Assembly (NCBI GenBank): GCA_041663665.1
Contig: JBAYMG010000004.1
Location: 8,559-72,558, forward strand
Direction: 5' to 3'
Origin: Candidatus Omnitrophota bacterium
GTDB taxonomy: Bacteria; Omnitrophota; Gorgyraeia; Gygaellales; Profunditerraquicolaceae
DNA: 64,000 nucleotides
Shown here: piece by piece, positions 1 through 64,000 of the stretch
How the letters are laid out: every line of letters begins with the position of its first letter
Numbering within the stretch: the stretch's first letter is position 1
The notes under the pieces: generated by a model
The model's database searches: none
Seen by the model: the letters and a program-made list of their open reading frames with translations, nothing else
What the model was told of the DNA's origin: nothing
Translations under genes and position numbers: made by a program

Positions 1-50
1 TAACAGCCGGGCTTTTATTTTTAGTAAAAGGGGATAAGCCGCAAGGTTTA

Positions 51-1847
51 TTGATTAAGTTATCAGCTTTGGCTGTTTCTTCCGCTGTTCTTTTATTGCT
101 TTTTACTACTTTTCATGGCAGTATCCGGTATTTTAAGGCAGAATCACATTTAATTGACAGGGTTATATTCTTTACCGAATTAGTTTTATCAGCGTATGTA
201 TTGTATTTAGGGTTAAAGTTTAAGCGTCTTTGGGTGACGCTATTTATTTTGCTTCAGGCAGTTTTAATGCTTTATTTTGAATATTCTTCCGACTGGAGAG
301 TTGTTGCCGAATACAATTTATTTATTGATAAATTTTCAATCTTGATGTCTTTAATTGTCGGCATTATTGGTAGTTTAATCTGCGTATATGCTGTTAGTTA
401 TATGCGCGATTTTCATAAGAAGTATCATCAAGAGATAGAGGACCGGCGTAGTTTTTTCTTTTTTGTTATTTTTGTTTTTCTTTCGGCGATGTTCGGGGTA
501 ATTTTTTCAAATAATCTTCTTTGGCTTTATTTTTTCTGGGAGATAACTACTGTTTGTTCGTTTCTGCTCATTGGTTATAAGAGGTCAGAGGAGTCCAGAA
601 AGAATGCTTTTCATGCGTTAGAGATTAATTTATTAGGCGGTCTTGCATTTTTGTTGGCAATTATCTATTTTTACAAGGCAACCGGTAGCGTTGAATTGAA
701 TAAAGTTATGCTGCTAGGCAAGGCCTGGGCCTTGATCCCTGTGATGTTGATTTGTTTTGCCGGGTTAACCAAATCTGCGCAGCTTCCTTTTTCTTCCTGG
801 CTATTAGGGGCAATGGTTGCACCCACTCCGGTATCGGCACTTTTGCATTCTAGCACGATGGTTAAAGCCGGGGTGTATATAATTTTACGTTTTGCTGCAA
901 TTTTGCAAGGGACTATGGCAGGTTTTGCCCTGGCTTTAATAGGAGGAGTAACTTTTTTAGTTGCTTCATTTGTGGCGATTTCGCAAAATGATGCTAAAAA
1001 AGTTTTAGCCTATTCGACTATTGCTAACCTGGGGTTAATTGTCTTATGCGCTGGTATTGGCACCTATGAAGCAATGTGGGCTGCGATTTTACTCATTATG
1101 TTTCACGCAATTGCTAAGTGCCTCTTATTTCTTTGCGTGGGCACGGTTGAGCATGGGATACACAGTCGTAATATTGAGGATATGTCAGGGTTAATCATTG
1201 CTATGCCTAAGTTGTCTATTTTGATGCAAGTGGGTATGGCAGGTATGTTCTTAGCGCCATTCGGCATGTTAATCAGTAAGTGGGCGGTGCTTAAGGCCTT
1301 GGTGGATTATAATCCTTTGTTGGCCATATTTGTAGTTTTCGGAAGCTCGGTTACGTTGTTTTTCTGGGTTAAGTGGATGGGTAAATTAATTATTGTTACT
1401 GAACCAAGAGAAGAAATTGAACATGGGGTAGGTAAAGGGCAATGGTTTTCTTTAACCAGCCTTTCAATATTAACTATTGGTATCTGCGGGTTTTTCCCGC
1501 TAGTCTCCTCCATTTTAATTGAACCGTATTGTCTTGAAATTTATGCCCGGACCATTACGATGAGCAAGGGAAATATTGAAATTATGTCGATTATGTTAGC
1601 ACTGGTTATGCTTTTCCCGTTGAGCTTTATTAATTATGGAAAACGGGTTAAAGTTGTCGATGCCTATTTGGGTGGGGCTAATGTTAATAATAATGTACAG
1701 TTTCGCGGTTCTGCCGGTGCAATTAAAAATATGTCGATGAATAATTATTACCTTCAGGATTATTTCAGCGAAAAGAGGTTATTTAAATTCGGAGTAATTA
1801 TTACTGTTGTTCTGGTGATTGCCATGTTGGGTTTATCTTTACTATGA
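51..1847 (+). CDS. echA: Ech-type hydrogenase membrane subunit EchA (NuoL/MrpA-like antiporter-type subunit)
   Basis: 598-aa polytopic membrane protein with the NuoL/M/N-Mrp signature 'WLLGAMVAPTPVSALLHSSTMVKAGVYIILRF'. First gene of an echABCDEF-ordered cluster. Confidence 0.8.
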   Translation: MIKLSALAVSSAVLLLLFTTFHGSIRYFKAESHLIDRVIFFTELVLSAYVLYLGLKFKRLWVTLFILLQAVLMLYFEYSSDWRVVAEYNLFIDKFSILMSLIVGIIGSLICVYAVSYMRDFHKKYHQEIEDRRSFFFFVIFVFLSAMFGVIFSNNLLWLYFFWEITTVCSFLLIGYKRSEESRKNAFHALEINLLGGLAFLLAIIYFYKATGSVELNKVMLLGKAWALIPVMLICFAGLTKSAQLPFSSWLLGAMVAPTPVSALLHSSTMVKAGVYIILRFAAILQGTMAGFALALIGGVTFLVASFVAISQNDAKKVLAYSTIANLGLIVLCAGIGTYEAMWAAILLIMFHAIAKCLLFLCVGTVEHGIHSRNIEDMSGLIIAMPKLSILMQVGMAGMFLAPFGMLISKWAVLKALVDYNPLLAIFVVFGSSVTLFFWVKWMGKLIIVTEPREEIEHGVGKGQWFSLTSLSILTIGICGFFPLVSSILIEPYCLEIYARTITMSKGNIEIMSIMLALVMLFPLSFINYGKRVKVVDAYLGGANVNNNVQFRGSAGAIKNMSMNNYYLQDYFSEKRLFKFGVIITVVLVIAMLGLSLL

Positions 1848-2698
1848 ATATCTTCCTGAATATTTTACTTTATTTGATTTCAGCGCCTTTAATCGGAGGG
1901 CTCTTGTCAGGTATAGATAGGAAAATTACCGCGCGCATGCAATCTAGGATCGGCCCGCCTATCCTGCAGCCGTTTTTTGATGTTTTAAAATTAATTCAAA
2001 AGGATAACCTGGTAGTCAGGAGATCTCAAAATTTTTATATCGGGTTTTTTCTTATTTTGGTTATTTTTACCGGTGGTTTATTTTTTACCGGCAAGGACAT
2101 ACTGTTGGTAATTTTTGCTTTTACTTTGGCAGCTATATTTTTTGTTTTGGCTGGATTTAAGGCTAGTTCACCCTATAGTTTTATCGGTGCTCAGAGAGAG
2201 TTGCTGCAAATGATGGCTTATGAGCCGATTATTATTTTAAGCGCAGTGGGCATGTATATGGTTACGCGCAGTTTTTATGTAGTTGATATCATAGCCTATG
2301 GCAAGCCTTTAATCAATTATTTACCGGGTATATTTTTTGGTTTGTTGTATATTTTAGCCATGAAGTTCAGGAAATCACCCTTTGATTTATCTACTTCACA
2401 TCATGCCCACCAGGAATTAGTCAAAGGAATCACTACGGAGTTTTCCGGCAGGACGTTGGCAATGATTGAGATTGCACATTGGTTTGAAAATATGTTCATT
2501 TTAGGTATTATCTATTTGTTTTTCGCTAGTTTTCCCCTAGCCGGTATACTTTTGAGCTTATTGTCCTATTTTTTAGTTATTCTTATTGATAATACTTTTG
2601 CCAGAGTTAAATGGCAATTAGCTTTGTTCAGTTCCTGGTTAGTTGCTTTAATTTTTGGTTTTGGAAATCTTTTGATTTTGTTTATTTTACCTAAATAA
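1844..2698 (+). CDS. echB: Ech hydrogenase membrane subunit EchB (NuoH/HycD-like)
   Basis: 284-aa membrane protein whose N-terminal 'RMQSRIGPPILQPFFDVLKLIQKD' resembles NuoH/HycD; overlaps echA stop by 4 nt. Confidence 0.8.
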   Translation: MNIFLNILLYLISAPLIGGLLSGIDRKITARMQSRIGPPILQPFFDVLKLIQKDNLVVRRSQNFYIGFFLILVIFTGGLFFTGKDILLVIFAFTLAAIFFVLAGFKASSPYSFIGAQRELLQMMAYEPIIILSAVGMYMVTRSFYVVDIIAYGKPLINYLPGIFFGLLYILAMKFRKSPFDLSTSHHAHQELVKGITTEFSGRTLAMIEIAHWFENMFILGIIYLFFASFPLAGILLSLLSYFLVILIDNTFARVKWQLALFSSWLVALIFGFGNLLILFILPK

Positions 2699-2700
2699 AA

Positions 2701-3621
2701 ATGTCATATTTAAAAAAATCTCCCTGGGTTATTCATTATGATGCCTCAAGCTGTAATGGCTGCGATATCGAGGTTTTGGCTTGTCTTACTCCGGTTTATG
2801 ATTTGGAACGTTTTGGGATAATTAATACCGGTAACCCAAAGCATGCGGACATATTCTTAGTTACCGGTTCGGTAAATGAACAGAATAAAGAAGTAATCCA
2901 GAATATTTATCTTCAGATACCTGATCCTAAGGTGGTATTAGCTTTGGGTGTTTGTGCGACTTCCGGAGGCGTATTCCGCGAATGTTATAATGTTTCCGGA
3001 GGGGTGGACAAGATTATTCCGGTTGATGTTTATGTGCCGGGGTGCGCTGTACGCCCGGAGGCGATAATTGACGGGGTGGTTAAAGGGTTAAAAATTCTTG
3101 AAGAAAAACATAAAATGTTTAAAGCCATTAGCGGCGGAAAAGAAAAAGTAGATATTTGCCAAGCGGTTGTTGAAGACGATCAAGAGATTCTTAGCTTGCA
3201 GAAATTAGCCTATCAAGGAGAGGCGGAGATTTATAATGATTTTAGCCTTTCTCCGCTGGTTCAAACGTTAGGGGAACTGAAAAATGATTTTAAAGATATG
3301 CTTTTCTTAAAAAGCACTATGCATGGTAAAATTATCGGTTCAGTACGGGCGTATGTGCAGCAGGGCACTTGTCATATTGGCCGGGTAATCGTACATCCAA
3401 GTTATCAGAATTATGGATTAGGCAAAAAGTTAGTACACCAGATTGAATCCCGTTTTCCTCAAGCCACTAGGTATGAGGTTTTTACCGGGCATAAGAGCCG
3501 GCGTAATATTTATTTTTATCAAAGCTTAGGGTATAAAATATTTAAACGGGAAATGGTTTCCGAGCTGCGTGACAGGGTTTTTATGGAGAAGTTGGGATTA
3601 ATGGGGTTAAAAAATGATTGA
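2701..3621 (+). CDS. echC: Ech hydrogenase small subunit EchC (NuoB-like, [4Fe-4S]) with C-terminal GNAT acetyltransferase-like domain
   Basis: N-terminal ~137 aa match NuoB/EchC ('SCNGCDIEVLACLTPVYDLERFGI', 'GVCATSGG', 'VDVYVPGCAVRPEAI'). C-terminal ~165 aa show a GNAT fold signature ('GRVIVHPSYQNYGLGKKLVHQIE', 'IYFYQSLGYKI'). Single continuous frame. Confidence 0.75.
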   Translation: MSYLKKSPWVIHYDASSCNGCDIEVLACLTPVYDLERFGIINTGNPKHADIFLVTGSVNEQNKEVIQNIYLQIPDPKVVLALGVCATSGGVFRECYNVSGGVDKIIPVDVYVPGCAVRPEAIIDGVVKGLKILEEKHKMFKAISGGKEKVDICQAVVEDDQEILSLQKLAYQGEAEIYNDFSLSPLVQTLGELKNDFKDMLFLKSTMHGKIIGSVRAYVQQGTCHIGRVIVHPSYQNYGLGKKLVHQIESRFPQATRYEVFTGHKSRRNIYFYQSLGYKIFKREMVSELRDRVFMEKLGLMGLKND

Positions 3622-3967
3622 AGAGCAGAAGTTGATCGGAATTGAAATTAAAGATTTATTAAGCCAGGTTGGTGATCTGCATAGTTCCGGCCATAGATTG
3701 GTGCAGATTGGTTGTACAAAATTGCCTGAACACTTGGAGGTAAATTATTCTTTTGATAAAGGGTACCGGTTGGTTAATTTAAAGATTAAGGTTATAGATT
3801 TAAATATTGAAGTTCCCAGCGTAAGCAATATCTATTGGTGTGCATTTCTATATGAAAACGAAATTCACGATTTATTTGGCGTAAAATTTAAGGATATTGC
3901 TGTAGATTATAAAGGTAATTTTTATCGTACTTCAATAAAAAGAGGTTTTAATCCGCAAAATGAATAA
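3614..3967 (+). CDS. echD: Ech hydrogenase subunit EchD (NuoC-like)
   Basis: 117-aa protein in NuoC/EchD position between small and large subunits; overlapping start/stop with neighbours. Confidence 0.65.
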   Translation: MIEEQKLIGIEIKDLLSQVGDLHSSGHRLVQIGCTKLPEHLEVNYSFDKGYRLVNLKIKVIDLNIEVPSVSNIYWCAFLYENEIHDLFGVKFKDIAVDYKGNFYRTSIKRGFNPQNE

Positions 3968-5045
3968 TCCTAAGAGAACGATTATCCCTTTTGGCCCGCA
4001 ACATCCGATTTTGCCTGAGCCGATCCATTTGGATTTGGTAGTTGAAGATGAGAAAGTAATCCAGGCTATTCCTTCGTTAGGTTTTATCCATCGTGGCCTT
4101 GAAAAGCTGGTTGAGAAAAAAGATTTTATCGATTTTGTTTATATTGCCGAAAGAATTTGCGGTATCTGCAGCTTTATTCATGGCCTGACATATTGTCTTG
4201 CCATTGAAGAAATTATGCAGATAGAGGTACCTAAAAGAGCTGCTTATCTTCGCGTAATCTGGTCGGAATTATCGCGAATCCATAGCCATCTTTTATGGCT
4301 AGGGTTGACTGCTGATGCTTTTGGTTTTGAGGCACTTTTTATGCATACCTGGAAATTAAGGGAAAAGATTTTAGATATTATCGAGGAAACTACCGGCGGA
4401 CGGGTTATTTTTGGTTCGGCTAAAATCGGTGGAGTAAGAAAAGATATCCTGCCTGAGAAATTAGATGAAATTATTAAAAGCTTGGAGAAGTATTCTCAGG
4501 AGGTTAAAGAGATTACCGATGTTTTTATAAATGACAGCTCTGTTAAGCATCGTTTAGTCGGAGTCGGAGTGTTAAGCAAAGAAGATGCTTATTTACTGGG
4601 GGCTGTCGGGCCAACACTTAGGGCAAGCGGAGTGAGTTTAGATACGCGTAAATTAGGTTATGCTGCCTATCGAGATATTGATTTTAATCCGATAATTGAA
4701 ACAGCTGGGGATAGCTATAGCCGTTGTCTGGTTAGAATCAGGGAAATTTTTCAATCCGTCGATATAATTAAGCAGGCAGTTGGCAGGATGGATTCAGGAG
4801 ATATTGAAGTTAAAGTAAGCGGTACGCCTAAGGGTGAATTTTTTGCCAGGACTGAGCAGCCCAGGGGTGAAGTGATTTATTATGTTTTAGCTGATGGGTC
4901 GCGATTTCTACAAAGATTAAGAGTACGTACTCCTACTTTTGCCAATATCCCCGCTTTAGTTAAGTTAATTCCCGGATGTCAATTGGCTGATGTGCCGATC
5001 TTAGTTTTAACCATTGATCCCTGTATAAGTTGTACGGAGCGTTAA
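3960..5045 (+). CDS. echE: [NiFe] hydrogenase large subunit, group 4 (EchE/NuoD-like)
   Basis: N-terminal Ni-binding motif 'RICGICSFIH' and C-terminal 'DPCISCTER' (DPCxxCxxR) diagnostic of [NiFe] large subunits; 361 aa fits EchE. Confidence 0.85.
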   Translation: MNNPKRTIIPFGPQHPILPEPIHLDLVVEDEKVIQAIPSLGFIHRGLEKLVEKKDFIDFVYIAERICGICSFIHGLTYCLAIEEIMQIEVPKRAAYLRVIWSELSRIHSHLLWLGLTADAFGFEALFMHTWKLREKILDIIEETTGGRVIFGSAKIGGVRKDILPEKLDEIIKSLEKYSQEVKEITDVFINDSSVKHRLVGVGVLSKEDAYLLGAVGPTLRASGVSLDTRKLGYAAYRDIDFNPIIETAGDSYSRCLVRIREIFQSVDIIKQAVGRMDSGDIEVKVSGTPKGEFFARTEQPRGEVIYYVLADGSRFLQRLRVRTPTFANIPALVKLIPGCQLADVPILVLTIDPCISCTER

Positions 5046-5046
5046 G

Positions 5047-5385
5047 ATGAAATTATTTGTTATGGCAAAAAAGGTCTTAAGGAGTTTGTGTTCGAAGCCG
5101 GCTACATTTGGTTATCCTTTTGTGCCCAAAACTTATTATAAAAATACACGCGGTAGTATTGTTATAAATATTTCAAAATGTATTTATTGTTCGACTTGCC
5201 AGAGAAAATGCCCGGCTTGCGCCATTGTGGTAACAAAATCTGAGAAACAGTGGAAAATTGACCGCCTGCGCTGTGTGTCTTGCGGATATTGTGTGGATGT
5301 CTGTCCGGTTAAGTGCCTGGCTATGGATAATAATTATTCTTCTTCGACTTTAAAAAGAGAGGAGGAAATTTTTAGGCGTGCATGA
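5047..5385 (+). CDS. echF: Ech hydrogenase 2x[4Fe-4S] ferredoxin subunit EchF (NuoI-like)
   Basis: Two CxxCxxCxxxCP motifs ('CIYCSTCQRKCPAC', 'CVSCGYCVDVCPVKC'). Confidence 0.8.
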   Translation: MKLFVMAKKVLRSLCSKPATFGYPFVPKTYYKNTRGSIVINISKCIYCSTCQRKCPACAIVVTKSEKQWKIDRLRCVSCGYCVDVCPVKCLAMDNNYSSSTLKREEEIFRRA

Positions 5386-5716
5386 ATATCATATTGTTAA
5401 AAAGATTATTGAAGAGGTTTTAGCCAAAGATAATAATCAAGATGTTATTGAGATTTCTTTGTGTGCTAGTCAATCAAGCGGGCTAGACCCGGATTCAATT
5501 AGGCTCTATTTTGAAGATATCCGGCAAGAGCATCCCTGCCTGAGAGATAGTGAATTAAAGATTAGCTTAGTTAAAGTTAAGTTGCATTGCCCGAAATGTA
5601 ATTTAGATTTCGAACGCCAACAAAAAGATTTTTCCTGCCCAATATGCTCTTGCGAATCTGAGCGTTCTGCATCACAAAAAGAAATTTATGTTGATAAACT
5701 GGTATTTAGGCCTTAA
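5378..5716 (+). CDS. hypA: Hydrogenase nickel insertion protein HypA
   Basis: Starts 'MHEYHI', ~112 aa, Zn-finger CxxC...CxxC ('CPKCN...CPICSC'). Confidence 0.8.
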   Translation: MHEYHIVKKIIEEVLAKDNNQDVIEISLCASQSSGLDPDSIRLYFEDIRQEHPCLRDSELKISLVKVKLHCPKCNLDFERQQKDFSCPICSCESERSASQKEIYVDKLVFRP

Positions 5717-5718
5717 GT

Positions 5719-7023
5719 ATGTGTTATGCCATTCCCGGGAAAATAGAATCGATTAATGCCAAAATGGTTACGGTAGATTATTTTGGCGAGAAGAAAAAAG
5801 CTTTGAATGAGCTAACCGGATTATCTGTTGGTGATTATGTTTATGCCCAGGGCGGCTATCTTATCTCCAAGGTTCCTCAGCAACAGGCAGAAGAGTCGCT
5901 TTCTATTTGGAAAGATTTATTTTTTAGCCTTAAGGAGCTGGACAATCGCCTTGCCCAATATCCTAATGATAAAAAAGATAGCCAAAGCAGGTCTGCAAAG
6001 ATATTCCGCAAAGTGACTCAGGCGCAAGATCCTTCTGTAGATGAGCTAGGATATTTGCTTTCGCTTACCGAGAAAAACGAATTAGAGGAATTTTTTAAAT
6101 TTTCCAATTCTTTACGTAAAAGCTATCTTAGTAACTCTTGTTGTGTGCATGGAATTATTGAGATCTCTAACTATTGCCAACGGCAATGTAGTTATTGCGG
6201 AATTTCTACGCAGAATAAAAACCTTAAGCGTTATAAGATGACTAAGGAGGAGATTATTCAAAGCGTAGAAGAAGCTGTAAATATTTATGGTTTTAAGGCT
6301 TTGGTTTTGCAAAGCGGAGAGAGTGACGCCTATGGTATTGAGGAATTAGTTGAGATTATCAGTCAGATAAAGAAAAGATTTGCGGTCTTAATTTTTATTA
6401 GCTTCGGCGAGATTGGGAAAGAAGGGTTAGCTAAATTGTATCAGGCTGGAGCTAGGGGCCTTTTGATGCGTTTTGAAACCAGCAATCCTGATTTGTATGA
6501 GAAGTTGCATCCTGGCGCATCTTTGGATGAGAGGTTATTACAGATTGATTACGCCTACAATTTAGGTTATTTGATCATTACCGGTGCGCTCATCGGTTTA
6601 CCGGGTCAAACCGGTCAGGATATAATTAATGATATCCGGCTTGCCCGTAAGCTCCATGCTGAAATGTTTAGTTTCGGGCCGTTTATCAGGCACCCGGAGA
6701 CTCCGCTGGCCAAAGCAGTGGAATCTAAAGAAGAAGATATCTTAAAGGTTTTAGCTTTGTGCCGATTATTGGCAGATGCGCAAACTAAGATTTTAGTAAC
6801 TACGGGATTTGAGAGCATTAGTAACCAAGCCCGCGAAAAAGGCCTTGCTTGTGGAGGAAATTCGGTTATGCTGAATATAACGCCTTTAAAATTCCGCAGG
6901 CTGTATAATATTTATCCGAATCGGGCACATGAGCAGGAGACGATTGAAACTCAGATTAAGGATGTTTTGGATCTATTGAAAAGCATGGGCAGGGCGCCTA
7001 CTGATTTAGGGGTAAGTGTTTAA
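5719..7023 (+). CDS. Fusion protein: N-terminal HypC-like [NiFe] maturation chaperone domain + HydE-like radical SAM enzyme
   Basis: First ~55 aa 'MCYAIPGKIESINAKMVTVDYFG...VGDYVYAQGGYLISKV' match HypC/HupF (MC[LY]AIP). From ~aa 110 a HydE-type N-terminus and radical SAM core ('LSLTEKNELEEFFKFSNSLRKSY...GIIEISNYCQRQCSYCGIS', CxxxCxxC). Length 434 aa = HypC (~80) + linker + HydE (~300). Confidence 0.7.
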   Translation: MCYAIPGKIESINAKMVTVDYFGEKKKALNELTGLSVGDYVYAQGGYLISKVPQQQAEESLSIWKDLFFSLKELDNRLAQYPNDKKDSQSRSAKIFRKVTQAQDPSVDELGYLLSLTEKNELEEFFKFSNSLRKSYLSNSCCVHGIIEISNYCQRQCSYCGISTQNKNLKRYKMTKEEIIQSVEEAVNIYGFKALVLQSGESDAYGIEELVEIISQIKKRFAVLIFISFGEIGKEGLAKLYQAGARGLLMRFETSNPDLYEKLHPGASLDERLLQIDYAYNLGYLIITGALIGLPGQTGQDIINDIRLARKLHAEMFSFGPFIRHPETPLAKAVESKEEDILKVLALCRLLADAQTKILVTTGFESISNQAREKGLACGGNSVMLNITPLKFRRLYNIYPNRAHEQETIETQIKDVLDLLKSMGRAPTDLGVSV

Positions 7024-7049
7024 AAAGTTAAAGGGAGGTTAAAAAGCTA

Positions 7050-7667
7050 ATGAATATCTGGCAGTTGGTTAAAGTAGGCGGTTTTACTATGGTGCTGCTT
7101 TTATTGGCGTCAGTATTATCTCTGGCAATTATTCTGGAAAGAATTATTTCTTATCGTAATAAAACTAGAATAAAAAGAAAAGATTTTATGTTAAGAATAC
7201 GTGAAGCATTAAAAAGGCAGGGAATAAAGCCGGCTATTGAGATCTGCAAAACTACCAACACTCCTTTTGCCCAGGTAGCTTACGCCGGTTTAAGTTTCTT
7301 TGATTGCAGTGAAAAAGAGATATCCAATAATATGGAGCGTCAGATCATAATCGAAACTACAATTCTTGAACGTTTTACTTCGATCATCGGTACAATCGGA
7401 AGTATCTCGGTTTACGTGGGGTTATTCGGAACAGTTTTAGGGATTATCCGGGCTTTTCATGATATATCAGTCAGTGGTTCCGGAGGAATCAGTGTAGTAA
7501 TCAGCGGGATATCCGAAGCTTTGGCTTGCACTGCTGCCGGGCTTTGTGTTGCAGTTCCGGCGGTAATTGCCTATAACTATTTTATGAAGAAGATTGATGA
7601 TTTCATTAAAGATATGGAACTGGTGGCTTCTGAGTCTATGGATTTAATCAGCGTAATAAAAAAATGA
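7050..7667 (+). CDS. MotA/TolQ/ExbB family proton channel protein
   Basis: 205 aa, 3 TM segments, conserved C-terminal TM region typical of ExbB/TolQ. Confidence 0.75.
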   Translation: MNIWQLVKVGGFTMVLLLLASVLSLAIILERIISYRNKTRIKRKDFMLRIREALKRQGIKPAIEICKTTNTPFAQVAYAGLSFFDCSEKEISNNMERQIIIETTILERFTSIIGTIGSISVYVGLFGTVLGIIRAFHDISVSGSGGISVVISGISEALACTAAGLCVAVPAVIAYNYFMKKIDDFIKDMELVASESMDLISVIKK

Positions 7668-8068
7668 GACAGTTAGCCAGAAAACAGAAACTGATTGCTG
7701 AAATAAATATCACTCCGTTTACGGATGTTATTTTAGTTCTTTTGATTATTTTCATGATTACGACTCCGCTTATTTTGCAGTCAAATATCCGGGTCAATTT
7801 ACCGACTGCGGCAACTGGAAAACCGATAGAACAGGCCGTAAAAATTAATATCATGATCACTAATGAGGGCCTGATCTATTTAGATAATAAGCAGGTTTTA
7901 AAAAAAACGCTTAAGTCTGAGGTTGCCAGGTTAAGGCAAGTTAACCCCGAGCTGGAAGTGATTTTATTCTCGGATAAAATGGTCAGGTTTAAGGATATCG
8001 TCAGTCTGTTGGATATCTTTAATGAGCTGGGAATAAAAAACTTAAATATTGCCACAAAAGTAGAATAA
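7664..8068 (+). CDS. ExbD/TolR family biopolymer transport protein
   Basis: 134 aa, single N-terminal TM ('INITPFTDVILVLLIIFMITTP'), translationally coupled to upstream ExbB-like gene. Confidence 0.7.
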   Translation: MRQLARKQKLIAEINITPFTDVILVLLIIFMITTPLILQSNIRVNLPTAATGKPIEQAVKINIMITNEGLIYLDNKQVLKKTLKSEVARLRQVNPELEVILFSDKMVRFKDIVSLLDIFNELGIKNLNIATKVE

Positions 8069-8083
8069 ATTCTAAAGAATAAT

Positions 8084-8113
8084 TGACAATCGGGAAATTT
8101 GTGCTACTATAAT
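8084..8113 (+). promoter_or_regulatory. Sigma70-like promoter upstream of atp operon
   Basis: TTGACA (8084-8089), 18-nt spacer, TATAAT (8108-8113) in the intergenic region before the atp genes. Confidence 0.5.
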
Positions 8114-8203
8114 GATTGCTTATAAAAAAGCAGTTACACTTTTAACAGACGACTTAAATCCGATGGTGGATAGAAGGCGTCATTTTTTTTATCATAAGGG
8201 TTT

Positions 8204-8437
8204 ATGTCAAAAGAAAATTTTTATAAGGGGATAAAGATCGTGGGTTTTGTTTCTTTTATTCCGTTTATTTTAGCGGCTGGCCCGCTTGCAGGTTATTTTA
8301 CCGGTAATTTTTTACAAAAAAAATTAAATTTATCATCTTTGTGTGTATTTTTTGGTATTGCTTTCGGGTTTTTAATATCAATTACTGAAATAATTAAAAT
8401 TATAAAAGCGGTAAATAGGATAAATAAAAATAAATAA
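8204..8437 (+). CDS. Small membrane protein, putative ATP synthase AtpZ/AtpI-like
   Basis: 77 aa, two hydrophobic helices, immediately upstream of atpB; assignment by position only. Confidence 0.35.
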   Translation: MSKENFYKGIKIVGFVSFIPFILAAGPLAGYFTGNFLQKKLNLSSLCVFFGIAFGFLISITEIIKIIKAVNRINKNK

Positions 8438-8447
8438 ACTTTAAATC

Positions 8448-9191
8448 ATGAGTGTTCCAGAGCTTCCAGATATATTTGCAATTCTTGCAACTAAATTTCC
8501 CGAAAACAATTTTTTTAAATTTGTTTATCTTTGGGAAAATATTAGCTATTCTCTAGTCCTGGTTTTAATTTTAGGAGTTTTTGCTTTTTTTGCCTGCCGC
8601 AAAAAGAGTTTAATCCCAGGCCGCCTGCAAAATGTTGCTGAAGCTATTGTTGGTGGTTTAGATGATTTTGTCTGCGGGATTCTTGGGCCGAGCGGGAGGA
8701 GATATACCCCTTTTATCGGAACGTTATTTATCTACATTCTTTTTATGAACCTAGCCGGTTTAATTCCTTTTATTAAATCCCCGACTGCCAGTTGGTCGAC
8801 GACATTGGCTTTGGCTTTGTGTGTATTTTTTTATGTGCAGTATGCGGCAATCAAAGAACTGGGTTTTCTGGGGTATTTAGATCATTTGGCGGGTAAGCCT
8901 CGCGGGGTTTTAGCTTTTACAATTATCATGCCGTTATTTATGTTTGTTCTACATATTGTTACTGAGTTGATCCGCCCGTTAAGTTTATCTTTACGTTTGC
9001 GCGGCAATATCTGGGGGGATGAAATTTTGCTAGGGTTACTTTCTGGTTTTGGTATCACGGGCTTACCGCTTTTATTTTTTAATATGCTTATGGCAACTTT
9101 AGCTGCAGTTGTCCAGGCTGCAGTTTTTTGTTTATTGACTACTATTTATTTTGCACTTGTTTTAAATCACGAAGAAGAAACTGTACACTAA
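8448..9191 (+). CDS. atpB: F0F1 ATP synthase subunit a
   Basis: Conserved 'LSLSLRLRGNIWGDE' (a-subunit Arg motif), polytopic. Confidence 0.85.
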   Translation: MSVPELPDIFAILATKFPENNFFKFVYLWENISYSLVLVLILGVFAFFACRKKSLIPGRLQNVAEAIVGGLDDFVCGILGPSGRRYTPFIGTLFIYILFMNLAGLIPFIKSPTASWSTTLALALCVFFYVQYAAIKELGFLGYLDHLAGKPRGVLAFTIIMPLFMFVLHIVTELIRPLSLSLRLRGNIWGDEILLGLLSGFGITGLPLLFFNMLMATLAAVVQAAVFCLLTTIYFALVLNHEEETVH

Positions 9192-9203
9192 AGGGAGGAT
9201 GGA

Positions 9204-9431
9204 ATGGATTATAAAACAGCTTTAGATTTTGGTGTTCCGTTAGCACTAGGCATAGCGGCGTTTGGTTCTGCAATTGGTTTGGGGATAGCAGTGTCTGCAG
9301 CTTTAACCGGTGTGAGCAGGCAGCCGGAAGCAAGCAATAAGATAATGACAATGTTGATTATTGGCTGCGCTTTTATTGAAGCAATTACTATTTATGTTTT
9401 GGTATTTGCTTTTATGTATGCCAGTAAATAA
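9204..9431 (+). CDS. atpE: F0F1 ATP synthase subunit c
   Basis: 75 aa hairpin proteolipid with 'GLGIAVSAALTGVSRQPEA'. Confidence 0.85.
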   Translation: MDYKTALDFGVPLALGIAAFGSAIGLGIAVSAALTGVSRQPEASNKIMTMLIIGCAFIEAITIYVLVFAFMYASK

Positions 9432-9474
9432 TTTCCCCTTGTAAACTAGATACATAAAGGAAAGAGAAATTAGT

Positions 9475-9972
9475 ATGGAAATTTTAAAGATGCTTAGCGC
9501 AAGTGAAATCTTTGCGCAGATAATAAGTTTTATTCTTTTGTTAGTTCTGTTGCGTTTATTCGCTTGGAAAAAAATCCTTCTGCTTTTAGACCAGCGTAAA
9601 GAAAAAATTAGTTCTGAGTTTAAGGGAATAGAGGATACTAAGCTTGAGCTTGCCCGGCTTAAAAGTGATTATGAGTTGAAGCTTTCAACTGTTGCCAGTC
9701 AGGCCCAGGCAAAAATTGACGAATCTATTGAGCAGGCTCGGAAAATAAATGAGCAGATGCGTAAGAAGGCTCATGAAGAGGCTCAGGATATTATTACTGA
9801 TGCCCGTCTTCAGGTAAAATATGAGGTTTCCAAGGTTCAAGAGCAGATTAAAGAGAAAGTCGTTGATATTGCTTTGGGGGCCGCTAGATCAGTGATTCAG
9901 GAAAAACTTACTGAAGAGGGTGATCGTAAAATAGTTGAAGATTTTATTCGTCAACTGGATAAAACAGAATGA
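9475..9972 (+). CDS. atpF: F0F1 ATP synthase subunit b
   Basis: N-terminal TM then long charged coiled coil; operon position. Confidence 0.75.
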   Translation: MEILKMLSASEIFAQIISFILLLVLLRLFAWKKILLLLDQRKEKISSEFKGIEDTKLELARLKSDYELKLSTVASQAQAKIDESIEQARKINEQMRKKAHEEAQDIITDARLQVKYEVSKVQEQIKEKVVDIALGAARSVIQEKLTEEGDRKIVEDFIRQLDKTE

Positions 9973-10517
9973 TAAAGAATAAGGTTGTAGTCAGTAGGTA
10001 TGCTGAGGCTTTAATAAACTTTGCCCGGGCTAATTGCGGGACGGATAAAGTTTTGGAAGATTTGATAACAATCAAGAATATCGTAAGGGATAATCCGGGT
10101 TTTAAAAATTTGATGGATAATCCTGAGATATCTTATCATGAAAAATGTTCGGTTATTGATGCGGTTATTGAAACCGATACCGCTAACGAAGTGAGTTATT
10201 TTTTAAAGCTGCTTATCGAGAAAAAACGTTTTGACATTTTTATGGATGTAGCTGAGTATCTGCGTACAAAATATAGCCATCATGGGCAGGTGGACGTATT
10301 ACTTAAAACCGCTTTTCCTCTGGAGTTAGATTTAATTAAAAGAATTGAAGTTGCTTTGAAAGCTAAGTTTAAGCAGGATTTACGGTTTTATATAGATTTA
10401 GACGGGAGTTTATTGGGCGGGGTGCAGGTGATTATTGGCAATAAGATTATTGATGGTTCAGTGAGAAAGCGGTTGGAAGAATTAAGAGATAAACTAACTA
10501 CAGTAAAGATGTATTGA
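9969..10517 (+). CDS. atpH: F0F1 ATP synthase subunit delta
   Basis: 182 aa, OSCP/delta-like, between b and alpha. Confidence 0.75.
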   Translation: MIKNKVVVSRYAEALINFARANCGTDKVLEDLITIKNIVRDNPGFKNLMDNPEISYHEKCSVIDAVIETDTANEVSYFLKLLIEKKRFDIFMDVAEYLRTKYSHHGQVDVLLKTAFPLELDLIKRIEVALKAKFKQDLRFYIDLDGSLLGGVQVIIGNKIIDGSVRKRLEELRDKLTTVKMY

Positions 10518-10561
10518 TTTTATCAAAAGTACTTTTGCTGTATTTTTAAAGAGAGGTTAAG

Positions 10562-12085
10562 ATGGTTTTAAAACCGGAAGAAGTTACAGTGATAATCGAA
10601 AAAGAGCTTCAAAAATATCAATCTCGCCTTCGTACTGAATCAATCGGTACGGTAATCCAGGTAGGGGATACTATTGCCCGTATTTATGGCTTAGATGATG
10701 TAATGATGGGGGAACTGGTAGAGTTTTCGGATAATATTATGGGTATGGTCTTAAACTTGGAAGAAGATAGTGTCGGGGTAGTCATCTTCGGAACGGATAA
10801 TCCGGATAAGAATATTCGTGAAGGTGATTTAGTTAAGCGTACCGGAAAAATTGTTCAGGTGCCCGTAGGCAATGCGCTAGTCGGCAGGGTAGTTAATGGT
10901 TTAGGCCGGCCGATTGATGGCAAGGGGCAGATTAATGCCCAGAAATTTAGGCCGATAGAATTCAGTGCTGCGAATGTGGTTGAACGGCAGCCGGTTAATC
11001 AACCATTGCAGACCGGAATTAAAGCGGTTGATGCCATGACTCCTATCGGCCGCGGCCAGCGCGAATTGATTATTGGCGATCGCCAGACCGGTAAAACTTC
11101 AATTGCTATTGATGCGATAATTAATCAAAAAGGAAAAGATGTTTATTGTATTTATTGTGCTATCGGCCAGAAATTATCCAGCGTGGTTGCGGTAAATGAA
11201 GTGCTGAAGAAGTATGGGGCGATGGAGTATACTACTATTGTCAGTGCTTCTAGCCGTGCCTCAGCAAGCTTGCAATACCTTGCTCCTTATGCTGCCACAG
11301 CTATGGCTGAAGAATTTATGTATTCCGGGAAACACGTTTTAGTGGTTTATGATGACTTATCCAAGCATGCTCAGGCTTATCGGCAGCTGTCTTTGCTGCT
11401 CAGGCGGCCCCCGGGCCGGGAAGCTTATCCGGGTGATATTTTTTATCTGCATTCTAGACTTCTCGAACGCAGCGCTAAATTGAATGATGCTTTGGGTGCT
11501 GGTTCAATAACTGCGATTCCGATTGTTGAAACTCAAGCCGGGGATATTTCTAGTTATATTCCGACGAATGTCATCTCAATTACTGATGGCCAGATTTATT
11601 TAGAGAGTGATTTGTTTTACGCCGGCGTGCGTCCGGCGGTAAATGTCGGTTTGTCTGTTTCCCGCGTGGGAGGAAAAGCACAAAGTAAATTAATGCGCCA
11701 GGTGGCTTCGAAATTGAGGCTGGATTTAGCCCAGTATCGTGAGCTGGTGGCCTTTACGCAGTTTGGAACAGACCTGGATAAGACGACTCAGGCGCAGTTA
11801 ACTCGCGGTGAAAGAATGGTGGAAATATTAAAGCAAGTGCAGTATGAACCTTTGGATGTAACCAGGCAGATAATTGTTATTTATGCCGGGACCAATGGTT
11901 ATTTGGACGATTTACCTGTTAATTCAATTAAAAAATTTGAAATCGAACTTTATAAATTTATCGATACTAAATATCCTGAAATTCAGGAGGAGTTGGCCGT
12001 AAAGAATAACCTGGATGCCGACCTTAAAAATAAATTGGATAGTTTAATTGTTGATTTTAAAAAAGAATTTTTAGCCATAGCTTAA
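10562..12085 (+). CDS. atpA: F0F1 ATP synthase subunit alpha
   Basis: P-loop 'GDRQTGKT', highly conserved alpha sequence throughout. Confidence 0.95.
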
Positions 12086-12092
12086 AAAATAT

Positions 12093-14352
<2,260 letters not shown>

Positions 14353-14353
14353 A

Positions 14354-14602
14354 ATGGCTAAGTCTTTTCATGTCGGTATTTATTCAAAAGACAAGATAGT
14401 GTATGAAGGTAAGGCAATTTATCTGGTTGCTCCTTCTGTAGAGGGTTCTCTGGGCATTTTAGCTGACCATGCTGCCATGGTTGTTAAATTATTAAACGGT
14501 AAAATTACTCTGCGCACCCCAGATGGAAATATTAGTTTAATTGATTCTTCAGGCAATGGATTCCTCGAAGTATTGCATAATCAAGTGACCTTGCTTTTAT
14601 AA
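14354..14602 (+). CDS. atpC: F0F1 ATP synthase subunit epsilon (short form)
   Basis: Internal ATG at 14354 ('MAKSFHVGIYSKDKIVYEGKA...') right after atpD stop; the longer annotated ORF from 14264 overlaps atpD. 82 aa = beta-sandwich domain only. Confidence 0.65.
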   Translation: MAKSFHVGIYSKDKIVYEGKAIYLVAPSVEGSLGILADHAAMVVKLLNGKITLRTPDGNISLIDSSGNGFLEVLHNQVTLLL

Positions 14603-14622
14603 AATAATCGTCAAAAATACTC

Positions 14623-14650
14623 TTGACAAAATAAAGAGCAATGGTATATT
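14623..14650 (+). promoter_or_regulatory. Sigma70-like promoter upstream of rex
   Basis: TTGACA (14623-14628), 16-nt spacer, TATATT (14645-14650). Confidence 0.45.
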
Positions 14651-14660
14651 ATTTATGTTA

Positions 14661-14678
14661 TTGTGAAAAATAGAACAA
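14661..14678 (+). promoter_or_regulatory. Candidate Rex operator (imperfect) at the rex ribosome-binding region
   Basis: TTGTGAAAAATAGAACAA: perfect left half-site TTGTGAA and palindromic ends TTGT...ACAA, but the right half is only 4/7 vs TTCACAA. Directly precedes the rex ATG (14680). Confidence 0.25.
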
Positions 14679-14679
14679 T

Positions 14680-15312
14680 ATGATTACAAATAAAAATTGC
14701 ATCATTCGGCTTTCTCGATATAAAAATGCTCTTTATAGGCTGCAGGCCCTGGGTTTTGTGAAAGTTTTCTCAGATAACTTAGCCGATGCGGTAGGCGGCA
14801 CTGCTTCTCAGGTCAGAAAAGATTTTTCCATTTTTGGTATCTCCGGAAATAAAAAAGGAGGTTACCAGATTGATTTCCTGCTGGAGAAGTTAAACAGTAT
14901 TTTAGGTAAAGACCAGCTGCAGAAAGTTATTGTCGTGGGTGCAGGTCACATTGGCAGCGCACTTATGCGTTATCGGGGCTTTGAAAAAGAAGGTATCAAA
15001 ATCGTTGCCGGCTTTGATATTGACCCGTCTAAGATTAATCGTTCTAATGCTGTTCCGATCTTACCCTTAGAGGAAGTTAAGGTTTTTATAAAATCTAACG
15101 GTATCCGTATAGCTGTTTTAGCCGTCCCGGATATTGCAGCCCAGCAGGCGGTAGATTTAATTTCTGCTGCGGGAATTAAGGGAATACTCAATTTTGCACC
15201 TTTAGGGCTTAAGGCCCCGGAAACTTGTATTATTAATAATGTAAATTTAGAAATTGAGCTTGAAAATTTGATTTATTTTGTGAACGTAGCCGAGAAAACT
15301 AAATTAAATTAA
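14680..15312 (+). CDS. rex: Redox-sensing transcriptional repressor Rex
   Basis: N-terminal wHTH 'IIRLSRYKNALYRLQALGF' and Rossmann 'VVGAGHIGSAL'; 210 aa; sits directly upstream of the [FeFe] hydrogenase genes. Confidence 0.85.
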   Translation: MITNKNCIIRLSRYKNALYRLQALGFVKVFSDNLADAVGGTASQVRKDFSIFGISGNKKGGYQIDFLLEKLNSILGKDQLQKVIVVGAGHIGSALMRYRGFEKEGIKIVAGFDIDPSKINRSNAVPILPLEEVKVFIKSNGIRIAVLAVPDIAAQQAVDLISAAGIKGILNFAPLGLKAPETCIINNVNLEIELENLIYFVNVAEKTKLN

Positions 15313-15322
15313 GGAAATCAAA

Positions 15323-15811
15323 ATGGTTGAAGAAAAAAAGAGTATGCCGGAAGAAATCGCTGATTTGGTAAAAAAGTGGCAGGATAAAGAAGGTAATTTG
15401 ATTATGATCCTGCATGAGCTGCAAAATTATTATGGTTATGTTCCCCGTCCAGCGGCTTTAGAATTGTCCCGGGTTTTGCGCACACCGTTAGCCAGGATCT
15501 ATGAGGTAATTACTTTTTATAATTTTTTTAAGCTCGAACCTCCGGGGAAGCATATTATTTCTTTATGTTTAGGCACTGCCTGTTATTTGAAGGGTTCAGC
15601 TATTTTGCTTAATGAGATTAAAAGTTTATTAAATGTTGAGGAAGGGCAAACTACCAAAGATGGATTGTTCCAACTAGATGTCGTGCGCTGCCTGGGTTGT
15701 TGCGGGTTGGCTCCGGTAATTAAAATTGACGATAAAATTTATGGTAAGGTAGAGAAGAACCAGGTAATGGGTATCCTCTCCGGATATGGCGATCATAAAA
15801 AAGAGGAATAA
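15323..15811 (+). CDS. hydC: [FeFe] hydrogenase NuoE-like [2Fe-2S] subunit (HydC/HndA)
   Basis: Thioredoxin-like 2Fe-2S motif 'CLGTACYLKGS...CLGCCGLAPV'. Confidence 0.85.
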   Translation: MVEEKKSMPEEIADLVKKWQDKEGNLIMILHELQNYYGYVPRPAALELSRVLRTPLARIYEVITFYNFFKLEPPGKHIISLCLGTACYLKGSAILLNEIKSLLNVEEGQTTKDGLFQLDVVRCLGCCGLAPVIKIDDKIYGKVEKNQVMGILSGYGDHKKEE

Positions 15812-15812
15812 A

Positions 15813-16166
15813 ATGGCCAAGCTTACAAAACAGGATTTAGATCAAATAAAAGCAACACATCAGGATGACGGTAAGGATTGGATCAAGGTCGGGATGAGTA
15901 CTTGCGGGATTGCCGCCGGAGCCGATAAAGTTTATGATTTCTTTGTCGACGAGATTAAGAAAAGAAAGCTGGATATCCAGGTTAAGAAATGCGGCTGCCA
16001 GGGGATGTGTTATTCTGAGCCTCTGGTGGAGGTTCGCGTGAAAGGTTTGCCGGATGTTATTTACGGAAGAGTTGATAAAGAAGGGGTAATGAAAATTTTA
16101 GATAAGCATGTTTGCGGTAACACGCTGGTTAAAGACTCTATTTACGAACTAAGGACAAAGAGGTAA
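15813..16166 (+). CDS. Small [2Fe-2S] thioredoxin-like ferredoxin subunit (HndB-like)
   Basis: Start taken at the second ATG (15813) with RBS AAGAGGA, 2 nt after hydC stop. Cys pattern 'STCGIAAGA...CGCQGMCYSEP'. Confidence 0.6.
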   Translation: MAKLTKQDLDQIKATHQDDGKDWIKVGMSTCGIAAGADKVYDFFVDEIKKRKLDIQVKKCGCQGMCYSEPLVEVRVKGLPDVIYGRVDKEGVMKILDKHVCGNTLVKDSIYELRTKR

Positions 16167-16172
16167 GGATAA

Positions 16173-17912
16173 ATGAACACAAAATTAGTTTTTATTAAGG
16201 ATACCAATGTAACTGTTGATGCGACTAAAGATTTTTATGCTGACTTCTTAAATTTATTACGCGAAAATTCCCTTGAGGATCAAGTGCAAGTGGTTAGAGT
16301 CGCGGATATGGGAATTTATGGGCAAGGGTTGGTAGTTAAATTCCCTGAGGCAGATATAATTTATGCTAATTTGCAGGAAAATGATTTAAAAAATATTATT
16401 ACTAAAACAATCAAAGAAGGCCAGGTGATTGATGAACTGTTATTTAAGACTGAGCCTAAGCAGTTAAGGATAGTTTTACGAAATTGCGGCGAGATAGATC
16501 CTGAGAATATTGATGAATATATCGCTTTAGACGGTTACCAGGCGTTAGTTAAAGCGATACTTGAATATAAGCCGGAACAGGTTATTGAGGAATTAAAAAT
16601 TAGCGGGTTACGGGGTAGAGGCGGAGCAGGATTCCCTACCTGGCTTAAATGGAAGCTTACCCGTGAGACCTCCGAGGCGCAGAAATATGTTATTTGTAAT
16701 GCCGATGAAGGTGACCCGGGCGCCTATATGGATAGAGGCGTGCTGGAGGGCGATCCGCATTCAGTTATCGAAGGGTTAATTTTGGCCGGATATGCTATCG
16801 GCGCATCCAAAGGATATTTTTATGTGCGCGCTGAATATCCTTTAGCCGTCGAAAGAGTTGAAAAGGCGATTAAGCAGTCGTACGATTATGGTTTCTTAGG
16901 GAAAAATATTTTAGGCAGTAATTTTAGTTTTGATATCGATATACGTTTAGGGGCCGGGGCGTTCGTTTGCGGCGAAGAGACAGCGTTGATTGCTTCAATT
17001 GAAGGCCGGCGGGGGACTCCGCGTCCACGTCCGCCGTACCCATCGGTGAAGGGTTTGTGGGATAAGCCTACGGCGATAAACAACGTTGAAACTTTGGCAA
17101 ATATCGGGCCGATTATCTTAAGAGGCGGGAAGTGGTACGCTTCTATCGGTACAGAAAAGTCTAAGGGAACAAAGGTTTTTGCGCTTACCGGCAAGGTTAA
17201 GAATTCGGGCTTAGTCGAGGTACCGATGGGGATTACTTTAAGGGAAATTGTTTTTGATATCGGCGGAGGGATGCTTTCCAGTAAAGGGATTAAGGCAATC
17301 CAAACCGGCGGGCCTAGCGGTGGAGTTATTCCCAGGGAATTTTTAGATACCCCGGTAGATTATGAAAATTTGCAGAAATTAGGTTCAATCATGGGTTCCG
17401 GCGGTATGATCGTTATGGATGAAGATGACTGCATGGTTGATATCGCTAAATTTTATTTAGGTTTTTGTGTGGATGAGTCTTGTGGCAAATGCGTACCTTG
17501 CCGTATTGGCGGATACCAAATGCTTTCGGTATTAGATAAAATTACTGAAGGCAGCGGTAAAGTTGAAGATTTGGATAAATTAAAAAGAATCGCTTTGGCT
17601 ATGCAGAAGGCTTCGCTTTGCGCTCTCGGCCAGACCGCAGCTAATCCGGTAATTTCGACTATCAGGTATTTTGAAGAAGAATATCAGGACCATATTGTGA
17701 ATAAAAAATGCCGGTCGCATAAGTGTAAACACCTGCTTAACTATAATGTTATTCAGGATAAGTGTAAGCGTTGCCGGGTTTGCGTAATTAATTGCCCGGT
17801 TAATGCGATTAACGGTGATAAGGAAAAAGGATTTTTTGTTGACCCTAAGGTTTGTATTCGGTGCGGTAAATGCTATGAAGTTTGTAAATTTAATGCGATT
17901 GCTAAGGAGTAA
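16173..17912 (+). CDS. hydB: [FeFe] hydrogenase NuoF-like NAD(P)H/FMN subunit (HydB)
   Basis: 'GLRGRGGAGFPTWLKW' FMN/NADH-binding motif, C-terminal 4Fe-4S ferredoxin motifs ('CKRCRVCVINCPV', 'CIRCGKCYEVC'). Confidence 0.9.
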   Translation: MNTKLVFIKDTNVTVDATKDFYADFLNLLRENSLEDQVQVVRVADMGIYGQGLVVKFPEADIIYANLQENDLKNIITKTIKEGQVIDELLFKTEPKQLRIVLRNCGEIDPENIDEYIALDGYQALVKAILEYKPEQVIEELKISGLRGRGGAGFPTWLKWKLTRETSEAQKYVICNADEGDPGAYMDRGVLEGDPHSVIEGLILAGYAIGASKGYFYVRAEYPLAVERVEKAIKQSYDYGFLGKNILGSNFSFDIDIRLGAGAFVCGEETALIASIEGRRGTPRPRPPYPSVKGLWDKPTAINNVETLANIGPIILRGGKWYASIGTEKSKGTKVFALTGKVKNSGLVEVPMGITLREIVFDIGGGMLSSKGIKAIQTGGPSGGVIPREFLDTPVDYENLQKLGSIMGSGGMIVMDEDDCMVDIAKFYLGFCVDESCGKCVPCRIGGYQMLSVLDKITEGSGKVEDLDKLKRIALAMQKASLCALGQTAANPVISTIRYFEEEYQDHIVNKKCRSHKCKHLLNYNVIQDKCKRCRVCVINCPVNAINGDKEKGFFVDPKVCIRCGKCYEVCKFNAIAKE

Positions 17913-17916
17913 TTAA

Positions 17917-19662
17917 ATGATTAAGGCTAAAATTAATAATTTACCGGTGGAGGTTGATAGCGGTACCTCTATCCTGGATGCGGCAAAAAAAGCTCAAATT
18001 AAAATTCCTACTCTTTGTAAGCACCCGGATCTTCCCCCCGGGGCCGGATGCGGGTTATGTATCGTTAGAATTAAGGGCACACCGAAGATGCTGCGGGCAT
18101 GCTGTACTCCGCTTGAGAATGGCATGGAAATTACGACGCACGATCCGGAAATTGTCGCTGTGCGCCGCACAGTGCTGGAACTTATTCTTTCCAATCATCC
18201 GAATGATTGCTTACAGTGCGGTAGAAATAATAATTGTGAATTGCAAACTTTAGTTGCTGATTTTGGTATTCGGGACGAGTCTTTCCAGAAATTTCTTCCG
18301 GATGTGGCTAAGGATGATTCAACCCGGACTATTGTTTTAGATCCCCAGAAATGTATCCGTTGCGGCAGATGCGTAGAAGTTTGCCAGCATATGCAGAATG
18401 TTTGGGCACTTTCATTTCTAGAGCGGGGTTTTTGTACCAGAATTTCACCGGCCGGAGATATTAAGTTGGCGGATTCTCCTTGTATCCGTTGTGGCCAATG
18501 TTCTAACCATTGCCCAACCGGAGCAATTGTTGAATTAGACGAAACGGCTAAAGTTTGGGAGTTGTTGCAGAATCAGGAAAAATATTGTGTAGTTCAGATT
18601 GCTCCGGCAGTAAGGGTAGCAATTGGCGAAGCATTTGGTTATCCGATCGGCACAAATTTAACTAAAAAATTGTATGCTTTATTAAGAAGGCTAGGGTTTA
18701 AAGCCGTTTTTGATACAAATTTTGGTGCCGATGTCACAATTATGGAGGAAGGCAGTGAATTTCTGCAAAGATTTTTGTACGGCAAGGGGTCTTTACCGTT
18801 AATTACTTCCTGTTGTCCGGGTTGGGTAGATTTTATGGAGAAGTTCCATCCGGATATGATTGATCATTTCTCCAGCTGTAAATCTCCGCATGAAATTGTC
18901 GGAGTATTGTCTAAAACATATTATGCTGAAAAACAAAAAATCGATCCTAAAAATATTGCCGTAATTTCAATTATGCCTTGTACGGCTAAGAAGAATGAAA
19001 TTATCCGTTCGGAAGAGATGCATGCTTCAGGCTGTCAGGATGTCGATGTAGTTTTAACCACCAGAGAATTAGCCCGGATGATTAAACAGGCTGGTATTGA
19101 TTTTGTGAATTTACCTGATGAGGATCCGGATCATCTACTCGGCGATTATACCGGAGCCGGGGTAATTTTTGGGGCAACTGGTGGAGTTATGGAAGCGGCT
19201 TTAAGAACTGCTTATTTTCTGCTCAACGGTAAAAATATGGAAAAAGTGGAATTAAACCAGATTCGAGGTTTAGATGGGGTTAAGGTTGCTGAAATTCCGA
19301 TTAACGGTAAGAAAATAAGAGTAGCTGTTGCGCATGGTTTAAATCACGTAGAGTATGTATTGGATAAAGTAAGGGAAGCTGAGAAAAATAACCAAGAGAT
19401 GCCGTATCACTTTATTGAAGTTATGGCTTGTCTTGGGGGTTGTGTTGGCGGCGGCGGGCAGCCGTACGGAGTAACTGACGAGTTAAGGACCAAGCGCGCC
19501 GCAGGTATTTATCAGGATGATAAAGAGTCTAAGCTGCGTTGTTCTCACGAGAACCCTTCTGTGCAGCAGCTTTATAAAGAATTTTTAGGTAAACCGTTAA
19601 GCGGGAAATCTGAACATCTTTTGCATACGCATTATCAAGCGCGGCCGGTTTACGTCAAATAA
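17917..19662 (+). CDS. hydA: [FeFe] hydrogenase catalytic subunit HydA (group A, bifurcating-type trimer)
   Basis: H-cluster motifs L1 'TSCCPGWV', L2 'MPCTAKKNE', L3 'EVMACLGGCVGGGGQP'. N-terminal 2Fe-2S and 4Fe-4S ferredoxin domains. Confidence 0.9.
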   Translation: MIKAKINNLPVEVDSGTSILDAAKKAQIKIPTLCKHPDLPPGAGCGLCIVRIKGTPKMLRACCTPLENGMEITTHDPEIVAVRRTVLELILSNHPNDCLQCGRNNNCELQTLVADFGIRDESFQKFLPDVAKDDSTRTIVLDPQKCIRCGRCVEVCQHMQNVWALSFLERGFCTRISPAGDIKLADSPCIRCGQCSNHCPTGAIVELDETAKVWELLQNQEKYCVVQIAPAVRVAIGEAFGYPIGTNLTKKLYALLRRLGFKAVFDTNFGADVTIMEEGSEFLQRFLYGKGSLPLITSCCPGWVDFMEKFHPDMIDHFSSCKSPHEIVGVLSKTYYAEKQKIDPKNIAVISIMPCTAKKNEIIRSEEMHASGCQDVDVVLTTRELARMIKQAGIDFVNLPDEDPDHLLGDYTGAGVIFGATGGVMEAALRTAYFLLNGKNMEKVELNQIRGLDGVKVAEIPINGKKIRVAVAHGLNHVEYVLDKVREAEKNNQEMPYHFIEVMACLGGCVGGGGQPYGVTDELRTKRAAGIYQDDKESKLRCSHENPSVQQLYKEFLGKPLSGKSEHLLHTHYQARPVYVK

Positions 19663-19730
19663 GTTAATTTTTAAGTTCCTGCGGTAAGGAGTGGATTTAA
19701 CTCTGAGTCCAAGGGGGAAGAATTTTAGAT

Positions 19731-19780
19731 CCCAGCCTTTCTGCAGATTATATTCAAGCAGCAGGGTTGGGATTTTGTGT
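19731..19780 (+). terminator. Putative intrinsic terminator after hydA
   Basis: Stem CCCAGCC...GGTTGGG with inner CTGC/GCAG pairing, followed by ATTTTGTGT. Confidence 0.4.
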
Positions 19781-19789
19781 ACATACGCA

Positions 19790-19821
19790 ACACCCGCGCA
19801 ACACCTTTCAGCGCGGGGTGT
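19790..19821 (+). promoter_or_regulatory. GC-rich hairpin in leader of the TM1266-like/hydGEF genes
   Basis: ACACCCGCGC (19790-19799), 11-nt loop, GCGCGGGGTGT (19811-19821); no U-tract. Lies 22 nt upstream of the next start codon. Confidence 0.35.
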
Positions 19822-19842
19822 CTTGCTTAAAATGGAGGCAGC

Positions 19843-20094
19843 ATGGAAAAGCGTTTAGGTTTTGTGGGAATAATTATTCATAACCGGAAGAAAACTGCAC
19901 CGTTGGTTAATGCTATTTTGACAGAATTTGGCCAGTTAATTGTCGGGCGCATGGGCATTCCTCATGTTAAAAAAGAGTACAGTGTAATTGTGTTGATTGT
20001 TGATGCTAGTACTGATGATTTAGGGGCTTTAACCGGAAAATTAGGTAAAATTATCGGAATTTCAGTGAAGTCGGGTTTGAGTAAGGAAGGGTAG
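19843..20094 (+). CDS. TM1266-like small ACT/NikR-C-like protein (putative [FeFe]-hydrogenase system regulator)
   Basis: 83 aa, 'MEKRLGFVGIIIHNRKKTAPLVNAILTEFGQLIVGRMGIP'. Size and position immediately upstream of hydG match the family commonly linked to hydEFG. Confidence 0.6.
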   Translation: MEKRLGFVGIIIHNRKKTAPLVNAILTEFGQLIVGRMGIPHVKKEYSVIVLIVDASTDDLGALTGKLGKIIGISVKSGLSKEG

Positions 20095-20100
20095 AAATCT

Positions 20101-21489
20101 ATGCAATATATTGATGAAGAAAGAATTAATAATTTATTGACAGATGTATCCGGAATTAAAAAATCTAAATTAGACGCTATCTTAGTTAAGGCAAGATCAC
20201 TTAAGCGTTTAAGCCTGGAAGAATCCGCAGCGCTGCTTTCAGTTAAAGATCCGGAGGATATAAAAAAAATATTTAATGCCGCAAGCTTTGTCAAAGATGC
20301 AATCTATGGCAGGCGGGTGGTACTTTTTGCCCCGCTTTACATTAGCAACTTTTGCGTGAATACTTGTCTTTACTGCGGTTTTAAATCAGATAACCATACG
20401 TTTAAGCGTAAAGCTTTAACTGTTTCGGAAATTGCCGGGCAAATCCAATGGCTTTTAAAACGCGGGCATAAAAGGATACTGGTAGTTTGTGGTGAGGCTG
20501 CTCCGGGTGGGCTGTCGAATGTGGATTATTATATTCAGGCGGTGAATGCTGTTTATTCTGCTGTATTCGGCAAAAATAAAATTAAAAGGGTCAATGTTAA
20601 TTGCGCGCCGCTAAGCGTCAGTGATTTTAGAAAATTAAAAGCTTCCGGTATCGGAACTTTTCAAATATTTCAGGAAACTTATCATGATCAAACTTACCGC
20701 TCGATGCATTTGAGTGGCCCGAAGAGTGACCCGGATAACCGGATCAGTGCTCCGGACAGGGCATTTGAGGCGGGGATTGATGATATCGGAATCGGTGCGC
20801 TTTATGGTTTATACGATTGGAGGTTTGAGACACTGGGAATGCTTTCTCATGTAGAACATATGGAAAAGGAGCTTAACGTTGGGCCGCACACAATTTCTGT
20901 GCCGCGGATTGAGCCGGCAGAAGGCGCGGATGTGTCTTTTAATCCTCCTTACAAAGTTTCAGATGAGGATTTTAAAAAGATTGTTGCTGTTTTAAGGCTT
21001 TCAGTGCCCTATACGGGAATAATTATGTCTACGCGTGAGTCTGCGGATATGCGCAATACGTTGATTGGTCTGGGTGTTTCGCAGGTTAGCGCGGAATCGT
21101 CTGTTACCCCTGGAGGCTATGCGGATAATAAAGAAGAGCTTACCGCCAGTCAGTTTTCCCTTGGCGATCACCGTAGTTTAGATGAGATCGTCGGGTCTTT
21201 AATCAAGCATGACTATATCCCCAGTTTTTGTGCTGCTTGTTATCGCATGTCAAGGACTGGAGAAAATTTTATGCAGTTGGCCAAGCCCGGAACAATTAAG
21301 GGTAAGTGTAGCATGAATGCTTTAATTACTTTGCAGGAGTACCTGGATGATTTTGCCTCTGAGCCAGTTAAGGCTATAGGATATAAAATGATCAGCCGTT
21401 ATTCTAAGCAGTTAGAGCCTGCTGATCAGGATAGGTTGAAACTTTTCTTTGCGCATGTAGCCCAAGGGGTAAGGGATGAATACGTCTAA
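20101..21489 (+). CDS. hydG: [FeFe] hydrogenase H-cluster radical SAM maturase HydG
   Basis: Radical SAM 'CVNTCLYCGF'; ThiH-like. C-terminal CX2CX22C motif present exactly ('CAACYRMSRTGENFMQLAKPGTIKGKC'). Confidence 0.9.
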   Translation: MQYIDEERINNLLTDVSGIKKSKLDAILVKARSLKRLSLEESAALLSVKDPEDIKKIFNAASFVKDAIYGRRVVLFAPLYISNFCVNTCLYCGFKSDNHTFKRKALTVSEIAGQIQWLLKRGHKRILVVCGEAAPGGLSNVDYYIQAVNAVYSAVFGKNKIKRVNVNCAPLSVSDFRKLKASGIGTFQIFQETYHDQTYRSMHLSGPKSDPDNRISAPDRAFEAGIDDIGIGALYGLYDWRFETLGMLSHVEHMEKELNVGPHTISVPRIEPAEGADVSFNPPYKVSDEDFKKIVAVLRLSVPYTGIIMSTRESADMRNTLIGLGVSQVSAESSVTPGGYADNKEELTASQFSLGDHRSLDEIVGSLIKHDYIPSFCAACYRMSRTGENFMQLAKPGTIKGKCSMNALITLQEYLDDFASEPVKAIGYKMISRYSKQLEPADQDRLKLFFAHVAQGVRDEYV

Positions 21490-22543
21490 AGTTAATGAAA
21501 TTTTAGCTAGAATTTATACTGCTTTCTTGCCGGAAGTTAAAGATTTAGAACAAATTTTATCTTTAGAAAACCAGCAGGATTTGGATATTTTATTTAATTT
21601 CGCCGATTCGGTTAGGGAAGAGTTTTGTGGGGACGGAATTCTCCTGCGCGGGTTACTTGAGTTTTCTAATTTTTGTGATCGGCAGTGTTTTTACTGCGGG
21701 CTCAATAAATCCAACCATAAACTTACCCGTTATCGTATGGGGCAGGAAGAATTGTTTCAAAGCGTTGAATATTTAGTCTCCCGTAATATTAAGACGATAG
21801 TTTTACAGTCCGGAGAAGATCGGGCTTTAGATGTCGATCGGTTTGCGACACTAATCACTCAGATAAAATCCAGGTTTGATCTAGCGATTACTCTTTGCGT
21901 TGGAGAAAGGTGTTTTGATGATTATAAGCTTTGGTATCAAGCTGGTGCAGATAGATACTTGTTAAAAATAGAGACAGCGGACAAGGATTTATATGCCTCT
22001 ATGCATCCGGGAATGAATTTTTTACAACGTTTGCAATGTTTGGATGTTTTACGTAAGTTAGGTTATCAGGTAGGCTCAGGGATTATTATCGGGCTTCCCG
22101 GGCAAAGTTTAAAAACCATTGCTCAGGACATCATTTTTTTTAAACAAAGAGATTTTGATATGATTGGTATTGGCCCGTTTATCCCGCATGCGGATTCACC
22201 ATTTTGCAAAGAACAAAAGGGCGATTTCCTTTTAACTTTAAAAACTATTGCTTTAACGCGGATTGTTGCCAAGAATGCGCATATCCCTGCGACAACTGCT
22301 CTGGGTAGCTTAGATAAAGATTACCGGATGGAAGGTTTAAAATCCGGGGCAAATGTTTTAATGCCAAATTTTACTCCGCAGCCTTACCGTAAGCTCTATG
22401 AAATATATCCGGGGAAAAAATGTGTTGATGAACCGGTGGGCAATTGTAATTTTTGCATGGATGAAATGGCTAAAAGTTTGGGCAGATTCATTGATTATTC
22501 ACAAGGTGATTCTTTGAAAGGTAGAGGTGTGAGTTATGTATAG
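21476..22543 (+). CDS. hydE: [FeFe] hydrogenase radical SAM maturase HydE
   Basis: 'LRGLLEFSNFCDRQCFYCGLNKSNHKLTRYRM' BioB/HydE-type radical SAM; 355 aa; between hydG and hydF. Confidence 0.85.
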   Translation: MNTSKVNEILARIYTAFLPEVKDLEQILSLENQQDLDILFNFADSVREEFCGDGILLRGLLEFSNFCDRQCFYCGLNKSNHKLTRYRMGQEELFQSVEYLVSRNIKTIVLQSGEDRALDVDRFATLITQIKSRFDLAITLCVGERCFDDYKLWYQAGADRYLLKIETADKDLYASMHPGMNFLQRLQCLDVLRKLGYQVGSGIIIGLPGQSLKTIAQDIIFFKQRDFDMIGIGPFIPHADSPFCKEQKGDFLLTLKTIALTRIVAKNAHIPATTALGSLDKDYRMEGLKSGANVLMPNFTPQPYRKLYEIYPGKKCVDEPVGNCNFCMDEMAKSLGRFIDYSQGDSLKGRGVSYV

Positions 22544-23777
22544 GACCCCGGCAAGCAATAGATTGCATATCGGTATATTTGGCAAACGGAACTGCGGAAA
22601 ATCCAGCTTAATTAATGCGATTACCGGGCAGGATGCGGCAATCGTTTCAGAACTTGCCGGGACAACAACCGATCCGGTGTATAAGGCTATGGAAATTCTT
22701 CCGATTGGGCCATGTATGTTAATTGATACTGCCGGTATTGATGACGAGGGGCTTTTGGGTGCCGAGCGGGTAAAGCGTACTCTGTTAGTTTTAAGAAAAA
22801 CTGATATTGGGCTGATTGTTGTCCAGCCGGATACGGGAATTAACAATTTTGAGGAAGAGTTGGTTAGGGTATTTAAAAATAAAAACCTGCCGTTTTTGTT
22901 TATAATTAACAAATGTGAGCTGCCTGGAGATAAAGCGCGAAAGTATCTCGATGAAAAAGGCCTGCCGTATATTTTGGTCAGCTCTAAGACAATACAGGGT
23001 ATCGGAGAACTTAAACAAAAAATTATGCAGCTGGCTCCTGGCCATTGGTCGCCGGTACCTTTAGTCGGTGATATTATCAGCCCCAAGGATGTTGTAATTT
23101 TAGTCTGCCCAATTGATAACGCAATGCCGCAAGGCCGCCTTATTTTGCCGCAGGTTCAAGTAATGCGCGATTGTTTAGATAATAATGCTGCTGCTTTTGT
23201 TACGAAAGATACCGAATTGCTGGATTGCCTTAAAGCATTAAAGGAAAAGCCCCGCCTGGTGATTACTGATTCTCAGGTATTTGAAGATGTCCGTGATATG
23301 CTGCCAAAGGATATTCCGTTAACTTCATTTTCAACAGTTTTTGCCAGGCATAAAGGGGATCTGAATGTCTATATTCAAGGTGTCTATGCTATCGATAGCC
23401 TGAAAGATGGTGACGAAATTCTTATTGCTGAGGCCTGCACGCACCATGTGCAAGCTGAGGATATCGCTCGCAGTAAGATTCCTACTTGGTTATTAAATTA
23501 TACTAAAAAAGACTTACATTATGAGGTAACTTCCGGCGGGGATTTTCCGGAAGATTTAAGCCGCTATAAAATGATTATTGCTTGCGGCGGATGCATGGTT
23601 AATCGCCGGGAAATTATGCATCGCATCGAAAAAGCAATAGCTGCTAAAGTTGCAATTACTAATTATGGGATACTTATGGCTTATCTTTCCGGCATTCTCG
23701 AACGGATAATCGGCCCCTTTGAAGGCGGATTGGTAAAGTTAGATTTAAAGTTTGACAAGGCCAATAAAGCAAAATAG
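22536..23777 (+). CDS. hydF: [FeFe] hydrogenase maturation GTPase HydF
   Basis: GTPase P-loop 'GKRNCGKSSLINAITG'; C-terminal FeS motif 'CTHH...HYEV...CGGC'. Confidence 0.85.
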   Translation: MYRTPASNRLHIGIFGKRNCGKSSLINAITGQDAAIVSELAGTTTDPVYKAMEILPIGPCMLIDTAGIDDEGLLGAERVKRTLLVLRKTDIGLIVVQPDTGINNFEEELVRVFKNKNLPFLFIINKCELPGDKARKYLDEKGLPYILVSSKTIQGIGELKQKIMQLAPGHWSPVPLVGDIISPKDVVILVCPIDNAMPQGRLILPQVQVMRDCLDNNAAAFVTKDTELLDCLKALKEKPRLVITDSQVFEDVRDMLPKDIPLTSFSTVFARHKGDLNVYIQGVYAIDSLKDGDEILIAEACTHHVQAEDIARSKIPTWLLNYTKKDLHYEVTSGGDFPEDLSRYKMIIACGGCMVNRREIMHRIEKAIAAKVAITNYGILMAYLSGILERIIGPFEGGLVKLDLKFDKANKAK

Positions 23778-23808
23778 AATAATGCCAAGGAAGCAGCAAT
23801 AGAATATT

Positions 23809-24642
23809 ATGAAAATATTATCGAAAAAAATTATCGCGGATAGTTTTGGAATAAGGATTGTAAAGTTAACCTTAAGTTCTTTTGAGATAAGCCGTAAAGC
23901 CAGGGCCGGGCAGTTTGTTGTAGTTATGGTTAGTGAAAAAGGGGAGAGGGTTCCTCTTACTATTGTTGATTCCGATGCCCAGGCGGGGACTATTGAAATT
24001 ATCTTTCAAGAAGCGGGGCTGACTACGAAAGTTTTAGGTTCGCTTGGCGCCGGAGATAATTTATATGCGTTGGTCGGGCCTTTAGGTAGGGCTACCGAGA
24101 TAAAAGAATACGGTAACGTTATTTTAATCGGCGGAGGAGTGGGTATAGCTGAAATTTACCCGGTAGCAAAAAGTTTAAAACAAGCAGGCAATCATCTGAC
24201 TGTAATTATTGGAGCTAAGACTAAAGAATTATTGATATTGGAGAATGAACTTAAGAGCCTGTCCGATAAAATTTACGTTATGACTGATGATGGTTCTTAC
24301 GGGGAAAAAGGTTTTACTACTACAATCTTAGAGAGATTACTTACGCAAGATAAATATAATTTAGTTTATGCCGTTGGCCCGCTTCCGATGATGAAACGAG
24401 CCGCATTTGTTTGTCAGCCATTTAATATTAAAACAATTGTTTCTTTAAATGCACTTATGGTTGATGCTACCGGTATGTGCGGCTGCTGCCGGGTTACCGT
24501 TAAAGGTGAGATTAAATTTAGTTGCGTTGACGGGCCTGAATTTGAAGCTGATACGATAGATTGGCAAGAGTTGGAAAATAGGAACCGCATGTATTTAGAT
24601 AAAGAGCAGCATGCCTGTAAATTGAATTTTCAAAGAGAATGA
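23809..24642 (+). CDS. nfnA: NfnA/SudB-like FAD + [2Fe-2S] subunit (PyrK family) of NADH-dependent ferredoxin:NADP oxidoreductase
   Basis: PyrK-like FAD/NAD fold ('ILIGGGVGIAEIYPVAK') with C-terminal 'CGCCRVTVKGEIKFSCVDGPEF' 2Fe-2S motif. Confidence 0.7.
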   Translation: MKILSKKIIADSFGIRIVKLTLSSFEISRKARAGQFVVVMVSEKGERVPLTIVDSDAQAGTIEIIFQEAGLTTKVLGSLGAGDNLYALVGPLGRATEIKEYGNVILIGGGVGIAEIYPVAKSLKQAGNHLTVIIGAKTKELLILENELKSLSDKIYVMTDDGSYGEKGFTTTILERLLTQDKYNLVYAVGPLPMMKRAAFVCQPFNIKTIVSLNALMVDATGMCGCCRVTVKGEIKFSCVDGPEFEADTIDWQELENRNRMYLDKEQHACKLNFQRE

Positions 24643-26051
24643 TCAAAGAGCCTATAAAAGTAAAAGAGTTATCAGCGCAGGAGAGGGTAAATGGATTTGC
24701 CGAAGTAGTATCCGGATATTCAGAACAGGAGGCTCTAGCGGAAAGTTCTCGCTGCCTGCAATGTAAAAATCCTGCTTGTATCTCGGGTTGCCCGGTTAAT
24801 ATTAATATTAAAAAGTTTATTTTTCAGGTGACTAAGCAAGATTATGCCGGGGCATATTTTACTATCCGTAAGACAAATAATTTTCCATCGATTTGCGGGA
24901 GGGTTTGTCCTGCAGAGTATCAATGCCGCAAGGGTTGTGTATTAAATAAAAGCAAACTTGCGTATTGTAGTCCTGAAGCAATTAATATTCATTTTTTGGA
25001 GAGGTTTGTCGGCGACTATGGAATGCGTAACAATTTAGAAGTCGAAATAGAAAGAGCCGGGGAGCCGCCGGAGTCTAAGGTTGCGGTGGTTGGCAGCGGC
25101 CCGGCCGGATTATGTTGTGCCGGTGAATTAGTTAGAAAAGGAATAAAAGCAGTTGTTTTTGAAGGGTTGCAGAGCTGCGGTGGAGTTTTAAGATATGGCA
25201 TCCCTGGTTTTCGTCTACCCCGTCAGGTTCTTGATTATGAAATTAGTTGTTTAATCCGCTCGGGGGTAGAATTTAGGACCAATACTATTGTAGGAAAAAC
25301 TATTTTTCTAGATGATTTATTCCAGCAGGGGTTTGTCAAAATATTTTTGGGCCTGGGTGCCGGGGTGCCGTCATTTTTAGGGATAAAGGGAGAGAACTTT
25401 TGTAATGTTTATTCGGCTAATGAGTTTTTAACCCGCGTAAATCTTATGTCGGCTTATAAATTTCCTGAATATCATACTCCGGTTAATATCGGCAAGCACG
25501 TTTTGGTAATCGGTGGAGGCAATACCGCTATGGATGCTGCGCGTTGTGCTTTACGCCTGCAAAAGACTAGTGGCGTAAAACCCGATGTAAAGATTATTTA
25601 TCGCCGCACCTTGGCCGAGATGCCTGCCCGCAGGCTGGAAATTGAGCATGCTCAACAGGAGGGTATAGAGTTTAAATTTTTGACTCAGCCAAAAGAATTT
25701 CGTTCTGATTCCGGAGGGTTTGTGCAAGAGCTTGCCTGTCTTGATTGTGAGCTTAAAGAAGCTGATGAATCCGGAAGGAGAAAAGCTGTAGCCAAAGACG
25801 GTAGCGATTTCAATATGCCCTGTGATTTAGCAATAATTGCCGTTGGTCTACAAGCCAATCAGGTTTTAACCAATGTTGTCCCTGATTTAAAAACTGATAA
25901 GTATAAAGATATTGTAATTAATTCGCAAACCATGGAAACTTCAATAAAAAATGTCTTTGCCGGTGGAGATATTGTCGGTGGAGAGGGTACGGTTATTGAA
26001 GCTATGGGTATGGCTAAGAAAGCTGCTTTAAGTATCCTGCAAAATTCTTGA
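24639..26051 (+). CDS. nfnB: NfnB/SudA-like (GltD-family) FAD/NADPH oxidoreductase subunit with 2x[4Fe-4S]
   Basis: N-terminal Cys clusters 'CLQCKNPACISGCPVNINI', 'CGRVCPAEYQCRKGC'; dinucleotide-binding 'VAVVGSGPAGLCCAGEL'; GltD-like length. Confidence 0.75.
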   Translation: MIKEPIKVKELSAQERVNGFAEVVSGYSEQEALAESSRCLQCKNPACISGCPVNINIKKFIFQVTKQDYAGAYFTIRKTNNFPSICGRVCPAEYQCRKGCVLNKSKLAYCSPEAINIHFLERFVGDYGMRNNLEVEIERAGEPPESKVAVVGSGPAGLCCAGELVRKGIKAVVFEGLQSCGGVLRYGIPGFRLPRQVLDYEISCLIRSGVEFRTNTIVGKTIFLDDLFQQGFVKIFLGLGAGVPSFLGIKGENFCNVYSANEFLTRVNLMSAYKFPEYHTPVNIGKHVLVIGGGNTAMDAARCALRLQKTSGVKPDVKIIYRRTLAEMPARRLEIEHAQQEGIEFKFLTQPKEFRSDSGGFVQELACLDCELKEADESGRRKAVAKDGSDFNMPCDLAIIAVGLQANQVLTNVVPDLKTDKYKDIVINSQTMETSIKNVFAGGDIVGGEGTVIEAMGMAKKAALSILQNS

Positions 26052-26150
26052 CAAAGATAATCTCTGTACTATTATATAGCTTAAATATTACGCCTTGGTT
26101 TTGCAGAGTAGCAAAGCCATAAACTATTAAGCTAGATTCAAATGACAAAG

Positions 26151-26184
26151 ACGTCTATTAAATCTAAATAGGCGTTTTTTATTT
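26151..26184 (+). terminator. Rho-independent terminator after nfnB
   Basis: Stem ACGTCTATT / AATAGGCGT (9 bp, one G-U), 7-nt loop, followed by TTTTTTATTT. Confidence 0.6.
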
Positions 26185-26244
26185 AAACTCAGTTGCATTA
26201 TTTTTAAGCAACTTCTGCCTAAAAATAAAGAAAGGGGAAATATC

Positions 26245-27885
26245 ATGATTCAGTGGCCGAAAACAAATGATGCTTTAGGCACAGTAAATAGGGGTAATCC
26301 TTGTGAAAGCGGCTTGTGTACTCTTTGTCGTGTAGATTGTATGGGTAAATGCGAGACCTGGCTTTCCAGTTTAAAAGGAAGGAAGCTTTTGTATCCCAGA
26401 GATTATAGCTTTACTACTGCCGGAAGTTCGAATACAACTCATTTGGGAGTTTCTTATAATTCTTTACGTATTAACGGTTATAATTATGGCGCTTACGGGC
26501 TTCCTAAGGGGTTAACAAATTCTGAAGATGACTGTATTTTTCCGAATGTAAACATCGCAGGTGAATTTGGCCAGACAGTTAAAACTAAATTTAGGGTTCC
26601 AGTAATGACCGGTGCGTTAGGTTCGACTTTTGTAGCTGCTAAGTATTGGGAATCTTTTGCTACCGGAGCTGCCTTAGTCGGTGTACCGATTGTTGTGGGT
26701 GAGAATGTGGTTGGTATCGATAAACAGGCTGAAATTAGTAACGGTAAAATTATCAAGGCTCCGGAGTTAGACAGGCGTATTGAGACATTCTTGCGTTATT
26801 ATGATGGCTACGGAGCTATTATTGTGCAGATGAATGTTGAAGATACGCGTAACGGGGTTGCTGAATATGTAATTGAAAAATACGGCGATAAAGTTATTAT
26901 TGAATTGAAATGGGGCCAAGGAGCAAAATGTATCGGAGGAGAGATTCAGGTTAATAACCTTGAATATGCACAATTCTTGAAAAAACGCGGTTATGTGGTT
27001 GACCCGGACCCGACAATCCCTGAAGTCCAGAATGCTTTTAAAGCCGGAGCAATCAAATCTATTGCCCGCCATAGTCGTTTAGGTTATACTAGTTTATCTT
27101 CCGAAAGTCAGGTTGAAGCAAATTTCATGAAAGCAGTAAAGTATTTACGTAAAATCGGTTATAAGAGAATATCTTTAAAAACCGGTTCTTACGGGATGGA
27201 AGCATTGGCTATGTCTATAAAGTATGCTTCTGATGCCAAGCTTGATTTGTTGACTATTGACGGATCAGGCGGCGGCACAGGAATGAGCCCCTGGAATATG
27301 ATGGAGACTTGGGGTGTTCCCTCAATATTACTGCATTCTAAAGCTTATGAATATGCAGAAATTTTACGTAAAAAAGGTAAAAAAGTTGTAGATCTGGCTT
27401 TTGCCGGAGGTTTGGCACGTGAGGATCATATTTTTAAAGCCTTAGCTTTAGGCGCACCTTATACAAAGTTAGTTTGTATGGGCCGTGCTTTAATGATTCC
27501 TGCCTACTTAGGTTCTAATATTCAAGGTGCCTTAGATCCGTCAGTGAAGGTAAAAGTTAGCGGAAGCTGGGATAAGCTTCCTGCTTCTGTTGCCGAGTTA
27601 GGTTCGACCTCTGAAGAGTTATTTGCCGGTTATTATGATCTTCAGAAAAAAGTTGGTAAGAATGAGATGAAGAATGTTCCATTAGGTGCGGTTGCCTTCT
27701 GGACCTTAGCGGATAAGCTGGCTGCCGGTATTCAGCAGTTAATGGCTGGTGCCAGGAGATTTACGCTTAAGTCAATTACGCGTAATGATATTTTTTCAGG
27801 CAATCGTGAAACGGAACAAGAAACAGGCGTGCCTTTTATTACCGATGCAGCCGACGATAAAGCTAAAAAAATAATGAGAAGTTGA
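26245..27885 (+). CDS. Glutamate synthase large-subunit central (FMN) domain-like protein with N-terminal Cys cluster
   Basis: 546 aa; 'IDGSGGGTGMSPWNMMETWGVPSI' resembles the GltB FMN-domain 'DG.EGGTGA.P'; N-terminal 'CESGLCTLCRVDCMGKCE'. No amidotransferase domain. Confidence 0.65.
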   Translation: MIQWPKTNDALGTVNRGNPCESGLCTLCRVDCMGKCETWLSSLKGRKLLYPRDYSFTTAGSSNTTHLGVSYNSLRINGYNYGAYGLPKGLTNSEDDCIFPNVNIAGEFGQTVKTKFRVPVMTGALGSTFVAAKYWESFATGAALVGVPIVVGENVVGIDKQAEISNGKIIKAPELDRRIETFLRYYDGYGAIIVQMNVEDTRNGVAEYVIEKYGDKVIIELKWGQGAKCIGGEIQVNNLEYAQFLKKRGYVVDPDPTIPEVQNAFKAGAIKSIARHSRLGYTSLSSESQVEANFMKAVKYLRKIGYKRISLKTGSYGMEALAMSIKYASDAKLDLLTIDGSGGGTGMSPWNMMETWGVPSILLHSKAYEYAEILRKKGKKVVDLAFAGGLAREDHIFKALALGAPYTKLVCMGRALMIPAYLGSNIQGALDPSVKVKVSGSWDKLPASVAELGSTSEELFAGYYDLQKKVGKNEMKNVPLGAVAFWTLADKLAAGIQQLMAGARRFTLKSITRNDIFSGNRETEQETGVPFITDAADDKAKKIMRS

Positions 27886-27908
27886 TTTAGCTAAAATAAG
27901 AAGAAATT

Positions 27909-27970
27909 CGGGGACGCTCCTATTTATTAAATATATCTTATAATAAATAGGAGCGTCCCCGATTTATTTA
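27909..27970 (+). terminator. Long perfect inverted repeat / intrinsic terminator
   Basis: Perfect 20-bp arms CGGGGACGCTCCTATTTATT (27909-27928) and its reverse complement (27942-27961), 13-nt spacer, then ATTTATTTA. Confidence 0.6.
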
Positions 27971-28007
27971 GTTGCGGTAGAGCTCTTTTAGTTGTAAAAT
28001 AATATTT

Positions 28008-29927
28008 GTGAATAATGAAAAAATATTAGAAGAATTTTTCCAGGCCTTAAGAGTTACTCTTACTACTGCTTTCTCCTATTCGAAAGACCATCCGTACTTT
28101 ATCAAATCCGTTGAAAATTTTAAGCTTAAAACTGAAGATACTCTGCTGGTTTTGAGTCCGCTAAAAGTCGGAATTACCAGTTCTGAGCTTATGGTTAACG
28201 GTGAGAGTTTAACTAAGGGTGGTTTTTATAATGAGCTGGCACACCTGTTGCATCAGCGAAAAATAAAAAGTATAGAAATTACCAGCGGCGCCAGTGTTGA
28301 AGAATTAGTCCAGTTTTTTTCGGTGATTTCTTTGCCGCAAAAAGAAATCCTCAAGGCTGGAGGGGTTAATGCTATTTTGGGTAAAGATAAAATTGCCAAT
28401 ATTGTAGTTGATGAATTAGATTATTCTGTATTTTTGCAAGGAGGAGGCAAGGAGTGTACTGATATTTGGGGGTATATGCTTAAGGATGCGGTACAGCGCA
28501 ATGATTCAGTTAAGCTAAATGAAGTCGCTGATAATTTTGGTACTTTTATTGAACATTCCAATGAAAATGACATTGTTGGCGGAGAGGAAGTACCGGAGAG
28601 CATTAACGAATTTTTGACTTGTCTAAAAGATAAAAACAAAGAAAAATTTGATAAATGTTCTAGGGAAGTTTTTTTATGGCTCTTGCGTAATAAAAATTCT
28701 CTTGATGAAGAAAAATTATCAAAACTTAAGTTAGTTTTTAATAGTTTGGAGCATGAAGATTTTAGTACGCTGCTCTGGGATGGGTTAATTCATGAAGATA
28801 ATTTTGATGCTATAAGTTTGCAGCTTTTTTCCAAAATTTCCGAACAAAAAAATGCTCCTAAAATTGCCGAAGGATTTTTTAATAAAATAAACCAATCGCA
28901 GAATTTAAAGGATAATCCTAATGTAGTAAAAAAAATACAGGATCTCTTGGGCGCAACCCAAGGCACTCAATTGTCGGCGGTCTACTATAATACCTTGAAA
29001 TCTTTGATTAAGGGAATTTCCCCTTCTGGAGTCATGGCTTTTGATCAGGAGAAGCTTAAAGAGAATTACCGTTATATAGTTTTAAGCATGCTTTCATTTA
29101 ATGACGATGAGGATAATCTGAAGTTAGCCGCAGGTATTATGGAATTAGAATTTGCCAGTGCACTTGAAGATAATGCTTTTGGTTTTTTGAAAGATTTGCA
29201 CAGGCTTCTGCTGGAAAGAAAAAAAGAAGGAATAGCGGCCTGTATTGATCTTGAAAAAAAATTTTCAGCTTTTATTGAGGATATTGTATTGAATAAATCC
29301 TTGGCTGTTGAGCAGGAGTTTTTAATTGAAATGGTTTCTTCGCCTGCTCAAGAAATAGATGTTTACTTGGATAGGATATTTAATGATCCAGAAATTAATC
29401 GGCATGTTCTGATTTTGTTTTTTAGGTTGTTTCCAGAAAACTTGGAACTTTTTTACCAAAGATTGGCTCAAAAGTTGCAGGATATGGAATTTCTCCATAA
29501 TTTTGTTTTAGTTCTGGGCCAGTTTGATGCCCCCATAAGTTTAGGTATATTAGAATATATTTATTCTTTGGCTAATGAATTGGTTAAACTTGAAGTCTTA
29601 AAAGTCATGCGTAAACTAGAAAAAATAGATAGCGTTTTTCTTGTTGGGCAATTAAATACGGATTCCTTTTTACTTAGGAAAAACCTTTGTTCGATTTTGT
29701 CCTTGGCTGCGCAGTCAAATGATGCTGTATTAAATTCTTTATTTGAAATTCGCAGCCCTTTTGGGAGAAAAAATGTGTTTTTGCTTGAAAATATGCAGAT
29801 TGTTTTTGATTTGAAATTTATTGAGGCAGTAAAAAATCTCCGAAATTTAAGCCATCGCCGGTTTTTTTGGAATAGGAAATTACGCAATAGAGCAAAACAA
29901 ATTTTAAAGGAGTGGAATGTTCTCTAA
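28008..29927 (+). CDS. Hypothetical alpha-helical protein; N-terminal ~130 aa homologous to the N-terminal domain of the downstream HD-GYP protein
   Basis: 639 aa, no catalytic motif recognised; N-terminus ('FFQALRVTLTTAFSYSKDHPYFIKS...GITSSEL') aligns with the N-terminus of ORF 29917 ('AFRSLLSCLQVIKMYGSSHPMFQKS...GIIGEEL'). Confidence 0.4.
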   Translation: MNNEKILEEFFQALRVTLTTAFSYSKDHPYFIKSVENFKLKTEDTLLVLSPLKVGITSSELMVNGESLTKGGFYNELAHLLHQRKIKSIEITSGASVEELVQFFSVISLPQKEILKAGGVNAILGKDKIANIVVDELDYSVFLQGGGKECTDIWGYMLKDAVQRNDSVKLNEVADNFGTFIEHSNENDIVGGEEVPESINEFLTCLKDKNKEKFDKCSREVFLWLLRNKNSLDEEKLSKLKLVFNSLEHEDFSTLLWDGLIHEDNFDAISLQLFSKISEQKNAPKIAEGFFNKINQSQNLKDNPNVVKKIQDLLGATQGTQLSAVYYNTLKSLIKGISPSGVMAFDQEKLKENYRYIVLSMLSFNDDEDNLKLAAGIMELEFASALEDNAFGFLKDLHRLLLERKKEGIAACIDLEKKFSAFIEDIVLNKSLAVEQEFLIEMVSSPAQEIDVYLDRIFNDPEINRHVLILFFRLFPENLELFYQRLAQKLQDMEFLHNFVLVLGQFDAPISLGILEYIYSLANELVKLEVLKVMRKLEKIDSVFLVGQLNTDSFLLRKNLCSILSLAAQSNDAVLNSLFEIRSPFGRKNVFLLENMQIVFDLKFIEAVKNLRNLSHRRFFWNRKLRNRAKQILKEWNVL

Positions 29928-31254
29928 GGTTGAAGTCGCTTTCCGCAGTTTACTTAGTTGTTTGCAAGTTATCAAAATGTATGGTTCGTCCCATCCTATG
30001 TTTCAAAAATCGCTAGACAGTTTAGCTCTAGCTTTTGATGAAGCTTTAGCTCTCCATCCGGAGATAGTTATTGGTATTATCGGCGAAGAGTTGGCATTTG
30101 AAAAAGACATTCTTTTTGAGTTGGGAAAATTCCTAAGGCCGGCGATCCTTTATTTAAAAGACAGAAATATTGAGCGGTTTGCATTTTCCCGCGGGTTGAA
30201 TAAGGAAGAGCTGCGTATATTTATAGATTTTCTTGCCCGGCCTAAAGAAGATTTTAAGGGTGATTCTCAAGTTTTGTTCAATCTTGCCGGGGTAGAACAT
30301 ATTAGCGTGGGTAAGCTTAAAATTGATGGAGAAACAGGCAGTAAAAATGTTTCTAAGGTTAAGAGGATTAATCTTTATGATTCTAGCGCTGAAAAAATCG
30401 GCTTGGCTTTAAATGGAGTACTTAATTCCGAGAAAATAGATCATTTAGCGCTTAAATTTTCTTTAAGTAATATTATGGAAAGTTTGAGCGTTCAACACCA
30501 TGAGATGCTTAGGTTAGCTACGGTTAAAAGGTATGACGTGGAAACTTATGCCCATATGCTTAATGTTGCTATTTTTTCTATGTATTTTTCTTCGCGTTTA
30601 GGTTTCGATAAAGCAAATGTTTTAAATATTGGAATGGCTGCAATGTTTCATGATATCGGTAAATTATTTATTTCACGAAAACTATTGCATAAATCCGAAA
30701 AACTTACTGATCAGGAATTTGGGCGTATCAAAAGCCATACATTTTTAGGCGCGGAGATGATGCTTAGATATGTCGATACGCTGGGTATTTTACCGGTAGT
30801 AATTAGTTTCGAGCATCATTTAAAATATGATTCTACGGGTTATCCCCGTTTACCTTTACTAAGGAAACAGCATATTGCTTCATCAATTGTCGCAATCTGT
30901 GATGTTTATGATGCGCTTTCACAGCGTAGAGGTTATAAGCAGGATTATTCTCCGGATGTAGTTTATGGCATAATGGAAAAAGATAGGGGCACTGCTTTTG
31001 AACCAGAGTTATTTGATAGATTTTTTAGGTTTATAGGTTTTTGGCCAATTGGTGCGGTAGTTGCATTAAGCGATGGCAGTATCGCATTAGTTAGGGAGCA
31101 GAATGAATCTGAAATCCGCAGGCCGATAGTTGAAATAGTTTCGCCAATTGAAAAAAAGCGTAAAGTTGACTTGATTAAAGATTATAGTTTGAATATTGAG
31201 CGCTACCTTAACCCTTGGAAGGAAGGTAAAGAGTATCTTGCTCTGGAGCAATAA
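29917..31254 (+). CDS. HD-GYP domain protein (putative c-di-GMP phosphodiesterase) with uncharacterised N-terminal domain (DUF3391-like)
   Basis: 'HMLNV...HDIGK...HHLKYDSTGYPR' = H..HD..H..HH..D..GYP signature; overlaps upstream ORF by 11 nt. Confidence 0.8.
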   Translation: MFSKVEVAFRSLLSCLQVIKMYGSSHPMFQKSLDSLALAFDEALALHPEIVIGIIGEELAFEKDILFELGKFLRPAILYLKDRNIERFAFSRGLNKEELRIFIDFLARPKEDFKGDSQVLFNLAGVEHISVGKLKIDGETGSKNVSKVKRINLYDSSAEKIGLALNGVLNSEKIDHLALKFSLSNIMESLSVQHHEMLRLATVKRYDVETYAHMLNVAIFSMYFSSRLGFDKANVLNIGMAAMFHDIGKLFISRKLLHKSEKLTDQEFGRIKSHTFLGAEMMLRYVDTLGILPVVISFEHHLKYDSTGYPRLPLLRKQHIASSIVAICDVYDALSQRRGYKQDYSPDVVYGIMEKDRGTAFEPELFDRFFRFIGFWPIGAVVALSDGSIALVREQNESEIRRPIVEIVSPIEKKRKVDLIKDYSLNIERYLNPWKEGKEYLALEQ

Positions 31255-31313
31255 ATACCTTTTTCTTAAGGTTCGGATCTTAGCAAAAAAAGCAGTGAGG
31301 GGCTAAAAATAAA

Positions 31314-31341
31314 TTGACAATCCTAGGTACTATGGTATATT
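31314..31341 (+). promoter_or_regulatory. Sigma70-like promoter upstream of pyrG
   Basis: TTGACA (31314-31319), 16-nt spacer, TATATT (31336-31341). Confidence 0.45.
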
Positions 31342-31353
31342 CATTTAAACAAA

Positions 31354-31398
31354 GGCGTTTAGGGGCCGGATAGCCGGCACCAAACGCCTTCTTTACGT
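31354..31398 (+). promoter_or_regulatory. Terminator-like hairpin in pyrG leader (possible attenuator)
   Basis: GGCGTTT...AAACGCC outer stem enclosing CCGG-ATAG-CCGG inner palindrome, followed by CTTCTTT, ending ~8 nt before pyrG ATG. Confidence 0.35.
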
Positions 31399-31405
31399 AA
31401 AAACA

Positions 31406-33007
31406 ATGGCCAAATACATATTTATAACTGGTGGTGTTATTTCAAGCTTAGGCAAGGGTATTGCTTCTGCTTCGATTGGTAAGATCCTGGAATCCCGGGG
31501 ATTAAAGGTAGCATTAATGAAGTTAGATCCGTATATTAATGTTGACCCGGGGACAATGAATCCTTATCAGCATGGGGAGGTTTATGTTACTGATGACGGG
31601 GCGGAAACCGATTTAGATTTAGGCCACTACGAAAGATTTACCAAGGCGGTAATGACGAGGTTCAGTAATGCAACTACCGGGCAGGTTTATAATACTGTAA
31701 TCTTGCGTGAGCGCCGAGGGGATTATTTAGGTAAAACTATTCAGGTTATTCCTCATATTACCGGTGAAATTAAAGATAGGATTAAAAAGGCAGCTTCAGT
31801 TAGTAACGCCGATATTGTCTTGATTGAAGTAGGGGGAACCGTTGGAGATATCGAAAGCCTTCCTTTCCTGGAGGCCGCGCGCCAGTTTGAATTGGATGCC
31901 GGAGAAAAAAATGTTCTTTATATCCATCTTACGTTAGTCCCCTATATCAAAGTTGCCGACGAAATAAAAACCAAGCCTACGCAGCACAGCGTGCAGACAT
32001 TACGTGAGATTGGTATTCAGCCGGATATACTAATCTGCCGCACGGAAAAGCCGCTTTCTGATGATGTTAAAGAAAAGATATCTTTATTTTGCAATGTAAG
32101 AAAAGAAGCGGTTATTGAGTCGCGCGATGTGGAATCTATTTATCAGGTGCCGTTGGTTTTTAAGGCGCAGATTTTAGATGAGATAATCTTAAGCCATTTT
32201 GATCTTATCTCCAAGCCTTCGGATTTAAAAGATTGGCAAATGAATGTGGTCGAGCGTTTATTGTCTCCTAAGAAGACGGTTCGGGTGGCGGTAGTGGGTA
32301 AATATATCGGATTGCAGGATGCTTATAAATCCATTTATGAGGCAATTACGCATGGGGGAATCAGTAATCAGGTAAAAGTAGATGTTAATAAGATCGATTC
32401 CGAAGATATTGAAAAATATGGGGCTGAAAAATTACTCAAAGGAATGGATGCGATTTTAGTTCCCGGAGGTTTTGGCTGCCGAGGTATTGAAGGCAAGATT
32501 CAGGCGATCGGGTTTGCCCGTAAAAATAAGATTCCTTTTCTCGGGATTTGTTTAGGAATGCAGTGCGCGGTTATTGAATTTGCCCGTTCGCTTTGCGGTT
32601 TAAAAGATGCCAACTCTACTGAATTTAAGTCCAAGGTTAAAAGTCCGATAATCAGCCTTTTAACTGAACAGGAAAATATTAAAGATCTGGGCGGGACAAT
32701 GCGCTTGGGTGCTTATCCCTGTAAAATAAAAAAGGGCACATTAGCCTCAAAAATTTATCAGAAGAGCCTAATTTCCGAGCGGCATCGCCACCGGTATGAA
32801 TTTAATAATAAATTTCGTAAAAAACTTGAGTCTAAAGGTCTAATTTTCTCGGGTATTTACCAGAAGAAAAATTTAGTTGAAATTGTAGAGTTAAAAGATC
32901 ATCCCTATTTCATCGCTGTGCAGTTTCATCCTGAATTTAAATCTAAGCCTGATGCGGCACATCCTCTGTTTGCCGGATTCATTCGTTCCTCAGTTGAGAA
33001 AAAATAA
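31406..33007 (+). CDS. pyrG: CTP synthase
   Basis: '[19 protein letters not shown]', glutamine amidotransferase C-terminal domain with 'GICLGMQ'. Confidence 0.95.
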
Positions 33008-33009
33008 TT

Positions 33010-34122
33010 ATGCAAGCATATCTTGTTTTAGAAGATGGGACAATATTTAAAGGTAGCTCTTTTGGCTCAAACGGAGAAGTTACCGGAGAGGTTGTTTTTA
33101 ATACAAGCATGAGCGGATATCAGGAAATTATTACTGATCCTTCTTATGCCGGTCAGATTGTGGCGATGACTTATCCTTTAATCGGTAATTATGGTATTAA
33201 TCCAGAGGATATGGAAAGCCGGAAACCTTTTTTGCGCGGCCTGGTGATTAAGGAATATAGTAAACTGGCTAGCAACTGGAGGAAAGATCAGGAGCTGGGG
33301 GAATATTTAAAAGAAAATAATATTTTGGGAATTGAAGGAATCGACACCCGCCAATTAACTCTGCATATTAGAGAAAAAGGAGCGATGAAAGCGGTTTTAT
33401 CTACCTTGGATTCTAATGAGCAGAGTTTGGTTAATAAGGCTAAAGAAAGCAGATCCTTGGTGGGGTTGGATTTAGTTAAAGATGTTACTACTGCTAAGCA
33501 ATATGTTTTTGCCGAGAATAAGAAAAATAAATATAAGGTAATAGTTTTAGATTGCGGAGTGAAGTTTAACATATTAAGGGAGCTTGAGCTCCGTGAATGT
33601 AATGTTCTCGTTATGCCTGCCCAGTCAACTTCTGAGGAAATTCTAAAACTATCTCCCGATGGAGTTTTGCTTTCTAACGGCCCGGGAGATCCTGCGGCAG
33701 TAAATTATGTAGTTAAAACAGTTGCTGCGCTTATCGGTAAAGTGCCAATTTTTGGTATTTGTCTCGGGCATCAGATGCTAGGCCTTGCTTTAGGTGGCAA
33801 AACTTTCAAGCTTAAATTTGGCCATCATGGTGCCAATCACCCGGTCAAGGATTTAAGGACACAAAAAGTTTCTATAACCAGCCAGAATCACGGATTTTGT
33901 GTGGACATTGATTCTTTAAAACAAAACGATATCCAGTTAACCCATATTAATTTGAATGATGGTACTAGTGAGGGACTGCGCCATAAAAAACTGCCTTTAT
34001 TTTCTGTGCAGTTCCATCCAGAAGCATCTCCGGGCCCGCATGATTCAGAATATCTTTTTACCGAGTTTGTCGAATTAATGTCTAAATTTAAGAAATCAAA
34101 GAAATCGAAGAAAAATGCCTAA
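33010..34122 (+). CDS. carA: Carbamoyl-phosphate synthase small (glutaminase) subunit
   Basis: CarA N-domain + class I GATase 'GICLGHQML', 370 aa. Confidence 0.9.
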
Positions 34123-35776
34123 AAGAACAGATATTAAAAAAATACTGATTATTGGATCCGGTCCGATTGTTATCGGGCAGGCTTGCGAATTTGATTATTC
34201 CGGCACCCAGGCTTGTAAGGTTTTAAGGCAAGAGGGTTATAAGGTGATTTTAGTAAATTCTAATCCGGCAACAATTATGACTGATCCTGAGGTTGCGGAT
34301 CGGACTTATCTTGAGCCGATTACCGCGGAAATGGTTGAAGATATTATTGTCCGGGAAAGGCCGGATGCGTTATTGCCTACTCTTGGCGGTCAGACTGCGC
34401 TGAATACAACCGTGGAACTGGATAAAAAAGGGGTATTAAAAAAATATAAGGTCGAAACTATTGGAGCCAATATTAAGGCGATTAAAAAGGGAGAGGACCG
34501 TAAGCAGTTTAAAGCAGCAATGGAAAAAATTGGTTTAGGTTTGCCCAAAAGTGACCAGGCTTATAATTTGGAAGAAGCGATTACTGCTGCAAAAAAAATC
34601 GGGTTCCCGATAGTCATCCGGCCCAGTTTTACTATGGGGGGATCCGGTGGGGCAATTGCTTATAATCTGGAGGAATTTAAGGTCCTAGCTAAGCGTGGTT
34701 TAGAGTCAAGCATGATTAGTGAAATCTTGGTTGAGGAATCTGTAATCGGTTGGAAAGAATTTGAGTTGGAAGTTATGCGTGATTTGAAAGATAATGTAGT
34801 AATTATTTGTACGATTGAAAATTTTGATCCGATGGGGGTTCATACCGGAGACAGCATCACAGTTGCCCCGATCCAAACATTAACTGATCGGGAATATCAG
34901 ATAATGCGTGATGCTGCGATTGCCTGTATTCGTGAGATTGGTGTTGAAACAGGTGGTTCGAATATCCAATTTGCCGTACATCCGGAGACTGGCCGAATGG
35001 TAGTTATTGAAATGAATCCGCGGGTTTCGCGTAGTTCGGCCCTGGCTTCCAAAGCTACAGGTTTTCCGATTGCTAAAATTGCGGCTAAGCTGGCTGTAGG
35101 GTACACTTTAGATGAGATTCCGAATGATATCACCCGCTCAACCTGCGCTTGTTTTGAGCCGGCGATTGATTATTGCGTAGTTAAGGTCCCACGTTTTACT
35201 TTTGAAAAATTTCCTTTAGCCGACAATACTTTAGGAATTTCCATGAAGTCGGTTGGCGAGGCCATGTCGATCGGCCGCACATTTAAAGAGGCGCTGCAGA
35301 AAGGCTTGCGCTCTTTAGAGATTAAAAAATTCGGGTTAGAAAGCATTATGTTCAATCCGGCAGAAAATAAAATTAATGATGAGGTTTTGTTGGATAAGAT
35401 TTATCAGAAGTTAAAACAGCCTAACGCAGAAAGAATTTTTTATATCGGCGATGCTTTTCGGGCAAATGTTGATCTTGAGAAAATCCACGCATTAACCAAA
35501 ATTGACCGTTGGTTTTTAAGTAATATTAAAGAAATTATCGATTGTGAAAAAAACATAATTGAAAATAAGAAGAGCTTATCCAAAGAACTGCTTAAAGAAG
35601 CTAAGGAATTTGGCTTTAGCGATAAGCAGTTAGGCAAACTTTTATCTTTGGAAGAGCTGGAGATTTATAATTTAAGAAAATCTTATGATATAAGCGCGGA
35701 TTTTAAATTAGTTGATACTTGCGCAGCTGAGTTTATGGCGCATACCCCGTATTTTTATTCTACTTATGATAAATAG
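34115..35776 (+). CDS. carB: Carbamoyl-phosphate synthase large subunit, N-terminal half only (split carB)
   Basis: '[27 protein letters not shown]' CarB N-terminus; ORF ends at 553 aa = carboxyphosphate + oligomerisation domains; full CarB is ~1070 aa; the next gene is unrelated. Confidence 0.85.
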
Positions 35777-35858
35777 CTTGATTTATAAAACAGATTACTA
35801 AATTAGAAGAAGACGTTCTAAAAGTATACGCAGAGAACCTGGATTTAAAGGCCTGAAT

Positions 35859-37253
35859 ATGTCAATTAAAATAAAGTTTCTAGGGGGGGCAAAAACTGTT
35901 ACCGGTTCAAGCCATTTAATCTCAGCCGGCAACACTGAGATCCTTCTTGATGGCGGGCTTTTTCAGGGTCATCGTGACGCTTTCTATAAGATAAATACCA
36001 CTTTTCATTATAATCCGCGCACAATTAAAGCTATGGTTTTATCGCATGCACATGTTGACCATTGCGGTAATATCCCCAATTTAATTAAACAGGGGTTACG
36101 TTGTAAAATTTATACTACTTCGGCAACTAAGGATCTAGCTGACCTTATGTTGGTTGATTCGGGAAAAATCCAGGAAGAAGATGTACGTTATTTAAATAAA
36201 ATTAACCGGCGGATGAATTTACCGCTGCGTAAAGCGTTATACACGGCAAAGGAAGCATCCCGTGCTACCAGAATTTTCCGTTCTATTTCTTATAACCAGA
36301 AGTTTTGTATCGCTAAAGATGTTTGCGCTACGATTCTTGACGCCGGGCATATTTTAGGTTCAGGCATAGTTGTTTTGGATATCAAGGATTCCGATAAAAC
36401 CGTACGTTTGGGTTACGCTGTAGATTTGGGAAGGAAGCATTTGCCGCTTTTAGGCGACCCGGTAATTCCTAAAGGTTTGGACTATTTAATTTTAGAATCA
36501 ACTTATGGCGGCAGGCTGCATCGGCCGATTGATGAAGCGCAATCGAAACTAAGGGAAGCAATTAATCGTGCTGTTAAGCGGGGAGGGAAAGTGCTTATTC
36601 CTTCTTTTACTCTTGAACGCACACAAGAGGTAATTTACTTTTTGAATGAGTTGCTTAAGGAAAAATTGATTCCATCCGTGCCGATTTATGTCGATAGCCC
36701 GTTAGCTACCAGCATTACTGATCTTTTTAAATATCACTTGAGCTTCTTAAATGAAAAAACCCAGGCTGCATTTGGCAGGGGGGATAACCCTTTTGAATTA
36801 TTAAATTTACGTTTTATCCGCGAGCAGAAGGAATCTAAAGCCTTAAATACCGATAAGCGGCCGATGATAATTATTGCCGGCAGCGGCATGTGCGAATCCG
36901 GAAGGATGCTACATCACCTGCAGAATAATATCGAAGATACGCGCAACATGGTTTTAGTTGTTGGTTATATGGCGCAGGATACTCTAGGCAGGAAGATTGT
37001 CGAGAAAAATCCTTTTGTAAAAATCTTTGGAGTTGAATATGAGCTTAACGCCGAAGTGGTTGTGATCAATGCTTTTTCAGGCCATGCTGATCAGACGGAA
37101 TTATTAGAATTTGTTTCAGGATGCCTGCCGCTTAAGCGTATTTTTCTGGTGCATGGGGAAATTGAACAGTCAGAAATCCTGGCTAATATTTTAATTCAAA
37201 AGGGTTTGGATGTGCATATCCCGGATAAAGACGAAGAGGTATTGCTTAATTAG
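35859..37253 (+). CDS. MBL-fold beta-CASP family ribonuclease (RNase J / CPSF73-like)
   Basis: 'HAHVDHCGNIP' metallo-beta-lactamase motif, beta-CASP C-terminal half with 'SGHAD'. Confidence 0.7.
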   Translation: MSIKIKFLGGAKTVTGSSHLISAGNTEILLDGGLFQGHRDAFYKINTTFHYNPRTIKAMVLSHAHVDHCGNIPNLIKQGLRCKIYTTSATKDLADLMLVDSGKIQEEDVRYLNKINRRMNLPLRKALYTAKEASRATRIFRSISYNQKFCIAKDVCATILDAGHILGSGIVVLDIKDSDKTVRLGYAVDLGRKHLPLLGDPVIPKGLDYLILESTYGGRLHRPIDEAQSKLREAINRAVKRGGKVLIPSFTLERTQEVIYFLNELLKEKLIPSVPIYVDSPLATSITDLFKYHLSFLNEKTQAAFGRGDNPFELLNLRFIREQKESKALNTDKRPMIIIAGSGMCESGRMLHHLQNNIEDTRNMVLVVGYMAQDTLGRKIVEKNPFVKIFGVEYELNAEVVVINAFSGHADQTELLEFVSGCLPLKRIFLVHGEIEQSEILANILIQKGLDVHIPDKDEEVLLN

Positions 37254-37350
37254 TGGATTTATGGTAAAGTGTTAAATCAATAAAAAAGAAGGTTCCCGTT
37301 AGTTCTACTAGCGGGATTATATTGGATAAAACTCAAAAGGAGAAATTAAA

Positions 37351-37602
37351 ATGATTGGTGGTTTTTCTACTCCTAAAAAAGACAAAGCATTAAAATCAAG
37401 CGGTGGTAAACTTGTTAAAACCGGAGCAATCCTTGTGCGCGGTGTTGATACTTACAAGGCCGGGGTAAATGTCCGAGGTTTGGGCACATTATTTGCCCTT
37501 TGTCCGGGTAAAGTTTATTTTACCCGCAAGAAGACTAGCCATGGAAAGGTGCGCACTTTTGTTAATGTTGCACCAGTGGTAAAGAAAACGGTAAAAAAAT
37601 AA
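37351..37602 (+). CDS. Ribosomal protein L27-like (divergent N-terminus)
   Basis: Core 'GGKLVKTGAILVRGVDTYKAGVNVRGLGTLFALCPGKVYF' aligns to L27 '[40 protein letters not shown]'; lacks the canonical N-terminal AHKKGGGS motif; strong RBS AAAGGAGA. Confidence 0.5.
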   Translation: MIGGFSTPKKDKALKSSGGKLVKTGAILVRGVDTYKAGVNVRGLGTLFALCPGKVYFTRKKTSHGKVRTFVNVAPVVKKTVKK

Positions 37603-37603
37603 A

Positions 37604-38698
37604 ATGGCTGGTTCAGCCAAGAGTTATTCTAATCAGAAGTATGTTTTAAGTATTATCGATATGATTTACAGTATTGCCCTGATTCTTGTTTTTTTAGGAT
37701 CAGGGCTTTCTTTATCTTTAGAGAATTTACTTAGAAGCCTGAATCTGCCGAATTACCTTCTAATTTCTGTATTTATTTTAATCATTTCGTTTTTTTATTA
37801 TTTGTTAAGCCTGCCGCTTAATTTCTATTCTGGTTTTATGCTGGAACATAAGTTCAATTTGACCAGGCAGAAGGCTTCTGCTTGGTGGTTTGATCAGTTA
37901 AAATCATCGGTTTTGGGATATGTAATTTCTTTGGTACTTATTTTAGCTTTTTATTGGATTTTAGGCCAATTTAACCAATGGTGGTTGGTAATTTCTGCTT
38001 TTTGGATAGTTTTTAGCATAGTTTTAGCCAAGTTAGCGCCAATTTTAATAATTCCATTATTTTTTAAATATAAAAAATTAGAAGACCAGGTTCTGCGCCA
38101 AAGAATTTTAAATTTAGCTTCAAAAATGCGGGTTAAATTATTGGATGTTTTTGAGATAGATTTTAGTAAAAAAACCTTGAAAGCGAACGCGGCTTTTACC
38201 GGGATGGGCAAAACCAGGCGTGTACTTTTAGCCGATACCTTAAAAGATAAATATAGCCATGATGAGATTGAAATAATTTTGGCACATGAATTTGCCCACT
38301 GCCAGTTGAAGCATATCACCAAGTTGATTGTTTTAAATTCTTTGGTAACTTTGGGGTTATTCTATCTTATATTCAGGACTAGCGTTTATACTTTGGGAAT
38401 GTTTAAATTGGATTCGCTTGCGCAGTTAGCCAGTTTACCGTTGGTTTTTCTTTACTTTATATTTTTTGGGATTATAACGCAGCCTTTGGAAGCGTTTGTC
38501 AGCCGGGTTTTTGAAAGAGAGGCTGATAGATTAGCGCTTAAAACTACTTCTGCTAAAGAAGCATTTATTTCGCTGATGGATAAACTTGCCAACCAGAACC
38601 TCGCTGATAGAAATCCGCATCCGCTGATTAAGTTTTTTTTCTTTTCACATCCGCCGATTGACGAGCGGATAAAAATAGCCAAGACATATCAAGCCTAA
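37604..38698 (+). CDS. M48 family zinc metallopeptidase (Ste24/HtpX-like), membrane
   Basis: Multi-TM N-terminal half, 'ILAHEFAHCQLKH' HExxH motif. Confidence 0.65.
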   Translation: MAGSAKSYSNQKYVLSIIDMIYSIALILVFLGSGLSLSLENLLRSLNLPNYLLISVFILIISFFYYLLSLPLNFYSGFMLEHKFNLTRQKASAWWFDQLKSSVLGYVISLVLILAFYWILGQFNQWWLVISAFWIVFSIVLAKLAPILIIPLFFKYKKLEDQVLRQRILNLASKMRVKLLDVFEIDFSKKTLKANAAFTGMGKTRRVLLADTLKDKYSHDEIEIILAHEFAHCQLKHITKLIVLNSLVTLGLFYLIFRTSVYTLGMFKLDSLAQLASLPLVFLYFIFFGIITQPLEAFVSRVFEREADRLALKTTSAKEAFISLMDKLANQNLADRNPHPLIKFFFFSHPPIDERIKIAKTYQA

Positions 38699-38737
38699 TA
38701 GAGCCAAAAGTTTTATTCCGGGTATTCTTTAGTTTAA

Positions 38738-39988
38738 TTAATTTTTATTTTGGAGAAAACAAAGGATTTGTTTTGCTGCCCGCTGAGCTGCTCCGCCAGC
38801 ACCCAGGCTTACTTTTACTGCCTTTAGGTCTTGCCGCATGCGGTTAGTTTGTTCGGGGCTTTGCAGAAGCCGGATAATTGCTTTAGCGATTATCTTTGGT
38901 TGAGCTTTAAATTGGATAAATTCCGGTACTATTTCTTTTTCTGCCACAATATTGACCATACCGATGTAGGGGATTTTTATCTGCGGGCGATAAAGTAAAT
39001 AATTGAATAGATTAGTTTTATATACAATCACAAAGGGGTTTCCAATAATTGCTGCTTCCAGCGTTGCGGTTCCCGAACAGACTAAACTTGCTTCCGCGAT
39101 ATTCATACAATCGTGGCTTTGGCCATCAATAATATTTAATTCTAAATTAAATTTTGCGCATTCATCCAGATATATTTGTTTATCAAGATTGGGGGATTTG
39201 GCGATAATGAATTGAGTTTGCGGTATTGCTTTGTTGATTAGTTGTGCGGTTTGAAGCATTACCGGAAGAATTAACCTGACCTCTTGTTTGCGCGAGCCGG
39301 GAAGCAGGGTAATAATTTTTTTGCTGCCGGAAATATTAAAACGATTGAGCAGGGTTTGTTTTTCCGGATAGGGTTTCACTAGATCTATCAGGGGATGGCC
39401 TACGCAGGATACTTGAATGTTGCGTTCTTGATAGAATTTTTCTTCGAATTTAAAGAGAACAAATACTTTTGAAATAAATTTTCTTATAGCATTTATTCTG
39501 CCTTCTCTGGAAGCCCAAACCTGGGGGCTGACATAATAAATGCAAGGCAGGTGGTTGTTGATTGCTTTGGCCAGGCGCAGGTTAAAGCCTGAGAAATCTA
39601 CTAAAATTATTGCATCGGGTTTATCCTGTTCGATTTTTTTTAAAATCAGCTTTTTTAATTTAAAGAATTTTGGGAGTTTTTTTAGTACATCAAAAAATCC
39701 CATGACCGAGAGCTCTTTTATATTACAGAAAATTTCCTCTGCGTTTTTAGCTAAGCATGTTCCTCCGACACCGGAGATTTTAATTCCAGGTTTAATAGTT
39801 ATTATTTCTCCGGCCAGGTTTCCGGCTAAAAGATCTCCGGAATACTCTCCGCAGATAATAAAGATTTTTTTTATGTTTCGCAGGTTGGAATTGTTTTCAG
39901 CGGGAGGCGGGCAGGTTGCGGCTGCCGGAGTATTCCGCCTGCAGGATTTCCTGAAGAAAAGAGTTTTAAACAGGCTTATTTCTGCCAT
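38738..39988 (-). CDS. lpxB: Lipid-A-disaccharide synthase
   Basis: 'KIFIICGEYSGDLLAGNLAGEI' LpxB N-terminal motif and overall GT19 similarity. The annotated N-terminal 40 aa (GC-rich, low complexity) is atypical, so the true start is uncertain. Confidence 0.75.
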   Translation of the reverse strand: MAEISLFKTLFFRKSCRRNTPAAATCPPPAENNSNLRNIKKIFIICGEYSGDLLAGNLAGEIITIKPGIKISGVGGTCLAKNAEEIFCNIKELSVMGFFDVLKKLPKFFKLKKLILKKIEQDKPDAIILVDFSGFNLRLAKAINNHLPCIYYVSPQVWASREGRINAIRKFISKVFVLFKFEEKFYQERNIQVSCVGHPLIDLVKPYPEKQTLLNRFNISGSKKIITLLPGSRKQEVRLILPVMLQTAQLINKAIPQTQFIIAKSPNLDKQIYLDECAKFNLELNIIDGQSHDCMNIAEASLVCSGTATLEAAIIGNPFVIVYKTNLFNYLLYRPQIKIPYIGMVNIVAEKEIVPEFIQFKAQPKIIAKAIIRLLQSPEQTNRMRQDLKAVKVSLGAGGAAQRAAKQILCFLQNKN

Positions 39989-40893
39989 ATTTGTTTTTGA
40001 ATTTTTAGGGCAACTTCCAGTGCCTGCCTGGCTACCGGGCCGGAAACAAGAGGGGTAGTTTTATTGATTACGCAGCTAATAAATGCTTCCAGCTCCTTTT
40101 GTAGGGGTTGTTCTTTTTCTATCGGCAGGTTTTCTTTGGTTATTTGTGAGCTAACTTTCCGGTAAACGGATGCTTCAGCGTTTTTATAATCTAAAGATAT
40201 GTAGGTGTCTTCTTGGAAAATGCGGATTTTACGCATTGTTTCGTCAGATACGCGTGAGGCAGTGAGATTGGCAATGCAGCCATTTTTAAAAGTTAAGCGG
40301 GCATTAGCGATATCTTCAAATTTAGTCAGGACATTAACTCCTACAGAATCAATTCTTTTTAGCGGAGAGTTCACCAGTCCTAAGACTATATCAATATCAT
40401 GGATCATGACATCAAGTATCGCTCCGACATCAAGTGAGCGGTTAGGGAACATTGAAAGGCGATGGCATTCGATAAACTTTGGCATTTTAATAATTTTGAG
40501 GGTAGCGGCAAAAGCAGAATTAAATCTTTCGATATGTCCGACTTGTAGGGTAAGTTTGTTTTTACCGGCGATTTTAATTAAATCATCAGCTTCTTTTAGG
40601 GTTAAGGTGAAAGGTTTTTCAACTAAAACGTGTATGCCGGCTTTAAGGAATTCTGAGGCAATTTTATGGTGTAGTAAGGTGGGTACCGCAATGCTTACAG
40701 CGTCAACCTTGCCAAAAAGATCTTTGTGGTCAGCAAATCCTTTTACTCCTAAATTAGTGCTGATTCGGTTTAAACACTCCGGATTAGTATCACATATTCC
40801 TACAAGTTCGCAATTCGGGCTTTCCTTATATATCTTGGCATGGATGCTCCCCAAATGCCCAACGCCTACTACTCCGACTTTAAGTTTATTCAT
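39976..40893 (-). CDS. Gfo/Idh/MocA family oxidoreductase
   Basis: Start placed at 'MNKLKVGVVGVGHLGSIHAKIY' (Rossmann) rather than the longer annotated ORF, which runs through a GC-rich intergenic region. Confidence 0.65.
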   Translation of the reverse strand: MNKLKVGVVGVGHLGSIHAKIYKESPNCELVGICDTNPECLNRISTNLGVKGFADHKDLFGKVDAVSIAVPTLLHHKIASEFLKAGIHVLVEKPFTLTLKEADDLIKIAGKNKLTLQVGHIERFNSAFAATLKIIKMPKFIECHRLSMFPNRSLDVGAILDVMIHDIDIVLGLVNSPLKRIDSVGVNVLTKFEDIANARLTFKNGCIANLTASRVSDETMRKIRIFQEDTYISLDYKNAEASVYRKVSSQITKENLPIEKEQPLQKELEAFISCVINKTTPLVSGPVARQALEVALKIQKQIWQK

Positions 40894-41160
40894 CTGATAA
40901 TAATAGCAAACTGTTTGCCTTGTTTCAACTAAAATATAAATTATAGCTGATTTTGCTAAGATTGGCATTATTGTAAAAGTCAGGCAGAGCCAGTGATTGT
41001 TAAATGTCCTGAGCGGGTGGCGCGGGGAGAGATGCCTCGAGCCAGATTCGGCGAGAGGTGCTTCCCTGCGGCAGGATCCCCGCGTAAGTAGGCAAAATAA
41101 ATGCAATAAAAAGGTTTGCCAGAGGTAAATTATGTGTTAAAATAATCAACTTAAAGAAAG

Positions 41161-42957
41161 GTGAGGATGAAGGATTATTTAAAGCTATTAAAATTTGTTT
41201 TGCCCTATAAATGGTCTTTTTTTATTGCCATAATTTGCATGGGATTCTCTGCGGTTTTTGACGGGGTGTCTTTGGCGATGATGGTTCCTTTGGCGGATAA
41301 GGTGCTGACTAACAAAAAAATCATTATTCCTACCAAATTACCTGATTTTTTAGCCAATTTTGTGGATAAAATAAACAATATCCCTCCGGAAGTCCTGCTT
41401 AAAAATATGGCTATTGTTGTTTTACTGCTTTTTCTGTTAAAAGGAATTTTTGGGTTTTACCAGAGTTATATCATGTCGGATATCGGGCAGCGCGTGATTA
41501 GAGACATAAAAAGTAAGCTTTACTCTAAAATTCAGTCATTATCTCTTAGTTATTTTACGCATAAGCGAGGCGGCGAACTGATGTCGCGCATTACTAATGA
41601 CGTTAAACTTGTCGAGAATGCCGTATCTTATGGGTCAACGGACATAATTTATCAGGGTTTGCAGGTAGTTATTTTTGCGGTAGTCATTTTCTTCATTTAT
41701 TTTAATATGGCATTAATTGCGGTTATTGCCCTTTTTCCCATGAGTTTTCTAATTATTAAGGTTGGCAAGGTCTTAAGAAAGCTCTCCAAGCGTTCTCAGG
41801 AGAATGTCGCGGATACAAACTCCTTGCTTTATGAGACGATTATGGGGGCCAGGGTTGTTAAGGCCTTTAATATGGAAGAATATGAAGTTAATAAATTCAA
41901 TAAAGTTAATATGGTTTATTATAAGCTTTCGATGAAGTCAATTAAGCGTACGCTTTTACTTAATCCTTCTACGGAATTTTTAGGGGTGGTTATCGGTGTT
42001 TTGGTTTTTCTCTGGGGTGGCCGTGAAGTTATTGCCGGAAGATTGTCCTTTGGTGTTTTTGGCCTTTTTCTCGGGTCGTTGTTATCCTTAATTCGGCCGT
42101 TTAAAAAATTAAGCCAGGTTAATGCTCTTAATCAACAGGGTATGGCAGCTAGCGAGCGTATACATGAGGTGTTAGAGACAGAGGTCAGTGTAAAGGAAGC
42201 AGTATCGGCAAGGGTTTTAGAAAATTTTAGAAAGAGTGTTCAGTTCCGTAATGTTTGTTTTAGTTATGATAATACGGAAATTTTAAAAAGAATTAATTTA
42301 GATATTGAATATGGGCAAATGTTGGCAATTGTTGGGCCCAGCGGCTCAGGTAAAAGTACTTTAGTGGATTTAATTCCGCGTTTTTATGATCCTCAAGATG
42401 GTGCAGTATTCATTGACGGGGTAGATTTGCGGGAATTTACTTTGAAATCATTAAGAGATCAGGTTGGCATAGTTAATCAGGAAACTATGCTTTTTAATGA
42501 TACAATTCGTGCTAATATTGCTTATGGTAAACCTGGCGCTTCTTTAAAAGAAATAGAAGAAGCGGCTAAATCAGCTCATGCGTACGATTTTATAATTAAA
42601 TGCCCGCAAGGTTTTGATACGGTTATCGGTGACCGGGGGGTTAAGATCTCCGGCGGAGAGCGCCAGCGGATTGCTATTGCGCGCGCTTTGCTTAAAAATG
42701 CTCCAATATTAATATTGGATGAAGCAACTTCGCAGCTGGATTCTGAAAGCGAGCGTATTGTTCAAGCTGCTTTGGACCGTTTAGTTTATGGTCGTACGGT
42801 TTTTATGATCGCCCACCGGCTTTCGACAGTAAGAAATGCCGATAAAATCGTAGTTGTCGATAAGGGGATGATTATTGAGCAGGGTACGCATCTTCAGCTT
42901 TTGGAAAACAATGGTTTATATAAACGGCTGTATGAGGCTCAAGAGCTACAAAAATAG
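41161..42957 (+). CDS. msbA: ABC transporter permease/ATPase, MsbA-like lipid exporter
   Basis: 6-TM domain + NBD with Walker A 'GPSGSGKST', signature 'LSGGERQRIAIARAL'; adjacent to lpxB. Confidence 0.8.
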   Translation: MRMKDYLKLLKFVLPYKWSFFIAIICMGFSAVFDGVSLAMMVPLADKVLTNKKIIIPTKLPDFLANFVDKINNIPPEVLLKNMAIVVLLLFLLKGIFGFYQSYIMSDIGQRVIRDIKSKLYSKIQSLSLSYFTHKRGGELMSRITNDVKLVENAVSYGSTDIIYQGLQVVIFAVVIFFIYFNMALIAVIALFPMSFLIIKVGKVLRKLSKRSQENVADTNSLLYETIMGARVVKAFNMEEYEVNKFNKVNMVYYKLSMKSIKRTLLLNPSTEFLGVVIGVLVFLWGGREVIAGRLSFGVFGLFLGSLLSLIRPFKKLSQVNALNQQGMAASERIHEVLETEVSVKEAVSARVLENFRKSVQFRNVCFSYDNTEILKRINLDIEYGQMLAIVGPSGSGKSTLVDLIPRFYDPQDGAVFIDGVDLREFTLKSLRDQVGIVNQETMLFNDTIRANIAYGKPGASLKEIEEAAKSAHAYDFIIKCPQGFDTVIGDRGVKISGGERQRIAIARALLKNAPILILDEATSQLDSESERIVQAALDRLVYGRTVFMIAHRLSTVRNADKIVVVDKGMIIEQGTHLQLLENNGLYKRLYEAQELQK

Positions 42958-42985
42958 TTGCAAATAAGTAAAATTTTGCTATAAT
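42958..42985 (+). promoter_or_regulatory. Sigma70-like promoter upstream of rpsB
   Basis: TTGCAA (42958-42963), 16-nt spacer, TATAAT (42980-42985). Confidence 0.45.
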
Positions 42986-43078
42986 TACACAATTAACTTT
43001 CTGGTGCCCTTTAGGGGTATTAGAAAAACATATTAACCAACAAAAAATATAAAAGCAGGAAGAAGGGGGAGTAAGACC

Positions 43079-43972
43079 GTGCCATCAGACTTAATCAAAC
43101 AACTTTTAGAAGCAGGTGTACATTTTGGGCATCAGACTAAGCGCTGGAATCCTAAAATGAAGAAATTTATTTTCGGGTCAAGAAGCGGTATTTATATCAT
43201 TGACCTTGAAAAGACCGAGGAGTGTATTAATACTGCCCGGGATTTTTTAATGGATATAACTTCCAAAGGTGAATTTGTTCTTTTTGTGGGCACGAAAAAG
43301 CAGGCCCAGGATGTGATGAAGAACGAAGCTATCCGCAGTGGGATGTATTATGTTACCGATCGTTGGCCGGGCGGAATGCTTACTAACTTTGCTACAATTA
43401 AGAAAAGTATTAACCGTTTAAAAGATATTGAAAAGATGCGTACTGACGGTACGTTTGAGAAATTAACTAAAAAAGAAGTTGCCCGGCTTGAGAAAGAATT
43501 AGCTAAGTTAAATAAGAATTTCTCAGGGATTGTTCCGATGGAGCGTATGCCTAAGGCGGCATTTATTGTTGATACAAAAAAAGAGGATACTGCAGTGCGC
43601 GAGGCTAGGCGCTTGGGAATTCCGATTATCGGGTTAATTGATACTAATTCTAATCCTGATTTGGTTGATTATCCTATTCCTGGAAATGATGATGCTACTA
43701 AATCGATAAGCGCTGTGGCTACAATTATCGCCGATACTATTATTGAAGGAAGAAAGAAATTTTTATCTTATCTTTCTCAAGAAGGTGTTAAAATTGAAGA
43801 GGCTAAGCAAGATATTTCTCCCGAGGTTTTGCCGGAGGAAGAGATTAAAATTAAAGAGATCGAAGAGATTGTTGAAGATAGCCAGCCGCTTACTGATAGT
43901 GCTGCAGCTTTAAAAAGAGCACATGTTAAGCCGGTAGCCGATATAAAGCCAAAGTTAAGAAAGAAGGGGTAA
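43079..43972 (+). CDS. rpsB: 30S ribosomal protein S2 (with acidic C-terminal extension)
   Basis: '[19 protein letters not shown]'; GTG start; 297 aa vs ~240-260 typical, with an extra Glu/Lys-rich tail. Confidence 0.9.
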
Positions 43973-43978
43973 CTTTAG

Positions 43979-44503
43979 ATGAAAAGTTCAGTTGAGGCAA
44001 TTAAAGAATTGAGAGATTTGACCTGTTCGAGTGTTGCACATTGTAAAAAGGCGCTAGATGAGGCTAAGGGGGATATAAAGCAGGCAATAATTTTGTTACG
44101 TAAACAGGGTTTAGAGATTGCGGTTAAAAAACAGAGCCGGGCAGCTAAAGAAGGCAGAGTTGAATGCTATATACATCATGGTAACAAAATCGGAGTTTTG
44201 CTGGAAGTTGATTGTGAATCTGATTTTGTAGCCAGGAATGAAGAATTTATGAGGTTTACCAAAGATTTAGCTATGCAGATTGCCGCAAGCAATCCGGAGT
44301 ATATTAAAAAAGAAGATGTTCCTGAAGAAGTTCTAAAGCATGAAAAAAACAAAGAAGATTTCTATAAGAATAATTGTTTACTAGAGCAGGTTTTTGTGAA
44401 AGAACCGAGTTTGACAATCAAAGATTATTTAGGCAGCATCGTAGCCAAAATCGGCGAAAATATAGTTATCCGTAGATTTGCCCGCTATAAGATCGGCGAA
44501 TAA
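43979..44503 (+). CDS. tsf: Elongation factor Ts (short form)
   Basis: N-terminal UBA-like 'IKELRDLTCSSVAHCKKALDEAKGDIKQAIILLRKQG'; 174 aa. Confidence 0.8.
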   Translation: MKSSVEAIKELRDLTCSSVAHCKKALDEAKGDIKQAIILLRKQGLEIAVKKQSRAAKEGRVECYIHHGNKIGVLLEVDCESDFVARNEEFMRFTKDLAMQIAASNPEYIKKEDVPEEVLKHEKNKEDFYKNNCLLEQVFVKEPSLTIKDYLGSIVAKIGENIVIRRFARYKIGE

Positions 44504-45226
44504 ATGACTAAACCGGTTTACAAACGGATTGTTTTAAAAATTAGCGGAGAAGCGCTTGCGGGAAAGAATGCTCATGGTATTGACCCTGAGGTTCTTATCG
44601 GCATATCCTGTCAGATTAAAGAAATTAGAGATTTATCGGTAGATGTTGCGGTTGTTTTAGGCGCAGGGAATATTTTACGCGGACAGGAGAATACTGCTTG
44701 CCGGGGCCTGAATATGGACCGTAGTGTTGCTGATTATATGGGTATGTTGGCGACGGTAATTAATGGCCTTTCTCTGCAGGATGCGTTGGAGAAAACCGGT
44801 GTGCCGACCAGGGTTTTAACTGCTATCGAAATGCAAAGAATAGCTGAGCCGTATATTAGAAGAAGGGCTATACGGCATTTAGAAAAAGGCCGGGTGGTAA
44901 TTTTTGTTGCCGGTACAGGAAACCCTTATTTTACTACGGATACGGCTGCAGCTTTGCGGGCTATGGAAATTGGCGCTGATGCTATTTTAAAAGCCACTAA
45001 AGTTGATGGTGTTTATTCTGCTGATCCGATGAAAGTAAAAAATGCTAAAAAGTTCAGCCAATTAAAATATATTGATGTCTTAAAAAAGGGCTTAAAAGTT
45101 ATGGATGCAACAGCGGTTAGTTTATGTATGGATAATAAATTACCGATTGTTATTTTTAATCTTAACCGCCCGGGTAATATTAAGCGTGTAGTTTTGGGTG
45201 AGAAGATTGGTACAGTAGTCTGCTAA
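44504..45226 (+). CDS. pyrH: UMP kinase
   Basis: '[11 protein letters not shown]', 240 aa, conserved rpsB-tsf-pyrH-frr order. Confidence 0.9.
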
Positions 45227-45239
45227 TTGGAGGAAAAAC

Positions 45240-45800
45240 ATGTCAGTTAAAGAAACATTGCTTAATACCGAAGAAAAGATGAAAAAAGCTTTTGAGTCGA
45301 TGAGCCGCCAGTTTCACGAGGTTAGAACCGGCAGGGCATCTCCGAGTTTAGTCGAAGGCTTGCATATTGATTATTATGGGACTCCAACAATGTTAAAGCA
45401 GTTGGCGGCCATATCTGCTCCGGATGCTCATTTGATTGTTATTCAGCCTTGGGATGTTACTGCGATTGTTGAGATTGAGAAGGCGATTTTAAAATCTAAC
45501 ATCGGAGTCAGTCCTTCCAATGATGGTAAAGTTATTAGAATTTCTGTCCCGCAGTTATCTAAAGAAAGGCGCCAGGAATTGGCTAAATTAGTCCATAAAA
45601 TGTCTGAAGACGGCCGGGTATCTCTGCGGACGATTAGGAGAGATGCTAAAGAAGCGGTTGAAAAGCTGGAAAAAGATAAAATTGTTTCTGAAGACGAGAA
45701 GTTCCGCGGTATTGATGAATTACAGAAAATAGTTGATAGATATATTGCTAAGATCGATGAACTCTTGAAAAATAAAGAAAAAGAAATCTTAGAATTTTAA
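45240..45800 (+). CDS. frr: Ribosome recycling factor
   Basis: 186 aa, 'VRTGRASPSLVEGL...' typical RRF. Confidence 0.9.
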   Translation: MSVKETLLNTEEKMKKAFESMSRQFHEVRTGRASPSLVEGLHIDYYGTPTMLKQLAAISAPDAHLIVIQPWDVTAIVEIEKAILKSNIGVSPSNDGKVIRISVPQLSKERRQELAKLVHKMSEDGRVSLRTIRRDAKEAVEKLEKDKIVSEDEKFRGIDELQKIVDRYIAKIDELLKNKEKEILEF

Positions 45801-45879
45801 AAGTTGATTCGCATATAAACTTAAATTGTAGTGAGTAAAAACTAACATACTGTTTTAAGTTTAGTGCTTAAAAAATATC

Positions 45880-45952
45880 GGGCCTCTAGCTCATCAGGTA
45901 GAGCACCACACTTTTAATGTGGTTGTGCCGCGTTCGAGTCGCGGGAGGCTCA
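45880..45952 (+). tRNA. tRNA-Lys (anticodon TTT)
   Basis: 73-nt cloverleaf: acceptor GGGCCTC/GAGGCTC, D-arm TAGCTCATCAGGTAGAGC, anticodon loop CTTTTAA, T-arm GCGTTCGAGTCGC; no encoded CCA. Confidence 0.85.
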
Positions 45953-45983
45953 GTAAAATTTATCAGGAAAATGCCTGTTCTAA

Positions 45984-46065
45984 GGGCGGATGGCGAAATT
46001 GGCAGACGCGATAGCCTTAGGAGCTATTGGGGCAACCCTTGGAGGTTCAAATCCTCTTCCGCCCA
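45984..46065 (+). tRNA. tRNA-Leu (anticodon TAG)
   Basis: 82 nt with long variable arm; acceptor GGGCGGA/TCCGCCC, D-arm TGGCGAAATTGGCAGACGC, anticodon loop CTTAGGA, T-loop GGTTCAAATCC. Confidence 0.8.
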
Positions 46066-46098
46066 AGAAAATAAGGCGAAAAATTTATTGCTTTACTT

Positions 46099-46172
<74 letters not shown>

Positions 46173-46215
46173 TTAAATTTAGTTTGATAAATTTATCATT
46201 TGAAAGGAGCAGCAA

Positions 46216-46686
46216 ATGCAAATAATGGATTTTCTTTCTAAAAAAGCAATTCTCACCGATATAAAATCCACAAGAAAAGAAGATGTAATTAAGGAAATGG
46301 TTGACCTTTTGATTGAGTCTGGAGATGTCGAAAAGCGCAATCGTAATAAGCTGATTGATGCGCTGATGTCCAGAGAAGCTTTAGGTTCTACCGCTATCGG
46401 CCAAGGCATAGCTATACCGCATGCAAAGTGTGATTGTGTGGATAAATTAGTTGGTTCTTTCGGCCTCTCTAAAAAAGGTGTTGATTTTGATTCTCTGGAT
46501 GGAGAGTTAGCTTATATTTTCTTTTTACTTATTGCCCCGCAAGATTCCGCTGGACCTCATCTTAAGGCGTTAGCCAGAATTTCACGCCTCTTAAAAGATA
46601 AATATTTTCGCGATACCCTGCGTACTTGCACTGACGATAAATCTGTCATTAAGATTATCACGCAGGAAGACGAAAAAAAGATTTAA
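46216..46686 (+). CDS. ptsN: PTS EIIA (fructose/nitrogen-regulatory EIIA-Ntr type)
   Basis: 156 aa, phosphorylation-site region 'GQGIAIPHAKCD'. Confidence 0.7.
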   Translation: MQIMDFLSKKAILTDIKSTRKEDVIKEMVDLLIESGDVEKRNRNKLIDALMSREALGSTAIGQGIAIPHAKCDCVDKLVGSFGLSKKGVDFDSLDGELAYIFFLLIAPQDSAGPHLKALARISRLLKDKYFRDTLRTCTDDKSVIKIITQEDEKKI

Positions 46687-46718
46687 TCTTTTAATTATAA
46701 AAAGTTTCACTTTATAAA

Positions 46719-47957
46719 ATGAAGGCGACCTCTACTGGCATTTTAAAATGGTTTTATCCTGGGATAGGCCTTAAGCGCTGGGTGGCCTTAAGCGCTTTTG
46801 GGGTTGTTCTTTTAATTTTAGGAACGGCTAACCTGCGCAGCGAAGAATTCTGGCTGGTTCAATTTTTAGATGCTTTAGTTGTAATTTCAGGGATTATCCT
46901 TTTAATTTTAGGCATTAAGCGTTTAATGCGCTCTTTTATTGCCGCGTTTGTTCCGTCTTCAAAGGAGCATGAATTAATTGATATTTTATATCAAAAAAAG
47001 CAATTAAGCCGCGGGCCGCGTATTGTTACTGTCGGCGGGGGGACAGGTTTATCTGTTCTTTTAAGCGGGTTAAAAAATTATACTTCAAATATCTCGGCTA
47101 TAGTTACGGTGGCTGATAATGGAGGTTCAAGCGGCAGGCTTAGGCAGCAATTTGATGTTTTACCTCCCGGAGATATACGCAACTGTTTAGTGGCCCTTGC
47201 TGATGCCCCGACGTTAATGCGTGATCTTTTTCAATTTAGGTTTGATAATAATTCAGAGTTTGCCGGCCATTCTTTTGGCAATCTTTTTCTTATGGTTATG
47301 TCCCGTTTGACTGGTGATTTTGAGAAGGCAATTAAAGAAACCAGCAAGGTTTTAGCTTTGCGCGGGCAGGTTATTCCTTCGACCCTAGGAGATGTAACAT
47401 TGGTGGCCCATTTTTCTGATGGCTCAACAGTTAGAGGCGAAGAGCAGATTCCTAGAGCAAGAAAAATAATCAACCGGGTTAACCTTGATCCGGCATCAGC
47501 TGCAACTCCGGATGCGTTGAAAGCAATTAAAGAAGCGCAGATTATTGTTTTAGGTCCTGGTTCTTTGTATACGAGTATAATTCCTAATCTTTTGGTTAAT
47601 GATATAGCCGCCGTTATTGCTGAATCTGAGGCAATAAAAGTTTATGTCTGTAATGTTATGACTCAGCCCGGGGAAACCGATAGTTATAGTGTTTCCGATC
47701 ATGTTAAGGCTTTGGTAAAACATGGACATACACGTATTTTGGATTATTGCGTAGTTAATAATGGAGAGGTCCCCAATGATGTCTTGGGACGTTATTCTAA
47801 AGATAAATCGCTACTTGTAATTAATGATCGTAAGAAAGTCGAAGGGCTCGGTTATCGGGTAGTTGAGGAAGATTTTAGCATGATTACCGATGGGGTAATC
47901 CGGCATGATCCGGAAAAATTAGCCAAAATTATTTTGAGTTTTATCGAAGAGATTTAG
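46719..47957 (+). CDS. YvcK/CofD-like (UPF0052, gluconeogenesis factor family) protein with N-terminal TM segments
   Basis: 'IVTVGGGTGLSVLLSGLKNYTSNISAIVTVADNGGSSGRLR' hallmark of YvcK/CofD family. Confidence 0.75.
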   Translation: MKATSTGILKWFYPGIGLKRWVALSAFGVVLLILGTANLRSEEFWLVQFLDALVVISGIILLILGIKRLMRSFIAAFVPSSKEHELIDILYQKKQLSRGPRIVTVGGGTGLSVLLSGLKNYTSNISAIVTVADNGGSSGRLRQQFDVLPPGDIRNCLVALADAPTLMRDLFQFRFDNNSEFAGHSFGNLFLMVMSRLTGDFEKAIKETSKVLALRGQVIPSTLGDVTLVAHFSDGSTVRGEEQIPRARKIINRVNLDPASAATPDALKAIKEAQIIVLGPGSLYTSIIPNLLVNDIAAVIAESEAIKVYVCNVMTQPGETDSYSVSDHVKALVKHGHTRILDYCVVNNGEVPNDVLGRYSKDKSLLVINDRKKVEGLGYRVVEEDFSMITDGVIRHDPEKLAKIILSFIEEI

Positions 47958-48038
47958 ATTCCCGCAAAAACATCGGGGATTAATTCGGCCAAACAACTTA
48001 GCTTTGCTTGAACTTGCTAGGCGGTGGCCTCATTAAGT

Positions 48039-48308
48039 ATGAGTGTAATAAAAAAAGAACTAATCGTAAAAAATAAACAGGGATTGCATGCCCGGCCTGC
48101 GGCTATATTTGTGCAGGTGGCTAATAAATTCGACAGCCGTATTACGGTGAGGCGTGATGCTGAAGAAGTAAATGGAAAGTCGATTATGGGTATTCTTATG
48201 CTTGGTGCAGAAAAAGGCAGCTTGATCATTATTGAAGCGGACGGCCAAGATGCTTCGGAAGCATTGGCGGAGTTAGAAAAAATAATTAGTAGTGAGGACG
48301 ATTTATGA
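48039..48308 (+). CDS. ptsH: Phosphocarrier protein HPr
   Basis: 'KNKQGLHARPAAIFV' (His15) and 'GKSIMG' (Ser46); start taken at internal Met giving 89 aa. Confidence 0.8.
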   Translation: MSVIKKELIVKNKQGLHARPAAIFVQVANKFDSRITVRRDAEEVNGKSIMGILMLGAEKGSLIIIEADGQDASEALAELEKIISSEDDL

Positions 48309-50035
48309 TTCAGTTAAAAGGAATTGCTGCTGCCGGTGGTATAAGTATCGGCCCGGCTTATAAGATAGGAAGCGAGGAGTTTGTTGTCTTGCGCCAGGCT
48401 ATTGTTTGGGAAGATATTCCTTTGCAAATTCAGCTTTTCGAAGAAGCGTTAATTAAAACCCGCCGCGAAATTGTTGAGCTGCAAAAAAGAATTAGTTTGG
48501 ATATGGGCCAAGAAGAAGCTCAGATTTTTGACGCTCACCTTTTAGTTTTAGAAGACCGTATGCTTATTGAGGAGGTTATTTCCCGCCTTAAAAAAGAGCA
48601 GCTTAATGTTGCGTATATATTTTCAGAAGTTTTAAAGAAATATATCAGTGTTTTTTCTAAAATTGAAGATGAATATCTTAAAGAGCGCTCGGCTGATATT
48701 AATGATGTCGGCAAGCGTATCCTGCGTAATCTTCTTGGCCGGGAAAAAAAGAGTTTGGGGGATATTAAAGAAAAGGCTATTATTGTTGCCCATGATTTAT
48801 CTCCTTCAGACACTGCGGCAATGCATACTAAGAATGTCGCAGCCTTTATTACCGATATTGGAGGCAAGACTTCGCACACTGCAATTATGGCTAAGTCTCT
48901 TGAGATTCCTGCGGTTGTCGGCTTAGAGGCGATCACGAGTAAAGTGAATTCTGGAGATATTCTTATTGTCGATGGTAATGTGGGGATAGTAATTATTAAC
49001 CCCGATGAAGAAACGCTTAAGGACTATCGGCAAAGATTTGAAACATTAAAAGGTATCGCCGAAAAATTCCTGTCGGTTAAAGATTTAATTGCCGTTACTA
49101 CTGACGGCAGGCAGGTAATGATCAATGCGAATATTGAATTTCCTGATGAAGTTTCAAGTGTTAAATTACATGGTAGCCAGGGAATTGGCTTGTACCGTAC
49201 GGAATTTTTTTATATGAATCGTAATGATTCTCCCAGCGAGGATGAACATTATCAGGCCTATAAATATGTTGCTGAAGAGATGAATCCTCATCCAGTGGTT
49301 GTCCGCACTCTGGATATCGGAGGGGATAAATTTTTATCACAATTTAGAATCCCGCATGAGATGCAGCCATTTTTAGGCTGGAGGGCAATCAGGTTTTGTT
49401 TGGCCCGGCCGGATATATTTAAATTACAGTTACGTGCTATTTTGCGGGCTTCAGTGCATGGGAATCTTAAGCTGATGTATCCGATGATTTCTGGTATAGA
49501 GGAATTGCGCCAAGCCAATCGTTTGCTTAGCGAGGCTAAAGAGGAGCTGCGTCAAAGCGGATTAAAGTTTAATGATAAAATCGAGGTAGGGGTGATGATC
49601 GAAGTACCCTCAGCAGCTGTGACTTCGGATATCTTAGCCAGAGAAGCAGATTTTTTTAGTATCGGAACGAATGACTTAATTCAATATTCTTTGGCAGTTG
49701 ATCGGGCCAATGAAAAGGTTGCTTATCTATATGAGCCGGCACATCCAGCGGTTTTGAGGTTAGTTAGGGGCGTTATTGATGCGGCACATCAAGCTAAAAT
49801 TAGAGTAGCTATGTGTGGAGAAATGGCCGGAGATCCGTCTTTGGCACTTATTCTTTTGGGGCTGGGCCTGGATGAATTTAGTATGCCGCCGCAGATTATC
49901 CCGGAATTAAAGTATATAATTCGCTCTATAGATTTTAAATTTGCTCAAGGGATTGCTAACGAAGCGATGAATCTTACAACCGGAACAGAGGTTGAGGAGT
50001 TCGCTCAAACAAAATTAGCGGAGATTTTAAGATAA
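48305..50035 (+). CDS. ptsI: PTS enzyme I (PEP-protein phosphotransferase)
   Basis: 'GGKTSHTAIMAKSLEIPAVVG' active-site His region; 576 aa. Confidence 0.9.
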   Translation: MIQLKGIAAAGGISIGPAYKIGSEEFVVLRQAIVWEDIPLQIQLFEEALIKTRREIVELQKRISLDMGQEEAQIFDAHLLVLEDRMLIEEVISRLKKEQLNVAYIFSEVLKKYISVFSKIEDEYLKERSADINDVGKRILRNLLGREKKSLGDIKEKAIIVAHDLSPSDTAAMHTKNVAAFITDIGGKTSHTAIMAKSLEIPAVVGLEAITSKVNSGDILIVDGNVGIVIINPDEETLKDYRQRFETLKGIAEKFLSVKDLIAVTTDGRQVMINANIEFPDEVSSVKLHGSQGIGLYRTEFFYMNRNDSPSEDEHYQAYKYVAEEMNPHPVVVRTLDIGGDKFLSQFRIPHEMQPFLGWRAIRFCLARPDIFKLQLRAILRASVHGNLKLMYPMISGIEELRQANRLLSEAKEELRQSGLKFNDKIEVGVMIEVPSAAVTSDILAREADFFSIGTNDLIQYSLAVDRANEKVAYLYEPAHPAVLRLVRGVIDAAHQAKIRVAMCGEMAGDPSLALILLGLGLDEFSMPPQIIPELKYIIRSIDFKFAQGIANEAMNLTTGTEVEEFAQTKLAEILR

Positions 50036-50036
50036 G

Positions 50037-50777
50037 GTGAAAGCGTTAATTTTAGCTGCCGGATATGCGACCCGGCTTTATCCTCTAACTAAACAGTACC
50101 CTAAGCCGCTTTTAGCAGTAAAAGGCAAACCGATTATCAATTATATAATTGATAAACTAAAATCAATTTCGGTTGTTGATGAAGTTTATGTTGTAACTAA
50201 TAGCAAATTTATTTTTGATTTTCGCCGGTGGGCTAAGCCGATTAAAATAGCCCAAAAGATTACCCTGGTGGATGATCTGACTAAAAATAATCGGGATAGG
50301 CTTGGAGCTATCGGGGATATAAATTTTGTAATTAAGAAAAAAAAGATTAAAGATGATCTTTTAGTAATTGGCGGCGACAACTTATTTAGCGGTTCGCTTA
50401 AAGGATTTTTGGATTTTTCGAAGGAAGTTAAGCCTGCGGCAAGTATTGGTTTATATAAATTAGAACAAAAAAAAGATTCCAGCAGGTATGGCGTAGTAAA
50501 ATTGAACCGGCGCAAAAAAGTAATTAGTTTCCAAGAAAAGCCGAAGAAGCCGGATTCGGATATAGTGGCGATGTGCTTGTATTATATACCGCAAAATTAT
50601 TTGTATCTGGTTGAGGAATATGTGCTAAGCCAGGATAAAAAAGTTGATGCTACTGGTAGTTTTATTGCTTGGCTTAAAGAAAAAAGAGATGTTTACGGAT
50701 ATGTATTTGAGGGGAAGTGGTTTGATATCGGGGACCATAAATATTTGAATGCGGCAAAAAGTAATTTTGCGCATTAA
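50037..50777 (+). CDS. Sugar-phosphate nucleotidyltransferase
   Basis: 'KALILAAGYATRLYPLTKQYPKPLL' NTP-transferase motif; GTG start. Confidence 0.65.
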   Translation: MKALILAAGYATRLYPLTKQYPKPLLAVKGKPIINYIIDKLKSISVVDEVYVVTNSKFIFDFRRWAKPIKIAQKITLVDDLTKNNRDRLGAIGDINFVIKKKKIKDDLLVIGGDNLFSGSLKGFLDFSKEVKPAASIGLYKLEQKKDSSRYGVVKLNRRKKVISFQEKPKKPDSDIVAMCLYYIPQNYLYLVEEYVLSQDKKVDATGSFIAWLKEKRDVYGYVFEGKWFDIGDHKYLNAAKSNFAH

Positions 50778-50846
50778 CTAGTGGAGAGGCTCTTGTTTGT
50801 TTACGCTCACAAGGATTTCTCTGGATGAAAAATTAAGGAGGAAGTT

Positions 50847-52016
50847 ATGTCAGCAAATAAGTTTTTCTTTACTTCAGAATCAGTGACCGAGGGGCATCCG
50901 GATAAATTATGTGATCAGATTTCAGACGGGGTTTTAGATGCTTGTTTAGAGGTTGATCCTTATTCCCGCGTTGCTTGCGAAACTTATGTAACCATGGGGC
51001 TTTTAATTGTCGGCGGGGAGATTACTACGCGCGGCTTTGTCCATGTTCATGATATAAGCCGGAAAATAATTGAAGAGATTGGGTATAATCATCCTAAATA
51101 TGGTTTTGATTTTCATACCTGCGCCATACTTAATGCTATCCATTCTCAATCGCCGGATATCTCGCAAGGAGTTGATGTCGGGGGAGCCGGTGATCAGGGA
51201 ATCATGTTTGGTTATGCTTGCAATGAGACAAAAGAGTTGATGCCGTTGGCTTTAATGCTGGCGCAGAAGCTTGCGATGCGCTTAACGCAAGTCCGTAAAA
51301 ATAAAATTTTAAAATATCTTGGCCCGGATGGGAAAACCCAGGTAACTATTGAATATGATAATGGTAAGCCCGTACGGGTTGATTCTGTTGTTTTGGCTTC
51401 TCAGCACACTGAAGATATTCTAGATAAAAGCGGTAAGCGTATTACTGAGAAAGCGCGCCAGGAGATTATTCGTCAGGTTGCCGGGCCGATTCTTAAGGGC
51501 TGGGTGGATAAACAGACTAAGTATTATGTTAATCAGACTGGGAAATTTGTTGTTGGCGGTCCGCAGTCGGATACCGGCATGACCGGAAGAAAAATAATTG
51601 TCGATACTTACGGCGGGGCAGTTGCACATGGCGGAGGAGCATTCTCGGGCAAAGATCCGACTAAGGTTGACCGTTCAGCTGCGTATATGTGCCGTTATGT
51701 TGCTAAAAATATAGTTGCAGCCGGTTTGGCCGAAAAATGCCTTATCCAGCTTTCCTATGTCATTGGTCATGCTGAGCCTTTATCGGTTATGGTTAAGACC
51801 GAAGGTACGTCGGTTATTTCAGAAGAAGCGCTGGTGAAATTAGTCAGGCAGAATTTCCAGCTTAATCCTAAGGGAATTATCGAATCATTAAAGCTGCGCC
51901 GGCCAATATACAGGAAGACTGCCAGTTACGGCCATTTTGGTAGAACCGAGCCGGAGTTTCTCTGGGAAAAAACGGATAAGGCGGAAATATTAAAAAAGCA
52001 AGCTAGCCGTTTATAA
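50847..52016 (+). CDS. metK: S-adenosylmethionine synthetase
   Basis: '[20 protein letters not shown]' and conserved MAT sequence. Confidence 0.95.
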
Positions 52017-52036
52017 ATAACTTAGGAAAGGGAAAG

Positions 52037-53293
52037 ATGAATTACGATATTAAAGATATAGGATTAGCGAAAAAAGGTGCTTTGAGAATTGAATGGGCGT
52101 CTAATAATATGCCCGTTTTAAGTTTAATTAAAAAAAGATTTAGTATCGAGAAACCCTTGAAAGGATTAAAGGTTGCCTGCTGTCTGCATGTTACTACCGA
52201 GACTGCGGTACTGGCGGATGTTTTAAAATCCGGCGGGGCAGATATCTATATCTGTGCATCTAATCCGCTTTCCACTCAGGATGATGTTGCTGCTTCTCTG
52301 GTTAAAGATTTAAAGGTGGGAGTTTTTGCAATTAAAGGTGAAGATACGAAAACTTATTATGCTCACATGAAATCCGCATTGGCAATTAAACCGGATATTA
52401 CTATGGATGATGGTGCGGATTTGGTCAGCACTATTCACCAGCGCCCTGTTTCCGAACATGCCAATATTATCGGTGGCACAGAAGAAACAACTACGGGTGT
52501 AATCCGCTTGCGGGCTTTGGCTAAAGAAGGGAAATTACGTTATCCAATAATTGCGGTCAATGATGCTTTAACTAAGCATATGTTTGATAACCGTTATGGT
52601 ACAGGCCAGTCTACACTTGATGGGATTATCCGCTCGACGAATAAATTAATTGCCGGGGCTTGGCTTGTAGTTTGCGGTTACGGTTGGTGCGGGAAAGGTG
52701 CATCCATGCGCGCCAAAGGCATGGGGGCAAAGGTTATTGTTGTCGAAGTTGATCCACTGCGGGCTTTGGAAGCGACTATGGATGGTTTCGATGTTATGCC
52801 AATCCGGCAGGCAGCTAAGCTCGGAGACATTTTTGTTACAGTTACCGGGGATATCAATGTTATACGCAGTGAGCATTTTAGTTTAATGAAAGATGGTGCG
52901 ATTGTAGCTAATTCCGGGCATTTTAATGTTGAGATTGATATTCCAGGTTTAGAAAAATTAGCAAAATCTAAACGGGCGACCCGGGATTTTGTTGATGAGT
53001 ATACTCTAAAAAATAATCGCAGGATTTATATTTTAGGCGAAGGGCGGTTAATTAATTTAGCCGCAGCCGAAGGTCATCCGGCAAGCGTTATGGACATGTC
53101 TTTTGCTAATCAGGCATTTAGTGCAGAGTACATGGCAAAAAATTATCGGAAGTTAAAGAAGCAAGTTTATACTGTGCCCGAGGATATTGATAAGAATATT
53201 GCCAAATTAAAGCTTAGGTCGATGGGGATTAAAATTGACGTTTTAACCACTGAGCAGAAAAAGTATTTGGCTAGTTGGGAGATGGGTACTTGA
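52037..53293 (+). CDS. ahcY: Adenosylhomocysteinase
   Basis: 418 aa; NAD-binding '[10 protein letters not shown]', SAHH N-terminal motif. Confidence 0.9.
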
Positions 53294-54252
53294 TGAAAAA
53301 GATTGCGGTTTTAACTACTGGCGGTGATGCTCCGGGAATGAACCCGGCAATTCGCTCTGTGGTGCGTTATGGGATTAACCAGAAGCTGGAGGTAATGGGG
53401 GTTTTCCGTGGATGGTGGGGCCTGATTAACGAGGAATTAAAACTTTTAAATTCCCGGTCTGTCTCAGGGATTATTGGCCAGGGGGGTACGATTTTAAAAA
53501 CCGCGCGCTGTTCAGAATTTAGGAGCGAAGAAGGGCAGAGGCGGGCATATGAAACAATCCAAAAAAATAATATCGATGGCCTGGTAATTATTGGCGGCAA
53601 TGGTTCTTTTGCTGCTGCCAGAGAGTTTAATAAAACTTATAATGTTCCCTGTGTCGGCATAGCTGCTTCTATTGATAATGATATTAACGGCATAGATTAC
53701 ACTATTGGTGTAGATACTGCCGTTAATACTGTCTTGGAAGCTATTGATAAGATCCGTGATACGGCAACCAGCATGGAGCGGATCTTTGTAGTTGAAGTAA
53801 TGGGCAGGGAATCCGGATTTATTGCTTTGACGGTTGCTCTTGCCGGAGGGTGTGAAGATGTACTTATTCCGGAGAGAGAAATAGACCTTAATCATGTTTG
53901 CCATGATATAGTCCACGGTAATCTGATTGGAAAAATGAGCTGGATTATTGTACTGGCTGAGGGTGCAGGCAAGGCCGATGATATTGCCAGGCAGATTACT
54001 GATATGACGGGGTTAGAGGCTCGAACAGTGGTTTTAGGCCACGTGCAAAGAGGGGGCAAGCCGACAGCTATTAGCCGGGATTTTGCTTTGAATCTTGGTA
54101 AAGCGGCAGTTGATTGTTTACTTGCCGGTAAAAAAGGTATTGCTTTAGGGCTAAACGGCGGTAAAATTGTTGAGGTTGATTTTGAGATTGCGATAAAGAA
54201 AAAAGAATTAAAGGTTGATAACTTTTATAAATTAATTAAGATACTAACTTAA
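53293..54252 (+). CDS. pfkA: ATP-dependent 6-phosphofructokinase
   Basis: 'KKIAVLTTGGDAPGMN'; start at ATG overlapping ahcY stop (ATGA). Confidence 0.9.
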   Translation: MKKIAVLTTGGDAPGMNPAIRSVVRYGINQKLEVMGVFRGWWGLINEELKLLNSRSVSGIIGQGGTILKTARCSEFRSEEGQRRAYETIQKNNIDGLVIIGGNGSFAAAREFNKTYNVPCVGIAASIDNDINGIDYTIGVDTAVNTVLEAIDKIRDTATSMERIFVVEVMGRESGFIALTVALAGGCEDVLIPEREIDLNHVCHDIVHGNLIGKMSWIIVLAEGAGKADDIARQITDMTGLEARTVVLGHVQRGGKPTAISRDFALNLGKAAVDCLLAGKKGIALGLNGGKIVEVDFEIAIKKKELKVDNFYKLIKILT

Positions 54253-54318
54253 ACAAGATGCCCGGTGCTAGTTGGAACGATAAGCCGGTGTGCCCTTTTG
54301 GGCAAGGAGAACAGTAAA

Positions 54319-55644
54319 ATGGGACGCAAGGCGCTTGAAATTGATAAGATTGTAATGGATTTAATTTTAACCGAAGATGTTTTGCTTAAAAAGAAGTTTG
54401 CCAAGAAAATTTCGGAGCTAGCTTATAAAAAAGGTATTTATTCATCAAGTATCCATGAGCTTTATATGGCTAGAGGTAAGGGGGAATTTACCGGTTTTAC
54501 GGTTCCGGCGATGAACTTGCGTAGTATGACCTATGATTTAGCACGGGCGATATTTAGGACGGCAAAAAAGAATAATTCTGGAGCATTCATCTTTGAAATA
54601 GCTAAATCCGAAATGGGTTATACCGCTCAGCCTCCGGTTGAGTATACCGCAGTTATTTTAGCTGCGGCCATAAAAGAAGATTATTCCGGCCCGGTGTTTA
54701 TTCAAGCAGACCATTGCCAGCTTAATGCTAAAAAATTCCAGGAAAATCCGGATAAAGAGTTAGAGGCATTACAAAATATGATCGGCGATAGTATTGCTGA
54801 AGGATTCTATAATATTGATATTGATTCTTCAACTTTGGTGGATTTATCCAAAAAAGAGATTAAGCAACAGCAGAAAGATAATTATGAAGTATGCGCAAAA
54901 TTAACACAATTTATCCGTCGCGTTGAACCTAAGGGGATTACGGTTTCTGTGGGGGGCGAAATTGGCGAAGTTGGCCATCAGAATTCTACTCCTGAAGATT
55001 TACGTGCGTTTATGCAAGGGTATAGGGAAAGATTACGCAAAGGTTTAACCGGTATCAGCAAGATTTCTGTTCAAACCGGCACCTCACACGGGGGGGTAGT
55101 TAAGGCCGACGGAAGTATTGCTGAAGTTAAGCTTGATTTTGCGACCTTAAATACTCTTTCCGGAATCGCCCAAAAAGAATTTGGTATTGGCGGGGCAGTA
55201 CAACATGGTGCTTCAACCTTGCCCGAGGAAATGTTTCACAAATTTCCTGAGAATAATACCCTGGAAGTGCATTTAGCTACCGGTTTTCAGAATATGATGT
55301 TTGATAGCAAATATTTCCCCGGTGATTTAAAAGCCAGAATTTATGACTGGTTAAAAGTTAACGCTGCCAATGAAAGAAAAGAAGGTGAGACCGAGGAGCA
55401 ATTTTTTTATAAAGCCCGCAAAAAGGCATTAGGGCCGTTTAAAAAAGATATTATGAGCCTGCCGGTTGATGTGCGTGATAAAATAGCTTCAGAAATTGAA
55501 ACCAAATTTGATTTTCTTTTTAAACAATTAGGTGCAATAAACAATCGTGCGCTGGTTGATAAATATGTTACTTTAAAAAGAGTGATCCTGCGCAAGCGCA
55601 AGAGTGGCCCGGATGTAGTTCATGACGGGGAAGGTGCTGATTAG
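54319..55644 (+). CDS. Putative class II (ketose-bisphosphate) aldolase family protein
   Basis: 'VFIQADHCQ' and 'GGEIGEVG' resemble class II FBA metal-site motifs; adjacent to pfkA; start moved to ATG with RBS AAGGAGA. Family assignment tentative. Confidence 0.45.
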
Positions 55645-55667
55645 TTTATAAAAAGGAGCAGCTTATT

Positions 55668-57320
55668 ATGCGTTCAGACGAGATTAAAAAAGGTTTAGAT
55701 AGAGTGCCGCATCGGGCGCTTTTACATGCAACCGGGTTATCGAGAAAGGATTTAGGCCGGCCGTTTATCGGCATAGCCTCGTCATTTACTGACCTGATTC
55801 CCGGGCATGTCGGAATGCGTGATCTGGAAAGATTCATTGAGCGTGGAGTTTGTTACGGGGGATGTGTTCCGTTTTTATTCGGAGTGCCGGGTATTTGCGA
55901 CGGTATTGCCATGGGGCATCTGGGGATGTGTTATCCTCTAGCCTTACGTGAAATTGTTGCTGACATCATTGAAACAGTTTGTAATGCTCATCAATTAGAC
56001 GGAATCATTTGCCTGACTAATTGCGATAAAATTACTCCCGGCATGATTATGGGGGTAACCCGCTTGAATATTCCGGCAATTATTGTTACTGCCGGGCCGA
56101 TGCTCTCCGGGCGTTTTAACAAAAGAAAATTAGCTTTTGTCCATGATACTTATGAAGGAATGGGTAGAGCTAAAAAAGGCGATATTTCTCAAGCTGAACT
56201 TACATGTTTAGAGATGGAAGCTTGTCCTGGGCAGGGTTCCTGTCAGGGGCTGTATACTGCCAATACTATGGCCTGTTTAACCGAAACTATGGGGCTATCT
56301 CTTCCTGGCTGCGGTACAGCTTTAGCCGGATCGGCTAAAAAACGCAGAATTGCTCAGGCTAGCGGCGAGCGGATTGCGGAATTAGTCAAGCAAGATATTA
56401 GGCCCCGTGATATTATTACTAAAAAATCTTTAGAGAATGCGATTGTTGTCGACATGGCTCTAGGCGGTTCAAGTAATACGGTCCTGCATTTAATGAGTAT
56501 TGCTCATGAGGCAGGTATTGATTTAGATCTAAAGACCTTTGACAAAATTAGCAAGAGCGTGCCGCATATTACGGCTATTGAGCCGGCAGGTGAATATTTT
56601 ATGGAGGATGTTGAATACTCCGGGGGAATTCCTGCGGTATTAAAAAGATTAAAATCTAAATTAAATAATACTTTAAATGTCAATGGCCAAAAAACTTTTG
56701 AGATTGCCGATAGCGCTGTTATTTCTGATGAAGATGTGATTCGTCCATTTTCTCAAGCCTATCACAAGCAGGGAGGAATTGCAGTTCTTTATGGTAATCT
56801 TGCGCCAAATGGAGCGGTAGTCAAACAGTCCGGAGTGAATCAAAAAATGATGAAGTTTACCGGGCGAGCCCGTGTATTTAATCGCGAAGAAGAAGCGATG
56901 AGCGCAATTATGAACAGTAAGATTAAAAAAGGCGATTGTGTAGTTATCCGCTATGAGGGGCCTAGCGGCGGTCCGGGAATGCGTGAGATGTTAGCTCCTA
57001 CTGCGGCAATTGTCGGTTTAGGTTTAGCTGATCAAGTAGCTTTGATTACCGATGGGCGTTTTTCAGGCGGAACCAAAGGGCCCTGTATCGGGCATATCTC
57101 TCCGGAAGCTTCAGCCGGCGGGCCGATCGCCATTATCAAAGACGGTGATATAATTGAAATTGACATAGTCAATCGTAAGCTTGAGGTTAAATTAAGTAAG
57201 GCTGAAATAGAGCAGAGATTTAAGAATTGGAAACCGGTTGAGCCAAAAATTAAGACCGGATACTTATCTCGTTATTCCAGGATGGTTAGTTCTGCAGATA
57301 AAGGGGCAGTGTTAAAATAA
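55668..57320 (+). CDS. ilvD: Dihydroxy-acid dehydratase
   Basis: 'CDKITPGM', 'GPGMREML' conserved ILVD/EDD motifs. Confidence 0.95.
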
Positions 57321-58994
57321 ATGAAAATGACAGGTTCGCAAATACTTTTAGAATGCTTAAAGCGTGAAGGAGTTGAGGTAGTTTTTGGGTATCCCGGAGG
57401 GCAAATCCTTCCTACTTTTGATGCGCTTTATGGATACGAAGGATTTAAATTTATACTTACCCGGCACGAACAAGGGGCTGCACACGCCGCCGATGGTTAT
57501 GCGCGGGTAACCGGTAAGGTAGGGGTATGTTTAGCAACTAGCGGCCCAGGAGCAACAAATCTGGTTACTGGGATTGCTAATGCTTATATGGATTCTATTC
57601 CGATGGTCGCGATTACCGGGCAGGTTCCTACTGCGCTTATTGGCAATGATGCTTTTCAGGAAGCAGATATTACCGGGATTACCCGCCCGGTTACTAAACA
57701 TAATTATTTAGTTAAAGACATCAAGGATTTAGCCAGAATTATCAGGGAAGCTTTTTATATCGCCTCAACCGGCCGGCCGGGCCCGGTACTTATTGATTTG
57801 CCTAAGGATGTGCAAGTTGCTCAAACTGAATTTATTTGGCCTGAAGAAATAAAATTAAGGAGTTATAATCCGGTATTTTCCGGCCACCCTGGGCAGATTA
57901 GGCGCGCGGCAAAAATGATTATGGCTGCTAAAAAACCGATAATCTATATCGGGGGCGGGGTTATTATATCAGGGGCAGCACCGGAAGTGATGGAGTTGGC
58001 GGAAAGAACCGGTTGTCCGGTAACTTGGACATTAATGGGCATCGGAGGATTTCCTTCCAGGCATAAACAGTCTTTAGGCATGCTTGGTATGCACGGCACG
58101 GCATACGCTAATCACAGTATTATGGAATCTGATTTAATCATTGCTTTGGGTGCTCGTTTCGATGACCGGGTAACCGGAAGGTTAGATGTTTTTGCCCCAG
58201 ATGCCGAGGTTATCCATGTTGATATTGATCCTTCGTCAATTAGTAAAAATGTGCGTGTTGATGTTCCGATAGTCGGTGATCTTAAGCAGGTTCTGCTTGA
58301 GCTTTTGCAGGAGATCAAACAGGCGCCGGTAATCGCAGATTGGTCCAAACATGTAGAGTCTTTAAAGAAAAAATTTCCGATGAGCCTTAAAGATAAAAGT
58401 AAAATTTTGCCGCAGTATGTTATTCAGCAGATTGAAGAAGCAACCGCTGGAGATGCGATTATTTGTACTGAAGTAGGCCAGCATCAGATGTGGGCTGCGC
58501 AGTGGTATAATTATAGTAAGGTGCGTACTTTTATTTCATCCGGAGGTTTAGGTACTATGGGGTTTGGTTTCCCGGCTTCGATTGGGGCTAAACTTGGAGC
58601 TCCTGAAAAGACAGTATTTAATATTGCCGGCGATGGCTCGATACAAATGAATATTCAGGAGTTGGGCACTTGCGTGGCAAATAAAATTAATGTCAAGGTT
58701 GCGATTTTAAATAATGGATACTTAGGCATGGTCCGTCAGTGGCAGGAGCTTTTCTATGATCGCCGTTATTCTTATACTCCGATATCCAGCCCTGATTTTG
58801 TAAAACTTGCCGAAAGTTACGGGGCAGTGGGGATCCGCGTTACTAAAAAAGAAGAGGTTCGGCCTGCTTTAGACCGCGCGATTAAAACAGATAACACTGT
58901 TTTTATTGATTTCCATGTTGAAGAAGAAGAGAATGTTTATCCGATGGTTCCGGCAGGGGAAGCGATCAATAATATCATCGGGGGGTTGGCATAA
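57321..58994 (+). CDS. ilvB: Acetolactate synthase large subunit
   Basis: ThDP enzyme with 'GDGSIQMNIQELGT'. Confidence 0.9.
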   Translation: MKMTGSQILLECLKREGVEVVFGYPGGQILPTFDALYGYEGFKFILTRHEQGAAHAADGYARVTGKVGVCLATSGPGATNLVTGIANAYMDSIPMVAITGQVPTALIGNDAFQEADITGITRPVTKHNYLVKDIKDLARIIREAFYIASTGRPGPVLIDLPKDVQVAQTEFIWPEEIKLRSYNPVFSGHPGQIRRAAKMIMAAKKPIIYIGGGVIISGAAPEVMELAERTGCPVTWTLMGIGGFPSRHKQSLGMLGMHGTAYANHSIMESDLIIALGARFDDRVTGRLDVFAPDAEVIHVDIDPSSISKNVRVDVPIVGDLKQVLLELLQEIKQAPVIADWSKHVESLKKKFPMSLKDKSKILPQYVIQQIEEATAGDAIICTEVGQHQMWAAQWYNYSKVRTFISSGGLGTMGFGFPASIGAKLGAPEKTVFNIAGDGSIQMNIQELGTCVANKINVKVAILNNGYLGMVRQWQELFYDRRYSYTPISSPDFVKLAESYGAVGIRVTKKEEVRPALDRAIKTDNTVFIDFHVEEEENVYPMVPAGEAINNIIGGLA

Positions 58995-59467
58995 TGAAAC
59001 ATACAATTTCAGTTTTAGTTGAAAATAAATTCGGGGTTTTGGCGCGGGTTGCCGGGTTATTTAGTGCTCGAGGTTATAATATTGCGTCTTTGGCTGTGAG
59101 CCAGACTCTTGATCCGGAAGTATCCTACATGAGTATTGTGGTTGAGGCCAAAGATGAGAAGGTCCTAGAACAGATCAATAAGCAGTTAAATAAATTAATT
59201 GACGTAATCACGGTTACTGATTTTACCAAGAAAGAATATGTTGACCGCGAGCTGGTTCTGGCAAAAATAAATTATACGCCAAAAAATAAATCTAAGCTTG
59301 AGGCGGTATTTGAAAAGTTCGTCGGTAAAATTGTTGTACACAAGGATGATACTGCGATTATTGAAGCAGTGGGCGATCAGGAGCAGATAAAAGTTCTCCT
59401 GGAAGAATTAAATAAATTTGGAATTAAGGAATTAGTCAGGACAGGGAAATTAGCAATTAGTAATTAA
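58994..59467 (+). CDS. ilvN: Acetolactate synthase small (regulatory) subunit
   Basis: ACT domain 'HTISVLVENKFGVLARVAGLFSARGYNI'. Confidence 0.85.
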   Translation: MKHTISVLVENKFGVLARVAGLFSARGYNIASLAVSQTLDPEVSYMSIVVEAKDEKVLEQINKQLNKLIDVITVTDFTKKEYVDRELVLAKINYTPKNKSKLEAVFEKFVGKIVVHKDDTAIIEAVGDQEQIKVLLEELNKFGIKELVRTGKLAISN

Positions 59468-59577
59468 TAAAACCACCCGCGTTAAAGATACTCGACGTAA
59501 TAAGAATTACGCCGGGTGCGTGCAAGTCAGCACGAGATTGCGCGGGTCTAGCCTTTAAGGGCAAGGAGGATTAGAGA

Positions 59578-60570
59578 ATGGCAAAGATTTATTATGACAA
59601 AGATGCAGATTTAAATTTATTAAAAGATAAGACTATTGCGATAATTGGCTATGGTATTCAGGGCCGCGGGCAGTCTTTATGTTTGCGCGATTCAGGAATC
59701 AGGGTGGTGGTTTCCGAAATGGAAGGCACTCCTAATTTTGAATTGGCAAAAAAAGATGGTTTTACTCCGGTCAGTGCTGCTGAAGCTGCCAAAGCTGCAG
59801 ATATCATCCAGATACTTACTCAGGATCATACGCAGGCCAAAGTTTATCTTGAATCCATTAAGCCGAATTTGAAAAAAGGTAAAGCACTTTGTTTCTCGCA
59901 TGGGTTTAATATTCGCTTCAAACAAATTAAGCCTCCAAAAAATGTGGATGTATTCATGGTTGCCCCAAAAGGCCCCGGAGCTTTAGTTAGAAAAATGTAT
60001 GAAGAGGGTAAAGGCGTGCCATCATTGATTGCAATTTATCAGGATGCAACCGGACAGGCAAAAGCATTAGCTTTAGCTTATGCTAAAGGGCTTAAGGCAA
60101 CTACTGCCGGAGTAATTGAAACAACATTCGATGAAGAGACTGAGACTGATCTTTTCGGAGAGCAGGCAGTGCTTTGCGGCGGAGTCAGTGAATTAATCAA
60201 AGCCGGTTTTGATACTTTGATCGAGGCAGGTTATCAGCCGGAGATTGCCTATTTTGAAGTTTTACATGAATTAAAGTTAATTACCGATCTTATCCAGGAG
60301 CGTGGTATTTCCGGAATGCGTAGAGGTGTATCGAATACCGCCTGCTACGGTGATTTAACTCGCGGCCCAAGGTTGATCAATCAGAAAACACGCAAAGAAA
60401 TGCAGAAGATCCTTAAAGAAATCAAATCCGGAAAATTCGCTAAAGAGTGGATTAAAGAAAATGAAACCGGACGTAAGAATTTTGATAGTTTAATTAAAGC
60501 CGGGGATGATCACTTAATTGAAAAAGTTGGAAAGCAATTAAGAGAGATGATGCCTTGGATGAAGAAATAA
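59578..60570 (+). CDS. ilvC: Ketol-acid reductoisomerase
   Basis: '[21 protein letters not shown]' and conserved KARI sequence. Confidence 0.95.
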
Positions 60571-60595
60571 GAAGTTACAAGTTAGAGATTATGTT

Positions 60596-60663
60596 TTGGC
60601 GGGTCCTGTTTTGGGTATTTTCTTGCGCTGACGCGCTTCGAAAATACCCAAGCCTCCCGCCAA
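60596..60663 (+). promoter_or_regulatory. Nested imperfect inverted repeat between ilvC and leuA (terminator or leader element)
   Basis: TTGGCGGG...TGGGTATTTTC / GAAAATACCCA...CCCGCCAA arms enclosing GCGC-TGAC-GCGC. Confidence 0.35.
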
Positions 60664-60703
60664 TATTAAGTTATTAATTTATAGGTTTAAGATAGGGGTA
60701 AGT

Positions 60704-62212
60704 TTGGTGGAGAAGTTAATAATTTTTGATACAACCTTAAGAGATGGGGAGCAGGCGCCAGGAGCTTCTTTGAATCATAAAGAGAAGCTTGAGGTGGCAC
60801 TCTTTCTGCAAGATTTGGGAGTTAATGTTATTGAGGCAGGATTTCCTATTTCCTCGAAGGGGGATTTTGCGGCGACTCAAGAGGTTGCGAAAATTATTAA
60901 ATCATCAATTGTTTGTGGTTTGGCCCGGGCAATAAAAAAAGATATAGATGCTGCAGCCCAGGCAACAAAACTAGCTAAAAGGCCGCGCATTCATGTATTT
61001 TTGGCAACATCAAAAATACATATGCAGTATAAGCTAAAAAAAGCTGAAGGTGAAATTTTGCGCTTGGCGGTTGAAGCAGTAAGCTATGCTAAAAAATTCT
61101 GCCCGGATGTGGAATTCTCACCGGAAGATGCTAGCCGTACCGAGCGGGATTTTCTGTTTCAGGTAGTTGAGGCGGTAATAAAAGCCGGCGCGACTACAGT
61201 TAATATTCCGGATACGGTTGGTTATACTGAGCCGGAAGAATATGGCGCACTGATTAGGGCAATTAAAGAGAATGTCCCGAATATTGATCAAGCGGTTATA
61301 TCTGTGCATTGCCATAATGATTTAGGTTTGGCAGTAGCTAATTCTTTAGCGGCGATAAAGAATGGCGCGCGCCAGGTTGAATGTACTATTAATGGTATCG
61401 GAGAGCGTGCCGGTAATGCGTCACTTGAAGAAATAGTGATGAACATCGATACGCGCAAAGATATATATCCTGCCCTTAAGACCGATATAGTTAAAAAAAA
61501 TCTTTATCAAGCCAGCCGCCTGGTTAGTAAGCTCACTGGTTTTGTGGTTGCTCCGAATAAAGCTATTGTCGGTGGGAATGCTTTTAGGCATGAATCCGGA
61601 ATTCATCAGGATGGCCTGCTAAAGGAGCGTTCAACTTATGAAATTATCCGCGGCGAGGATGTCGGCTTTCAAATTGAAGGTTTGGTTTTAGGTAAACATT
61701 CCGGCCGGCATGCTTTTAATGAAAGGTTAATTAAGCTGGGTTTCCATTTAAATGAGATTCATATAAATAAAGCTTTTGAGCGCTTCAAGGATCTATGTGA
61801 TAAAAAGAAGGATATCTACGATGATGATTTAAGAGCCATTGTTGAGGATGAAATCCGCATCATTAAGCCTCTCTGGAAGCTGGATAGTTTTGAAATCAGT
61901 TCCGGGACTAAAATTGAATCTAAAGCTAAGGTTGTGCTGATTAAAAACAGTAAAACTATATTTTCGATTTCTTCAGGCGACGGTCCGGTAGATGCTTGTT
62001 TTAAAGCTATAGATAAAATTACCGGCTATAAAGCTAAGCTTGAAGATTTTCGTCTCGAAGCAGTTACTTCAGGTAAGGATGCTTTAGGCCAGGTTAGCCT
62101 TAAACTTAAAATTAAGGATCAAATTATTAGCGGGCGCGGAGCAAGTACAGATATTGTCGAAGCTGCAGTTAAAGCCTACATTGATGCGGCTAACAAATTA
62201 GAAAATAAATGA
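60704..62212 (+). CDS. leuA: 2-isopropylmalate synthase
   Basis: '[11 protein letters not shown]', 'HCHNDLGLA'; TTG start. Confidence 0.9.
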
Positions 62213-63048
62213 CCTTAAAGCCAAAACTCTACGGTTTAGTAGGTTTCCCTATCAAGCATAGCCTCTCACCTTGCATGCACAATGCAGCATTTGCCAAGCT
62301 TAAAATTAAAGCAAAATATAAATTATTTGAATTAAAGCCTGAGGAGTTTAAAGGGTTTCTACAGAACCTAAAGAAAAAAAATATCTCCGGTTTTAATGTT
62401 ACCTATCCCTATAAAGAGCAGGTTCTTGAATTTTTGAATAGTAAATCTCCCGGGGTAAAAGAAATCGGTGCAGCTAATACCGTATTGGTAAAAAATGGCA
62501 AGCTAAAAGGTTTTAATACCGATTATTTGGGGTTTAGTGCGCACCTTAAGGAATTGAAAGTTAAACCTAAAAAAGTAGCAGTAATCGGCGCCGGAGGGGC
62601 AGCTAAGGCAGTTTGTTTAGCTTTGGTTAAAATGAAAATTAACGAACTTTGTATTTATGATATTGATAAATTTAAAAGTTTAAGCCTTTTTAAAAAATTA
62701 AATGCTAATTTCCCAAAAATACGATTTAATGTTGCTAGTCGTATTGAAGATTTGGAAATATCCAATAAGGATTTTCTGGTTAATGCTTCTCCGGTTGGCA
62801 TGCGGGAGCAGGATCCGTGTTTGTTTAAGCCCCAGGATTTGCATGATAATTTGTTTGTTTACGATTTAATTTACAAGCCGGATGAAACAAAATTAATTTC
62901 TTTAGCTAAAGAATGTAACCTGAATTTTTCTAATGGGCTGGGGATGCTTTTATACCAGGGAGTTTTTGCCTTTAAATATTTTTCCGGTAGAATCCCTCCG
63001 GTTGAGACTATGAGAGAAGCGCTTTTGAAAGGAGTAAAGAGGAGATGA
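62209..63048 (+). CDS. aroE: Shikimate dehydrogenase
   Basis: 'LYGLVGFPIKHSLSPCMHNAAF', 'VIGAGGAAKAV'. Confidence 0.85.
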   Translation: MTLKPKLYGLVGFPIKHSLSPCMHNAAFAKLKIKAKYKLFELKPEEFKGFLQNLKKKNISGFNVTYPYKEQVLEFLNSKSPGVKEIGAANTVLVKNGKLKGFNTDYLGFSAHLKELKVKPKKVAVIGAGGAAKAVCLALVKMKINELCIYDIDKFKSLSLFKKLNANFPKIRFNVASRIEDLEISNKDFLVNASPVGMREQDPCLFKPQDLHDNLFVYDLIYKPDETKLISLAKECNLNFSNGLGMLLYQGVFAFKYFSGRIPPVETMREALLKGVKRR

Positions 63049-63854
63049 TTGCCCGCATAGTTGTTTTTATTTTTGGTTCTCTCGTTGGAAGCTTCTTAAA
63101 TGTATGCATCCATCGTATGCCTAAAGAAGAATCCGTTGTTTGGCCGCGCTCACATTGTCCGAAATGCCAAAAAAGAATTCCCGGTTATGATAATATCCCT
63201 TTTTTAAGTTTTATTCTTTTAAGGGGTAAATGCCGCTTTTGCCGGGAGAAAATTTCCTGGCGTTACCCGTTAGTTGAGTTGCTAACCGCAATTCTTATGG
63301 TTGCGCTTTTTAATCGCTTTGGTTTGAATTATCCCTTTTTTCTATATATGGTTATGATTTGGGGTTTAATTATTGCGACCTTTGTGGATATTGATTACCG
63401 TATTATTCCGGACGAGATATCTGTGGGGGGTATGATTATAGGTTTTATTATGGTTGCTATAACCGGTTTTGCAATCAGCCCGTTAAAATTTACCTTTTTC
63501 CCGATGCTGCGGTCTCTAGCTGGTATAATCATTGGCGGCGGGATTATCTATTTGACCGGAGTGTTCTTTGATTTGGTTTATTTTAAACTGCTTAAGCATC
63601 CGCCAATTAATGGAGAAACCGAATCCATGGGTGGAGGAGATGTTAAGCTTCTGGCTATGATTGGTGCGTTTATGGGTTGGAAATTAGCTTTACTTACTTT
63701 TTTTCTTGCTCCATTTTTAGGTATAGTTATTGGTATCATAAACCTGGTTTCAAAAAAGGATCATACGATTCCTTACGGCCCGTTTCTTTCCCTTGCGGCT
63801 TTAGTATCTTTATTCTGGGGAAACCGGATCATTCAGTTACTCTTCCTAAGGTAA
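63045..63854 (+). CDS. pilD: Type IV prepilin leader peptidase (A24 family)
   Basis: N-terminal Zn-binding 'CPKCQKR...CRFCREKISWRYP'; multi-TM. Confidence 0.8.
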   Translation: MIARIVVFIFGSLVGSFLNVCIHRMPKEESVVWPRSHCPKCQKRIPGYDNIPFLSFILLRGKCRFCREKISWRYPLVELLTAILMVALFNRFGLNYPFFLYMVMIWGLIIATFVDIDYRIIPDEISVGGMIIGFIMVAITGFAISPLKFTFFPMLRSLAGIIIGGGIIYLTGVFFDLVYFKLLKHPPINGETESMGGGDVKLLAMIGAFMGWKLALLTFFLAPFLGIVIGIINLVSKKDHTIPYGPFLSLAALVSLFWGNRIIQLLFLR

Positions 63855-63863
63855 ACGAAAAAT

Positions 63864-64000
63864 ATGCCCGGATTAAATCTTAAAAATCTCCTTGCTCAAA
63901 GTAATTGGAATAATCTTGGGCTTAAAAAACGCGCCGGGGTATTATTCCCCTTATTTACTTCTTATTCTAAAGATAGTTTTGGGATCGGGGATTTGGGTGA
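63864..64000 (+). CDS. malQ: 4-alpha-glucanotransferase (amylomaltase), N-terminal fragment (continues beyond window)
   Basis: 'RAGVLFPLFTSYSKDSFGIGDLG' matches MalQ N-terminal motif. Confidence 0.55.
   Translation, partial: MPGLNLKNLLAQSNWNNLGLKKRAGVLFPLFTSYSKDSFGIGDLG

Follow-up and report, generated by a model that had tools for sequence, protein, structure and literature searches.

Among the relatives of respiratory complex I, Ech-type hydrogenases are the simplest, and they are central to the energy conservation of fermenters and syntrophs. To our knowledge, no direct control of an Ech-type enzyme by a central metabolite has been described. The locus reported here raises the question of what an acetyltransferase-type domain does on the electron-transfer subunit of such an enzyme. 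The window, which is the whole stretch of 64,000 nucleotides of Candidatus Omnitrophota DNA that was analyzed, carries an echABCDEF-hypA operon, and the third gene of this operon joins a NuoB-type small subunit to a GNAT domain (Table 1). The best explanation that we can offer, and about an even bet on the comparative evidence, is that the domain serves Ech as an accessory module for acetyl-CoA binding, placed on its cytoplasmic arm, where it would act as a sensor or as a local acetyltransferase.

The six-subunit EchABCDEF group 4 [NiFe] hydrogenase is found in Methanosarcina barkeri, Thermoanaerobacter, and Desulfovibrio. The operon in the window resembles these systems in several features. 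First, the order of the six genes (NuoL-, NuoH-, NuoB-, NuoC-, NuoD-, and NuoI-like) is identical. Second, the large subunit EchE carries the NiFe CxxC motifs (RICGIC and DPCISCTER) and has no C-terminal extension. Third, a hyp gene follows the operon. EchC of the window differs from its counterpart in standard Ech in that it is about twice the usual length and ends in a GNAT domain. Gene content, gene order, and the JGI label "ech hydrogenase subunit C" are consistent with assignment of the operon to HydDB group 4e, and membership of group 4 predicts ferredoxin-dependent, ion-translocating H2 evolution. The listed ORF of echA starts with TTG near the window edge, and its true start may be further upstream.

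Table 1. Features of the ech locus, with nucleotide positions in the window and the basis of each assignment
Feature	Position	Strand	Basis
echA, NuoL/Mrp-antiporter-like membrane subunit	51..1847	+	PF00361 2.8e-59, PF00662; same place in all fused loci
echB, NuoH-like membrane subunit	1844..2698	+	PF00146 1.2e-43; operon conservation
echC-GNAT fusion gene, 306 aa	2701..3621	+	Profile matches, homologues, AF2, Foldseek
NuoB/EchC [4Fe-4S] domain, aa 1-136	2701..3108	+	PF01058; MbhJ/HycG similarity; Foldseek; cysteines
Junction: C-terminal NuoB helix (aa 119-144) and short linker (aa 145-150)	3055..3150	+	AF2, spacing
GNAT domain, aa 151-298	3151..3594	+	Pfam matches, AF2, Foldseek
Q236-N-Y-G-L-G241, predicted acetyl-CoA pyrophosphate-binding loop (Q/R-x-x-G-x-G/A; between b4 and a3)	3406..3423	+	Sequence
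E259, strand b5, candidate general base	3475..3477	+	Role inferred from RimI mechanism
Y273, helix a4 (motif FYQSLGY), candidate general acid	3517..3519	+	Conservation in family
echD, NuoC-like subunit	3614..3967	+	PF00329 6.5e-10
echE, [NiFe] large subunit (NuoD-like)	3960..5045	+	PF00346 1.2e-64, PF00374 9.3e-14
echF, 2x[4Fe-4S] ferredoxin-like subunit (NuoI-like)	5047..5385	+	Fer4 family matches
hypA, nickel insertion chaperone	5378..5716	+	PF01155 2e-18
hypC fused to HydE-like radical SAM gene	5719..7023	+	PF01455, PF04055

The first ~137 aa had been taken for a normal EchC/NuoB subunit in a sequence-only reading of this DNA, and profile searches bore this out. Pfam family PF01058 (Oxidored_q6) matched aa 18-128 with an E value of 1.8e-30 and 105.8 bits against a cut-off of 27, and the NCBIfam model of the NuoB subfamily, NF005012, scored 135.8 bits against a cut-off of 116. 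The four ligands of the proximal cluster, C18 and C21 (SSCNGCD), C85 (GVCATSGG), and C115 (PGCAV), are invariant among 121 homologues and align with the motifs of MbhJ from the membrane-bound hydrogenase of Pyrococcus furiosus (PDB 6CFW). MbhJ is the closest solved relative of the N-terminal domain (E=3.7e-47, 56% identity), with a target-normalized Foldseek TM-score of 0.77 to 6CFW_J; HycG of the E. coli formate hydrogenlyase (PDB 7Z0S, 2.7e-37) is also among the closest. With its 255 aa, HycG provides a precedent for a C-terminal extension of a NuoB-type subunit. Unlike EchC of the window, neither MbhJ nor HycG has a GNAT domain or any CoA-binding domain. The fused complex I core subunits NuoBCD and NuoCD are precedents for fusions in the NuoB family (NF009808 was among the profile matches). 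While these join neighboring core subunits of one complex, the EchC-GNAT fusion adds a domain that is foreign to the complex.

That the same polypeptide carries a C-terminal GNAT domain, as the earlier reading had claimed from motifs that are all found at their places in 2701-3621, was upheld by both of the checks it had suggested for this part. In the Pfam search, three GNAT families matched roughly aa 193-287 above their cut-offs (PF00583, 44.4 bits against 20.7; PF13508, 44.6 against 27; PF13673, 43.8 against 23.6), and no family other than GNAT matched aa 137-306. In the structure prediction, AF2 yielded the complete GNAT topology, b1-a1-a2-b2-b3-b4-a3-b5-a4-b6-b7, with pLDDT mostly 90-97. 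Target-normalized Foldseek TM-scores of the predicted domain were 0.77-0.78 to PaiA (1TIQ), 0.81 to 3FNC, 0.68 to 4E2A, and 0.69 to RimI (4JWP). The predicted acetyl-CoA loop is well preserved in 121 fused proteins, in which G239 never varies and Q236 and G241 reach at least 90% conservation, and unfused relatives conserve it to an equal degree. RimI, the ribosomal protein S18 N-alpha-acetyltransferase, shares the fold and has a Glu (b5) and Tyr (a4) pair at the equivalent motif positions; its mechanism is the source for the role assigned to E259 and for the Glu/Tyr pair (PMC3347575). The RimI model TIGR01575 scored 22.8 bits on the full protein and 24.6 bits on the domain against a cut-off of 86.4, so the GNAT part of the window protein is not a RimI orthologue. 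Single-sequence and profile searches of the PDB returned no characterized close homologue, only uncharacterized or distant GNATs. The nearest solved structures were the uncharacterized 2ATR (profile E value 4.8e-13), RibT (5XXR, 3.4e-11), SACOL1063 (5JPH), and YpeA (2PDO), none of which has a known substrate that could be transferred to EchC-GNAT.

Both domains are encoded by one ORF that runs unbroken from ATG to TGA, and the stop codon (3619-3621) overlaps the echD ATG (3614) by 8 nt. On the opposite strand of 2701-3621, the ORF list of the window contains no ORF of at least 60 aa. The AF2 model shows a continuous helix from residue 119 to 144, a 6-residue linker, and the first GNAT strand from residue 151. 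All fused proteins (121 of 121) have Q167 spaced exactly 52 residues from C115, and the junction sequence averages only 42% identity. Translation of a separate GNAT protein from a conserved internal start was considered and rejected, since M139 of the window is not conserved and the majority residue is K. Nor does composition give any sign of a recent insertion, as the NuoB and GNAT parts have GC3 values of 0.391 and 0.392, respectively. As predicted from its reading frame and homologues, the echC-GNAT product is a real two-domain single polypeptide.

A search for orthologous fusions, also suggested in the sequence-only reading, found the same fusion in related genomes and well beyond a single assembly. 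The EchC-GNAT fusion was present in more than 120 protein clusters of 61-84% identity, all with PF01058 and GNAT domains, and in 43 loci from independent assemblies (14 from genomes and 29 from metagenomes), all at the same operon position. The hosts belong to Omnitrophota, Fibrobacterota, Lentisphaerae, and MAGs labeled Planctomycetes. In a neighbor-joining tree of 318 GNAT domains, 123 of the 124 fused tips formed one pure clade, suggesting that the fusion arose only once. Ech operons with a plain EchC (~145-165 aa) also exist, with EchE up to 89% identical to that of fused operons. The near identity of such operons implies at least four clean losses of the domain, and their existence indicates that neither catalysis nor assembly requires the GNAT domain. 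Judged from these genomic comparisons, the GNAT domain is an optional add-on to Ech and not a core part of it, and the fusion is old and conserved. A scan of the 14 fused-copy genomes by exact peptide patterns, which is a weak probe, found no second stand-alone copy of the GNAT family.

The GNAT family to which the domain belongs is widespread, and its members, of ~155 aa, are mostly stand-alone. The small stand-alone GNATs share the family motif LQKLAYxSEAEIYNDFxIPPLxQT; they are 45-57% identical to the GNAT part of the window protein, equal in length, and have the same acetyl-CoA loop. They occur in aerobes and anaerobes, including Paenibacillus, Alicyclobacillus, Geobacter, Methanobacterium, and Bacteroidales. 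Elsewhere, the family is fused to TrpF, chorismate mutase, IGPS, methyltransferases, glyoxalase, a 4Fe-4S protein, or other GNATs, and no substrate can be deduced from partners so heterogeneous. When ORFs within 4 kb of 57 unfused members were clustered, no recurrent family was found beyond lineage-level synteny. Given these promiscuous fusions and the lack of a conserved neighborhood, the fusion by itself supports a functional coupling only weakly. A tenuous connection to genes of aromatic amino acids (the TrpF, chorismate mutase, and IGPS fusions, and a TrpG-like neighbor in Asgard loci) was also noted and is too thin to be followed.

These properties of the family are what one would expect if the domain were an autonomous acetyltransferase, acting on small molecules or on proteins in general, that rides on EchC and keeps its ancestral job, the fusion providing only co-expression or membrane localization. 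The several clean losses of the domain from Ech operons, and the retention of both candidate catalytic residues, E259 and Y273, in the window copy, agree with this explanation, which we regard as possible though doubtful. Because both residues are present, acetyl transfer by the window copy is plausible. However, the residues behave differently in the fused clade as a whole. At position 273, tyrosine is found in 196 of 197 unfused family members, whereas the 137 fused copies have Y in 61%, F in 25%, and H in 8%. Loci L001 and L002 are of the His273 type. Glutamate at position 259 is retained in 82% of fused versus 87% of unfused copies. Q259 occurs in 20 of the 137 fused copies; in 18 of these it is paired with F273, and the pair is found in all six Fibrobacterota genome loci (Fibrobacter, Chitinispirillaceae). 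In total, Y273 or E259 is substituted in ~40% of the fused clade with selection continuing, which argues that binding rather than transfer is the common denominator. Replacement of these residues under low dN/dS also means that the ancestral chemistry is not what is conserved everywhere, contrary to what an autonomous enzyme would predict.

Other positions have changed along with the fusion. R290 and R292 form an R-x-R motif in 110 of 137 fused copies, whereas hydrophobic residues were tabulated at these positions in the unfused family members, which are free-standing or joined to other partners and keep the a4 tyrosine almost always. E176 is 100% conserved in fused copies versus 52% in unfused copies. 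E176 (a1) and R290 and R292 (b6-b7 hairpin) lie in parts of the fold that make up the acceptor side of GNAT enzymes. The changes at the arginines and at Glu176 are a remodeling specific to the fused clade, and the relaxation of Y273 and E259 is likewise confined to it. The clade-specific Arg substitutions, together with the invariant junction length, suggest adaptation to a new context and speak against an unchanged enzyme that is simply carried along.

A further explanation treats the domain as a passenger left by historical accident, neutral or in decay and in the course of being lost. The repeated clean losses and the relaxed catalytic residues in ~40% of copies could be read in this way, as could the GNAT part evolving 3-5 times faster than the NuoB part. 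We consider this explanation highly unlikely for several reasons. First, in pairs with unsaturated dS, the F273 lineage included, dN/dS was 0.05-0.16 for the GNAT part versus 0.02-0.06 for the NuoB part, and it stayed in this low range in every informative pair; judged from these ratios, the GNAT domain is under purifying selection. Second, the acetyl-CoA loop and many positions of the GNAT core are invariant or at least 90% conserved among 121 homologues from lineages of several phyla. Third, no frameshifted or truncated GNAT remnants were seen in the plain Ech operons. The high confidence of the predicted fold also stands against decay.

Less probable still, and slight in our estimate, is a role of the domain in maturation or assembly together with HypA and the HypC-HydE-like radical SAM protein, e.g., in the handling of acyl-CoA during cofactor or cluster assembly. 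The gene hypA lies in the same operon as the fusion, as does, in 9 of 15 genome-derived operons (the 14 loci and the window), the HypC-radical SAM gene, whose product scored 235.8 bits against the HydE model TIGR03956, below the cut-off of 254.6; a motif scan of the window found no hypD, hypE, or hypF. However, the HypC-radical SAM gene is missing at the same position in four fused loci (L002, L005, L008, and L024), it also occurs downstream of group-3-type [NiFe] operons that encode a small subunit free of any GNAT domain, and in one locus (L124) it stands alongside a plain EchC. Moreover, near-identical Ech operons mature without the GNAT domain. An obligatory link between the two genes was therefore rejected, and no additional conserved gene accompanies the fusion in the fused loci.

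As its alternative, the sequence-only reading had raised a merger of echC with a small GNAT gene through a missed stop or a frameshift. Such an artifact has only its a priori possibility in its favor, and its likelihood is practically nil; sequence evidence excludes it to the extent that such evidence can. The junction is open in the window and in 43 of 43 independent loci from different samples and assemblers, the fusion recurs across the protein clusters with a junction of invariant length, and no unfused echC-GNAT-echD arrangement was seen among the loci examined. Four metagenome loci have a GNAT that is split or partial; each is either at the end of a contig or probably carries a sequencing frameshift.

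The favored explanation, an accessory acetyl-CoA-binding module of Ech, would involve the following steps. A small stand-alone GNAT gene would have entered a group 4 Ech operon a single time, in frame between echC and echD, and would since have been inherited as the C-terminal domain of the [4Fe-4S] small subunit. The domain is probably held in a fixed geometry on the cytoplasmic peripheral arm of Ech, where it may bind acetyl-CoA or CoA. Its accessory role, linked to Ech, may be either to sense the acetyl-CoA/CoA state or to acetylate a nearby target, with lysines or N-termini of Ech subunits or of the donor ferredoxin as candidates. A coupling of hydrogenase activity or assembly to acetyl-CoA status, or acetylation of a partner subunit, was also the conjecture of the sequence-only reading. 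In metabolic terms, the rationale of such an arrangement could be that, in these fermenters, pyruvate:ferredoxin oxidoreductase yields acetyl-CoA and reduced ferredoxin, the latter being consumed by Ech.

A more detailed form of this proposal is tentative and rather unlikely to hold in all its parts. In this form, the built-in sensor or local acetyltransferase would read the acetyl-CoA/CoA ratio and thereby adjust ferredoxin-driven H2 evolution to pyruvate:ferredoxin oxidoreductase flux, perhaps through acetylation of a lysine or N-terminus, either on ferredoxin itself or close to the site where ferredoxin docks or electrons enter; in the lineages that have lost the Tyr and Glu residues, the domain would be an acetyl-CoA-binding regulatory pseudoenzyme.

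A GNAT domain held rigidly on an electron-transfer subunit provides a testable handle on the control of Ech by metabolites, for which the fused, catalytically substituted, and domain-less versions of near-identical operons serve as natural controls. If the domain proves to be an unrelated enzyme carried on EchC, the case would advise caution in interpreting "Rosetta stone" fusions of promiscuous GNAT modules. In the literature searched on Ech/NuoB-type hydrogenases or Omnitrophota with GNAT or acetyl-CoA, no paper was found that discusses an EchC-GNAT fusion. The fusion is not rare, and it is already in public databases. Current annotation treats the fused proteins as plain NuoB or EchC and leaves out the second domain. 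The public labels, which were assigned automatically, read "NuoB" and "ech hydrogenase subunit C"; one fused protein is annotated as [quoted passage not shown].

The product of the gene between echB and echD combines a NuoB/EchC [4Fe-4S] domain with a C-terminal GNAT acetyltransferase domain. This observation of the sequence-only reading was confirmed by profile searches in a single frame, in which PF01058 matched residues 18-128 (Pfam, E=1.8e-30) and three GNAT Pfam families exceeded their gathering scores over residues 193-287. The entire N-terminal part passed the NCBIfam NuoB subfamily cut-off. Its closest solved structure was MbhJ of the Pyrococcus membrane-bound hydrogenase (6CFW, E=3.7e-47, 56% identity), with HycG of the E. 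coli formate hydrogenlyase (7Z0S) as a second near relative, and the cluster cysteines C18, C21, C85 and C115 were invariant across 121 homologues. Structure prediction, also proposed in that reading, gave an AlphaFold2 model from 121 homologues (mean pLDDT 82.7) in which the GNAT part (pLDDT mostly 90-97) shows the full b1-a1-a2-b2-b3-b4-a3-b5-a4-b6-b7 topology; the NuoB C-terminal helix extends to residue 144 and is joined by a six-residue linker to the first GNAT strand, from residue 151. Foldseek matched the C-terminal half to PaiA (1TIQ), 3FNC, 4E2A and RimI (4JWP), the target-normalised TM-scores ranging from 0.68 to 0.81. The GNAT part truly belongs to the superfamily, yet falls in none of its characterised families; for RimI, membership was tested and failed. 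Among NuoB-family proteins, HycG has a known C-terminal extension and NuoBCD is a known fusion among core subunits, whereas the literature searched reports no CoA-dependent domain on any of them.

The fusion gene, 306 codons without interruption, is part of one compact operon running from the ech genes through hypC-radical SAM, in a window of 40% G+C. Its TGA (3619-3621) and the echD ATG (3614) give an overlap of 8 nt, and no ORF of at least 60 aa lies antisense to it. In every tested respect the operon conforms to the usual Ech-type group 4 [NiFe] hydrogenase, an assignment made at group level, with 4e as the putative subgroup. EchE stops straight after its second CxxC pair (DPCISCTER-stop). 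Inspection of this sequence end found no endopeptidase cleavage extension, and the window's ech operon contains no hycI-like gene; a motif scan of the whole 64-kb window found no hypD, hypE or hypF signature motifs.

Features of the window and positions of the ExbB/ExbD pair in related loci
Feature	Position	Strand	Remark
echA	51-1847	+	NuoL-like
echB	1844-2698	+	NuoH-like
EchC-GNAT fusion gene	2701-3621	+	between echB and echD
echD	3614-3967	+	NuoC-like
echE	3960-5045	+	NuoD-like [NiFe] large subunit; motifs RICGIC, DPCISCTER
echF	5047-5385	+	2x[4Fe-4S]
hypA	5378-5716	+	nickel chaperone
hypC-radical SAM	5719-7023	+	HypC and HydE-like radical SAM domain, fused
ExbB/ExbD pair	7050-8068	+	MotA/TolQ-type proton channel
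Apparent F-type ATP synthase operon	8448-14600	+	
tRNA-Lys/Leu/Gly cluster	45880-46172	+	
ExbB/ExbD pair, locus L002	10631-11691		
ExbB/ExbD pair, locus L005	3261-4315		
ExbB/ExbD pair, loci L079/L080	3157-4204		

Orthologous fusions, sought as that reading had suggested, were abundant. Searching 5.8 billion proteins gave more than 120 clusters with identities of 61-84%, and every one had both domains; the assemblies behind them are from NCBI, JGI, ENA and Logan, and the names Omnitrophica, Chitinispirillaceae and Fibrobacter appear on some. With the GNAT part as query and one genome per species, the fusion was found at 14 genome loci (Omnitrophota, MAGs labelled Planctomycetes, Chitinispirillaceae/Fibrobacter and Lentisphaerae), all 14 sharing the context echABC(GNAT)DEF-hypA, and a metagenome scan queried with EchE added 29 fused loci. 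In each of the 121 proteins the C115-Q167 spacing was exactly 52 residues; despite this constant length, no stretch is less conserved than the junction (42% identity). For pairs with unsaturated dS, dN/dS was 0.05-0.16 in the GNAT part versus 0.02-0.06 in the NuoB part, and GC3 was equal in the two halves. Public databases already hold hundreds of such fused sequences, named plainly NuoB or EchC. The window's own 306-aa protein had no 100% match in the 5.8-billion-protein search (best 84%), while the adjoining HypC-radical SAM protein was matched at 100%; the exact sequence may be absent from, or masked in, the collection.

The GNAT domain belongs to a distinctive and widespread family with the motif LQKLAYxSEAEIYNDFxIPPLxQT. 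Among 1.84 billion representatives, 2355 matched with E<1e-3 and 129 with E<1e-30, and the best 150 listed were 119-510 aa long. Members are mostly free-standing (~155 aa), their hosts are as diverse as Paenibacillus, Alicyclobacillus, Geobacter, Desulfobacterota, Methanobacterium, Methanoperedens and Bacteroidales, and no conserved neighbours of the free-standing genes were found. Only 2 of these 150 are NuoB fusions; others are fused to TrpF (4), chorismate mutase (3) or IGPS (1). Further partners include a SAM-methyltransferase in Asgard archaea (MAG loci L014, L020, L026, L029 and L038), a ~245-aa Cys-rich, putatively 4Fe-4S-like N-terminal region in Bacillota, a glyoxalase/VOC domain and a second GNAT; loci with such fusions include L035-L037 and L043 (Bacillota MAGs) and at L061 and L064 (Prolixibacteraceae/Bacteroidales). 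A TrpG-like gene adjoins the Asgard copies, which, together with the TrpF, chorismate mutase and IGPS fusions, hints at a link of the unfused family to aromatic amino-acid metabolism. The nearest solved structures to the GNAT part (2ATR, RibT, SACOL1063 and YpeA) are GNATs of unknown or unrelated substrate.

A neighbour-joining tree built from 318 GNAT domains grouped 123 of the 124 fused tips in one clade, free of unfused members, indicating one fusion event. One Omnitrophota lineage (locus L016, protein P0085) lacks the R-x-R signature described below, and its GNAT part is equidistant (58%) from fused and unfused members; this would reflect either a long branch or a replacement or second acquisition of the domain.

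The domain is also dispensable. Plain EchC occurs in 32 of 80 metagenomic loci with EchE 62-85% identical to that of the window; these proteins end 6-37 residues past the NuoB domain, echD follows directly, and no GNAT remnant was found in the 32 operons. In the EchE neighbour-joining tree some plain operons form basal groups and several are nested within fused ones. For example, EchE of plain L126 and fused L112 is 89% identical (L133/L109 83%, L106/L088 82%, L117/L085 81%), compared to a median of 70%, and as little as 61%, among fused operons. Given a single origin of the fused domain, this nesting implies at least four recent clean losses, a number that is provisional since the trees carry no support values. 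Near-identical Ech operons do exist with and without the domain, whatever that number, and the GNAT is not needed for the Ech enzyme to exist.

Column-by-column comparison of 137 fused and 197 unfused domains showed equal conservation of the acetyl-CoA loop and core. The a4 tyrosine (Y273) is Tyr in 196 of 197 unfused sequences versus 61% of the fused set, where Phe accounts for 25% and His for 8%. In RimI, Tyr115 is the general acid and Glu103 the base (PMC3347575); Y273 corresponds to the former by motif position, and E259 in b5 lies at the position of the latter. Glu259 is replaced by Gln jointly with Tyr by Phe in 18 fused sequences, including all six Fibrobacterota genome loci. The window copy keeps both residues; L001 and L002, the genomic relatives closest to it, carry His273. 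Purifying selection, as judged by dN/dS, persists in the lineage without Tyr and Glu. Furthermore, E176 is present in 100% of the fused clade versus 52% of unfused sequences, and R290 and R292 were gained in the fused clade (110 of 137 have R-x-R), at positions that are hydrophobic in the tabulated unfused proteins. General GNAT topology would place these residues where a1 ends and in the b6-b7 hairpin. These elements make up the acceptor side, which also serves as a dimer interface in many small GNATs.

Collectively, these results fit an old accessory module that selection has maintained in many lineages, whose geometry relative to the Fe-S domain is constrained and which has adapted to its new setting. 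An Ech-linked role through acetyl-CoA or CoA binding is favoured, with about even confidence. The domain could be an acetyl-CoA/CoA sensor or, with E259 and Y273 both preserved as they are in the window, a local acetyltransferase; the metabolic rationale would be that pyruvate:ferredoxin oxidoreductase yields acetyl-CoA and reduced ferredoxin together, the latter being used by Ech. This functional reading is a plausible hypothesis, moderated by the fact that the domain is dispensable and its GNAT family promiscuous. The same promiscuity and losses would suit an autonomous acetyltransferase merely riding on EchC, a possible but less probable explanation weakened by the relaxation of catalytic residues only in the fused clade while selection continues. 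A decaying passenger is improbable, as the dN/dS values contradict it. A role in maturation is slightly less probable still; it is contradicted both by the near-identical operons without GNAT and by a HypC-radical SAM gene that is distributed independently. Finally, the missed stop or merged gene raised in the sequence-only reading is excluded by the recurrence of the same fusion, at constant spacing, in the clusters and in the genome and metagenome loci, and any artefact is exceedingly improbable.

The HypC-radical SAM gene, the last of the ech operon, encodes 434 aa, with HypC/HupF at residues 1-64 followed by the HydE-like domain (TIGR03956, 235.8 bits, below the cut-off of 254.6). The fusion is conserved in more than 120 clusters (Omnitrophota, Margulisbacteria and Saganbacteria), and occurs at loci L003, L004, L016, L021, L025, L027, L030, L032, L078-L081, L083 and L124, and also 3' of group-3-type [NiFe] hydrogenase operons; at L078 a second radical SAM/BATS (HydG-like) gene comes next. 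No paper on it was found. A [NiFe] chaperone domain on an [FeFe]-type maturase homologue is odd, and may bear on the unknown anaerobic CO-ligand route.

An ExbB/ExbD gene pair adjoins the hydrogenase and hyp genes. In related loci its position varies, being 3' of hypA in some and 5' of echA in others, and it also lies upstream of one group-3 [NiFe] operon. Shortly 3' of this block, the sizes and order of the ORFs and the appearance of one translation suggest the F-type ATP synthase operon.

Follow-up and report, generated by a model that had tools for sequence, protein, structure and literature searches.

The locus analysed here raises the question of what is done by a protein in which a HypC-type chaperone, as used in [NiFe] hydrogenase maturation, and a relative of HydE, a radical SAM enzyme of the [FeFe] pathway, form a single polypeptide. 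In the textbook account, six Hyp proteins are needed for assembly of the [NiFe] cofactor, and hypC and hypD are normally adjacent genes. The protein is encoded by the final gene of an echABCDEF-hypA operon in an Omnitrophota MAG, within the 64,000-nucleotide stretch of one contig that was analysed as a whole (hereafter the window; Table 1). An initial annotation of this stretch had inferred that a HydE paralogue was recruited to [NiFe] maturation and acts on HypC-bound iron. A 2025 review ranks the source of the CO ligand under anaerobic conditions above all other unsolved questions of the field.

We found that a HypC-type carrier and a HydE-subfamily radical SAM enzyme are genuinely fused in this gene. 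The gene consists of one uninterrupted frame with an ATG start, 2 nt past the hypA stop. In Pfam, aa 1-64 match HupF_HypC with 51.2 bits against a gathering score of 28.5, and aa 147-308 match Radical_SAM with 73.1 bits. AF2 models the protein as one confident fold (pLDDT 93.1, pTM 0.93), with a drop in the linker (pLDDT 65 for the aa 81-90 block) whose columns are also variable in the alignment. The top 120 database clusters all contain both domains, at lengths of 416-448 aa and with 55-73% identity, and relatives are found in at least 407 GTDB species genomes. That the two parts might be separate genes, joined by an assembly error or a frameshift, had been named by the initial annotation as a possible refutation. 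We reject this, since a conserved, colinear junction recurs in more than 120 independent clusters, and in the genomes of 407 species put together with many assemblers. The single confident fold of the model also speaks against an artefact, no evidence was found in its support, and we consider it practically excluded. All of the fusion sequences come from uncultured MAGs, including the hosts of the divergent members that were looked up, none of which is cultured, and no experimental data stand behind the function.

Table 1 Position and basis of the fusion gene, its parts and related genes in the window
Feature	Position	Strand	Basis or remark
echABCDEF, group 4 Ech-type [NiFe] hydrogenase	1..5385	+	Pfam; presumed client of the fusion
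hypA (nickel insertion)	5378..5716	+	Pfam HypA 66.9 bits; overlaps echF by 8 nt, directly upstream of the fusion
Fused maturase gene	5719..7023	+	434 aa: HypC-type chaperone domain and HydE-subfamily radical SAM domain
HypC/HupF domain, aa 1-75	5719..5943	+	Pfam PF01455 match and alignment to HypC structures
Helical linker, aa 76-97	5944..6009	+	Lowest conservation and lowest model confidence of the whole protein
HydE-subfamily radical SAM (beta-alpha)8 domain, aa 98-434	6010..7020	+	TIGR03956 match, Foldseek
hydG, tyrosine lyase for Fe(CO)2(CN)-cysteine synthon	20101..21489	+	TIGR03955 469 bits
Canonical stand-alone hydE (comparator)	21476..22543	+	TIGR03956 334.1 bits
hydF (comparator)	22536..23777	+	549 bits

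The HypC/HupF N-terminus that had been recognised in the initial annotation is borne out by its Pfam score and by the retention of Cys2. The protein begins with MCYAIPGK (Cys2 codon, 5722-5724); M1, C2 and P6 are invariant in an alignment of 92 fusions, and Cys2 aligns with Cys2 of the HypC proteins of solved structure from T. kodakarensis, Shewanella and E. coli. Like the HypC/HybG/HupF chaperones (PF01455; 2Z1C, 3VYR, 2OT2), the domain starts with Met-Cys-x-x-x-Pro-Gly, in which Cys2 is essential, folds as an OB-like beta barrel that leads into a C-terminal helix, and is encoded in [NiFe] operons in the company of hypA and hycI. It differs from them in its covalent tether to a radical SAM enzyme, in the lack of a hypD neighbour (95 loci) and in having glutamine instead of the conserved histidine (E. 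coli His51, T. kodakarensis His45). This glutamine, Gln44 (5848-5850), occupies the histidine position in all four alignments to PDB HypC structures and is at least 90% conserved among the 92 fusions. PF01455 is matched above its gathering score, and NCBIfam TIGR00074 gives 36.5-40.5 bits, under its cutoff of 48.

The second domain had been described as a complete HydE-type domain, of which the family assignment stands and the completeness does not. HydE (TIGR03956) is its best NCBIfam family, matched over aa 98-412 with 235.8 bits (236.9 for the domain alone), but this is just below the equivalog cutoff of 254.6, and the Arg/Thr/Arg trio of the S3 site is missing. Other fused members do exceed the cutoff (P0134, 263 bits; P0139, 283 bits). 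Foldseek superimposes the fusion on HydE of T. maritima (TmHydE) with a TM score of 0.94, an rmsd of 1.5 A and 36% identity. The biotin synthase, PylB and HmdB families were rejected as identities, with scores far under their cutoffs (BioB 93.3, cutoff 225; PylB 140.9, cutoff 348.2; HmdB 62.5, cutoff 320.9) and lower structural similarity than HydE, which disposes of the biotin synthase-type origin that could have overturned the initial annotation. What these three, including the HcgA-related and HydE-like HmdB of [Fe]-hydrogenase cofactor synthesis, have in common with the fusion is the radical SAM barrel superfamily.

Comparison with TmHydE (3IIZ, 7O1O, 7O1T) indicates where the domain is HydE-like and where it is not. 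Both have the (beta-alpha)8 fold and the CX3CX2C motif, which in the fusion is C153/C157/C160 (6175-6198) and is invariant among fusions. The synthon- and SAM-side residues Q198, V196, L249, R251, T361 and T362 are conserved (Q107, V105, L157, R159 and T268/T269 in TmHydE), as are the relay or binding methionines M316 and M384 (M224 and M291). On the product side, Fe(CO)2CN has been seen in the S3 site of TmHydE, which is lined by R54, T134 and R155 together with M224 (PMC11826987, PMC10114646), and mutation of this important trio impairs [FeFe] maturation (PMC10114646, PMC11826987). In the fusion the trio is replaced by His, Phe and Gly (H144, F226, G247). At the product site, C141 and C142 (6139-6144), H144 (6148-6150), F226 and G247 are specific to the clade. 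All 46 fused sequences compared carry Cys at the H52 position and His at the R54 position, with Phe for T134 in 45 and Gly for R155 in 43, whereas about 85% of unfused HydEs keep R54 (110/129), T134 (110/129) and R155 (108/129). The auxiliary-cluster cysteines of HydE are also lacking in the fusion. The clade defined by this signature is monophyletic within HydE (79 of 100 NJ bootstrap replicates), with a short stem branch. The radical SAM domain forms a distinct HydE subclade.

The place of the fusion at the end of [NiFe] hydrogenase operons is conserved. In a neighbourhood survey of 81 loci (~20 kb per genome), it nearly always closed such an operon after hycI/hypA: a [NiFe] large subunit (group 3b-like, Ech or Mbh-like) was present in 67 loci, HycI in 61 and HypA in 41, preceding the fusion, and at one locus (L063) a group 1-like operon accompanies it. 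Large subunits at these loci retain their Cys ligand motifs. The Ech/hypA context reported earlier for the window was recovered with Pfam, which identified EchA-F and HypA; EchA is truncated at the window's left border, its start being found on the contig, and EchE (3960-5045) has intact RICGIC and DPCISC ligand motifs and no C-terminal extension. A promoter and terminator scan of positions 1-9500 gave counts at shuffle level and was uninformative on the ends of the operon.

What these operons do not bring with them is the rest of the Hyp machinery. Pfam and tblastn searches of the window yielded no hypB, hypC, hypD, hypE or hypF, in agreement with the initial annotation's report that hypB/D/E/F are absent, and contig extensions of 8 and 10 kb (window plus flanks, 61.4-143.5 kb of the 144-kb contig) contained no hyp genes. 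Across 95 loci (1.57 Mb from ~90 genomes, neighbourhoods only and not whole genomes), tblastn with E. coli queries at E<=0.01 gave 0 matches for HypD, HypE and HypF. Every HypC match in those loci falls within the fusion gene, and in no case in the 1.57 Mb does a HypC domain stand next to hypD, hypE or hypF. Clustering of the unassigned ORFs up to five genes from the fusion produced no candidate substitute for HypD/E/F; the clusters were a sensor kinase, NfnB-like proteins, Mrp subunits and housekeeping genes only.

Instead of these genes, the recurrent company of the fusion outside the hydrogenase operon proper is hydG, a likely key partner that had not been named as such in the initial annotation. 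The fusion is genomically coupled to hydG, which lies directly 3' of it in 19 of the 81 loci, often overlapping or with gaps of 0-6 nt, and after rex in 13 others, so that 32 of 81 are linked in one way or the other. HypC-HydE-HydG triple fusions (P0123, P0129) lie in or beside [NiFe] operons, and unfused HydEs with the variant S3 site were found flanked by a [NiFe] large subunit gene on one side and hydG on the other. The HydG proteins tested all score over the HydG cutoff. Of the 62 loci whose sequence extends 2.5 kb or more beyond the fusion, only 27 have hydG within that distance, which counts against the link. HydF was found in only three of the 95 loci, one of these being a remnant. Saganbacteria have been reported to be without [FeFe] hydrogenases (PMC6349859); their MAGs nonetheless carry the NiFe-hycI-hypA-fusion-hydG arrangement.

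Within the window, 13 kb separate hydG from the fusion, and hydG is here part of a normal hydGEF cluster beside an [FeFe] hydrogenase, which also argues against the link. As had been noted before, this cluster holds a second, canonical hydE, between hydG and hydF, and its product keeps R54, T134, R155 and the auxiliary-cluster cysteines. The hydE and hydF of this cluster serve the [FeFe] hydrogenase at 15323-19662. The window HydG has the CX3CX2C and C-terminal CX2CX22C motifs. It is inferred to be the partner of the fusion as well, in this genome common to both pathways, and this inference depends on orthology with relatives. Six loci (L025, L016, L056, L064, L033 and L012) share flanking synteny with the window in nfnAB and the genes after it, one of them (L025) also upstream, in the ATP synthase genes. 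In all six, the [NiFe] operon with the fusion is followed by an orthologous hydG (71-75% identity to the window hydG), and hydE and hydF are missing, apart from an 85-aa hydF remnant in L012. This conserved company, with [NiFe] genes and HydG present and HypD/E/F absent from the neighbourhoods, suggests that the [NiFe] site is built by a route not described so far.

The reading that we consider probable, with some reserve, is that the fusion is a dedicated [NiFe] maturase through which a HydG-made synthon passes by way of the HydE-like barrel and Cys2 of the HypC domain to the large subunit, bypassing the HypD/E/F step wholly or partly; the mechanism and any catalysis on the synthon are inferred. 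HydG would split tyrosine and build the [Fe(Cys)(CO)2(CN)] synthon. The HydE-like barrel would take it up, and a 5'-deoxyadenosyl radical would attack the cysteine sulfur, as in HydE. The coupling to hydG and the triple fusions argue for the HydG product as substrate. The site where Arg/Thr/Arg supports a di-iron product in HydE would here present Cys142/His144, the bulky Phe226 and the retained Met316, and from the replacement of the trio we infer that the iron carbonyl-cyanide unit is held mononuclear. This unit may then pass to Cys2 of the tethered HypC domain, although the reach from Cys2 to S3 could not be measured without model coordinates. The HypC domain would play the scaffold role that HydF has for [FeFe] enzymes and hand the unit to the apo large subunit (EchE in the window), with nickel insertion by HypA to follow. 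On this scheme, CO and at least one CN would derive from tyrosine. Against this scheme, the HypC histidine that has been implicated in iron handling is glutamine in the fusion, and the HydG synthon carries two CO and one CN, whereas the [NiFe] site has one CO and two CN, so that an additional ligand exchange must be assumed. The strongest form of the proposal is a radical-SAM route that is independent of HypD/HypE/HypF, in which HydG provides CO and CN from tyrosine and the HypC-fused HydE derivative makes the mononuclear Fe unit and inserts it into the large subunit, in Omnitrophota, Margulisiibacteriota/Saganbacteria and other anaerobes. This we put forward only tentatively, as falling somewhat short of an even chance.

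The stoichiometry would be more easily met if the fusion worked with HypD, HypE and HypF encoded elsewhere, with CN coming from carbamoyl phosphate and the radical SAM domain, alone or together with HydG, giving CO only, which is also the version of the initial annotation, with its missing anaerobic CO source. In the HypC domain, Cys2 and the fold typical of HypC are intact, hypDEF could sit beyond the ~20 kb visible per genome, and the anaerobic origin of CO is what the 2025 review singles out as the main question. Yet in none of the neighbourhoods (1.57 Mb from ~90 genomes) does the HypC domain adjoin hypD, hypE or hypF, the HypC histidine is lost, and HydG, the conserved neighbour, produces CN as well as CO; we regard this division of labour as doubtful, while still giving it some weight.

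Two further readings move the fusion away from [NiFe] cofactor assembly as proposed here, and we hold each to be very improbable. It could be an alternative HydE for the [FeFe] H-cluster, whose HypC-like OB domain carries the product towards HydF, with the [NiFe] neighbours incidental. Its best family match and fold are indeed those of HydE, the substrate-side residues and both methionines (M224/M291) are conserved, and [FeFe] hydrogenases are encoded in many of the host genomes too, this one among them. Against this stand the canonical hydE already present in this genome's hydGEF, the position of the fusion behind hycI/hypA in four types of [NiFe] operon, the replacement in all fused members of a trio whose mutation impairs [FeFe] maturation, the lack of hydF at nearly all loci, and the Saganbacteria, reported to have no [FeFe] hydrogenase. 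The radical SAM domain could otherwise perform some different chemistry, such as modification of the large subunit or synthesis of a small-molecule ligand, with HypC only targeting it. The score under the HydE cutoff, the remodelled cavity and the untested true substrate leave room for this, but the fusion shares with HydE the residues around the complex-B/SAM side and both relay methionines, and the hydG coupling and triple fusions again speak for the HydG product as substrate. The recruitment of a HydE paralogue to [NiFe] maturation, acting on HypC-bound iron, is supported by the operon-end position in four operon types, the adjacent hydG, the triple fusions and the remodelled product site, its mechanism still being inference.

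The dedicated [NiFe] maturase that we favour would follow the logic of the HydG-HydE-HydF pathway for the [2Fe]H subcluster, in which a HydG synthon undergoes a HydE-type radical step and reaches the apo-hydrogenase on a carrier. Like HydE, the fusion is a genomic partner of HydG, and a HydE-HydG fusion is known from that pathway too (P0148). In contrast to it, the carrier would be the HypC domain rather than the GTPase HydF, the product presumably mononuclear rather than di-iron, and the client a [NiFe] large subunit; the fusion is joined to HypC and encoded in [NiFe] instead of [FeFe] operons, without hydF. From the literature, without a sequence comparison, HypX offers a second parallel, being likewise an accessory enzyme that serves as a dedicated source of a diatomic ligand, CO, for [NiFe] assembly. 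It is found in aerobes, works with HypCDEF and has an unrelated fold and chemistry (formyl-THF/CoA versus radical SAM).

If our proposal is true, the anaerobic origin of the CO ligand would be settled in these organisms, and the [FeFe] and [NiFe] maturation machineries could replace one another at the iron-synthon level. A compact conserved set of hypA, hypC-hydE and hydG in [NiFe] operons, with no HypDEF nearby and hypC-hydE-hydG sometimes in one polypeptide, already provides a testable hypothesis on the source of CO (and CN) in a large group of anaerobes. It may also represent a minimal maturation cassette for heterologous production of [NiFe] hydrogenases, and a natural HydE variant that may trap a mononuclear intermediate.

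The initial annotation had allowed that the fusion might prove both common and already characterised. It is common, with relatives in Omnitrophota, Margulisiibacteriota/Saganbacteria, Brevinematales, Caldatribacterium and others, but in the full-text literature searched (subscription-only papers were outside the scope) we found no description of the fusion itself, nor of any part played by HydG in [NiFe] maturation. Current annotation pipelines misname the fusion, calling it HydE, HypC, biotin synthase or simply 'radical SAM protein'.

The initial annotation had placed a HypC chaperone and a HydE-type radical SAM enzyme in one open reading frame, and the unbroken frame and domain matches confirm this. 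Pfam HupF_HypC matches aa 1-64 with 51.2 bits against a gathering score of 28.5, and Pfam Radical_SAM matches aa 147-308. Among NCBIfam families HydE is clearly the top one (TIGR03956, aa 98-412), with 235.8 bits falling just below the equivalog cutoff of 254.6, followed by PylB (140.9 bits), BioB (93.3) and HmdB (62.5). The AlphaFold2 model, built with 92 homologues, has a pLDDT of 93.1 and a pTM of 0.93, with lower confidence only in the linker (aa 81-90). The structure nearest to its radical SAM domain is that of Thermotoga maritima HydE (TmHydE; TM 0.94, rmsd 1.5 Å), with PylB and BioB behind. In the HypC domain of the fusions Cys2 is invariant, and Gln44, near-invariant among them, aligns with the histidine conserved in solved HypCs.

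A stop or frameshift between the two domains had been raised as a concern, but the fusion is real and widespread, with a colinear and conserved junction. All of the best 120 clusters (90% identity) are two-domain proteins of 416-448 aa, 55-73% identical to the fusion. Scanning one genome per GTDB species, we found 407 stretches encoding a relative, mostly in Omnitrophota, with others in Margulisiibacteriota, Saganbacteria/WOR-1, Brevinematales, Caldatribacterium, MAGs labelled Planctomycetes, Elusimicrobia and others. Pipeline names for these homologues vary (HydE, HypC, biotin synthase, radical SAM); the NCBI entry identical to the fusion protein reads "radical SAM protein [Candidatus Omnitrophota bacterium]".

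Coordinates of features in the window and in GTDB loci that encode a relative of the fusion (L handles)
Feature	Location	Strand	Description
echC	window 2701-3621		Ech small subunit (Oxidored_q6) with C-terminal GNAT acetyltransferase domain, aa about 193-287
HypC-HydE-like fusion	window 5719-7023	+	434 aa, uninterrupted; ATG start, 2 nt past hypA stop
exbB/exbD	window 7050-8068		MotA/TolQ + ExbD/TolR; starts 27 nt past fusion
rex	window 14680-15312		redox-sensing repressor
canonical hydE	window 21476-22543		334 bits; between hydG and hydF
ORF	window 28008-29927		639 aa; no Pfam match
carA, half-length carB	window 33010-35776		carB of 553 aa: first ATP-grasp half and oligomerisation domain only
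ORF	L012:12757-13014		85 aa; HydF residues 320-403 only, 83% identity; between hydG and nfnA
[NiFe] small subunit	L063:12855-14834		Oxidored_q6 + NiFe_hyd_SSU_C, with C-terminal bacterial Ig-like domains
hydG	L073:11308-12807		altered auxiliary-cluster motif; 460 bits

We examined the company of the fusion by calling ORFs in the window and 80 GTDB loci, classified against window genes, the E. coli hyp/hyc region and one group-3 operon. Across these 81 loci the fusion is almost always the terminal gene of a [NiFe] hydrogenase operon, usually ordered as hydrogenase genes (beta-gamma-small-large of group 3b-like type, Ech, or Mbh/Mrp-type group 4), hycI, hypA and fusion. A [NiFe] large subunit was found in 67 loci, the HycI protease in 61 and a recognisable HypA in 41, and the large subunits keep both Cys pairs. 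In a fourth operon type (L063), the fusion and hydG precede a group-1-like Tat-type enzyme; they head the operon of its Ig-bearing small subunit, with tatC and hypB downstream. In the window, the fusion follows echA (cut by the window edge), echB, echC, echD, echE, echF and hypA, and EchE retains its nickel-iron ligand motifs, RICGIC and DPCISC. Downstream lie, in order, exbBD, an F-type ATP synthase, rex, a HydABC-type [FeFe] hydrogenase, hydG (469 bits), the second, stand-alone hydE that had been reported, hydF (549 bits) and nfnAB-like genes.

The commonest downstream neighbours of the fusion are rex and hydG. The latter is the immediate next gene in 19 of the 81 loci, commonly overlapping or spaced by 0-6 nt, follows rex in 13 more, and occurs anywhere in 44. 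Five [NiFe]-linked HydGs were tested, and all clear the cutoff of 312 bits with scores of 419-525. The order NiFe-3b-hycI-hypA-fusion-hydG is found in Saganbacteria MAGs, although a published analysis reports that this group has no [FeFe] hydrogenases (PMC6349859), and on the complete 1.275-Mb chromosome CP070684.1 hypA-fusion-hydG forms an isolated three-gene module. The coupling extends to HypC-HydE-HydG triple fusions: P0123 (906 aa) closes a group-3b-like [NiFe] operon, and P0129 (881 aa) adjoins genes for both [NiFe] subunits, small and large, and has hypA close by. Two unfused HydEs of the same subclade (P0144, P0249) adjoin a [NiFe] large-subunit gene and immediately precede hydG. A further protein, P0148 (803 aa), is a HydE-HydG fusion lacking HypC; since each half exceeds its own equivalog cutoff, the protein presumably corresponds, in the [FeFe] pathway, to the triple fusions.

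Syntenic Omnitrophota species offer a natural experiment. The window runs ATP synthase, rex-hydABC, hydG-hydE-hydF, nfnAB and conserved genes; L025 runs ATP synthase, NiFe-3b-hycI-fusion, hydG, nfnAB and the same conserved genes. This hydG-nfnAB-downstream arrangement is common to L016, L056, L064, L033 and L012, and the hydGs of these relatives are 63-75% identical to that of the window. Neither hydE nor hydF is present in these six loci. Thus, hydG was retained, and shifted beside the fusion, exactly where its [FeFe]-specific partners were lost. Judged from sequence, the 85-aa ORF of L012 resembles a scar left by deletion of hydE-hydF.

We located residues with a literature-assigned role in HydE in 46 fused sequences and 129 unfused ones. 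In HydE, M224 and M291 serve to bind the Fe(CO)2CN species and pass it on, and the S3 product site, at which mutations compromise maturation, is lined by R54, T134, R155 and T269 (PMC11826987, PMC10114646). The SAM/synthon side is conserved in the fusions (CX3CX2C, Q107, V105, L157, R159, T268, T269, M224 and M291, TmHydE numbering), whereas the S3 trio is systematically replaced: R54 by His (46/46; R kept in 110/129 unfused), T134 by Phe (45/46; T kept in 110/129) and R155 by Gly (43/46; R kept in 108/129). In addition, H52 is Cys in 46/46 fusions and V51 is Cys in 37/46. As H52 and R54 lie two residues apart on strand beta-1, homology implies that C142 and H144 of the fusion should each point into the cavity beside M316. 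The canonical HydE of the window has canonical S3 residues and auxiliary-cluster cysteines; the fusion has neither. In a neighbour-joining tree rooted with E. coli BioB, sequences that bear the Cys/His signature group into a single clade (bootstrap 79/100) that excludes TmHydE and the window HydE, and no canonical (R54) HydE in our set carries a HypC domain.

The fusion works like HydE plus HypC, but differs from HydE in failing the family cutoff and in lacking the S3 site and the hydF/hydA association, and from HypC in having neither the conserved histidine nor HypD as a neighbour. We consider a new subfamily of HydE, recruited to the maturation of [NiFe] hydrogenases, to be its best description. 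Our analysis supports and extends the earlier interpretation of a HydE paralogue acting on HypC-bound iron. What the data establish is a conserved fused protein dedicated to [NiFe] operons, coupled genomically to hydG and remodelled at its product site; the mechanism is inferred. HydG would provide [Fe(Cys)(CO)2(CN)], and the HydE-like barrel would attack its cysteine sulfur by radical chemistry just as HydE does. The iron carbonyl-cyanide fragment may then be kept mononuclear at Cys142/His144/Met316 rather than paired into a di-iron product, and pass to Cys2 on the tethered HypC, the putative HydF counterpart, and on to the apo large subunit. HypA would complete maturation as usual, joined by HycI for large subunits that bear a C-terminal extension. 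The single hydG in the window's genome would supply both pathways.

The main rival is that HypDEF are encoded elsewhere and the fusion contributes CO only. The stoichiometry leaves room for it, since the synthon's CO:CN ratio of 2:1 does not match the 1:2 of the [NiFe] site, one of the weakest points of the mechanism, together with the complete lack of experimental data. Against it, when E. coli HypB, HypC, HypD, HypE and HypF served as tblastn queries over 95 non-E. coli loci (1.57 Mb in six frames, E<=0.01), HypD, HypE and HypF matched nothing, HypB had two matches and HypC 78, the latter all within fusion genes. HypD/E/F families are likewise missing from the Pfam gene tables of several loci and contig flanks, and no other conserved candidate maturase was found among the clustered unassigned neighbours. 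The window itself has no hypB/C/D/E/F besides the fusion's HypC domain, as previously noted for hypB/D/E/F (the factual statements made about the window were all correct), nor do the adjoining 8 kb upstream and 10 kb downstream on the same 144-kb Omnitrophota contig. These searches cover neighbourhoods only, the absence of hypDEF is not known genome-wide, and the rival cannot be excluded. There is a serious possibility, which we rate somewhat below an even chance, that the fusion signals a route to the [NiFe] site that is categorically new and independent of HypDEF. A 2025 review of [NiFe] cofactor biosynthesis discusses Hyp proteins only, leaves radical SAM enzymes unmentioned and calls the anaerobic origin of CO the most pressing question. 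We found no earlier description of the fusion in the full-text literature searched, which excluded subscription-only sources.

Several further features accompany these genes. The rex gene is immediately 3' of the fusion in 26/81 loci, often between it and hydG or the [FeFe] hydrogenase, which suggests that these gene sets are controlled in an NADH/NAD-dependent way. A HydG subclass has its C-terminal CX2CX22C motif altered to C-T-A-G-Y-R-C-G-R-T-G-x-C-I-M...F-C while still exceeding the HydG cutoff (L073, L045, L035, L049, L054, L059, L063, L026); its genes follow the fusion and, in L026, lie within a hydF-hydG-hydE cluster. The EchC-GNAT form (300-306 aa) recurs in L001, L002, L055 and L080, and EchC of other Ech operons (L070, L081) has 146 aa without GNAT. 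The exbB/exbD pair has a strong ribosome-binding site, with no terminator-like site between it and the fusion; it lies between the ech and ATP synthase operons, as in L001 and L008, and its role is unexplained. The half-length carB is split or truncated and is followed by a beta-CASP RNase gene. The 639-aa ORF is syntenic in L012, L016, L025, L033, L056 and L064 (56-62% identity), with an HD-domain protein following it in most.
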